Part shown: piece after piece, positions 1-64,000 of the stretch
Position numbering within the stretch: position 1 is the stretch's first letter
Layout: the number at the start of each line of letters is the position of its first letter
From: Mobula birostris
Lineage: Eukaryota
Direction: 5' to 3'
NCBI RefSeq assembly: GCF_030028105.1
Contig: NC_092372.1
Location: 90,772,687-90,836,686, forward strand
DNA: 64,000 bases
The notes under the pieces: generated by a model
Database searches by the model: none
What the model was told of the DNA's origin: nothing
The model's input: the letters and a program-made list of their open reading frames with translations, nothing else
Made by a program: the position numbers and the translations under genes

Positions 1-115
1 TGGGGTGAGCGAACCCAGGCTCCCCAACCAAGGGGACTCAGTGGAGCGCATCACCCGGCTCACTTGTGACCCCCACCAGGGAATGCAAGGCTTTCACAAT
101 ATCTTTCCAAACTGA

Positions 116-715
116 ATCAAAGTCAAAGTCAAAAACCGAGTTTATTGTCAAAAGGAAAAGTGCAAATATGCACAGGAGCAACGCAAAACTTACCTTCAGC
201 AGCATCACAGCATCATAAAAGTAGCATTCACAAGAAAAACAAATGAAACAAAAATATCACACACAAAAAATGCTGGAATAATTCAGAAGTCAGGCCTGAC
301 TTGCTGCATTCTTCCAGCATTTTGTGTGTGTTGCTCTAAGCTACTACCATATGCAGAAATTCATGTTCAGAAATCATGCACAATTCTTACAATAAAGAAC
401 ACAATTAAAATAAAGTTTATTATCATGCAAAGGTATTGAAGTGGTGGTAGTGTTGCTAAAGTGTCGTGATGAGGACTGTGCCAGTTGATTCAAGGACCGA
501 AATGTTGAAGGAAGTTACTGTTGGTGTACCGGGTGGTCAGGTTTCTGTATCTCCTGCCTGATGGTTGTTGTAAGACAATGGAAGGGCCCAGATCGTGAGT
601 ATGTTTGATGATGGATATTGCCTTCCTGAGACAGTGCCTCCTGTAGATGATGGGGAAAGAATGTAACAGGAAGTAAGATTGATACATTGTTGCAGCAGAC
701 ATTGACATTTAGTTA
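116..715 (-). mobile_element. Rex1/Babar-type LINE, 3' remnant
   Basis: Minus ORF 490-708 has 'CLRKAISIIK...PSGRRYRNL', matching the C-terminus of other Rex copies here (5437-5772, 33079-33396). Reverse-complement AATAAA at 141 and short-repeat tail at ~116-131. Confidence 0.65.
258..370 (+). mobile_element. Penelope-like pLTR fold-back remnant
   Basis: Inverted arms CACACAAAAAATGCTGGAA...TTCCAGCATTTTGTGTGTG around AGTCAGGCCTGACT. Same family as 3230-3460. Confidence 0.6.
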
Positions 716-1065
716 GATGCTACTGCCTTCACTGAAGTTTGTTCAGTTGATAGCTGTATCGTTGCCATTTGTTTTTGCAAGCAAACAACACAAGTCAGCC
801 CACGTATTCTATAAAATCATTGACTGTTATTAATTCTTGTAATTTGCCTTTTAGTGAGCTTTAACTACATGAAACAGGAGACTAGATATAAAAACATCAA
901 CATCTTCAAAAAGGATGTTAAATGTTGTATACATCCATTATAGATACTGAGGTGTATCTTTAATATTATCACCTTACTATCAGAGATGAAGGGACTAAAG
1001 AAAGTGTTTGTAGCCTATTTTAGGAGCTTGCATTTTAATAAGTTAAAGTATTGTGTAATTGGAAT

Positions 1066-1272
1066 AACACACATAAGTGTTGAAAGAACTCAGCAAGTCA
1101 GGCAGAATCTATAGAGGGGAATAAGCAGCCGACATTCGGGGCATGACCGGTCATCAGGTCTCGGCACAAAACATTGATGCCTTATTCCCCTCCATCAATG
1201 CTGCCTGACTTGCTGAATTCATCCAGCATTTTATGTGTGTTACTTCGTATTCTCTGCAGAGTCCCTTGTGTT
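1066..1272 (+). mobile_element. Penelope-like pLTR fold-back element (degenerate)
   Basis: Arms AACACACATAAGTGTTG...CAGCATTTTATGTGTGTT. Degenerate flanking direct repeat TGTGTAATTGGAAT / TATGCAATCGGATT. Confidence 0.7.
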
Positions 1273-2654
1273 TATGCAATCGGATTTGAGTTCATTGTAA
1301 AATACATTCCCTCTGAAGTCTACTTGAATTTGAAAACCTTTCTTTGTTGAAAAACAGGATCACACAGAAAGAATACACCAGGAAAGGTTGCAGGCTAAAT
1401 CATTATTTAGATATTTTGAATGTTGGGGAAAAATTCCTGTTGAACAAAAATAGCTTTTTTGTATTATGTGAAAAAATGTTTTGCCATTAATCAGCAATTT
1501 TCACATGTTGAGCTCCACTTCTGAATTTTATTGCACTGACTTCAATGAAAACAAGTATCACAAGCTTAGTTCAAGGTACAGTACATGCAATGTCATAAGT
1601 TCAGTGCATGTAATGGAAAGTGAATTTACTTCACGTGAATTGGATCTGAATAGTTTCACAGCAGAAAAACTCAACGGTATATATCTGGAACAGAAAGCAG
1701 CAATGCCTTACCCATTTAAAAAATAATTGATTTTATTTCTGGTGACCAAAGCTAATAATTGGAATTGGTTTTAGTTTTTATGCAGTTCATGGCAGCTCCA
1801 AGATAGAATAAGTTATACTTTACTTTGAGTCTGTGTCCACTGTGTAAAAATTTTAATCTTAATTACTGGAAAATCCAGTTGTCCACTATGGCATACTTCG
1901 CCATTTCCTCTGGACTATCCGCACAAAAACTGGATATTCAACACAGTTTCAAAAAAGTGAGAAAATTAAATTAGCTTCGACCAAGCAATACCTGAGAGGC
2001 TGAAGCAGAATAAATCAGCACAGTCCAAAGTACAGTGGTTACAGATGACGACAGGAGGATTCAATTTTATCCCTGATAACCACGTTAGCCATCTCATAAA
2101 TAGTACGTCAAGAAACGAAGAAAATCATTTCTTACTGTACTGTAAACTCATTGTTAGATTGAGAGAAGGTTCAAAGTCAATGAGTTGTGGTTTTGTAAGC
2201 TCAGGGTTACAGTAATGCCTCAGTAATGAGCATATTACTCACCATGAGTTCGTAGAGTTATATGGATAACTTGTTTAAAGGTGGATTTCCCTGACAAGGG
2301 CAATCTGTTATAAATAGATGCTGCCATTTTTATGTTTCCCTGCAATACTTCAAAAATGCTAATTCATTTAGATAATTGGCTATTTGTACATCTTAATGTG
2401 CATACTGAAGGGAAGTGTATGTTCTTCTTGCAAGTGAAGTAAGAAAACAGGAATATTTTTCAGATCTCTACTTTTGGAAAATAGTAATTCTGTACTCAAT
2501 TACTGCTTCATTACATTTCTCAATTGGAAAAAAAAATCTCATGTCAGCTAATGTTCTCACAAAGTAATAGTTAAAATCCTTGATCCAAGTCTTAACTAGG
2601 AAGTTGGATCCATCATTGCTATCCTGGGCCCAATATATAAATGCAATTACAAAT

Positions 2655-3229
2655 AAGCCAGGCTGTGGCTATATTTTCATTAGGAGTTTGAAGAGACTTG
2701 ATATATCAGCAAAGACTCTTGCAAATTTCTACAGATGTACCTGAAGAGGATTCAAACTGGTTGCATTACCATCTCGTATGGAGGGGCCACTGCACAGGAT
2801 CAGAAAAAGCTGCATTAAGTTACAAACTCAGCCAGTTCCATCATGGGCTCTAGCCTTCCCAGCTCAAGGGCACCTTCAAAAGGCAATGCCTCAAAAAGGC
2901 AGCATCCATTATTGAGGACCCCTGTCATCCAGGACATACCCTCTTCTCATTTCTACAAGGACAAGGTACAGGAACATGAAGACACATACTCAATGTTTTA
3001 GGAACAGCTTCTTCCCCACTGCCATCAGGTTTCTGATGGACAATGAACCCATCTACACTACACAATTTTTTTTGCCTTCTTTTATTCTACTAATTTAATT
3101 TAATTTATATATTTTTTCTTATTGTAATTTATAGTTTCTTTTTTATTATGTATTGCAATGTACTGCTGCCACAAGATGACATATTTCATGACATATAACA
3201 GTGATATTAAACCTGATTCTGATTCTTAT
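2655..3229 (+). mobile_element. Rex1/Babar-type LINE 3' fragment
   Basis: Homologous by eye to 33000-33637. Ends ATTAAACCTGATTCTGATTCT. Confidence 0.75.
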
Positions 3230-3460
3230 AACACACATCAAAGTTGCTTGTGAACACAGCAGGCCAGGAGGCATCTCTAGGAAGAGGTACAGTCGACGTT
3301 TCAGGCCGAGACCATTCGTCAGGCCTTTCGTCCTGACAAAGGGTCTCGACCCAAAACATCGACTGTACCTCTTCCTAGAGATGCTGCCTGGCCTGCTGCA
3401 TTCACCAGCAGCTTTGATGTGTGTTGCTTGAATTTCCAGCATCTGCAGAATTCCTTGTGT
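3230..3460 (+). mobile_element. Penelope-like pLTR fold-back element with 13-bp TSD
   Basis: ~95-bp inverted arms. Flanked by TTCTGATTCTTAT at 3217-3229 and 3461-3473. The arm sequence matches the 3' ends of the GIY-YIG elements at 10358-10882 and 29120-30060. Confidence 0.85.
3290..3323 (-). ncRNA. Minimal hammerhead ribozyme motif (Penelope pLTR type)
   Basis: Minus strand reads C-CTGACGA-atggtctcggcct-GAAA-cg-TC-gactg, with intact CUGANGA, GAAA and UH core. Stems I and II are imperfect in this copy. Confidence 0.6.
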
Positions 3461-3927
3461 TTCTGATTCTTATTCTATGCATAAAGGTTCATGTCATTAG
3501 ACCCTGAAAAGTTTCTTTACCAGTCTTTTCAACATAAGTTCACAGCAAAAGGAAATGGTCTACAACCTCATGAAGACAAAAATAAAAGAATAAGTTAGCA
3601 AAATAACTTCTAGGTACATCTCTTTGTTCTGATAGCTAATAGAAATGAATAGTGTCAACAATTGAAAGTTGCTGACTCTGTCGTGTGCAGGATAGTCACT
3701 TGAGAGTTTAACATGTAGATTAAGTTTCAAACACAGATTTGAGAACCACAGGAATCCAGTGCAAAACTGATCAACTATTCGATAAAACAAGCATTTCTTA
3801 TGTACCCTCCAGTTATTTTGGCATCAAATTCAAAGGGAGAAAGGAGATTTCAACCAGGAGTTCATTCTTGAGTAGGAAAAAATTAAATATGCTCCAGGAG
3901 AGTGTAATTCATGGAACTTTAATGAAT

Positions 3928-4242
3928 TATCATGGTCCAATCCGTGAAGTCCGCATTCCAGTTCATGGTCCGGTCCGTGGACTCAGGACTCCGGGTCTTC
4001 CAGCTGTCCCTTGTTTTGGTTTAGTCTCGTGTGATAGCTCATTCTCTTGTCTGCTTAGAACCATTAGTTCTAGGTTTAGTTCCAAGTTCTGCTCTAGTTT
4101 CAAGATAGTCCCTGTAGATCCCATCTCCTTGTCAAGATTCCTCCGGTTTGCTGTTCTACGTTCATGTCTACGCCAGCATCCCCAACTCAGTCGACGTGCT
4201 GGTGTCCTGCACTTGGGTTCTCCTCAGTTGCCCTGTGCAACA
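3928..4242 (+). mobile_element. Solo LTR (Gypsy-type, probably internally deleted)
   Basis: T(A)TCATGG...AACA termini. 5-bp TSD TGAAT at 3923-3927 and 4243-4247. Start and end resemble solo LTR 39787-41028 (TCATGGTCC...TGCA(C/T)TTGGGT). Confidence 0.75.
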
Positions 4243-4394
4243 TGAATAGCCTTATCTACCAACGAAATACCTTAAATATCCTTCTTCTTTGTCTTCTTAG
4301 GTAGTCCTTCGTAATTGAAGATAACAGGGGCAGAGGATTGGTCATGGGATTGCTTCAGCCGTATATGCTTTGGATATGCTCACTTTGACCTTCA

Positions 4395-6071
4395 AAACAT
4401 GAAGGAACCATCACAAGCTTCTGCAGCCCCTGATGATCCATCCTGTGACTTCAGTCTCTGATGGTGATGTGAGAGCAGCCTTCAGGAGGGTAAACCCATG
4501 AAAAGCATCTGGCCCAGAAGGGCTACCAGGCCAAGTACCAAAGACCTTTGCTGATCAACTGCCTGCAGTGTTCATTGAGATCTTTAACCTCTCCAGTCTG
4601 AGTTACCTGCTTGAAGCAGACTTCACTTAAACAATTGCCTAAGAAGAACATGATAATCTGCCTCAATGACCATCATCCAGTTGCACCTACATCCACAGAG
4701 ATGAAGTGATTTGAGGGGTTAGCGATGAAACATTACAACTCTTGTCTGAGAAGTGACTTGGATCTGCTCCAGTTTGTCTACTGAGGCACAGGTCCACAGC
4801 AGGTGCCATCTCATTGGCCCTTCATTCAATTCTGGAACATCTGGACAACAAAGATGCATACATCAGGATGTTCTTTATCATCTACAGCTCAGCATTCAAT
4901 GCCATCGTCGCCTCAAAACTAATCAATAAGCTCCAAGACCTTGGCCCCAAAAGCTCCTTGTGCAATTGGATCCTTGATTTCCTCACGTGTAGACTCCAGT
5001 CAGTTCAGATTGACAACAACATCTTCTCCACAAGCTCCATCAGTGCAGGTGCACCACAAGGTTGTGTGCTCAACCTCCTGCTCTCTTTGCTTTACACTTA
5101 TGACTGTGTGGCTAAGCACATCTCCAATGCCATTTTCAGCATATTGAAGAGAGGTTGAACATCTTTCTGAGTGGTGCCACAGCAAGACCAAGGAGCAAGA
5201 CAGCTTAATGTCAGCAAGACCAAGGAGCTCATTATTGACTTAAGGAGGAAGAAACCTGAGGTCCTTGAGCCAGTCCTTATCAAGGGTGGAGAGGGTCAGC
5301 AGTTTTAAATTCCTCAGTGTTATAATTTCAGAAAATCTGTCCTGGTTCCAGCATACAAGTACAATTACAAAGAAAGCATAGCAGCACCTGTACTTCCTTA
5401 GGAGTTTGCAGAGATTTGGCATGACATCTACAAACTTTGACAAACTTCTATAGATGTGTGGTGGAGAGTATATTGACTGGCTGTATCACAGCCTGTTGTG
5501 GAAACACCAAGCCCCTTGAATGGAAAATCTGCAAAAATAGTGGATATGGCCCAATCCATTATGGTAAAGCCCTCTCCACCATTGAACACATCTACATGAA
5601 GCTTTGTCAAAGGAAAGCAGCATCCATCATCAGGGACGTCCACAACCCAGATCGTGCTCTCTTCTCACTTCTACCATCAGGAAAAAAGTACAGGAGCCTC
5701 AGGATCCATACCACCAGATTCAGGAACAGTTATTACTTCTCAACCAGCAGGCTCTTGGACCAGAGTGGATAACTTCACTCGCCCCATCATTGAGATGCTC
5801 CCACAACCTACGGATTCACTTTCAAAGACTCTTCATCTCATGTTCTCAATATTTATTGCCTATTTATTTATTATTATTACTTTGTTTCTCTTTGCATTTG
5901 CAAGTTTGTTCCCTTTCGCACACTTGTTGGGTTTGTTTGTCTTGTGTGTGGCTTTCAATGATCATGTGTTGTTTCTGTGTATTTACTGTAAATGCCTGCA
6001 AGAAAATGAAACTCAGGGTTGTATATGGTGACATATATGAACTTTGATGATAAATTTACTTTGAACTTCGA
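4395..6071 (+). mobile_element. Rex1/Babar-type LINE, RT and 3' end, frameshifted
   Basis: ORFs 4814-5158 ('[23 protein letters not shown]...GAPQGCVL') and 5437-5772. Tail ATAAATTTACTTTGAACTTCGA. Confidence 0.9.
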
Positions 6072-6499
6072 GCATTGAGACCAATGTGAGCATTGCCACT
6101 CCTCTATTAATGATATATGTGACTATTTTATATCTAGTAGATTGCAGCAGTTTGTCTAGTTTCTCCCGCAGCAATTCCAAATTCTGCAGATAGTATTAGC
6201 AAGCATATAAACATAATCTCCAAGTCCTCTTCCTTTTATGCCCTGACATTCATTATCTCTGTTCCATAATCCTAGAGCTCCTGACCTATCATCAATTTGT
6301 GTGTAACATCATCATAAACACCACTGCTCCTTTTCTATGCAATCCAGTGAAGGTAGATGTAAAGTCAAAAATCAAAAGCCGAAGATGCCAATAATTGAAA
6401 ATAAAAACTGAACATTCTTGAGGCACTCAACTGGTCAGGTGGCGTCTGTGGAGAGAAAAACGGTGGCAACATTTCAGGTTGATAACTTTCATTGGAATT

Positions 6500-6740
6500 A
6501 GCTAATTGAGATAAACATGTTTTGATATGCTTTAGCTTATGAAAAGGAATATGTAGTTGACAAATTTGTTGAAGTTCTTTGAGGAGGTGTAGTAAACTGA
6601 ATGGATAAATGAATGAGCTGGTTTTGGAGTTTATAAAACTCATTTGATTAGGTGCCACATAAGTTCTATGTAAAATGTAAGGATGCCCCAGACTGACATA
6701 TTGGCATGGATATGGGTGTGACTAACTGATGAGATGAGGA
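6500..6740 (+). mobile_element. Old CR1 RT remnant
   Basis: TTGACAAATTTGTTGAAGTTCTTTGAGGAGGT resembles the CR1 'LTNLLEFFEEV' segment. Appears to resume at ~8660-8860. Confidence 0.5.
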
Positions 6741-7162
6741 CTGTGTCCATAGGGGTCAACCACGGAGGTCTTAGCTGTCTAGATACACAAGCCTGGAGAA
6801 TACAATATGGAGAGCAAGCTGTTGCTCATGTAGCAGGCTGCTCCTCTCCACACATCTGATGAACCCAAAGGAATGGCAGAGACTGACACAATTTAGTACC
6901 AGCCGCATTGCTGGAGTTGCTGGTCAGTGTTGAACTCAACATAGGACTAACTTAGGGACTCCAGCTCCAGATTTTTTCCCTTGGGGGTTTCCTTCCTAAG
7001 CCTTCCCCATCAGTGGGTATAACCACAAGACAGCAGAGGATTGAAATCAGAGCTTTTTTTCCTCCTAGATGAGCTGCCAACCACAGCTGACGAGACCCAT
7101 CCGCCCAAAGTGACAAGTCTTAAGGAGCCAGTAACCCGCCTTTGCCCCTTCTTCTGTCAGTA

Positions 7163-8269
7163 ATGGGGACATTACTAGGGGACATTGCTTTGTGGATCCA
7201 GAACTGGCTTGCCCACAGAAGGCAAGGAGTGGTTGTAGACGGGTCATATTCTGCATGGCGGTCGGTGACCAGTGGTGTGCCTCAGGGATCTGTTCTGGGA
7301 CCCTTACTCTTCGTGATTTTTATAAATGATCTGGATGAGGAAGTGGAGGGATGGGTTAGTAAGTTTTCTGATGACACAAAGGTTGGGGATGTTGTGGATA
7401 GTGTGGAGGGCTGTCAGAGGTTATAGCCGAGCATTGATAGGATGCAAAACTGGGCTGAGAAGTGGCAGATGGAGTTCAACCCAGATAAGTGCGAAGTGGT
7501 TCATTTTGGTAGGTCAAATATGATGGCAGAATATAGCAATAATGGCAAGACTCTTGGCAGTGTGGAGGATCAGAAGGATCTTGGGGTCTGAGTCCATAGG
7601 ACACTCAAAGCAGCTGCGCAGGTTGACTCTGTGGTTAACAAGGCATACAGTGTATTGGCCTTCATCAATCGTGGAATTGAATTTAGGAGCTGAGAGGTAA
7701 TGTTGCAGCTATATAGGACCCTGATCAGACCCCACTTGGAATACTGTGCTCAGTTCTGGTCACCTCACTACAGAAAGGATGTGGAAACCATAGAAAGGGT
7801 GCAGAGGAGATTTACAAAGATGTTGCCTGGAGCATGCCTTATGAAAACAGGTTGAGTGAACCTGGCCTTTTCTCCTTGGAGCGACGGAGGATGAGAGGTG
7901 ACCTGATAGAGGTGTATAAGATGATGAGAGGCATTGATCATGTGGATAGTCAGAGGCTTTTTCCCAGGGCTGAAATGGTTGCCACAAGAGGACACAAGTT
8001 TAAGGTGCTGGGGAGTAGGTACAGAGGAGATGTCAGGGGTAGGTTTTTTACTCAGAGAGTGGTGGGTGCGTGGAATGGGCTGCCAGCAATGGTGATGGAG
8101 GCGGATATGATAGGGTCTTTTAAGAGACTTTTAGATAGGTACATGGAGCTTAGAAAAATAGAGGGCTATGGATAACCCTAGCAATTTCTAAGATAGGGAC
8201 ATGTTTGGTCCAACCTTGTGGGCTGAAGGGCATGTATTGTGCTGTAGGTTTTCTATGTTCTATGTTCTA
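7163..8269 (+). mobile_element. CR1 LINE, 5'-truncated, relatively young
   Basis: ORF 7142-7426 '[22 protein letters not shown]...SKFSDDTK'; ORF 7834-8175 'GLFSLERRRMRGDLIEVYK'; (TTCTATG)n tail. Confidence 0.95.
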
Positions 8270-8374
8270 AATATTTTCACCAGTCTTATTAGCTAAGCCA
8301 CATATGAAGACCAGGAGTTGGAGTTGGTTGTCAGAGGCTATTTCAGACACATGCCACTGGGAACATTTAGTGTT

Positions 8375-8605
8375 GGGCACGTGGCCAAGTGGTTAAGGCG
8401 TTCGTCCAGTGATCTGAAGGTCACTAGTTCGAGCCTCAGCTGTGGCAGCGTGTTTGTATCCTTGAGCAATGCACTTAACCACACATTGCTCTAGTGTCTG
8501 TGCGAGGAGTGGCACCCCACACAGACTTCCAATCTGTGCCTTGTAAGGCATGAAAATGCCCGACACAGGCCTCTCATGGTCTGAGTTGACGTTCCCTCCC
8601 TCCCC
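8375..8605 (+). mobile_element. tRNA-derived CORE-SINE with RTE-like tail
   Basis: A box TGGCCAAGTGG (8382-8392), B box AGTTCGAGCC (8426-8435), CORE-like TGTATCCTTGAGCAATGCACTTAACC. 3' end GGTCTGAGTTGACGT followed by (TCCC)n. Confidence 0.8.
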
Positions 8606-8864
8606 AATAGTTAGTGGGAGCCTGTCCCCATAACTACCGCCAGTGATAACAACCTTAAAGAAACAAGTAAAGCAATGAAAACTAAATAGGATGAATGGAT
8701 GTTTTTTTGGATTGGCAGTCAGTAACTGGTGGTATGCCACTGGTAGCAGCACTGAGTCTTAATAGTATTTATGCTAATGACCTAGATAACAGCTTAAGGT
8801 TACTATAGCCAAATGAGCTGATCCAAAGTGATAGAAGGACACAAAGTGCTTGCAAAGGAATAGT

Positions 8865-9659
8865 GTTTTCCTCCCCTGAAAATGGAGCTTTTCAGAAACA
8901 CTCTCCAGAGTGAATAAATCTGAAAATGCCTAATATTCGGCGTAGTGTGTACGGGGTAACCAGCTATTTTGAAAACCACTGTCATGACGTGCCGGAACAA
9001 ATGGTGGCGGCAGCGCGGTATTTCATTGTTTTCTTGAACGCAACCTCCAACACGACAACAATATCTGACAGTAGATGTGTAACAGCCTCATGTAACATTG
9101 TATGGAAATACAAGATAACACTGATGCAGACATGTTTTATACATTTAATAACGTGCTTTATTAACGTATTGCTTGTGCAAACATTCAATGGATGTAATTG
9201 TCACTTTTACCCAGTAACTTGATTTATTGCACATGTTAAATACAGCAAAATAATACACAAAGACATGGCAAAAGTAAAGGCAAACAAATGTGGGAACAGC
9301 AAAATTCACTTTTGCCCAGTAACAAGCCTTATTGCATTTAGTTGTAGCTGTCGTCCCTTTCATCGGTGAAGAGACTATGGCTGTAGGAAATGTGTCTGGA
9401 CAAATGTGCACCAAGTCTTCCGTCTGGCAATTTCCTTTTAAGTTTTCCTAGTCTGTAACTGGACAAATACGCACCAAGTATACCACTGCCTCTTCGTTTG
9501 TTTTCTGTGTGTCCTGCGCATGCCCAGTAGGAGGAGATTCACCCAAAGATCCATTTTAATGTGGACAGAGGTACTTTTAAAAATGCCTAGTGTGGACGCC
9601 TGTCATTTTTACGCGAAACCGGCATTTTCAAAATTACCCGGTCTAGGGTGGACGTAGCC
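8865..9659. mobile_element. PIF/Harbinger-like non-autonomous DNA transposon (left end missing)
   Basis: Right terminus ...CTAGGGTGGACGTAGCC followed by TAA. Repeated subterminal GTGGAC motifs; CpG-retaining interior without coding signal. Confidence 0.6.
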
Positions 9660-10357
9660 TAAGTTTGTCAGTATAAACAACAAAATAAGTATCTGCACAA
9701 AGGAGCTGAGGATATCTCTGTGTATTTTCTATGACAGCAGAAACTCTTCGAACTGAATTATAGCAAATCCTATTCTGATGTTAGGCTGCAGGGGAGAACT
9801 GAGTTGTGGCACAACCTCTATTATTAATTGTTTTTTCTTCAAAGCTTTGCTGTGCCTTGATGTTAGACCTTCTTTTAGGGTAAATTCTTCTTTTCATATC
9901 AGTACATCATTTTCTCATGTCAGCACATGAAAACATTTTTCTTTTCATGTCAGAGCCCTCTAGATCACTGTCCACTGTTCATCGGTCAAGGCACATTTAG
10001 CTTCAGATCAGGAACAAGCTTGTTCATTTACTTCATTTCTTCCTTTGTTTTCTTCCAGCAGACTGTTCACAATATGATCTTCCAATCACACCCATTGTGT
10101 ACTGTGGCATTCAGTCTGACTGCATATTGTCCTCATCAATCCTAATCTGTGCTGCCCCAACGCTCTCACACTCTGCTATTAAAGTCCTCTCAAATAGACA
10201 CCAGGAAATACCTACACTGAAGAAGTTTAAATCTTCTCTTCAACAGGAGTTTAGTGAAACCCTCTCTCACTGCTTCCATCTATAATTTCTTCAGCCCTTC
10301 AACTTTTCAACCACATTTTGACTCAGCTCTGCTGCCAGTTTACTCCAGTTGGCTTTA

Positions 10358-10882
10358 TGATGTCTATCCACGGCCTCCTCTACTGTCGAGATGAAGCCAC
10401 ACTCAGGTTGGAGGAACAACATCTTATATTAAGTGAGTAGCCTCCAACCTGATGGCATGAATATTGACTCCCCTAACTTCTGTTAATGCCCCACCTCCCC
10501 TTTGTACCCCATCCCTAATTTATTTATTTATTATTATTTTTTCCCTCTCTCTCTTTTTTCTCCCTCTGTCCCTCTCACTATAACTCCTTGCCCATCCTCT
10601 CGGCAAACCCTCCCCCTTTCTTTCTCCCTAGGCCCCCCATCCCATGATTCTCTCCCTTCTCCAGCCTCGTATCCCTTGTGCGGATCAACTTTCCAGCTCT
10701 TAGCTCCATCCCTCCCCCTCCTGTCTTTGCCTATCTCCTCCTCCCCCTCCCACTTTCAAATCTCTTACTACCTCTTCTTTCAGTTAGTCCTGACGAAGGG
10801 TCTCGGCCCAAAACGTTGACTGTACTTCTTCCTATAGATGCTGCCTGGCCTGCTGCGTTCACCGGGATTTTTTATTTGTGTT
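10358..10882 (+). mobile_element. Penelope-like element 3' fragment (GIY-YIG C-terminus, pyrimidine tract, pLTR)
   Basis: Sequence encoding 'YCRDEATLRLEEQHL' matches the ORF 29069-29596 C-terminus. Followed by a pyrimidine tract and a hammerhead-bearing end. Confidence 0.85.
10786..10821 (+). ncRNA. Decayed minimal hammerhead ribozyme
   Basis: AGTC-CTGACGA-A-GGGT CTCG GCCC-(A)AAA-CG-T(T)-GACT. Stem I AGTC/GACT and stem II are intact; core G (10810) and cleavage C (10817) show CpG-type transitions. Confidence 0.6.
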
Positions 10883-11214
10883 CCTTTCAAGTAGATATGG
10901 TTCTAGTTCCTCCCACCTTATGTTCTAAAACTCTGCTTTCCCAATCACACACACACTATCTGCAGTTCCATTCACTCACGCAATCTGCTGTTACATCCTT
11001 TAAACAGCGCTTCTTTCTGCTACAGCCTTTACATTCCCTCCTGCTGGAATCAAGACATTGTGAACATTGCAGGCACCTTACTGTAATTGATAAATTATTT
11101 AATGTACTCCTACATGATGGAACATGTATTCTGAGTTAAATTGAGGCCTGGTTCTTCGAAGAAATAAAAGTGCAAAAACTCATCGTAGTAATCACCTTAC
11201 TAGGTACAAGTAGA

Positions 11215-11520
11215 GGTCAGCTTTTCTTTGTCACATGTACATAGGAACATACAATAACATGTGTTGTTTGCATCACTCACATCAGCAAGGATTGTACTGT
11301 AAGGCCCAGAAGTGTCACCATGCTTCTGACTTCAACATAGCATGCCCACAACTTACTAAACCTAACCTGTACATCTGTGGAATGTGTGAGCAAACTGAGC
11401 AACCAGGCTAAACCCACAGCTACAAACTATTTACAGGCAATGGCAGGAATCGAACCCCAACCTTACAGCTACATGCTGTAAAGTGTGACACTAACTGCTA
11501 TGCTGCCATGCCACGCTAGC
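11215..11520 (-). mobile_element. V-SINE (HE1-like), degenerate
   Basis: Reverse complement of head GTGGCATGGCAGCATAGCAGTTAG...GGTTCGATTCC. Homologous to 59746-60085. Confidence 0.65.
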
Positions 11521-11859
11521 ATGAGGAGACACCAGCAATGATAAAGAAGGCCTCAGGTTATCCTGTTTCAAGTCTGTTAACCACAGAGTATAGTTCATTG
11601 AATGCAGGATTCATATCCATCTGAAGTGAGATGTAGATTGTCTTCAGGATAACTGAAGAGATCTCCCGCTGCAGATAGTATGGGTAATACTTCATTGTTA
11701 GATATTCCAAGCTAGGTGAGCAGGAGCTCACCAGAATGTTATGTCCAAGCATCTTTCAATATTGATTAATAAAAGAAACCCATCCATCTCTAACTTTGCC
11801 CAAGAACACAATGGGGTCCATCTGATGAATTGTGTGGGGCAGTCAGATAAAGCAGGAGT

Positions 11860-12399
11860 ATGATGATGATTATGAAGACACACAGTCCTCTTTTATTGTC
11901 ATTTAGTAATGCATGCATTAAGAAATAATACACTATTTTCTCCGGTGTGATATCACAAAACACAGGACAAACCAAGACTGAAAAAACTGACAAAACCACA
12001 TAAGTATAACATATAGTTACAAACAATGTAACAATACCATAACTCGATGAAGAAGTCCATGAGCACAGTAAAGTTCAAAGTTTCTCAAATGTCCCACATC
12101 TCACGCAGACGGGAGAAGGAAGAAAAACTCTCCCTACCATGCCGACCACAATCCGACTCTGAGTCATCCGAAAACTTTGAGCTCTGATCAGCTCTCCGAC
12201 ACCGAGTACTGAGCACCATCTCTGTCCGAACGATTTGACCTCCTTCTCGGTCGCCAAAAGCAGGCAAAGCCGGGGATTTTGAGGTCTACCCTCCGAAAGA
12301 TTCACGACCACACAGTAATGACAGCAGCGAACGGGCGTTTCAGAAATTTCTCCAGATGTTCCTCTGTGCTTTCACGTTCATTCTCCATCAAATCAGAAT
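11860..12399 (-). mobile_element. Unclassified non-autonomous retroposon
   Basis: Minus strand ends ACAATAAAAGAGGACTGTGTGTCTTCATAATCATCATCAT (poly(A) signal plus ATC repeat tail). CpG-rich body stands out from its flanks. Confidence 0.5.
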
Positions 12400-12649
12400 G
12401 GCATGTGTAAGCCATACTTTGGAGAAATATAGCACACAGCAGTCCCTCAGTTTTCTTTACTCGGTCAGTCTCATCAACTTTGTTCTCAATAGCTTGTAAT
12501 ATGCTGGGAGGGGGCATGAACTCACATTGTTGTGGCTTAACCTGCAGCCCAGCTTCCTACTTCACTCCTGAGGGAAGTGGCTGTGTCTAGTTGGTACTGG
12601 AAGTCCTGGAGTGGGCTCACCTGAACTGGAAGTTAATCTGCTGCTTAGC

Positions 12650-13600
12650 GACTGCCTAAATGAGTATGTCACTACCATTATGGACTTTTTCAACAAGTGC
12701 ATTGTGGACTATGTAGATACCTTTAACCCCACCTGCTTCAATCTGAAGTTACTAACCTGCGCTAAGAAAGTCACTGTCATCCCAGTACCTGTGCCTTAAT
12801 GTCTACTGCCCAGTGGCTCTGAGATCTACCATCATGAAGTGCTTTGAGAGGCTGGTTATGGCACACATTAACTCCATCCTCCGAGTCAACCCCAATACAC
12901 AGTTATTCCCCTACTGCTGAAGTAGGTCTATAGCACATGCCATTTTTCTGACCCTGTACTGACCTCTGGAGCATCTGGACAGTAAAGTTATTTACATTAG
13001 ACTATTGTTTATTGATTACGGTCCACCAACAATACTATAATTTTAAGAAAAATCAGCACCAAACTCCAAGACCTACAAGTCAACACCTCCTTCTGCAAAT
13101 GGATCCTTGACTTTCCGACCAACAGACAGTAATCAATTAAGGATGGGCAGCAACATCTCTGCCGTGATAAATCTTAACACAAGTACTCTTTGCTGTTGCA
13201 TCCTCAGACCTCCCACTTTACCCTGTACTCTCATGACTGTGAGGCCAGATTCTGTTCTAACTCCAACTCTGACATTATCAAAGACTCTATCAACCCTGGA
13301 TGTCCTCTCTTCGCCCCTCCCCTACAAGCACGAGATACAAAAGCCTGAAAGTAATCTCAAGGGTAACTTCTATCCCACTGTTATAGAGTGTTGAATGGTT
13401 CCTTAGTACAATAAGATGGACTCTCAACCTCACAATATACCTTGTTATGAACTTGCTCCTTATTGTCTACCTGCATTGCAATTTCTCTGTAGGCATGACA
13501 CTTTGTTCTGCATTCCTGTAGCTTGTACTATCTCAATGTATTGTATAATGAATACATACGGTTTGACCAGCATGCTTTTCAGTGAAACTCAGTACAAGTG
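12650..13600 (+). mobile_element. Rex1/Babar-type LINE, heavily degraded
   Basis: CATCATGAAGTGCTTTGAGAGGCTGG and GGAGCATCTGGACAG...TTTATTGATTAC match Rex RT motifs seen at 4395-6071. Confidence 0.65.
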
Positions 13601-14689
13601 ACCATAACCTTTACTGTGCCTTAAACTCAGATGGTTTATTTTGATTTTGGTAGTTCTTGGAAGGAAATTTTGACCTTTTGAGTTATCTTCTCCTTTAAAA
13701 ATCTGCACATTGCTGTATAACATTAACTATCAAGCATAGGCTCCAGTCAAGGGACATGCTTGAATTCAATTTTGTTAGCAATATTTAAATTGATTTCATC
13801 TGCCTCAATGAAGCAGTTGGCAGATAAACTAATCACACTGGAACTGAGCTTATAAAAGCAAGAGATCGTCAAGGGTAAAGTGCGATTAATATTGAATTAG
13901 CTCATCTGCTGCAGTCACTATAAGGCCCCAATTTTTTTCTTAGGTTGTCTCGACAGCGCACTACCCTTTCAATGGAAATCAATGGAAACCCTTAAGGAAT
14001 GGTATAAAGGGTTGAAAGGAAGAGTGCTACAAAATAATGTTGCATCTAATATAACAAAATTTCATGTTTCACATTAAGAACTTAAACATGTGACCTACAA
14101 GATTTGTTACTCATTTAAGTTGAATGAAACCTACCGTATCTTTTGGATTCAAATACAATGAGACCATATCCCTGGTGTAGAGCTATATATGGCAAACAAC
14201 AGATGAATACATGTGCACTATTTGATGTGAATTCATCTGGGTTTGAAAATCATACAAGAAACAAAGTAAGCAGATCTGGGACTACTTTATGCTATGACCA
14301 ATCACCTCCATATAGGATATTTGAATAACTACACGCAACCCTATAAAATTGTTAGACATAGGAGTAGAACTGGACCATTCGGCCTATTGAGACTGCTCCA
14401 CCATTCCATCCTGTCTGAACCATTTCCCTCTCAACCCCAATCTACTGCTTTCTTCCTGTAACCTTTAAAGCCCTGAATAATCAAAAAACTATCAAGCTCT
14501 GTCTTAAATACACCCAATGACCTGACCTCCACAGCCTCCTATGGCAACAAATTCCACAGATTTACCACCCTCCGGCTAAAGATGTTCCTCCTCCTCTCCA
14601 TTCTAAATCCCCTATTCTGAGGCTGTACCCTCTGGTCCTTGACTCCACCACCATAGGAAGTATTCCCTCCACTTTCACTCCATCAAGGC

Positions 14690-14744
14690 CAGGAGTTCCC
14701 AAACTGGGGTCCATGGACCCCTCAGTTAATAGTCGTAACCCCTG
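14690..14744. mobile_element. 55-bp hAT-Charlie-like mini-MITE
   Basis: Termini CAGGAGTT...AACCCCTG. Degenerate 8-bp TSD ATCAAGGC / ATCTAAGT. Internal perfect palindrome GGGGTCCATGGACCCC (14706-14721). Interrupts the CR1. Confidence 0.65.
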
Positions 14745-17348
14745 ATCTAAGTGTTTCAACAATTGATAAGTTTCAATGAAATCCCTCTTCATTCTTCTAC
14801 TGTAAACTCCAGGAAGTAAAGCCCCAGAGCTATCAATCACTCTTCACATGATTAGCCTTCTGTTCCCGGAATCATTCTCGTGAACCTCCTCTGAACCCTC
14901 TCCTACTTCAGCACATCCTTTCTTAAATAAGGGGCCCAAATTAGCTTGCAATGCTCCAAGTGAGGCCTCTCCAGTGCCTTATAAAGCATTAGCATTACAT
15001 CCTTGCTCTTGTATTCTAGTCCTCTTGAAATTAGTACTACCATTGCATTTTCCTTGCTCACTGCTGAATCAACCCGCAAATTAACCTTTCGGGAATTCTG
15101 CACAATGACGCCCAAGACATTTTCAGCTTCAGATTTTTGAATTTTCTCCCTATTTAGAAAATGGTCTACGCTTTTATGGATTCTAGCAAAGCGCATGACC
15201 ATACAATTCCCAACACTGTATTCCATCTGCCACTTCTTTGGCCATTCTCCTAATTCATACAAGTCCTGCAGCCTTTCTGCATCCTCAAAACTGCCAGCCC
15301 CTCCGCGTATCTTTGTAGTATCAGCAAACTTGGCCATAAGGCCATCAATTCCATCATCCAAATCATTGACATGCAACGTAAAAGAAGCGGTCTGTACACT
15401 GAACCCTGAGGAGCACAACTAGTCACTGGCAGCCAATCACAAAAGGCTCCCTTTTCTCTCACTCTTTGCCTCCTGTCAGTCAACCAATAATCTACTCATG
15501 CTGGTATCTTTCCTGTAATACCATGGGCTTTTATCTTGTTAAGCAGCCTCATGTACGGTACCTTGTCAAAGGCCTTCTGAAATTCCAAGTGCACATCTAC
15601 CAATTATCCTTTGTCTATCCTGCTTGTTACTTCCTCAAAGAATTCTAACAGTTCTGTCAGGCAAGACTTTCTCTTAAGGAAACCATGCTGACTTTGGCCT
15701 TTTTTATCATGCGCCTCTAAGTACTCCACAACCACACCCTTAACAATTGACTCCAACATCTTCCCAATCTCTGAGGTCAGGCTAATTGGTCAATAATTTC
15801 CTTTATTCTACTCCCTCCCTTCTTGAAGAGTAGAGTGATATTTGCAATTTTCCAGTCCTTTGAATCTATTCTTGAATCTAATGATTCGAGAAAGATTATT
15901 AATAATGCCTCCATAATCTCTTCAGCTACCTCTTTTGGAACACTGGGGTTTAGTCCATTTGGCCCAGGTGACTTATCTACCTTCAGACCTTTCAGTTTCC
16001 CAAGCATCTTCTCCGTAGTAAGAACAACTGCAATCATTTCTGCCTTCTGACTTTCCCAAACTTCTGGCATACTGCTGGTATCTTCCAGTGAAGGCTGATG
16101 CAAAATATTTAAGTTCATCTGCTATTTCCTTGCCCCTCAATGTCTCCAGTGTCATTTCTCCAGCAGTCTAATATCTACTTTCACTTCCCTTTTACACTTT
16201 ATATATCTGAAAAATCATTTGGTATCCCTTTTGATATTGTTAGCTAGCTTATGGCTTCCTTAGTTGCCTTCTATTGGTTTTAAATGCTTCCCAATCCTCT
16301 AACGTCACACTAATTTTTGCTCTATTATATGTCCTCCCTTTTGCTTTTATGTTGGCTATGATTTCCCTTGCCAGCCATGGTTATGTCATCCTTCCTTTAG
16401 AATTCTACTTCTTGGTATGTATCTATTCTGCACATCCCTAACAGTTCCCAGCAACTCCAGCCATTGCTGCTCTGCTGTCTTCCCTACTGATGTCCCCTTC
16501 CAATTAACTTTGGCCAGCTCCTCTCTCATGCCACTGTAATTCCTTTATTCCATTTTAATATGAATACATCTGTCTTTAGCTTCTCCCTCTAAAAGTGTAG
16601 GGTGTATTATATCATATTATGGTCATTTATTCCCGAGGGTTCCTTAACCTCAAGCTTCATAATCAAATCTGTTTTATTACATAGCCCCCAATCCAGAATA
16701 GCTGATCCCCGGTGGGTTCAATCACTAGATGCTCTAAAAAGCCATCTTGTAAGAATTCTACAATTTTTTTCTCTTTTCCAATCTACCTGCATATTGAAAT
16801 CCCCCAATGACTGTCAATACAGTACATTTTGATATCCTTTTTCTAACTCCTGTTGTAATTTATAGCCCACATCCTGGATACCATTTGGAGGCCTGTATAT
16901 AATTCTCATCAGGGCCTTTTTACCCTTGCAGTTTTTTAACTCTATCTACAAGGATTCTATACCTTCTGATCCTATGTCACCTCTTTTTAAGGATTTGATT
17001 CAATTTTTTTTACCAATAAAGCATTCAACCCCTCTGCCTACCGGCCTGTCCTTTAGATATAATATGTATCCTTGGATTTTAATCCCCCAATTATAATCTT
17101 CTTTCATCCATGACTCATACTTGCCAATCTCTAACTGTGCTACGAGATCATCTACTATTTCCGTAGACTGTGTACATTCAAATATAAAACCTTTCATCCT
17201 GTATCCATCACCCTTTTTGGTTTTGTTCCCTTTCTACACTGCAACTTATCCAACTGACTGCAATTTTGCCCTATCATCTGCCTGTCCTTTCTGACAGTCT
17301 CACTACACACTGCAAAGGCTTGTAAACCATCAGCCCTATTTTCAACTC

Positions 17349-17547
17349 TGTAGCATATAGCCTACTGTATAATATGGGACTATTTCATGTGTAGTAACAC
17401 GCTATTGAGCATGCGCTATTAGTTGCGTATTGATCTGTATATATGTGTTTAGTTTGGGTTCCGTAAGTAAAAGCCCCTGTTAACTTAGCTCCAGTCTCTA
17501 GCGTTTTTATTAATGATATTGTTGTGTAAACAGCCACATACACAACA
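17349..17547 (+). mobile_element. Solo LTR, 199 bp
   Basis: TGT...ACA termini. 5-bp TSD AACTC at 17344-17348 and 17548-17552. Inserted in the CR1. Confidence 0.85.
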
Positions 17548-18192
17548 AACTCTATCATTCCAGTTCCCACCCCGCTGCCAAGCTAGTTTAAACCCTCCCC
17601 AACAGCACTAGCAAACCTGCCTACAAGGATATTGGTCTCTCTCGGGTTTAGGCATAACCTGCCCCAGAAGAGATCTAGAAATCTGAAACACTGCCCCCTG
17701 CATCAGTTACTCAGCCGCACATTACTCTGCCAAATCATCTTAGTTTTACCCTCAATTGTGCGTGCCCCAGGCAACAATCCAGAGATTGCTACCCTGGAAA
17801 TCCTGCTTTTAAGTTTTCTACCTAGCTCCCCAAATCCTCTCTTCCGGACCTCCTTCGTCATTTACATAAAGGCAATAAACTTTCTGACTTCAACACAAAT
17901 GCACGTTAGTAAAATGTCTGCTTGTCATGATTTGTCATATCATGTAAACACAAAACAGTAGCTATTTTAATGATAAATTTAAATGACTAGTTTAATGGCT
18001 AGCTTTCACATTGTACAAACAAGAGTTGACAGCTTTCCCAGTCGCGGTGACTAAATGGCAAATAAATAAACCTTTGCTGTCACATCACATAATCCAGTGA
18101 ACTAGTTGGCATCAATTTTTGCAGATGCAAAGAAATAATTTCTGTAAAAGCGATCACAGTGCAGAAATATTTGTCTCTTCCCTAGGCTTCAT

Positions 18193-18590
18193 GATCTTTG
18201 AGAGTTTGAGAAAAATGTACCTTGAATTCAGACTCAGATTATAATGTGAACATTCAGATATTTAAAGAATTAATTAATCGAGTGTGTTAAATAGAGAGTA
18301 TATCTTTATCTATATACTGACAGGGATTACAAGTGGAAAATTTTTCAGAGTGTCTTATTGTTTTTGTGATTGGGTTAATAATATGAAAGTTATTTCTAAA
18401 TATTAGTGGTGAAATTGGGGAAATTGTTTTGATATTGTCACATGTACCAAAGTACAGATAAGAGCTTGTCTTGCATACCATCCATACAGATGGGCAACAC
18501 GGTAGTGTAGTGGTTAGTACAAGGCTTTACAGGCGACTCTGTTTCAATTCCCGCTGCTGCCTATAAGGAGTTTGTACGTTCTCCTTGTAA
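18193..18590 (+). repeat. Local duplication, copy 1 (copy 2 at 24231-24615)
   Basis: Colinear similarity, e.g. TGAGAAAAATGT.CCTTGAA.TCAGACTCAGATT through GAGCTTGTCTTGCATACCATCCATACAGATGGGCA. Confidence 0.9.
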
Positions 18591-18770
18591 CCATATGGGT
18601 TTCCACCGGGTGCTCCGGTTTTGTGCCACAGTCCAAAGACATACCATTGGTCATTGTAAATTGCCATGTGATTATGCCAGGGTTAAATCAGGGGATTTTT
18701 GGGTGATGCGGTTCAAGGAGCTGGATGGGCCTATTCTGCGCCATATCTCAATAAATAAATAAATAAATAA
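18492..18770 (+). mobile_element. V-SINE (HE1-like) with CR1-like tail
   Basis: tRNA-like head, V-domain GGAGTTTGTACGTTCTCC...GGGTGCTCCGGTTT...GTCCAAAGAC, and (TAAA)n tail. Confidence 0.85.
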
Positions 18771-19282
18771 CAGCAGTGTATTGAGCAGTTCAAGGTAAGC
18801 AATAAGAAAAAGCTGAATTACATTTATACAGTGTAGAAAAAGTACAGTGCAGGTCGGCAGTAAAGTGTAAGGTCAAAAAGACATAGAGTGTAAGGTCAAA
18901 AGTCTATCGTACCATACTAAGGAACCACTTAATAACCTTACAACAACAGGACGGAACCTGTCCATGAGCCTGGCGGGACGTGTTTTCAGGCTTTTCTAAC
19001 TTCTGCTCTGTGGGAGGTGGATTCTTTAATTATGCTGCCTCTTTTACTGAGGCTGCGGGAATTATAGACAAGAGTCCACGGACGGGAGGCCGGATTCCAT
19101 GATGTGCTGAACTTTGTCCACAACTCTCAGCAGTTTCATGCAGCCGAGGGCAGAGCAGTTGCCACATAAAGCTGTGATACATCCCGATAGAGTGCTTTCT
19201 CTGGTACATTGATAAAAATTGCTGAGGGTCAAAGGGGGCATGCCAAACTCTTTTCAGCCTCCTGAAGAAGTAGAGACACAGG
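18771..19282 (-). mobile_element. Rex1/Babar-type LINE remnant, target of the Gypsy insertion
   Basis: Minus frame 'LYFFRRLKR'. Sequence resumes after the Gypsy at ~23784. Confidence 0.7.
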
Positions 19283-19510
19283 TGTGGTAAATCATATGTA
19301 TGTTGTAACTGGGTTAACTGTCTGGACACGCCCCTCTGCTGACTGCCCCTGTGGCTCCTCCCACAGAGTCCTATATAAAGGTGTTTCACCTTGCTCCTCC
19401 CCCTCAGTCCGGGGGCAGACACTCACCGTAGAGGTCGTATTGTACAGCGAATAAAAGCCTTTCAGTATTTTACCTAACCTCAGTCTTTTGGAGTTATTGA
19501 AGGAGCTTCA
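19283..19510 (+). repeat. 5' LTR
   Basis: TGTGGTAA...GCTTCA. TATA-like TATATAAAG at ~19372; AATAAA at 19450-19455. Confidence 0.95.
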
Positions 19511-19536
19511 ATTTTATTCGCTGTACATTTTAAAGC

Positions 19537-20254
19537 ATGGAACATGTACTGAGACCCGACAAATTAGACCTCAATCCGCAAACGCCAGAATCTGGAAACG
19601 CTTTCGAACTCTGGCTGGCCTGCTTCGAAGCGTACCTAGAGGAGATTAAAGCAACCGACCCCGTAGCGAAGCTCAGAGTTCTACTCTCCAGGGTCAGTCC
19701 ACGGGTCTATTCGCTGATCAGAGACCAGCCGAGCTACGACGGTGCAATAAGCGCCCTCAAAGGCCAATACCTGCGGCCGATAAACAGCGTCTATGCTTGG
19801 CACTGCTTAGGACAAGGCAACAACAGCCCGGGAAATTGAGTGCTGAGTTCGTCCAGGCCCTACGGACGCTCGTGCGAGCCTGTAATTGCCAGGAGCTGAC
19901 GGCGGCGCAGCATGCAGAGCTTCTAGTGAGAGACGCCTTGGTCACGGGTGCCAGCGGCTGTTAGAAAAAGCCGATCTTACCCTAAGTTCGGCGATCGAGC
20001 TGGCCGACAAGCTGGAGGCCACTCTGCATAACTCTGAGGCTCTCCAGGCACGCGATCCCCCGATGGCCTCGTGGGCGCCACAGACCCCGCAACCCGCCGG
20101 CGAATCGACCTCAGCTGCCGCCAGTTGCGAGTCCACGAACTGCTACTTCTGCAGACTGGAGAAGCACCCCCGGAAACGCTGCCCGGCCCGAGAAGCTACC
20201 TGCTCCAGCTGCGGAAAGAAGGGCCACTTCGCCAAAGTCTGTAAGTCAAAAAAC
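19537..20254 (+). pseudogene. gag: Gypsy gag, frameshifted, two zinc knuckles
   Basis: ORF 19537-19839 'MEHVLRPDKLDLNPQ...'; ORF 19886-20521 contains CYFCRLEKHPRKRC and CSSCGKKGHFAKVC. Confidence 0.85.
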
Positions 20255-20273
20255 CGCGAGCGGGATCAAGCAG

Positions 20274-20425
20274 CACCGCGTGCAAAACATGGGAGTCACC
20301 ATCTTGCCTGCCGCCATCTTCCCTGCATGCCGCCACCACGTGCAAGACATGGGGGCCGCCATCTTCCCTGCCGCCATCTTCCCTGCACGCCGCCACCACG
20401 TGCGAGACATGGGGGTGACCATCTT
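20274..20425 (+). repeat. 60-bp tandem repeat (~2.5 copies) between gag and protease
   Basis: TGCAAAACAT, TGCAAGACAT and TGCGAGACAT at 20281, 20341 and 20401. Confidence 0.9.
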
Positions 20426-20430
20426 GGTCG

Positions 20431-22538
20431 GTGCCACCTCCCACCGCCTACGACCAACAGGTGCTCATGGGACACCCCACCGCACCGGACCAAGACAGCG
20501 ACCCCATCCTGGCTTCCGTGACCCTCGACCAAAGCGCTCCCCACCAGCTTACAAGGTCAATGATGGACATCCTGGTGGAGGGGCACAGGACAATCTGCCT
20601 GTTTGACATAGGCAGCACGGAGAGTTTTATCCACCCGGACACGGTGCAGCATTGTGGACTCGCGATACGACCAGCAAGTCAGGGGGTCACCATGGCTTCC
20701 AGGTCACATACAACAGACATCCGGGGGGTCGGGGGGGAGCGGGGTTGTGTAGCGGCGCTAGTGGTGCAGGGCACAGAATACAGAGAGTTTACGTTACTGA
20801 TTATGCCTCAACTGTGTGCCCCTGTTCTATTGGGGCTCGACTTCCAGAGCCACCTGAAGAGCGTGACAATGAAGTATGATGGGTCCCTCCCACCAATTAC
20901 TGTCGTAAATCCCCAGTTTTGTAGGGATACGTCACGTACCCCGCTACTAGTCGTGGACTATAGCCAGAACATCAATAGGTTCACGCAGCTCGATGCGTAC
21001 CCTTCTACCCCACATCATGGATATGGTCAATCAGATAGCACAGTACAAGGTGTACTCGACCATAGACCTAAAATCCGCTTACCATCAGCTCCCCATCTGC
21101 CGGGAGGACCGCCCTTACACCGCCTTCGAGGCAGATGGCAGGCTTTATCAATTCCTGCGCGCCCCCTTCGGTGTCACAAATGGTGTATTTGTCTTCCAGA
21201 GGGAAGTGGACCGGATGGTGGACCAGTGCCAACTGAAGGCCAGCCGCACATCCCACCCAACACCATGCCAACTACCGCACTACTGACGTCACTTGCGGCC
21301 TCTCCACCCTCAGGATCTCTCCCCTACCGCTGTTCGCCAACCTGACCCCTGACTGTAAACCTGTGGCAACTAAAAGCAGGAGGTACAGCGCGAGGGACAG
21401 AGCTTTCATTAAGTCAGAGGTGCAGCGGCTGCTCAGGGAGGGGGTCATTGAGACAAGCACAAGTCCTTGGAGGGCGCAGGTGGTCGTTGTTCGGAACGGG
21501 GAGAAGAATAGGATGGTCGTGGACCAGTGCCAACTGAAGGCCACGCTCCCATATCTGGATAACATCACCATCTGCGGTCACGACCAGCAGGATCACGACA
21601 ACAACCTCCCAAAATTTCTCCAAGCGGCCAAAGCTTTCAATCTCACATATGACAAGGACAAATGTGTATCCGGGACCACCCGACTTGCTATCCTTGGGTG
21701 TGGCGTGGAGAACGGAGTCATTGGCCCTGACCCCGACCGTATGCTCCCTCTTCCCAACACACTCGGAGCCCTCAAAATGTGCCTGGGTTTCTTTTCATAT
21801 TACGCCCAATGGGTCTCTAACTACGCAGACAAGGCCTGCCCCCTGGTCAAGTCCACCACATTCCCCCTCTCTGCTGAGGCCTGCGCGGCCTTCAACCGCA
21901 TAAAAGGGGATATTGCCAAAGTAGCAATGCATGCGGTGGATGAGGCCATTCCCTTCCAAGTAGAGAGTGACGCCTCCGACTTTGCGCTGGCTGCTACTCT
22001 CAACCAGGCAGGAAGACTGGTGGCGTTCTTCTCCCGTACCCTTCAAAGCCCTGAAATTCGGCACTCCGCGGTGGTGAAAGAGGCCCAGGTCATAGTGGGA
22101 GCTATTAGGCACTGGAGGCACTATCTCGCCGGCAAAAGGTTCACCCTGCTAACTGACCAGCACTCAGTCGCATTCACGTTTAATAACCAACAGCGGGGCA
22201 AAATCAAAAACGATAAAATTCTGAGTTGGAGAATCGAACTCTCCACCTACAACTATGACATCATGTACAGGCCTGGGAAGCTCAATGAGCCCTCCGATGC
22301 CCTATCCCGGGGAACATGTGCCAGCGCACAGATCGACCGGCTATACGCCCTACATGTAGATCCTTGCCACCCTGGGATCACTCGGCTTTTCCACTTCGTG
22401 AAAGCCTGGAACCTGTCTTACTCCCTTGAGGAGATCAGGACAATGGCCAGGGACTGCCAAGTCTGTGCAGAGTGCAAACCGCACTTCTACCGACCCGAAA
22501 AAGCACAACTAATCAAGGCCACCCGCCCCTTTGAGTGA
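20431..22538 (+). pseudogene. pol: Gypsy pol: protease, permuted RT, RNase H
   Basis: Protease 'LFDIGSTESF'; RT 'STIDLKSAYHQL...PFGVTNG' and 'PYLDNITI'; RNase H 'VESDASDFAL'; start of integrase HHCC 'LH...CHPG...CQVC'. Confidence 0.9.
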
Positions 22539-23480
22539 GTGAGTGTTGACTGTAAGGGCCTCCTTCCCTCCACCGACCGCAATGTGTACTTTCTTAACGT
22601 TATCGACGAGTACTCGCGGTTCCCCTTTGCCATCCCCTGCCCCGACACCACTACCACGTCAGTTATAAAAGCCCTGCGCAAGCTCTTCACTCTGTTCGGA
22701 TACCCATGCTATATCCACAATGACAGAGGGTCCTCGTTTATGAGTGACGAGCTGCGCCAATACCTGCTGACTAGGGGAATTGCAACTAGTAGGACCACGA
22801 GCTATAATCCCCGGGGGAATGGACAGGCGGAGAATGAGAATGGCACAGTGTGGAAAGCCACACTCTTAGCCCTCAGGTCAAAGGGACTGCTGGTCTCCCG
22901 CTGGCAGGAGGTCCTTCCCGAGGCACTCCACTCCATCCGCTCCCTGTTATGCACGGCCACCAATGCCACCCCTCATGAGCGGCTCTTTTCTTTTCCCAGA
23001 AAATCGACCACTGGAACCACCCTACCAACTTGGCTGACATCCCCGGGGCCAGTGCTGCTCCGGAAACATGCGAGGAGTAATAAATACTCCCCGATGGTCG
23101 AGAGGGTTCACTTACTTCATGCAAACCCTCAGTATGCCGATGAGGTTTTACCTGATGGGCGGGAGGACACGGTCTCCATCCGCGACCTAGCGCCCGCAGG
23201 AGCACCAGGCCCCTACCCTGAACACTCCGTGGTGACTATTAACCCCGTACCCACCGATGTATGTACCCATGGGACACCGAGCACTCCAAACCCTACACAG
23301 ACACCACACGACACTCCCATACCGGGCGCAATGCACACGCACGAGGGATTACCGACACCTAGCGTGCTGGCACCTCAAGTCAGGCCAGAGCCAGCACAAC
23401 CGCCACCGCCGATGCAATCACCACTGGTGCTACGTAGATCACAGCAACAGACTCGACCACCTGATAGGCTTAACGTGTAA
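22539..23480 (+). pseudogene. Gypsy integrase core
   Basis: 'VIDEYSRFPFA...HNDRGSSF...NPRGNGQAENENG'. Separated from upstream pol by one in-frame TGA at 22536-22538. Confidence 0.9.
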
Positions 23481-23531
23481 ATATACTTGTTGTAAATATT
23501 GTCAGTCACTTCACCCCGCGGGACTCTTTTT

Positions 23532-23548
23532 AAAAAAGGAGGGGTGAA
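23532..23548 (+). promoter_or_regulatory. Polypurine tract
   Basis: AAAAAAGGAGGGGTGAA directly before the 3' LTR. Confidence 0.85.
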
Positions 23549-23778
23549 TGTGGTAAACCATATATATACGTTGTGACTGGGTTAACTGTCTGGACACGCC
23601 CCTCTGCTGACTGCCCCTGTGGCTCCTCCCACAGAGTCCTGTATAAAGGTGTTTCACCTTGCCCCTCCCCCTCAGTCCAGGGGCAGACACTCACTGTGGA
23701 GGTCGCATTGTACAGCGAATAAAAGCCTTTCAGTATTTTACCAAACCTCAGTCTTTTGGAGTTATTGAAGGTGCTTCA
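23549..23778 (+). repeat. 3' LTR
   Basis: Direct repeat of 19283-19510. Confidence 0.95.
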
Positions 23779-23899
23779 ACAGGTGAGCTTTTATGACCAT
23801 AGAGACAATATGTTTGGATCAAGGCAAGCTAGACGCTCAGTTGGTAAATCAAATGTGCTGAGCATTTTATTATTCATTTTGTTGTAAAAACCTGTCCCC

Positions 23900-24170
23900 A
23901 TCTAGTGACATTGATATAGGAAAAACATCCCAAAGTGTTTTACAAGAGTGACATCAAAATAATTGGTGGTGTGATTAAATTCTGGGATGAGCAGAAGGCC
24001 AGAATTAGATGAGTACTGACATTTTGGAGGATGGCAAAATACAGAGATGGGAAATGATAATGTTATTGAAACTGATGATAAGTCAGAGGCACTGCTGTAA
24101 GTCAACCTACTGCAGGTCAGAGAACATAGAATGACTGGGACTTGGTGCAGATCTGGATACTTTGCATATA
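23900..24170 (-). mobile_element. Ancient L2-type LINE 3' end
   Basis: Reverse complement TGTAAAACACTTTGGGATGTTTT...CTATATCAATG resembles the L2 3' terminal motif. Confidence 0.5.
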
Positions 24171-24230
24171 GTACCATTGGTAGAACTGATCTTTAGTGTC
24201 TCGCCCCAGTTAACTTGAAAAGGAAGCAAG

Positions 24231-24615
24231 ATCTTTGATCCTTGAGAAAAATGTGCCTTGAACTCAGACTCAGATTGTAAAGTGAACCTTCAGATATTTA
24301 AAGGATTAATCATTTGAGTGTGTTAAACTGGAGAGTAAATCTTTATCTACATACTGGCAGGCATAACAAGTGGAAACATTTTCAGTATGTCTTTTGTTTT
24401 GTGATTGAGTTAATATGGAAGTTATTTCTAAATATCACTGGAGAAATTGGGGAAGTTGTTTTGTTATTGTCACATGTACCAAAATACAGGGAGGAGCTTG
24501 TCTTGCATACCATCCATACAGATGGGCAGTGGTTAGCACAATGCTTTACAGTACAGGCAACTCTGGTTCAATTGCCGTTGCTGCCTATAAGGAGTTTGTA
24601 TATTCTCCCTGTGAC
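24231..24615 (+). repeat. Local duplication, copy 2 (includes truncated V-SINE head)
   Basis: Colinear with 18193-18590. Confidence 0.9.
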
Positions 24616-25795
24616 TGCGTCCATGAGAAATCATTGCATCCATACTGTGAAGTTGCTCTTGCAAAATGCAAACAAATAAACTCTGGCAAAGTACAGAATG
24701 ATGTCATTAGGGATAAAATGATCATCCTACCTTCTCTTTTTGTGAGAATTTGCTGATTATATTATGACTGTTAGATTTGAGTGTCTGCTAATCAAAAAGA
24801 TAGTGGGTCAAAATTTGTTTGCTTAAGACAACACAACTTGCTCAAATGGAATGAACTAGTCATTTAGTTTTCTTTCATGCAACTGAACTTTTAAAATTTT
24901 GTCTTGAACTATTTTGTTCATTCAACTGTGGAAGATGTACTAATGAGCAAATGTTTGATATTTGACTTTGTTGCCCACTGAGTGGTGTCCGATTCACCGG
25001 CCCGGTTGTGGATTGACATTACTATCATAGTCTGGAGACTGATTTTAATGGATGCTGCAGCGGCACTGCAACTGAAATCCAAGAAGCTGGTAAAGCATTC
25101 AACTACACTGAAACAGCTGAAAGGAAACTGGTGGTCTGGCTCGAATATTGCACAAGCACCAGCACTAATCCCATTGACCAACACAGTTCCCAATCTTCCC
25201 CCATCTCCCTTTCTGTCAGGACCTATCTAATGTCCTATTAAATGTTAACATGGGAAACACACGATATTTAATCTGGCCAGAACAGGTAGGTCTGCTGCTG
25301 AACAATCGATGGAACTACCTAATAATTGCATTAGACAGATCTTGGGTATCAATGGAATAGTGAAGATGCTCCCCTCCATATCCACTCCTTAACTTTGCTC
25401 ATTCTGATTGTCAGGCAACGATGCAGGAACTGGTAAATTAAAGTTGCTTCCACGTTCTTTGTTTCAGTTACTAGCTCCACTGCTGCAATGCAGAGTCCAA
25501 AATGTTACTGTGTATAGAATCAATTTCTGCTGCTCTCTAATTTGAATGTCTATGCCCCCTCATTGTAACCCTTCAATTACTGGAAGTGATCTCCACTTGA
25601 ATCAGTCAAATTAATCATTTTAAAAGGCTCCTTTAAGTTACAGGGTATAACCAGCTAATGGGTGGGTTCCATTTTTGCAGAAACCCTTTAGTTAATTTAG
25701 TCCATGTATCATAAAATACACTAACAAATGCACTCAATGTCATAAACATACCTCCACATTATAGTAACGAAAGGTATCTAAAACACAGAAGACAT

Positions 25796-26303
25796 GAGAA
25801 GGGGAGGGGGGATGGGGGGTGGAGAGGAGAGGGGGAGAGGGTGGGGGAGAGGGGGAGAGGGAGAGAGGGTAGGAGGGATGGGTGGACAGAGGGGGCGAGT
25901 GGAGAAGGGGAGGGAGAAGGGGTGAGGAGAGAGGGAGAGAGAGTGGGATGGGAAAGGGAGAGGGCGAGAAGGAGGAGGGAGAGGGAGGGAGAGGGGGAGG
26001 GGAAGGGGGAGAGGGAGAAAGGGTAATGGGGAGGGGAGAGGGAGAGTGGCGAGGGGGATAGGGATAGAGGGGGAGGGGGTAGAGGGGGATAGGGGTGAGG
26101 GAGGGGAGAAGGGAGGGGGAGGGGGAGAGGAGAGGGGGAGAGGAAAGGGGGAGAAGGGAACAGGGGGAAAGAGGAGGGGGAAAGGAGAGAGGGGAGCAGA
26201 GGGGAGAGGGAGTGGTGGGGGGGAGTGGGAGGGTGAGAGGGGGGAGGGGTAGAGGGGAAAGGGGAGGGGGGAAAGGGGGAGGCGGAGGGGGAGAGGGAGG
26301 AAA
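25796..26303. repeat. ~500-bp G/A-rich low-complexity tract
   Basis: Near-pure purine on the + strand with many G3-G6 runs. Confidence 0.95.
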
Positions 26304-28189
26304 CTAATTCTGAATTAGTCCAAACAAATGATTGTACACATGTCAGACTTCTGAATTTCTTGTTTGCACGTACATGTGTCTGTAAATCAGGTGTTTGTAG
26401 GCCTGGGACAAACTGTACAATGTACAAAGTATGACCAGAGATGGCAAGTGAAATTAAAGCCCAAAACAATGAAGATTTTGCATCAAACTAGCACAGAAAA
26501 TGGCCATGAGATATCGACAATAAACAGTGAAAACTGCAAAAGAACTGTTGTAACCTGGATTTTCCACCTCTGACATGCATTGAGCATTAGGGCAGCCACT
26601 GTTGTTACTTGTTAAGGGAAATAACAAAGACAGAGCTACCAAAAAATCATACTTCTTATTATTTTTTATGATATACTGTAGGACATCACTTCAGTCCATT
26701 GAGTCTTTGTTGACTCACAGAGCATTAATTTTTCTTTCTCAGTTAATTTTCCCTGTAACCTTTTCTCCCTAAATCCCCATGAACTCCTTTCAAATTTTAT
26801 CGATCATCTACACAACAGGAGCAATTTGCAACAGCCAACAAGCCACACGAGTGTGGAAAGTAGGAGGAAACTGCAGCGTCTGGGGTAAACCCAGTCTGAG
26901 TTTGGGTCGGCCCAGTCAGTCATTCTATAACCACTGAGCTCTTTGCTAAAACTTGTGCACTCTCAGCTGATGCAGCACCAACAAATGACTTGATGGAAGT
27001 GACCACACTACATCCTCTGTTGCAAGCATCACACCTCCCACCTTGCCTCAGGATTCCTGAAATGGTTCAGCAATTGTTCCGATAATTCTGGTAAGCTGCT
27101 TGTTTCATACCTTTCAAACAGATTCTTCCTTTGAACTGCATTCTGCCAAGGACTGTGAGGATTTCTGATGCTCTGTGAATACTAAAATTCTGCTCAAACA
27201 CGCTATGATGATCAGTCTGTTTGCAATAGTCTGTCATTCACACATGGGACATAATGCTTTGTTTTATCTTATTGGTTCCCAAGATGCTGTGCTCCTCAAC
27301 TTTGCCTTTCTAAGGGCTCTGAAGATGGGACCACAATGTAACCTTCGACTATTATCTCATTACCACTGCACTATAGTGTTTACTTTACTGGCTGTCCATA
27401 GTGAACAGGTAAGGTGGGTCTTGCTGGTGGCCACTGGAACAATTAACACTGCAAATCCTTAACAGCTTTTTATAGTTTCAAGAAATGTATTTTGTGTTAA
27501 TATTAACAGCCCACCTCAGGGAATATCACATCTCCATTCACCCCTCAATTTATTTCACTTTGATCTTTATCTCTTCTATCGCACCCTCTTGCTACATTCT
27601 CTTCGGAATAAAAATATTGTAAGCATAGGCCCAGCTGTAACGTTTCTCCTCCTAGGAAGGTCTTACATTGAGACACTAAGCTCATCTTTACCGCAGGCTC
27701 CCGATTCCCCTCCTGGTGAATATCATGAAACAGCGTGTGCAATGATGCCAGAGAGCCATCACCTGTGCTTTCACTAGTACGCCTGCTCTCATCAAGTGAG
27801 CTACCAGTCTCATTTTCTCATCCGGAGTTATGCCATTTCTTTCCTTCGCAAGTATTGAAAGAATGGCCATTGATTACTCATTTTATGCTGTTGAATCTTA
27901 TTCCTCCAAAGGACATCAACTGACAGGTCAAACCAAGGTTTAGTACAATTTAGTTTTTAATACTCAAGTTATTTAAGCGCACATGATTACCACTGTCTAT
28001 TAACAACTTCACATTGAATTGACCATTCCAAATTGTCACTTCTTATATTAAATTACAAGAGTCACAATTTGAACTTTAAAAAGCAGCATCCATCACTAAG
28101 GCCCACCATCACCCAGGAATGCCCAAGGACGTACAGGAGCCTGAAGGCACACACTCAACGATTTAGGAACAGCTTCTTTCCCCTGCCAT

Positions 28190-28196
<7 letters not shown>

Positions 28197-28234
<38 letters not shown>
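28197..28234. repeat. (AC)19 microsatellite within a Rex remnant
   Basis: Directly visible. Upstream sequence encodes 'YRSLKAHTQRFRNSFFP'. Confidence 0.95.
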
Positions 28235-28241
<7 letters not shown>

Positions 28242-29119
28242 ACATAGTTTACTGCTTTTATGATGATGCACTACAATAAATCTTATGCGAATGATATTAG
28301 AACTAATTCTGGTTCTGAAAGACTACCCGTTTGAGTTAAGAGTAGCCACATTCACTCCATCAGGTAGTCTTCTCTGACTTCCAAACCCAAGGTCTATCTT
28401 TTTGCGATGGTTTTTCTTCCTTTGTCACTACAAATGTCTCAGACAGCTTTTTTTTCATATGAATTTTCTTCCAATCATTTTCAGGCTTTGTTTGTTCTTA
28501 CTCCCGTCCTGGAGCTAGTTCATGGTTCAGAATTCAATTATTCATGTTGCCATTCATCCGAGGACTGAACAAAGTCTGTTTCCTTTCCTCTTTTCCATTC
28601 TTATCCAGTAGTCAAACCATTTTGCTTGGATCCTCTCATTTTCTGTCCCACCCCAAATAAATTACTTCACAAAAGCTGTTCTAAAAAGGTGTAAGAATTA
28701 CATCAAGTAGCCTGTGTCTTTTGGTCCATTAACTAGATCCTTGGGCTGTACAGCTAAACTGCAACTTCCAAAGTTCTCAGAAAGCACTGAGTTCTCATTA
28801 AAATCTCAACAATATGTCTTGGGACTCTCCACCAGCTGCAATATCTCTGTTCTGTGACCATTCCTCTGAACTCAGTAACATTGTTTTCAATCAGGAATAT
28901 CAACAATCATTTCACATACAAAGTGAAACTAGGCAGAATAGTTTGGCACAGGCGAGTAGGGCCAAAGGGATCATTTCTTTGCTGTAGTGCTTTATGACTC
29001 TATGATTCTAAAATAAATGTCAGAACCGTCCTGGATTTCCTACACTCACTGACCTAGTACTGTCATTAGTGTTGATTGATGAAAAGAATCTCCTCCTCCA
29101 TCTCCTCATGCATAATTCT

Positions 29120-30060
29120 TCCACTTTCAACAGTAAGCGCACTCTACACAACTCCCTTGTCCATTTGTCCCTTCCCACTGATGTCCCTCCGGGTATTTAT
29201 CCTTGCAAGTGGAACAAGTTCCACACTTGCCCCTACACCTCCTCCCTCACTACCATCCAGGGCCCCAAACAGTCCTTCCAGGTGAGGCAACACTTCACTT
29301 GTGAGTCTGTTGGGGTTATCTACTGTATCCAGTACTCCCAGTGTGGCCTCCTGTATATTGGTGAGACCCGATGTAGATTGGGAAACCACTTCAACAAGAA
29401 CTGCCAGAAAAAGCAGAATCTTCCGGTGGCCACCCATTTCAATTCTACTTCCCATTCCCATTCAGACATATCAGTCCATGGCTTCCCATACTGCCGTGAT
29501 GAGGCCACACTCAGGTTGGAGAGACAGCACCTTATATTCCGTCTGGGTTGCCTACAAACTGATGGCATGAACATCGATTTCTCAAACTTACAGTAATACC
29601 ACACCCACTTTCACTTCCCATCCCCTTTTCACTTTCTCACCTTATATCCTTACCTCCCCAACCCCTTTTCACTCTCACCTTATCTCCTTACCTGCCCATC
29701 ACCTCTCCCTGAAGCTCCTCCAACTTCCCTTTCCTCCATGGTCTTCTAACCTCTCCTATTAGATTTTCCCTTCTTTCTCTTTAGTTCTTTATCTCTTTCA
29801 CCAATCAGCTTCCCAGCTCTCTACTTCTCCCCTCCCCCTCTCATGGTTTCACCTGTCACCTACCACCCTGAACTTCATCACCGCCCCTCCACCTTCTTGC
29901 TCTAACCTCATCTTTTTTTTTTTGAGGCCTAATAAATGGCTTCGGCCCAAAATGCAAACAATTTACTCTTTTCCATAGGTGCTGCCTGGCCTGCTGAGTT
30001 CCTCCAGCATTTTGTGTGCATTGCTTGGATTTCCAGCACCTGTGGATTTTCTCATCTTTG
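29120..30060 (+). mobile_element. Penelope-like element: GIY-YIG endonuclease and 3' pLTR
   Basis: ORF 29069-29596 'FTCESVGVIYCIQYSQCGLLYIGET...PVATHFN...LQTDGMN'. Followed by a pyrimidine tract and pLTR end GCTGCCTGGCCTGCTGAGTTCCTCCAGCATTTTGTGTG. Confidence 0.9.
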
Positions 30061-30425
30061 TGCATAATTCTTGTCCTGCTTATCTATCCAGCAGAGCTGT
30101 CCCAAAATTATCAACATCATGATGTCCATCAGTACTTTTGTGATGCTGTTCACTGAGGCAAGTAACAAGGTAGAGCTGCCGACAACACAGTTTTGATTGA
30201 AAGTAGTCAAGCTTCAAATAGCAAAACTACCTGGTACAACAATGTATTGAAAGTCACATCGCATGTTAGAGACATACTTGTCTTCAGATAAACTACAGGG
30301 AAAGGCAAAAACTATTGTTGGAATTCACTCCAACAGGTTCCAGCCTTCACTCCATGTCTCCAATGACAAACCTGGACCCGGTTACACGCCTGGTAACAAG
30401 TTAGAGAGATGATATGTTCTCATCC

Positions 30426-30628
30426 AAGACGAGGAATTCTGCAGATGCAGGAATTTCAAGCAACACACATAAAAATTGCTGGTGAACGCAGCAGGCCAGC
30501 CAGCATCTCTAGGAAGAGGTGCAGTCGACGTTTCGGGCTGAGACCCTTCGCCTGAAACGTCGACTGTACCGCTTCCTAGAGATGCTGCCTGGCCTGCTGC
30601 GTTCACCAGCAACTTTTATGTGTGTTGC
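30426..30628 (-). mobile_element. Penelope-like pLTR fold-back element with TSD
   Basis: Near-perfect arms GCAACACACATAAAA.TTGCTGGTGAACGCAGCAGGCCAG / CTGGCCTGCTGCGTTCACCAGCAACTTTTATGTGTGTTGC. Flanking ATGTTCTCA(C)TCCA at 30414 and 30629. Confidence 0.85.
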
Positions 30629-30796
30629 ATGTTCTCACTCCAGTTTAATTGCAGCGCAGTTTACAGATTGCTTATTCAGCCCTTGTTCCTGGCACCTGAG
30701 GCTTACTGAAAGGATTGAAAGCTAGCAAAGACAGCCAAGGTCATAGTTCAACAAGAAGTGTGGGGTGGAGGGGGGGGGGTAACTCACAGACCATAG

Positions 30797-31354
30797 TGTT
30801 AGGGGGTATTTTGGAGTTATATGAATTATAGCAGATATTCATTTAAATAAGAATCAGGCTTTTTTTTATTGTAAATGTAATTAAGTTCAGGGAGTTTGCA
30901 ATTAGCTTTCAGTTTTTCTTTTGTAAATTGCAAGTGGTAAATTGAAGTTACAAGCAAAGGCTCTCCACAGCCTAAGAAATTGCATATGCAACAGCCATAT
31001 GTTAAGACAATACGGTTATGTTAATTGTCCTGCATCAACTATGGGTTTAAGGAATTCGTAACATTATGTAAGTTCAAGCAAGTGTCCCAGCCAAGGTATT
31101 TGAATATTCAGGGGCATCTCCAAGTGTAAATATGCAATACAAAGGAAGCATATTACAGTAACATGATGTCATTGTAACTATTGAGTCACCTACTGTTACC
31201 AATGATCTTTAGGGTATAAAAGATGTGATGTACTTTGAGTTTGTGAGCCTCTACTGAGAGTGTCTCCAGAATGATACCTGATTGTTATGCTGCATAAAGA
31301 CTTCTATATCTCCAGCTTCAATGTCTCTCTGGTGATTTTGATCGCAGTCACACA
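30797..31354 (+). mobile_element. Candidate solo LTR
   Basis: TGTT...CACA termini. TATA GGGTATAAAAG at ~31212; CATAAAGAC poly(A)-like motif at ~31294. Imperfect 4-bp TSD ATAG / ATGG. Confidence 0.55.
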
Positions 31355-32497
31355 ATGGAAGAAGATATTTTCTTGAAAATTATTTTGGATTTTTCCCATA
31401 AATCTAAGGTTGCTGTGATGAGCCAGGGCTGAATCCAGCTGATAAGGCTTAAGGTTGTGCCTTCATTATTTAAGGGATCTTCATCTGGAAAGCTCATCAA
31501 AGTGACCTGAATATCTTTCTGGGGACAGGTGTATAGTCGTGGATATTTGGGAGATTTCGTCACTCAGTTGAACAAGCCAGACACATGGAGTTAAAACATA
31601 ATTTTACTGATTATGATAACAAGTTGACACACATTCACCTTCATCTGATTTTAAAGTTGCTTAATTGAAATAACCTGTTAATAACCTTTTAGCTCTGGAA
31701 ATTTCAGCTACATTATTTGCTTTCCTTAATTTAGGATATCTAAATTTTTCATGATTCCAGAAAATTACTTTAATTTAATTGTACTTCATTTTATGAATTC
31801 TACTAATACAAAAAATATCATTATATCTCTGATATATTAAAAAGGTCACACTTGCCTGAATTTTATAATTGAACTGCCTGTGTAATCTTGTAATATTATA
31901 ATGCACTCTCTTAACAGAGCCCACACAAAAGTAGCTCAGCCTTGTGACTTCCGGTTCCTTAGCTTGTAACAGAGAGACACAAATCAGACCAAGGTTACTC
32001 CTTTGAAGTTATTGTGAACTTTTCTGTTTAATAATTTTTACAATATCGAATTAAAACATTTTACAAAATCGAAGGAGCAGAGTGCAAGAGTGCTCTTAAT
32101 TTACCAGGTGTAATGTGATGAGAAATTGATATGTGCTTTATAAACTTTAAGAACTGAGCACCAAGAACTACTTGTATGTCAAAATCTAGAGCTGAAGTGG
32201 CATTACAAAAATGTAATGAGGGATGGAAATATAACAGGAGGCTGAGCGACTCAAGAGCAGGTGATTAATTGCATATGAGAGCAGGCTATTATCCAGAAAA
32301 TTTAAATGATTTTTGGCCCATGGGCATCAAAGAAATGGACGTGGATGAACAGATCAATTTAATTGCACATATAAATTATATATTGAACCGGTTCATGAAA
32401 ACTGCCAATGTATGTGCAGAAAATTGGGAAGGGAATGTCTTCTTTATTTCTTTTAGAAATGATCCAGCAACTTAAGAACAACTTTTGAAATCCAGTT

Positions 32498-35220
32498 ATA
32501 GAACATAGAAAAGTACAACACAGTACAGGCCCTTCGTCCCATCATGTTGTGCCAACATTTTAACTTGCTCTGAGATGGCGCGAATGCTGCCCGCCCATTT
32601 CACCTTCCATTTTTCTTTCATCCATATGCCTATCTAAGAGTGTTTTAAATATCCCTGATGTATCTGTCTCTAACATCACCCCTGGCCATATGCTCCACAT
32701 ACCCATCACTCTCTCTATAAAAAACGTACCTCTGACATCCCCCCTGTATTTTACCTCATTCACCTTAAAATGATGCCCTCTTGTATTAGTCACTTCCACC
32801 ATAGGAAAAAAGCATTGGCTGTTCACACTATCAATGCATCTTATCATCTTGTACACCTGTGTTAAGGTCTCTGAAGATCTAACCTGGTCCCAACATATGG
32901 ACTAGGTGAGAGTAAGAATTCGGCATGGACTAGAAGGGCTGAGATGGCCTGTTTCCGTGCTGTAATTGTTATATGGTTATATCGATGTAGTTATAAAGAA
33001 AGCAGGACAGTGGCTATACTTCATTAGGAGTTTGAAGAGATTTGGCATGTCAACAAATACACTCAAAAACTTCTATAGATGTACCACGAAGAGCATTCTA
33101 TCAAGCTGCATCACTGTCTGGTATGGGTGGCTACTGCACAGGACCGAAAGAAGCTGCAGAAGTTTGTAAATCTAGTCAGCTCCAGCTTGGGTGCTAGCCT
33201 ACAAAGTACCCAGGACATCTTCAGGGAGCGGTGTCTCAGAAAGGCAGCATCCATTATTAAGGACCTCCAGCACCCAGGGCATGCCCTTTTCTCACTGTTA
33301 CCATCAGGTAGGATGTACAGAAGCCTGAAGGCACACACTCAGCGATTCAGGAACAGCTTTTTCCCCTCTGCCATCCGATTCCTAAATGGACATTGAACTC
33401 TTGGGCACTACCTCACTTTTTAAAAAATATACAGTATTTCTGATTTGTGCACATTTAAAATCTATTCAATGTATGCAAGCTGTTATTTATCTATGCCTTT
33501 ATTTTTAATAATTATATTAATTTTATTTATTTATTTTTTTCTCTTCTATGTTATGTATTGCATTGAACTGCTGCTGATTCTAAGTTAACAAATTTCACAT
33601 CACATACCAGTGATAATAAACCTGATTCTGATTCTGACCTCAATCAAATCACCTCCTATCCTTCGCTCCAAAGAAAAAGGCCTTAGCTTGCTCAACTTTT
33701 CCTCATAAGAGATGATCTCTAATCCAGGCAGAATATTGGTAAATTTTCTCATTACCCTCACTAAAACTTCCACATCCTTCCCATAATGAAGTGACCAGAA
33801 TTGAACACAATATCCCAAAGGTGATCTAAACAGAGTTTCATAGAGCTGCAACATTACCTCATGGCTCTTGAACTCAGTTCACTGAGTAATAAAGGATGCC
33901 TTCTTAACCACTGTATCATTTTGCACAATATTTTTGAGGGATTATGGACTAGGAACCCCAAGATTCCTCTGTTCCACAACACTGCTAAGAATCCTGCTGT
34001 TAACCCTTTACTCTGCATCAAATTCAACCTCACAAAGTGCATTACTTCACTCTTTTCCGGACTAAATTCAGTCTGCCTCCTCTCAGCCCAGCTCTGCATC
34101 CTATCAGTATCCCACTGTAACCCATGACAACTTTCTATATTATCTACCCCACCACCAACCTTCGTGTCATTTGCTACTTACCAACTCATCCTTCACTCCA
34201 AGTCATTGATAAAAATCACCAAGAGTAGGGAACCCAGAACAGGTCCCCGTGCAACATCACTGTCACTGACCTCCAGCAGAATACCCTCTACGTTCTGGGG
34301 GCAAGCCAGTTCTGTTGCAAGCAGTCAAGTTTCCCTGGATTCCATGCCTCCTGACTTTCTGAAGGATCCTACCATGTGGAACCTTGACAGATGCCTTACT
34401 AAAATCCATATGCACTACATCCACTGCTTTATCTTCAATTTGTTTTGACATTTCCTCAAATAATTTAATCAGGTTCATGAGGCACAATCTGCCTCTTACA
34501 AAGCCATACTGACTATCCCTAATATGGGAGGCAGGGTTTGAGGGTCGGCACAACATTGTGGGCCGAAGGACCTGTACTGTGCTGTACTGTTCTATGTTCT
34601 TGTTCTAATGAGGCATTACTTCTACAAATGCTCATAAATCCTTTCTCTAAGAATCCGCTGTAATTGCTTGCCCACTACTGATGTAAGAGACACTGGTCTA
34701 TAATTCCTAGGATTATATCTATTACCATGATTCCTTCACCTTACCATTCTTTCCTATCCATAAGCCATAAGCAACCCTATCCATAAGCCTTTACAAGTGC
34801 ACATTAAACAACCTGTCAATTCCCATTGTGCATTTCTATGAATTCATCCATTCCCAATTTATGCTCCCCAATTCCTGCTGAAAAGCATCATCATTCACCC
34901 TCTCCCACTGAAAAATTTTCCCATATCGCCTGTTTCCTTTCTGTCCAAGGTTGGGAAGTTGTGGTCACTGTCTCTGAAATACTTTCCCACTGAGGGATCC
35001 TTAATCTGACCAGGTTCATTGCTAGAACTAGATCCAGTATGGCATCTCCTCTTGTCAACCTGTCCATGTATTGTGTCAGAAATCCTTTCAGAAGACAACT
35101 AACAGATCCTGGCCTATCTAAACCTTTTACTTTAAGAAGGTGCCAATGAATATTGGGAAAGTTAAAGTCATCAATGACAACAGTCCTGTTATATCTGTAC
35201 CTTTCCAAAATCTGCTCCTC
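32498..35220 (-). mobile_element. CR1 LINE, degraded, with nested insertions
   Basis: Minus ORFs 32560-32856, 33600-33854, 34263-34556 ('SQYGFVRGRLCLMNLIKLFEE') and 34891-35208 ('DDFNFPNIHW...AILDLVL'). Confidence 0.9.
32864..33637 (+). mobile_element. Rex1/Babar LINE 3' fragment nested in CR1 (itself holding a CR1 tail at ~32897-32982)
   Basis: ORFs 32966-33169 and 33079-33396. Ends AATAAACCTGATTCTGATTCTGA. Confidence 0.9.
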
Positions 35221-36150
35221 AGTGTTTTTGTTCTTACTTTGGTAAATAAATCAAAATGCTTGAAACAGCATCTTCAGCAATGCAATAATCCTTCTTTATA
35301 CTACTAATGTAACAGCAAACAAGGCATGGAATTTGTAGTTAGAACTGAAGTGATAATACTTGGGGCTGATCTTGAAGGAAGCCACACACAACGATCCTGA
35401 GAACCATTTTTACAGGTTAAACATGATTGACAATCCAAATTATTGTGAAGGGCCTCACACTCAAGCATGAAAGGCCAGAAAGCCTTTGCCAAAGTCAATC
35501 TTACCATCATCCTAGGAGCTGAACTGTGCAGGGTCCAGTGGCAGAATTCAACATCTTGCAGATCCCAAGCTCAGAAATACAATGACTGAACTTGCACCAG
35601 GCACAGGCCAGCCTCTCTATTCACTTCTCTTCATATGAGGCAAATTGCTAAGAGGCAGGGAGCAAAGCTTACATGTGTTGTTGATTGGCGGGTTGTGGGG
35701 GGGGGGAGGGAGAAATGCTATATAAATGTATTTAGCATTTTTCTAGATTTCTCATAACATTTTTATAAATTTAGATTGTCAAATTTTTTATTCATGTTTT
35801 AATTGCATGATAACAGTGCCATAGAACACTATGCATAGAAGCTTCATCTAGTCCAAGCTGAACCATTAATCTGCCTAGTACAATCGGCTTACACCCATAG
35901 AGGCATAGAACACTACAGCACAGAAACAGGCTGTTCTTTTAAAATATTTTGCACATTTTCGCTTCTTGGTCAAAAATCAAATATATTTATAGACAGTCAA
36001 AGTCCTTTGATGATGTTAAAAGCAGTTCTGAGAGTGGTGCTAGAATTTCTAGCAGGAGGGACGGATTCTGTGCTGTGCAGAACTTCATTGATTAGGTCCT
36101 TGCATCGGGAGCGAGTTCCCACTGTAGACAAATGTGGATATGTGAGAGGT

Positions 36151-36487
36151 GACACAAGAGTTTGCAGGTGCTTGAACCCAGAGCAGGAAACAAACTGCTG
36201 GAGGAAATCTGTGGGTCTGACAGAGAGAGATGGGCTGTTGACATTTCAGGTCGCGATCTTTCATTTGGATGAACAGATTGGTCTAAATGCATATTTTAGC
36301 TATATATTGAAACTGTTCATGAAAACTGCAAATATATGGGCAGAGAATCAGAAGAGGAAGAAACTGTGAACAGCTTTGTTTCTTTTAAAGGAATGGTGAT
36401 GAAAGGTCTCGAACTGAAATGCCAATTGTTTATTTCCTTCTGCAGATGCTGCCTATACAGTTAAGTTTTTTCAGCAGTTTGCTTCCT
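36151..36487. mobile_element. Degenerate Penelope pLTR inverted pair enclosing ~130 bp of foreign sequence
   Basis: Left arm (minus) CAAACTGCTGGAGGAA...GTTGACATTTCAGGTCGCGATCTTTCAT. Right arm (plus) TGATGAAAGGTCTCGAACTGAAATG...GATGCTGCC...CAGCAGTTTG. Confidence 0.65.
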
Positions 36488-37419
36488 ATTGGTTAGTTAG
36501 ATGGACACTTACTGAGGTGGACCAAAGTAACCATTGCACGGTAAGATGTTTCCGGGGAACTCTATACTAGACTTCCCTTTCCTGGAGTCAGTCCATTTTG
36601 GGCACAGATGTCCAGCAGCTATACAGTTATTCAGCAGGCTGAGCATCCAATGAGGTTGAAAATAAATTGTACAACCATCAAAGCAAGAAGTAAAAGCGCA
36701 GTTTTAATTAACTAAATGTTGCACAGAGAAAGAAATATAGAAGAGAATATGCACAATAGATTAGGTTAGAAGCTGCAATATTATAAAGAAATGTTATTAA
36801 AAGTGTTTAAAAGTAATTTAAAAGTGTTTAGATATAATTTTTTTCTGAAATATTGACCTAACGAATGATAATCCAACCATTTAAATTTATTAAGGAGAGC
36901 ATATTCAATAGAATTAAAAAAATAGGTGTGAGGCTTACAATGTGTGGGTTACTGAAACCCATTTGAAGGGATGAAGGTGCATGGGATAGTAAAGGCTCAC
37001 ATGTGACAAATCAGCATTGACAGTGCCTTTTCTGAGCTTACCGGGTTGGTACATGCCCCTCACTTTCCAAAGAAGCACACATGGTCACTGATAAGAATCA
37101 GAACTGTGCCTTAAATTGGCATCTGCTATGTTTTGTAACTCTAGAAATGAACTGAAAGAAAAACACCAGAGACCGGAGTGCACACACTTGACGTGGTGGC
37201 ATAATGATGTATGCCATTCACATACTTCTTACATATAATCCATAATGAATTATGTAAACAACAAAGGAAGCTTAAACAAGCAATGCATTTACAACATTAC
37301 TAAAATATTACTGAAATATTAAATACACTACACTGCTCTCCCTGCTTAGCTGTAAACTCCAACTCAATACAGAATGCATCTCAACTCAAATACATAGCAT
37401 ATTGCTATCTAGTCATCTT

Positions 37420-37969
37420 CAACAGTGCCTCTTTCACCTCAGACGGTTGAGGAAGTTTGGTATGGGCCCCCAGATCCTAAGAACTTTCTACAGGGGCATA
37501 ATTGAGAGCATCCTGACTGGCTGCATCACTGCCTGGTACGGGAATTGTACCTCTCTTAATCGCAGGGCTCTGCAGAGAGTGGTGCAGACAGACCAGTGCA
37601 TCTGTAGTTGTGAACTTCCCATGATTCAGGGTATTTACAAAGACAGGTGTGTTAAAAGGGCTCGAAGGATCACTGGGGACCTGTGTCACCCCAACCACAA
37701 TCTATTCCAGTTGCTACCATCCGGGAAATGGTACCGCAGTATAAAAGCCAGGACCAACAGGCTCTAGGACAGCTTCTTCCACCAGGCCATCAGACTTTTT
37801 AACTCACACTGATCTGAGTGTAATTCTATGTTACATTGACTGTTTTATTTATTCCAAATTATTATAAATTATTATGATTGCACATTGCACATTTAGAGGG
37901 AGACGTAACATAAAGATTTTTACTCTTCATGTATGTGAAGGATGTAAGAAATAAAGTCAATTCAATTCA
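37420..37969 (+). mobile_element. Rex1/Babar LINE 3' fragment nested in Gypsy
   Basis: ORF 37402-37767 'FHLRRLRKFG...IESILTGCITAWYG'. Tail AATAAAGTCAATTCAATTCA. Confidence 0.9.
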
Positions 37970-39786
37970 GTTAGATACACAGTATACTATATAGTACAAC
38001 TATGAATATAGATATCCACAGCATAGTAAATTTTAAATTGTTCCATTCAAGCCTAAAGACTTAATCACTGTGGAGTATTTCTTAATCTTTTGGGATAATG
38101 TCTTTCCTTATTGGAGGGGGCAATGCTTGCTAGGTGAGACTTGTGGCTGTGAAACAATCTCTCAGGTTCTGGGCATCTTCCGTGATGGTTGTAGGAGTTG
38201 ACTCTGAGACTGCAAGAAGTGGTTCTGACAGATCCATTTCTGACAGGTGTCCCTGGCCACCTTTCTTCTCTAATAGTTGACTCTGCTCTTCTCAACTGAT
38301 TAATGTGTCACGCCAGATGACATCAGATGCAGTCTCCACTGTGTAGGAGACTAGTCCAGTTCTGTCCATAACCTTGCCAAATACTCACTTTTGATCACCT
38401 CTGTAGTCCCTTGCCAGGACTGCTTGTCCAGGAGTGAAACATTGAACCTCCTTGTTTGAGGAACCATCAATATGTCTCACCTACTTGTCCTGCATACTCC
38501 TTCTGACATTGGGTTTGAGGAGATCCAAGTATGAACGGAAGGGACAACCCAGGAATAGCATAGTTGGTGAGTTGTTGGTTGTGGAGTGTCTACATTGCGA
38601 TATGCAAAGAGGAAACTAGTTAGTTTTTGATTCCGTGTTCGAGTAGTGTGTTCTGCTGACATTGCATGCAATGCATCCTTTAGACTCCAGACAAAACTTT
38701 CTGCCAAGCCATTTGTGGCTGGGTGGTACAGTACAGACGTAATAAGTATGTCTTAATCCATTCATTTTCAGGAATGAATGAAACTGATCTGCAGCAAAAT
38801 AGGGTTCATTGTCATGAAGTGTACTGGAACACCAGACATTGACAGAGTCTTCTCAACACATCAACAGTATGTGAGGCTGCAGTGGAGGCTGTTGGGCACT
38901 TCTGGCCATTTTGTAGCTTCATCCACGACTATTGAGAAATTTGTGCCCTGAATGGCTAATAAAATCCACATGAATCCTCTGCCAGAGTTGAAACAGTGTG
39001 GGGTCTTTTCTGGTTTCCTTTGGATCATCTCTACCATAATAGCGAGACTTTTGATTTGTATTAGGTAGAATATGTCAAGAGGAGAGTCCTCTTTTCTAAA
39101 TGTTTCAGGTATTTCCTTTTCCAACTGGTCAATGGGACAATCTACCAGCAGTTCCATGATTACTTGTCTGATTGAATTCAATCTTGTAATTGTGTCTCCA
39201 AGAGATAGAGCCCATCTCTGTAATGGTTCTGCTGCATGTGTAATACTCTTCTATGGATTCAAAAATAGACAGCAAAAATGGTTGATAATCAATATTGAGG
39301 GTAAACTCTCTCCTGTTCAAGTACTAGTTGAAACGTTTCATACCCCAAACCATACTCGAGGCCTTTATGTCAATCTGTGAATGATTTCTGTCTGCAGTGG
39401 TAAACGAACGTAATGCAAAGGCAATGGGGCATTCACTTCCATCACTCATAACATGTGACATGACTGCACCTAGACCACAAGGAGAGGCATTGCTGGCTTG
39501 TTTCACTGGTTGATGTGAATAATAATGTGTGAATACAATGTGTGACCTTTTGAAAGCCACCGCACATTGCTTTGTCCTTTTCCATTTCTTCCTGATCTTT
39601 AGGAGTGAGTTCAAGGAGTGGAGCACAGTAGTCAGGTTTGGCAGGAACCTGTTATAATAATTGACAAATACTATAAAGAACCACAACTGTGACACATCCT
39701 TTGGCATTGGGGCATCCACCACTGCTTGAATTTTCTCAGCACACTTGTGTAATTCTTGTGCATCAGTGCTGTGATCACAGTAGGTG

Positions 39787-41028
39787 TGTCATGGTCCAGA
39801 TTGGGGTCCCTTTAAATTTACCTTGTTTATATTACGATCCGGACCGTTGATTCCCTGTTTTCCCGTGTCCCTTGACTTTGGTGATTAGAGGCAATTAACG
39901 CTCGGCTGAACCGGTAGTTTATAATCTCCGGCTTTCAGCTGTTCGGCGCGGGAGCGTCTGCAAAGTCACCAAGGTGCAGCGTGCCAATGTCATCTGGCCA
40001 GAGCAAACCTAGTCTCCGCCCGAAGCGAGTGCCGGTAATTCATCCTTCCTTACCGGAGCTACCCTGTCAAGTTACCCCGCTAAAGTGAGCCTGCAAAGTT
40101 TCCTCACCGAGATGGGTCCGTCAGTTAGTCTGCCGGAGGGAATCAAGAACCGCTGTCTACTGTTCCCGGGCCGAATCGAGAGCTCACCACCTCCCAGAAG
40201 CACCAAGTCAAGTCCTGGCTCTGGCAGCATTCAAGCACCAAGTCAAGTACTGTCCCTGGCGGCTTCCCAGTTCTGAGTCAAGTCCTGTCCCTGGCGGTCT
40301 GTGATTCCTGTCCTACCCCCTTGTCTGAATCCCTTCTCTGCCCCTCTCACCTCTAGACCTCGTCTGCAGCCCCTGCCTGCACTTCGGTCTAGTTCCATCG
40401 CCGGAGCTAGATAGGTACTGTCTGGTGTTCACTCATGTTGGTCTTGTCTTGTCTTGTCCTCACCTCCGTGGGGTAAGTCTGGCCATCTCGTCATTGCCCT
40501 GCAGGGAGTCATGTCTTGTCTTGTCCTGGCCTCTTCTCCGTGGGGTAAGTCAGGCCGTCTTGCCGTTACCCCGCAGAGGGTCATGAGTTCCGGCCCTATG
40601 TCCTGTACCCAAGGAGGGGCCCCGGCTCTCTGTTCTGTGTATGTGTCCATAGTTCCATGTACCTGCTCTCCCGAGACCGAGGCTCTGTTTTCCATGTTCC
40701 TCCTCTCCCGAGTCCATGTCATGTCCATGCCTGGTTCTGGGGTCCGAGCTCGAAGCAAGACCCAGGTACTGGGTCCTTGCTCAGTCTCGGGCTCAGAGTC
40801 CATACCCTAGCCTCTTCATGTCTCCTCTAGTTCTGGGAGCCGATTCTGAGTCCTAGCCCAGACCCTTGGTCCCAGCCTAGTCATAGTCCTGAGTCCTTTT
40901 CCTGCTCACTATTCCTGCTTCTGTCTTGCTCTCCTGGTATCGTACAATAAACTAAACCTAAGTAACCTCACAAAATGTGTTTTGCATTTGGGTCCACCCT
41001 TGCTCCCAAAGTCTCTGCCATTGTGAAA
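39787..41028 (+). mobile_element. Solo LTR, 1242 bp, nested in Gypsy RT
   Basis: TGTCA...TG(A)AA termini. 5-bp TSD AGGTG at 39782-39786 and 41029-41033. AATAAA at 40946. The host RT motif PSITYC is restored when this is removed. Confidence 0.9.
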
Positions 41029-42705
41029 AGGTGATGCTTGGTTAAAGAATTCATACCTCTTGCATCATTCTCTGAGCCCATAATCTTCTAATCTTTTTAA
41101 CACTGTCTTGATTTTTTGGAGATATGCCTTGTCATCCTCACTGGTAACAATGCCATCCAGATAACACTGAGATCTTGGCAGACTTGCATCGCTTCCTGCC
41201 CAAGTGTAGGTGCAGATGTTACTCCAAAACTTTTGGACTTTTCTTCCAGCTCCATCTATAGGTAGACCTCAACCAAGTCCACTTTGCTAAAGTGCTTACC
41301 TCCAGAAAGGTTTGCAAAGGTATCAATTATCCTAGGCAGAGAGTATTGATCTACATTCAGGAGTGGGTTAAAATGACCACAAATCCTGATGGATCAATCT
41401 TTCTTGGCTGCTGGAACCACTGACATTATACATGGGCTCCACTCAAACCTGGAATTAAAACATTTAGCCGCCATGCAATCTAGCTCAGCTGACAATGTTC
41501 TCATGCATGGTATAAGGAACTGGGTGGGTTTTGTAAAACATAGGTGTGGCATTTTCATTTAACACTATTTTATCCTTGACATGTCTGTGTTTTCCATTTC
41601 CATCCCCGAACACTGCTGTGGCATCATCCTGTACCTTTTTTAATTTGCTTTCAGCTGAATCTATTGCAGGGGTCATGGCATGCAAGTGGTGGATGGATCT
41701 CCAGTCAAGTTGTAGTCGTCTCAGTCAATCACAGTCCCACAATGCTAGTCCTGCAGTTTTCACCACATACAAGCCCAATGTGCTTTGTTGTTATATTTTG
41801 CTTTTATGAATGGCGTTCCCACAGGAGTGATCATTTCTCCAGTATAATTTCTTAGTTGAATATCTGCAGGAAAATGCCATTCAAACTCATTTTGTGGAAT
41901 GACTGAAACAGCCGAGCCAATGTCCTGTTCACTTCTGGTGTAAGCTATATCACTTGTCTATTGCTAATTTTCACATTGTTACTCACAAGGCTACAAAGTC
42001 CTGTTTCATTCTCATTATTGTCAGATTTTCCATCAACTGCATGCAGATTAGTGCTCTTTTTTAAAACACCAACTTGAGTTTTTCTTTTTCTCTTCCCTGT
42101 GCAGTCATTTATTGCTCTTTGTATGTGTCCTACTTTGTTGCAGTTTCTGCAAGTTACGCCCTTAAACATACTTTGGTCTGGTGTATGTAAGCCCTTGGCA
42201 CAACTGTAACACAATTTGTTAGACCAGACTGGTTTCTACTTAGATGTTGCAATTTTGTTCATGCTCAACTTCATCCCTGACTGCAACTCTATTGCGTCTC
42301 TGTCTTCTGTTTCCATTGATACAATTTCAACTGCTCTTTTACATGAGAGTTGTGTTTCAGTTGGGAGTCATTTTTGAATGCTTTCTTGTAAGTTTCCACA
42401 AACCAAATTATCTCTCAGTGCATCCTTAAGTCTATCACTGAACTGACAATGCTTGGACAATTTCTTCAGTCCAGCCATGTAAGATAAAATAGACTCACAT
42501 TCCTTTTGATCCTGCTTATGAAACCAAAAGCTTTCTGCAGTTAACAATAGTTTCGGTTCTAAATATGCCTGTATTACATTCACAATATCAGCAAAGCTAA
42601 TTTTGGCTGTTTTTTTGGAGCAATTAAACTTTTAAGCAAACTGCATGTTTTTCCATATGCTTCACTCGGCATAATTGGCACATTTCTTATCTGCTATTCC
42701 ATTTG

Positions 42706-43470
42706 TTCTTACGAGGATGTAATCGAGCTGTTTCCTGTAGATGGAGGCTCTGTTTTCATATGTCCACAGTTTACCAGCTTGCTTCTTGAATTGTGTGTTG
42801 GTGGCAATGAGACTGTGTTCCTGGATAAAATCAACTAGATATTGTCCACTTCTGTTGGTAAAGTCTTGGTAAGAGTATGGAACATCTTCCACTCTGACCT
42901 GGGCATTAAAATCACCGAGCACAGCCAGGAAGTTATGTGCCGGTATTGAAGTGACAGCTTTGTGAAGTTTACTGTAGAAGGCCTCCACCTCCTTCTCCTC
43001 GCTGCAGTTGTGCGGGGAGTAACAGATGATGACAGAGGTCGCCGGGTTTCCATCGAATTCCGCAGTAGGGATTCTGTCACTGACTGAGACTACGCTCCTT
43101 AGTGCCTCCTTCACCTTGCAGTTCAACATCAGCCCTACTCCACCTTGTGCTGACATCGTCGTCGACTCTCTCCATGCAGACGAGGTGATGAGGTGCATCC
43201 CCTCTACCTCTGTGAACCTTATCTCTTCGTCAGGGTGTACATGACGGTGTTCTTGGATCCCCAGGATGGAGATCTCGTAGCTGCTTGCCTGTGATGCCAA
43301 CTCTGTGCATCGAGGCAAGGGGTGGATGGTGTTTGCGTTGAAGGTTGAGATGATCGTTTTTATCTTACAGAGCAAAAGAGGCGCAGTTTGCTCAGTCCCC
43401 TTGTCGGACTCAACCCTCCCCGTGGGGTTTGAGATTGCATCTTCATACTGCCTGTCTAGGCCAGGGTCTG
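42706..43470 (-). pseudogene. Inverted AP-endonuclease segment of the RTE LINE
   Basis: ORF 42662-43492 'ISTFNANT...ILGIQEHR...GGVGLML...VLGDFNAQV...QLDYILVR'. Confidence 0.92.
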
Positions 43471-45676
43471 GGCGTAATTGTGTGATCAACACAGAAGCCT
43501 ACAGAACCTTCAGCTCGGTCAGTCCTGACCACAGACTAGGGTCAATGCAAGTGAGACTGAGCCTGTGGCAACCCAAAGCCACAGGTCCCAAGGAGAAGAT
43601 AGACTGGAAGGCATTCTCCTCACAACCTATTCTTCAAGCCCAGTACACAGTGGAGGTGAGAAATCGCTTCGGCCCACTGGAAAGGGGGGGAGGAAGAGAC
43701 TGCCACTAACCGCTATCAACGGCTCATAGATGCACACACAGATGCAACAAAGAGTTTGTTTACTGTGAAGCGAAACAAGAAGAGTCGGATCTCGAAACAT
43801 CCTGACGTTGTCGCAGCAAGAAGTGTGGTCAATGCTTGTCATGCCGAATTTAGAAGGACCGAAACAGAAGAGCTAAGAGACAAGTTTAAGACAGCAAAGA
43901 AGAATCTCTTTGCCACCTATGACCGACTGAAGGAAAAGGAACTAGCTGAGAGGATTAGAGAGATAGAAGCCGCTAATGAAGACATGCAGCATGGAGAAGC
44001 ATGGCACCTAGTCAGTGAGATCAGTAGATGGAAGAAGTCCCCATCAGGTCAAATAAGTGGTAAAACAGCAGAGGACCACGTCCTGACATGGTTTACCCAC
44101 TTGAAGAACCTGCTGGGAAGCCCTCCAACGATCACGGAAGAAGAAGAGGACATACTCACGATACTAACGCAAGTTGACATCAATGACGCCCATTCACCAT
44201 TGAAGAACTGAAGGCGGCAAAATATGCACTCAAACAGGGCAGGGGTGCTGGACCAGATGGAATACCACCAGATGTCCTGAAGAACTGCGACTTGGATGAC
44301 ATCTTGCTGGACATATGTAATACGGCGCTGATAAAAGGCGACAAACCAGAACAGTGGTCACTCTCAAGCGTTACTCCAGTCCCCAAGTCTGGATCCCTCA
44401 CAAAGACAGATAACTACATGGTATCAGCTTGACCTGCATCTTAGCAAAGTTATACAATCGGATGATCCTGAACAGGATTCGCACTGCCATTGACCCTAAG
44501 CTAAGATTCAATCAGAATGGTTTTTGGCAGAAGCATACAACGGTAATGCAAATACTTGCTCTCCGTATGATCATCGAGGAAGTCAAGAAGAACAACCTAC
44601 CAGCCGTGCTTACTTACATCGGTTTTTGCAAAGCTTTTGACTCCATTTACCGAGGTAAAATGCTGAAGATCCTGAAAGTTTACGTAGTGCCAGACCACCT
44701 ACTGAGAGCAATAGAGTCCAGCTATAGCAAAACCATAGCGAAAGTCATATCACCAGACGGAGAAACAGCAGTGTTCGAGCTCCTAGCTGGTGTGCTGCAA
44801 GGAGACACTCTGGCACCCTACATCTTTATAATTGTCCTTGATTACGCTCTGCGACAAGCTACCAAAGATCATGACAAGCTTGGTTTTACCATAAAACCAG
44901 GGCGAACCAAAAGGGTCAGACCAGTTACACTCACAGATCTCGATTTTGCAGATGACATAGTCCTGCCCTCTGACCAGGCGGAGGAAGCACAGCAGTTACT
45001 GACAAAAGTGGAAATAGAATGCAATAAAGTTGGACTTCACCTGAACGCTAAAAAGACAGAGTACATGGTGTTCAACTGTGACAAAGGTACGCTCAAAACC
45101 GTAGAGAATGATACCATTAAGAATGTCTTTGACTACAAGTACCTCGGGTCAAGAATGATGAGTTCAGAGAAGGACATAAAGATACGGAAGGTGCTGGTGT
45201 GGAGGGCTATGAACGACATGAAGGAACTCTGGAAGTCCAACCTGACCGGAGGGCTTAAAAAGAGGATTTTCAAAGCAGTCATAGAGTCCATTCTCACGTA
45301 CGGATGCGAGACGTGGACACTCAGCAAGATGATGTGAAAGTCTCTAGGTGGTTGCTATACACGAATACTCTGGATGGCTCTTGATGTGAGTTGGCAACAG
45401 CACATGACAAACGTCGAGCTCTATAACAACCTACTGATTCTCACCACTAAAATCGAGGCCAGAAGACTGCAACTAGCGGGGCACTGTCTACGCCACCCCG
45501 AGCTACCTGCCAGCTTAGTCATCATATGGGAGCCCAAGCATGGGAGGATGAACCCTGGGCGCCCTCCCAAGACTATGGTCAACACGCTCCTAGAAGACAG
45601 CGGCGTGGCTAATGTAGATGAACTGAACACACTGATGAGGGAGAGGGAGAGGTGGAGAGTCTGTCATTGTGCCTAA
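43471..45676 (+). pseudogene. RTE ORF: APE C-terminus and RT, frameshifted
   Basis: 'RNCVINTEAY...SPDHRL'; ORF 44429-45337 'NQNGF...KAFDSI...GVLQGDTLAP...DFADDI...YKYLGS...YGCETWTL'. Confidence 0.92.
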
Positions 45677-47959
45677 CTCTGGACCCCTAGGCCTGAGTCG
45701 ACGTAGTAGTAGTAGTAGTAGTATTCCATTTGCTTTAAAATACTGTTCAATTTGTTCAGTATACATCATCCAGTTATTTGTTGTGCAATCAAGCACATCC
45801 ATATTTCTGGTGGAACCAGCCATTTTCTGTTTATTTATTTATTATTAATTAATATCACCCAGTACTCACTGTTTATGAACCTGTGAATTTCATCAGTTTT
45901 CTGCCTTTTTTAAAAAAAAGTGTTGACTGTCTCTATCCTCTTCCGAAGAAACACTGTGATTTTTTAAAACACGAATGTCCCTCTCCACTTTCAAAGGAAA
46001 AAGATATATTGCACTTCAATACTTAAGTGGTTGTCTCAGGTTTGTTTTAAAACTTCCTAATAATCACTTTTATGTTTTGTAACTTCAGGAACCAATCGAA
46101 CAAAAAACACAGCAACCCAGATGAGGGTCAACTTAGTTTCTCTACTTTAGTAAGGCACGCACATTTGACGTGGTGTCATAATGATACATGCCATTCACAT
46201 GCTTCTTACATAAAACAAAGAATACTTAATAATCAATGTTACTATAATAAAATCCCAATGTTACTATAATATTTCTGAAGTATTAAATGCACTACATCTT
46301 CCTTTTCCCTTTTTTTTAGCCAGTTGGTGATAGGAATTCAGCTGGAGGCTCTCCCACGTTTGGTTAACAAACTCCACACTTGGAAACTGGACAATGATAA
46401 TGCTACCTATTACACAGCTCTCCTGAGTTTGCTTCTTTGACCATACTAACTTACTAATTTAATTAATGTTTTGTTGGAGTGTGTACAATCATAAAATTGT
46501 GATGAAGAATCTTGATCAGAGACAGGAGATGTCAATGACTTGAAGCAACTTGGCATGGGTTGGCCATCCCACGAGAAATCAGAAAAGCTTTCATGGTGTA
46601 TACATGATATTATTAACTGATTGTGTTGACTTTTACCAAGTGTGCTAGATTTTAACAATGCTTTCCTGAGACACCATTTAGCCCCAGAGATAAGACTTTA
46701 CAAGACAGATATGGAGCTCACTGCAGGTTATTGATTTCTTTTGGTCTGTTTGTGTAACAAAGGCAAAAACCAGAGATGTGCATTTCACTTCCAGGAACAG
46801 TAGAAGAAATTGAATAGAAGGTGGCAGACTACTTGGCTACTGGTGATAGAAGGAGTGATTTATATACACAAAAGCCACTACAGATCTTAGTCACAGGGCA
46901 GCAAGTAGACAGCAGAAATCAATTTAGATAGACTTTAAAATGTCAGGTTTAACTCTCCTACGTCCTAAAGCAGGCAGAGAGCATCTGTGGTTATTCAACC
47001 AAATCAGACATCATCTTCTTAGTAAAAAGAAACTATTTTAGTCATATAAAATCTCTATATATGTCTTAAACAATAATCTTTGTTATGCCTCACTGCAGAA
47101 CATTCAGTAGCAAACAGAATGTTCTACTGAAAGCAACTAAAATTCATACAAGGTAAATTTAATATCATAAAAAGTGTGATGCCAGAAATATCAAAAAGGT
47201 CACAGAAGTCTCATTTTATATTTTCTCTTGCTAATATGATTTCCTTTCAAAACCTTTCCACAGCTATGTTGATTATGACTGTGATGAATGATAGTTCGAC
47301 TTTGATCTCAATCTGACTGTGCTTATTTTAATATAGCACAGTACACAACATTTCTTACAGTCTGACTGGTATGATTGCCTAATTATCTTCTCCTGTCATT
47401 TTACCTACTTTATAGAATGTACTATTTGTATAGTCTAAAACCATATATAATATGAAATTGTTGGAAAATTACTTTATTAAAATGGTAAATGTTACTTTTA
47501 TTTAGATATTTAAATATGAAACATGCAAGGAAGAGAACACGAATAAGGTTATAGATCTATAACCCCATTCAGTGTATACATTAGTCAAATCACAGCCAAT
47601 TCCATTTTACTTTTTTCCTCATATGGAGTTTAATGATACTGTTATAATAAATAGAGAAAAACAACATAATTAATTAATGATAATGATCAGATTGAAATAT
47701 ATTTTTCCAGAGAGGTTTCAGAGCATTATAGGTACAAGGCAGAGAGATTATTAAGAAAGCAAATAAGGCAGACAAATTGCATCCACCAACTGTTTCCAAT
47801 AGCAAAGGGATGAACTACTGGTGAATCTATTTTTTATGATATTTATTTTAGCAAGAGCAAATGAAAAAGGAGCAGATTATCTGATAATACCATTGGATGT
47901 TCCATATCCACAGAACAACTGGAAATGAAACACCAGATTTTAGCTTAATATTACAACTG

Positions 47960-48110
47960 AATAATGTAACTTTTCACTTCTGAGCAAGAAGGCTGTGAGA
48001 TCAAATAATACTCCAGGGGCATGAACACACAGATTGGGTGACAGCTAAGTTCAGTAATGTCGGGTAACTACACTGTCCAAAGTATGCTCCTTCTTACAAG
48101 GTCCTGCTTG
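47960..48110 (+). mobile_element. Ancient Deu-domain SINE fragment
   Basis: TCTGAGCAAGAAGGCTGTGAGATCAA...ACTCCAGGGGCATGAACAC...TCAGTAATG...ACACTGTC resembles the shark DeuSINE head and Deu domain as recalled. Confidence 0.5.
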
Positions 48111-48134
48111 CTACTTTACCAAGTTGTTGGTGAT

Positions 48135-48660
48135 ATGGACAAGTGCATGAAAGTACAGGTGCAATGAAAAGTTTACTTGCAGCAGCATCACAGGCACAGC
48201 ATTCACAAGAAGTATAAATTAGCAAAATAAGTTGTACACAATTATACAAGAAAGAACATAATTAGAACAAAAGAAGTCTATTGTAATGCAATGTGGTCAA
48301 AGGGTTCATAGTGTTGGTATTCGAAGATAGTGATTAGGGCTGTACATTTTTGTTCAAGGGTTTGTTGATAGCTGTGAGAAGATGGTATGGCCCAGATGAT
48401 GGAGATCTTTGATAACAGATGATACTTTCTTGAGGGAGAGCCTCATATAGATACTACCGTTAGTGGAAAGGGATGTGCTTATGATGCAGTGAGCTGAGTC
48501 CACTAATTTTTGCAGTTTTTTATGTCCTACAAATTTGAATTGCCTTACTAGACCATAATGCGATTTGTCAGGACACTTTCAAAGCACATCTATAGAAATT
48601 TGTTCGAAGGCTGATGATATGCTGAAACACCTCCTGCTCCTAAGAAAGCAAAGATGCAGG
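48135..48660 (-). mobile_element. Rex1/Babar LINE remnant
   Basis: Similar to 116-715 (TTACTTGCAGCAGCATCACAG). Minus frame 'HLCFLRSRRCF'. Confidence 0.6.
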
Positions 48661-49650
48661 TGCTTAGTCACATCCTCAAAAAATTCAATCAGGCTCGTAA
48701 GGCACGACCTGCCTTTCACAAAGCCATGCTGACTGATCCTAATCATATTATGCCTCTCCAAGTGTTTACAAATCTTGCCTCCCAGGATCTTCTCCATCAA
48801 CTTAACAACCACTGAAGTAAGACTTGCTGGGCTATCTCTACTCCCTTTCTTGAATAAGGGAACAACATCCGCAACCTTCCAATCTTCCAGAAACTCTCCC
48901 GTCACCATTGATGATGCAAAGATCATTGCCAGAGGTTCAGCAATCCCCTCCCTCGCCTCCCACAATAGCCTGGGGTATATTTTGTCCGGTCCTGGTGACT
49001 CATTCAACATGATGTTTTCCAAAAGCCCCAGCACATCCTCTTCTTTAATATCTACATGCTCAAGCTTTTCAGTCTGCTGTAAGATCCTTTTCTGTAGTGA
49101 ATACTGAAGCAAAGTACTCATTAAGTACCTCTGCTATCTCCTCTGGTTCCATACACACTTTCCCACTGTCACACTTGATTGGTCTTATTCTCTCATGTCT
49201 TATCCTCTTGCTCTTCACATACTTGTAGAATTCCTTGGGGGTTTCCTTAATCCTGTCCGCCAAGGCCTTCTCATGAGCCCTTCTGGCTCTCCTAATTTCT
49301 TTCTTAAGCTCATTCCTGATAACATTAGATCTCTATCATTACCTAGTTTTTTGAACTTTTTGTAAGCTCTTTATTTCTTCTTGACTAGGTTTACAACAGC
49401 CTTTGTACACCATGGTTCCTGTACCCTACCATCCTTACCCTGTCTCATTGGAACGTACCTATGCAGAACTCCATACAAATATCCCCTGAACATTTGCCAC
49501 CTTTCTTACGTATATTTCCCTGAGAACATCTGTTTCCAATTTATGCTTCCAAGTTCTTGTCTGATAGCCCATATTTTCCCTTACTGCAATTAAACACTTT
49601 TCTAACTTGACTGTTCTAACTTGCCTCTCCAATGCTATGGTAAAGGAGAT
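48660..49650 (-). mobile_element. CR1 LINE internal fragment
   Basis: Minus ORFs 48579-49121 ('SPGPDKIYPRLL...DWKVADVVPLFKKG...QHGFVKGRSCLT') and 49069-49263. Confidence 0.92.
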
Positions 49651-49869
49651 AGAACCCACGAACACTATCTCACTTTTTAAAAAAATATATTGTTTCTGTT
49701 TTTGCACATTTTTAGTCTGTTCATTATACAAATATTCTTCCTGTAATTGATTTACTTATTTATTTATGACCTTATATTGCATTGAACTGCTGCTGCTAAG
49801 TTAACAAATTTCACGACACACGCTGGTGATAATAAACCTGATTCTGCCTCTGATTGTGCGTTCAGAAAT

Positions 49870-63150: not shown

Positions 63151-64000
63151 AAGTAGAGAAAGACAGAAGTGGGAACTCCCACACTAAATAGTTTGCAGTA
63201 GGGAAGGAGACAATTTTATTGAGATGGAACAAGGTCACCTTTTGTATGGAGAGGACGGGGTCAGAAATGTACCTACAGCTTCCTTAGGGTTGGACAAGCT
63301 GTTACTAGAGGCAGCAAGGAAACTTATGGTATTGACGTGAAGAGGATAATCTGTCATTTGCGTATGTGTAGAACCAGAAAGTGTATGGCTATTCCATAAA
63401 TCCATTCATGATTATTGAAGGCAAAAATAGCTATCAAGAGTTCAAAGTCCAAAGTTAATTTTATAATCAAAGTACGTACATATCATGATATACAACCCTG
63501 AAATTCATTTTCTTGTGGACATACCAAGAAATCTATAAAATAGTAACTATAACAGGATCAATGAAAGATCATCCGACTGGGACATTCAGCCAGAGTGCAG
63601 AAGACTGTGCAAATGCAAATACAGGTAAATAGCAATAAACAATGAGAACATGAGGTGAAGTGTCCTTGAAATCATTATCATAGATAATAAATGTTAAGTC
63701 AATTTACCTCACAGACTACCTGCTGTTTATTGCTACAGGTTTATTTTATCCTGTCAATCATAAATAATAATCAATTATGACTTAGTTGCATTTATTGCAC
63801 TGATGGTGAATTTCATCCTTTGGACAAAGGTTACATACACACTAAACTGACATCTTCAGTTACAGCACAGTACCACTGAAAAATCAAGAGGGCACAATGA
63901 TTTTTCAGTGTGTAACATCTTTTCCTCTATGGAATAGACCACCTGATTACAAAGTACCTGCCCAAGCAATGTAATAAGGTCATATGTCACAGAAGGTTAA

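Follow-up and report, generated by a model that had tools for sequence, protein, structure and literature searches.

A candidate self-priming leader, complementary to its own LTR, in an animal Gypsy clade without a recognisable chromodomain

Background

Self-priming, in which a piece of an element's own RNA serves as primer, is usually taken in Gypsy elements as a mark of the Tf1/sushi chromoviruses. Repbase is said to note self-priming for some animal Gypsy families. In the retrovirus HIV-1 the 5' AAUAAA is held in a hairpin. Self-priming has been shown in Tf1 and proposed for Tj1, sushi and Tcn1 in the accessible text of two studies (PMC4600332, PMC6317226), and the parts available of this and related work name Tf1 and Tf2 of Schizosaccharomyces pombe, Tj1, Tosmo1-3 and Tcry1 as self-primed Ty3/gypsy chromoviruses (PMC7175516, PMC4600332, bioRxiv 2022.12.06.519325). 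According to the same partial texts, the first 11 bases of Tf1 pair with the element's primer binding site (PBS), with RNase H cleavage falling between bases 11 and 12 (PMC7175516), the cut lying within a three-duplex 'pretzel' (bioRxiv 2022.12.06.519325). The accessible text of a survey of plant elements predicts self-priming for 12% of them, the Copia TAR lineage included, and because this lineage is predicted to self-prime outside the chromoviruses, self-priming would have arisen more than once (PMC6317226). In the literature that we searched, with Repbase and most subscription papers lying outside the search, there was no description of self-priming in a chromodomain-less animal Gypsy clade.

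Results

The element and its setting

The window, that is, the whole stretch of DNA that was analysed, is 64,000 nt of Mobula birostris NC_092372.1, and the Ty3/Gypsy element occupies 19283-23778 within it (Table 1). Its two LTRs, both TG..CA, differ by 11 substitutions and one 2-bp indel (~5%). Pfam matches follow the Gypsy order of zinc knuckle, protease, reverse transcriptase (RT), RNase H, then integrase core; the RT is closest to Ty3 among solved structures, and the closest named proteins are those of Mobula, Hypanus and Narcine. The copy is decayed, which the earlier note on this DNA had not remarked on: gag and RT both carry frameshifts, there are two in-frame stops, and one RT segment is displaced. 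This segment (~20947-21244) lies ahead of the protease-RT linker and the start of RT (21237-21560), has short shared sequences at its joints and looks like a template-switch rearrangement. The spacer between gag and protease (20274-20453) is made up of three tandem 60-bp units, whose number varies in ray relatives (P0122, P0123).

Table 1. Features of the element, in positions of the window
Feature	Position	Strand	Basis
Target-site duplication, left copy	19278..19282	.	ACAGG, 5 bp, both flanks
5' LTR, 228 bp, TG..CA	19283..19510	+	LTR comparison
TATA-like box	19372..19379	+	Sequence; predicted start near 19404
Putative self-primer arm, AATAAA at 19450-19455	19441..19456	+	Exact reverse complement of 19512-19527; covariation across families
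Predicted R/U5 stem-loop, adjoining inferred cut site 19456/19457	19457..19506	+	Partition function; RCC..GGY stem across families
Spacer A, 1 nt, between LTR-terminal CA and PBS	19511	+	A in 19/19 alignment rows, 20/20 families
PBS-position sequence, complementary to own LTR, not TGG-type	19512..19527	+	Sequence
Decayed gag-pol: capsid, zinc knuckles, protease, RT, RNase H, integrase	19537..23480	+	Pfam, ORFs
Polypurine tract, 4 nt before 3' LTR	23532..23544	+	Sequence
3' LTR, 230 bp, with second copy of the arm (23709-23724); its AATAAA (23718-23723) mostly open by prediction	23549..23778	+	LTR comparison, folding
Target-site duplication, right copy	23779..23783	.	ACAGG

Elsewhere in the window a LINE-like element at 42662-45337, labelled by eye, has an endonuclease-like ORF on the minus strand (42662-43498) and RT-like ORFs on the plus strand (43660-45337), and an internal inversion is possible. 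Also recognised by eye were a fragment of a different Gypsy RT/RNase H at 39324-39788 on the minus strand, which we take to be Mag-like, and an ORF at 29012-29596 resembling a GIY-YIG endonuclease, presumably that of Penelope-type elements. Short palindromic repeats of one dispersed family, with 50-95-bp arms and short spacers, lie at 3230-3425, 30457-30631 and 1075-1231, and a purine-only (G/A) low-complexity tract of ~550 bp lies at 25740-26310.

A leader antisense to the LTR

The sequence TGTACAGCGAATAAAA occurs at 19441 and 23709 only, and its exact reverse complement is found only at 19512, after the 1-nt spacer A19511. The stretch 19441-19456, referred to here as the arm, holds the only AATAAA of the LTR and is identical in both LTRs. 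The earlier note had reported a 16-nt antisense pair (19441-19456 and 19512-19527), a motif present in both LTRs with a partner at the 5' copy alone, and the lack of a TGG-type PBS after the 5' LTR. Its coordinates are exact and the other two statements agree with the sequence: no TGG stands directly after the 5' LTR, and the tRNA-type PBS of tRNA-primed Gypsy clades is absent in the window copy. ARAGORN found no tRNA. Among 19,782 random 30-mers of the window the longest exact antisense match to the LTR was 12 nt, against 16 observed.

Ray sister copies

Sister copies were represented by unphased contig pieces on 19283-19642: two DNA runs contributed ~3000 apiece, and a small third run that is possibly RNA contributed 161. 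Among the substitutions listed (40 of 44, at a threshold of 8%), none falls at 19431-19474 or 19512-19526, while 12 sites lie at 19317-19430 and four in later U5. The outermost base of the PBS, 19527, is G in 11-17% of sister depth, and a G-U pair is kept. A loss of complementarity in sister copies, which the earlier note had named as evidence against its reading, is not what is seen in these pieces, the outermost pair being the only one touched by a listed substitution. For a 1-nt loss at 19526 the figures are ~2% (DNA runs) and 21% (small third run). The TATA-like box varies among sister copies, 19373 differing in >99% of depth and 19374 in 17-42%. LTR sequence is far commoner than internal sequence in these pieces.

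Clade membership

Named relatives with 47-65% integrase identity include those of Nematostella, Trichinella, spiders, Diaphorina, Macrobrachium and Biomphalaria. Five full-length relatives are single ORFs of 1213-1246 aa, and the LTRs of the clade are short (~150-230 bp). The absence of a chromodomain from the integrase, as read from the window by the earlier note, is borne out at the Pfam level: there was no match at E<=0.1 in eight of eight related proteins, five of them full-length, and none at E<=0.01 in the window integrase ORF. Because no chromodomain was matched in these eight proteins, the clade is not a typical Tf1/sushi chromovirus.

The Cigr-1 clade, with members in Ciona, molluscs and annelids, has a 245-bp LTR, one ORF of ~1210 aa and a Mag-like gag. 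As a lead, the clade of the window element may be Cigr-1-like. A literature search for the clade name 'Selfy' gave no match. Cigr-1 is listed as a Ty3/Gypsy clade in PMC6238403 and PMC8556966, and a motif search of the searchable supplementary files of both found nothing.

Comparison across related families

A gag pattern scan of metagenome contigs gave 76 loci, of which 72 were kept and four with <100 nt upstream left out; scans of viral contigs found no relative. At each locus the sequence two bases after a CA was compared with the locus's own upstream DNA, and a score of 10 was set as the threshold for a duplex. Fifty-five of the 72 loci score at least 10 and 17 fall below. Under a fixed anchor, 48 of 6000 trials with shuffled LTRs came up to 10. 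Clustering at 80% gag identity gave 22 families, each represented by its best-scoring member, and in 19 of them there is a duplex of 12-20 nt in the same register. The three failing families are L001, in which the upstream DNA is not its LTR, L067, which is 5'-truncated, and L075, which is degenerate. When ten two-LTR loci were inspected, the CA anchor was the LTR end wherever the 3' copy was readable. The related families have no other PBS candidate after the LTR end, and their PBS begins 15-53 nt before the gag ATG.

In L018, one of the loci left out, 12 leader bases are complementary to the contig end inside the 3' LTR. Within positions 1-92 of this locus the PBS-like 12-mer does not seem to stand two bases after a CA, and upstream there is a stretch starting with TGG. 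Positions 1-118 of L001 are unrelated to its own 3' LTR. Either locus could represent a variant leader. Loci L002, L017, L033 and L046 have, 1.4-2.6 kb upstream of gag, an RT/RNase H that belongs to the same clade; these are apparently head-to-tail elements with a common LTR.

With the window included, 20 families can be compared position by position. Positions 1-12 of the duplex are Watson-Crick paired in 19-20 of them, position 13 in 18, position 14 in 16, position 15 in 15 and position 16 in eight, and position 17 in five of 19; all four pair types occur at position 12. The register is fixed in all 20 families, with CA, then A, then the PBS, and with an arm that ends in A. The 3' end of the arm points toward U5 and pairs with the base two after the CA, which is the geometry of a primer. 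HIV-1 and its tRNA have the same register, the primer pairing from base two after the CA.

To assess covariation, 19 of the 20 families were aligned with MAFFT from sequence alone, L004 being left out as it lies at a contig edge. In this alignment 94.1% of 304 cells are paired, a percentage that is inflated, with a bias toward the result, by the picking of arms for maximal complementarity; the two-sided changes found in 15 of the 16 pairs are stronger evidence. The covariation score of 0.604 was reached by none of 500 shuffles, and in slid registers only 29-48% of cells are paired. RNAalifold, unprompted, returned the same helix with 13 of the 16 pairs. On the gag tree, in which seven of 17 inner branches are unsupported, there are ~49 pair changes at positions 2-13. 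Eighteen of 20 PBSs pair best, or tied for best, with the LTR of their own family, the window scoring 16 against 9 for the best foreign LTR; 63 of 380 cross-family PBS-LTR pairs also score at least 10, because the motif is common to the families. The earlier note had proposed a search for compensatory changes among family members, and these are evidently present. On comparative grounds, the pairing is a trait of the clade, and its duplex is kept through compensatory change.

The Tf1 primer is reportedly not removed. If the primer were retained here as well, the PBS could be recopied from the arm, and part of the covariation could then come from this copying rather than from selection. Such recopying would itself require self-priming.

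Two explanations that do without self-priming bear directly on these comparisons. The first is that the duplex arose by chance or through a one-off inverted duplication in the window copy, which is after all decayed and internally rearranged. Given a null maximum of 12 nt, pairing kept in sister copies and in 19 of 22 families, and the covariation, this origin is refuted and its probability is practically nil. The second is that the PBS matches an internal fragment of a tRNA, or another host small RNA, with the LTR match being secondary. Half-tRNA priming is known in Ty1/copia lineages, and in the accessible text of PMC6317226 it is found only there. The PBS studied here changes between families, always together with its own LTR, and an Rfam search of 19250-19600 gave no match above chance, so that we regard this explanation as very improbable.

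Predicted folding and the poly(A) signal

Folding of 19400-19545 predicts one long hairpin (z -4.07, 0 of 200 shuffles), in which an R/U5 stem is stacked on the 16-bp duplex. In the partition function, positions 3-15 of the duplex have pair probabilities of at least 0.98 and position 16 has 0.61; for the two A-U pairs at the junction they are only 0.13 and 0.55, and alternative registers compete. The U5 stem, which the earlier note had not mentioned, joins 19457-19466 with 19496-19506 at predicted pair probabilities of at least 0.94. This second stem (RCC..GGY) begins at the first base after the arm. Its summed score over the 20 families is 191 against a null mean of 134 (0 of 2000 shuffles; other offsets 133-167), a signal that is weak per family, single families being mostly not significant. 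The structures seen are thus the central duplex and one stem at the inferred cut; no conserved third duplex was seen.

Fifteen of the 20 families have AATAAA or ATTAAA within the arm, and in one more it runs across the arm end. In the window the 5' hexamer is predicted to be paired (unpaired probability at most 0.01) and that of the 3' LTR to be mostly open, four of its six bases having an unpaired probability of at least 0.94. Because the arm ends on the hexamer in most families and the 3' copy has no partner, the 5' signal is predicted to be hidden and the 3' copy open. The earlier note had suggested that the fold-back might mask the 5' poly(A) signal, and this part of its proposal stands only partly: the predicted folding agrees with it, but because four of the 20 families have the duplex yet no canonical hexamer (AATAAA/ATTAAA) at that place, masking, plausible as it is in the modelled structure, looks secondary and is probably a side benefit. 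The families in which the duplex is kept though the arm has neither hexamer are L020/L022, L046, L057 and L034, and they offer natural tests in which priming and poly(A) masking can be told apart.

It could be argued that the duplex is mainly regulatory, serving to hide the 5' poly(A) signal or to control translation or packaging, and that priming falls to an unrecognised host RNA. A hexamer in or across the arm end in 16 of 20 families, its predicted pairing at the 5' copy and openness at the 3' copy, and the short distance between PBS and gag ATG would all suit such a role. However, the hexamer-less families keep the duplex, masking needs no register fixed one base after the CA, there is no other PBS candidate after the LTR end, and each PBS tracks its own LTR. 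We therefore consider a mainly regulatory duplex quite unlikely.

Discussion

It is likely, judging from the sequences compared, that Tf1-like self-priming with a piece of the element's own RNA operates in a broad animal Gypsy clade. The earlier note had put forward self-priming from the window, and comparison now supports it well through the duplex in 19 of 22 families, the compensatory changes, the fixed register and the lack of a tRNA-type PBS. On the model of Tf1, the genomic RNA would fold at its 5' end so that 19441-19456 pairs with 19512-19527, and the second stem, 19457-19506, would stack on this duplex. The element's own RNase H would cut at or near 19456/19457, just after the poly(A) hexamer, and the new 3'-terminal A would prime the copying of A19511 and U5. 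The resulting strong-stop DNA would hold U5 together with R downstream of the hexamer as far as the poly(A) site, and this homology would let the first strand transfer reach the 3' R.

A different source of the same primer has also to be considered. The PBS might be primed by the arm of the 3' LTR, on the same or a co-packaged RNA, or in trans by a short sense RNA from another copy, and not by a 5' fold-back. The arm is identical in both LTRs, and pairing runs 1-5 nt or more past the conserved A at position 11, which is a candidate start; the bases past that position would in every case be present in the 3' copy, and the sister contig pieces contain far more LTR than internal sequence. Against this, folding in cis is predicted with near-unit probability for most pairs, the second stem adjoins the inferred cut as it would in an intramolecular substrate, and a cut of the 3' copy would presumably remove the R acceptor of the same RNA. 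On balance we think priming by the 3' arm or in trans unlikely, and favour the 5' fold-back.

The position of the transcription start matters for how closely the element resembles Tf1. The only TATA-like box suggests a start at ~19404, which would place it ~37 nt upstream of the arm, unlike Tf1, in which the primer is the 5' end of the RNA; in the invertebrate families no TATA recurs at a shared distance. The likeness to Tf1 would be complete if transcription began within 19439-19446. One candidate Initiator is the conserved T-run-N-AG at arm positions 16-10, which would give a primer of Tf1 length (11-12 nt) and a start at A19446. Against this reading, position 12 is a pyrimidine in only 11 of 20 families and pairing goes on to position 15 in 15 of 20. 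The same motif was rejected as a splice acceptor: a G precedes the AG in four of 20 families, three families have no AG, and pairing crosses the would-be junction. The earlier note had held that a start downstream of 19456 would refute self-priming; this is too strict, as such a start would still leave the arm of the 3' LTR as a possible primer.

A more far-reaching scenario can be offered tentatively, and we think it rather less than an even bet. A chromodomain-less, animal-wide Gypsy clade may have invented self-priming independently of Tf1/sushi by turning its poly(A) signal into a primer. One duplex would silence the 5' AAUAAA, and the cut after the hexamer would both free the primer and leave exactly the stretch from hexamer to poly(A) site as transfer homology.

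If a large chromodomain-less animal clade does share the logic of Tf1, the trait either evolved anew or goes back further than supposed. Self-primed elements would not be reachable via the PBS by 3' tRNA fragments, and would be under-called by LTR finders that depend on a tRNA PBS. The duplex, short and strongly covarying, also provides a precise, testable prediction of a cut site in a vertebrate. The findings bear, too, on whether hairpin priming preceded tRNA priming, a question raised in the accessible text of PMC3601003.

When set beside the Tf1 group, as far as the accessible sources describe it, the clade has in common a PBS complementary to its own 5' LTR, the lack of a tRNA site, the Ty3/gypsy domain order and a further stem beside the inferred cut. 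It differs in its animal hosts, rays among them, and in having no chromodomain match. Its duplex is 12-20 bp long, compared with 11 bp in Tf1, and its arm ends on the poly(A) hexamer. In the Tf1 pretzel, in the text available, both extra duplexes use sequence adjacent to the PBS, whereas the second stem of the clade is a local hairpin in most families. The Tf1 primer is the 5' end of the RNA, whereas the arm of the clade is only a candidate 5' end. As in HIV-1, the 5' AAUAAA is predicted to lie in a helix and the 3' copy to be open; in HIV-1, however, each R copy has a local hairpin and the primer is a tRNA, while here the partner is the PBS, outside the LTR. With the fish Tf1/sushi group and the Tcn1 clade, as covered in the accessible text of PMC6317226, our clade would share predicted self-priming in Gypsy elements, vertebrates included. 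Those are chromoviruses; the present clade shows a single ORF (~1213-1246 aa), LTRs of ~150-230 bp and no chromodomain match. Like the TAR lineage (Houba, Osr-1), for which the same partial text predicts self-priming (PMC6317226), it would be a case outside the typical chromoviruses, but that lineage is Ty1/copia and belongs to plants.

Follow-up and report, generated by a model that had tools for sequence, protein, structure and literature searches.

An RTE-like LINE copy in the genome of Mobula birostris carries its 5′ part in reverse orientation, and this arrangement is in all probability best explained as a single insertion by twin priming. The copy lies within a window (the whole stretch of DNA that was analysed, 64,000 nucleotides, in whose positions all coordinates are given) and occupies the 3,016 bp between two copies of a target-site duplication (TSD). 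The features of the locus are as follows.

42683..42685, plus strand: a TTT triplet upstream of the TSD (positions -12 to -10), which fits the split target signature of RTE-related elements and is weak when taken alone in AT-rich DNA
42695..42705, plus strand: left copy of the TSD, 11 bp, first letter T
42702..42705, plus strand: 5′-junction microhomology, formed by the last 4 nt of the TSD, which can pair with the RNA of the family immediately 3′ of the inverted piece; putative second priming site
42706..43470, minus strand: inverted 5′ piece, 765 bp, containing the N-terminal extension and the larger part of the APE domain, free of stop codons and ending in LDYILVR
43471..45703, plus strand: forward piece, containing the APE C-terminus, the linker, the reverse transcriptase, the C-terminus and a short 3′ UTR
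43471..43475, no strand assigned: head-to-head inversion junction, with microhomology of at least 1 nt and probably up to 5 nt
45704..45721, plus strand: 3′ tail, a (TAG)6 microsatellite
45722..45732, plus strand: right copy of the TSD, 11 bp, the same as the left copy

The 64-kb window contains exactly two instances of the 11-mer TATTCCATTTG, one at 42695-42705 and the other at 45722-45732, and none on the opposite strand; the two copies are identical at 11 of 11 bp and cannot be extended on either side, and at any one position this 11-mer would be expected with a probability of 5e-7. The initial annotation of this DNA, made from its letters, had proposed a single 11-bp TSD around the insertion, and the perfect, non-extendable repeat at both ends bears this out. 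Its description of about 765 bp of minus-strand APE ending LDYILVR, succeeded by plus-strand RNCVINTEAY, agrees with the pieces found at 42706-43470 and from 43471 on (RNCVINTEAY is read on the plus strand from 43473), and the junction that it had put near 43470 is placed at 43470/43471. The inverted piece is itself 5′-truncated, lacking the 5′ UTR and about the first 21 codons (the related protein P0001 begins 21 residues upstream). At the other end of the copy, the two letters that follow (TAG)6 are the first two of the TSD, a 3′ microhomology of 2 nt. The reverse transcriptase of the forward piece is recognized by a match to RVT_1 (E 1e-25), and the frame changes near 43690, 44190 and 44420, together with in-frame stops, indicate a dead copy. 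When the window was compared with itself, the element turned up only this once; the window also contains no paralogue that would span the empty site, and a search against Rfam gave no matches.

The architecture of the family and the signature of the insertion make membership in the RTE clade likely. Elements of the RTE clade are not known to have an RNase H domain or a C-terminal CCHC knuckle. The long relatives of the copy (n=72) encode one protein each, of 943-1091 aa, and a C-terminal CCHC pattern is present in 0 of the 72; among four relatives that were scanned with Pfam, all have APE and reverse transcriptase hits and none has a hit to an RNase H family. None of the protein matches listed bears the name of an RTE element; a frequent annotation among them is craniofacial development protein 2-like, a name that we take to be linked to the RTE endonuclease. 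The TSDs of RTE elements peak at 10-12 bp according to the available text of PMC4245944 and PMC6007223, and RTE-related retroposons are described in the latter as tending to end in a microsatellite tail, to show 1-2 nt of 3′ microhomology and to have a TSD that begins with T, with roughly three Ts around position -10. All of these traits are found here, as (TAG)6, an 11-bp TSD with T first, TTT at -12 to -10 and 2 nt of 3′ microhomology, and the length of the TSD and the T-rich signature are consistent with a cut by an RTE endonuclease. Vingi and L2-2 likewise have a single ORF, as stated in the available part of PMC13708176.

The two pieces are adjacent and non-overlapping in the proteins of the family: residues 22-272 of P0001 align to the minus-strand piece and residues 276 onward to the plus-strand piece, and in the full-length protein P0005 the corresponding residues are 47-297 and 301-1039. 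The residues T-K-W(-R-N-C) run across the break in seven of eight Mobula proteins, and the eighth stops earlier. Contigs from sequencing runs were aligned over 42200-46200 (assembled contigs only, from 4 of the 23 listed runs), and directly before 43471 three contigs of run X4 have the loose letters TAAGAACAAAAT, of which one contig of run X8 has a longer version; these letters comprise the last part of the inverted piece and 6 nt more. As both the proteins and the contigs, the latter from two related ray-like organisms, are continuous across the break, other copies are collinear and the studied copy is 6 nt short at that point. The loss amounts to 6 nt, or to 2 nt once the microhomology is counted, in keeping with the remark of the initial annotation that almost nothing had been lost at the breakpoint.

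The inverted piece shares about 83-89% identity with proteins assigned to Mobula hypostoma and M. birostris, and the reverse transcriptase is 82% identical to a protein of Hypanus sabinus; judged by the element alone, these matches point to a batoid host. The APE remnant of the forward piece is 72-84% identical to Mobula proteins over short stretches (31-81 aa), as against 83-87% for the inverted part, a slight deficit that counts against a single insertion. When compared with the contig pieces listed, which are the longest among more than 40,000 and thus a non-random sample, the inverted part has 275 differences in 2350 positions (11.7%, 8 pieces) and the forward part 464 in 4251 (10.9%, 20 pieces); in these listed pieces the divergences do not differ (Mann-Whitney p 0.82). 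On these comparisons both pieces are from one family, with a resolution at the level of the family, above that of the subfamily. The initial annotation had named different subfamilies or extensive overlap as what would speak for two insertions; the two pieces hit the same proteins, have no overlap and are similarly divergent.

A head-to-head arrangement would also result from two insertions by members of this family, if the later one had entered the 5′ end of the earlier in antisense orientation. The family is abundant and nested copies are possible; the summed depth of the contigs rises strongly toward the 3′ end of the family. A second insertion, however, would be expected to bring its own 3′ end, tail and TSD, all of which are missing from the inverted piece, and would have to abut the first to within 6 nt in an element of about 3.3 kb, for which the chance is roughly less than 1%. 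The TSD common to both pieces and their similar divergence also weigh against such a pair of events, which is extremely improbable.

The twin-priming explanation calls for a site at which the target end could anneal to the RNA, and such a site is suggested by the 5′ junction. Of the six letters lost, four correspond to the final four of the TSD read in reverse complement, and the chance of a TSD-end match of at least 4 nt is 0.007. The boundary implied by the ends of the X12 contig alignments is 42702, and six of seven Mobula proteins align through to 42704. The initial annotation had predicted a 7-nt match of the target to the K-W codons; complementarity at T-K-W is indeed present, but it is perfect for only 4 nt (42702-42705), and a perfect 7-nt primer match was rejected because the sequence of the family carries one more A. 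With this extra A, the end of the TSD pairs at 7 of 8 positions with one bulge. When the retained pieces were scanned separately, perfect matches to the TSD end were 5 nt long at most, and one other bulged 7-nt match was found, at 44513; the priming site that was used would thus be among the best available.

At the inversion junction, R-P-D-P-G is encoded by the minus strand of the window across 43474-43460, in frame with the same residues of P0001, and at least one base is shared between the two sides because the Pro codon of P0001 fixes one. The alignment of one X4 contig reaches at least 43475, whereas those of X12, X8 and X1 extend no farther than 43473, 43472 and 43471, respectively. The sequences thus suggest, indirectly, an inversion-junction microhomology of up to 5 nt.

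Short inverted matches at both junctions would also be expected if an ordinary 5′-truncated insertion had later had its front inverted by microhomology-driven repair or template switching in DNA, and the copy, at about 11% divergence from other copies, is old enough for this to have happened. Nevertheless, a later inversion would need one of its breakpoints to fall precisely on the edge of the TSD. A clean crossover retains both copies of the match, and here the inner one is gone with the 6 nt that are missing; as the junction sequences are read, moreover, the two microhomologies are in the wrong order for a single inverted repeat. A later inversion is accordingly considered unlikely.

Twin priming, which the initial annotation had offered as its interpretation, is supported by the combination of one TSD, an inverted 5′ part, the adjacency of the pieces, microhomology at the priming site, a shared family and similar divergence. 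In the proposed sequence of events, the endonuclease would nick the bottom strand and reverse transcription would start at the (TAG)n tail of the RNA, aided by pairing over 2 nt. Cleavage of the top strand, 11 nt away, would precede the completion of first-strand synthesis, and the freed end of that strand would anneal to the same RNA within the endonuclease coding region (4 nt perfectly, 7 of 8 with the bulge) and prime a second cDNA toward the 5′ end of the RNA. The first cDNA would reach the primer-bound site or stop slightly before it; the forward piece starts at the last bases of the stretch that the primer would cover, which fits an annealed primer that blocked the first strand. Synthesis of the second cDNA would cease some 21 codons from the start of the ORF, and the ends of both cDNAs would then be linked, in all likelihood by complementarity of up to 5 nt. 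We infer the order of these events, the priming on RNA and the length of the inversion-junction microhomology from the anatomy of the junctions.

An assembly artefact, in which a chimeric read or a mis-join of repeats flipped the 5′ part, would account for the absence of the junction from the listed contigs. None of the listed contig pieces bridges 43470/43471 or either copy of the TSD, nor do they contradict these junctions, and the 15 joints listed (there are 510 further joints) include none of the empty-site type. At 42827, 42849, 43165, 43320 and 43434 the whole contig depth in runs X1, X4 and X8 shows a letter other than that of the window, so the studied copy is not visible in those runs. 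The right flank is nearly exact in X1 (1 difference in 316) and in X4 (2 in 336), and for X1, X4 and X8 either the insertion is absent from the samples or it was dropped by the contigs. Absence from contigs is weak evidence for an artefact, since rare variants of repeats get dropped, and a mis-join would have no reason to respect a perfect TSD, the adjacency of the pieces in the family to within 6 nt, or the microhomology with the target. A fold-back duplication, furthermore, was not found at the locus in the sequence of the window. An artefact is thus very unlikely, and the twin-primed insertion is preferred. Both flanks of the insertion (42200-42650 and 45733-45950) are repeats of high depth in the aligned contigs.

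That twin priming operates in this chondrichthyan RTE-like family generally appears to be supported, by one copy. Further candidates were sought in metagenome contigs, where 80 loci of distant relatives (40-65% aa identity) were collected, none of which belongs to the ray family itself; none of 29 candidates in genome contigs and none of 38 in viral contigs was a related locus. One of the 80 loci (L014:1-230) has a head-to-head arrangement in which a minus-strand APE piece abuts a plus-strand reverse transcriptase, the junction joining about residue 105 (minus) to residue 623 (plus) of P0032, with 84-91% identity to P0032; its far end is missing, and it is either a second 5′ inversion or a chimera. 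Minus-strand hits at two other loci (L018 and L078) are weak (22-32%) and were read as unrelated LINE remnants, not as inversions. Of the 80 loci, 15 were retained by a filter for truncated copies that are informative and have upstream flank (L014 is outside this set), and an inverted part was present in none of the 15. A contig of X1 has an opposite-strand joint from 44490 to 45065 with 2 shared letters, possibly belonging to another inverted copy of the family.

The window contains several other repeats. Decayed reverse transcriptase fragments of two other LINE types are located at 4757-5305, 7172-8172, 14906-16049, 48582-50927 and 55831-58089; from their motifs we take them to be CR1-like and L2-like, and quick mapping revealed no head-to-head arrangement among them. 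An LTR-retrotransposon-like element at 19283-23779 has 230-bp direct repeats that are 94% alike (19283-19511 and 23549-23779) and encloses remnants of a protease and an integrase; outside it is a second pair of repeats that are 83% alike (18190-18591 and 24227-24615). An RNase H-like remnant of another LTR retrotransposon is present on the minus strand at 39327-39788. A short repeat family with palindromic copies (3230-3461, 10784-10886 and 30426-30631) has matches on both strands and resembles a small DNA transposon. A purine-rich low-complexity repeat of about 500 bp, with G and A on the plus strand, occupies 25800-26303.

If the copy arose by twin priming, it implies early cleavage of the second strand and internal priming, presumably without ORF1p. 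As a natural copy of an RTE-like element that combines an 11-bp TSD with twin-priming junctions, it would also support overhang length, not clade, as the permissive factor. We suggest tentatively, as a proposal somewhat more doubtful than probable, that twin priming is routine in RTE-clade LINEs and gives rise to several percent or more of their long insertions, that it proceeds by an early second-strand cut and by bulge-tolerant internal priming without ORF1p or poly(A), that the primer sets the stop of the first cDNA, and that the ability to invert follows TSD length (at least 10 bp) and is not peculiar to mammalian L1. For the host, a single dead copy has no evident function. Gene-writing tools derived from RTE-1 are described in the available part of PMC13708176, and inverted payloads would be a by-product worth looking for in such tools.

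The twin-priming model was reportedly put forward by Ostertag and Kazazian in 2001 for 5′-inverted human L1. In the model as given by Kojima in the available text of PMC2912911, one end of the target primes at the 3′ end of the RNA, the other anneals internally, and the cDNAs join at short complementarity; 5′ microhomology of 2-5 nt is reported there for about 70% of inverted human L1 insertions. According to the available text of PMC4245944, 5′ inversion in cell assays was nearly confined to the combination of L1 and human cells, on both of which it is taken to depend, and overhangs of about 5 nt were suggested to be too short for it. Chimeras of the twin-priming type are described only with L1 in the sections available of PMC4476161, and in those of PMC5389967 and PMC3747384 the topic appears in the reference lists only. 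No report of 5′-inverted RTE copies was found in a literature search to which the key papers were out of reach.

With human twin-primed L1 insertions, the copy shares one TSD that encloses inverted 5′ and forward 3′ segments, 5′-junction microhomology within 2-5 nt and perhaps microhomology at the inversion junction (up to 5 nt is suggested here); its TSD of 11 bp falls inside the range of 10-20 bp found for inverted human L1 inserts. It differs from L1 in that the element is RTE-like, with a single ORF and presumably no ORF1p in the architecture of its relatives, in that it ends in (TAG)n where L1 has poly(A), in that its 11-bp TSD is preceded by a T-rich signature where L1 has a TTTT/AA site, and in that its host is a batoid. 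With RTE-clade LINEs it shares a TSD of 10-12 bp with T first, Ts about 10 nt upstream, a microsatellite tail, 1-2 nt of 3′ microhomology and, from its relatives, APE and reverse transcriptase in one ORF of about 1,000 aa, and it is set apart from them by its 5′ inversion, which the available texts of PMC6007223 and PMC4245944 do not report for RTE. The closest parallel outside L1 in the sources compared is one 5′-inverted insert of Nimb-2_DR in chicken DT40 cells, described in the available text of PMC4245944, which likewise belongs to a non-L1 LINE, with a TSD peak at about 12 bp, and which indicates that the event is not unique to L1; that element, however, is of another clade and was inserted in an engineered assay, in contrast to the natural germline copy described here. 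The mechanism is thus already known from L1 and one Nimb insert, and the RTE-like element of M. birostris probably adds a new case.
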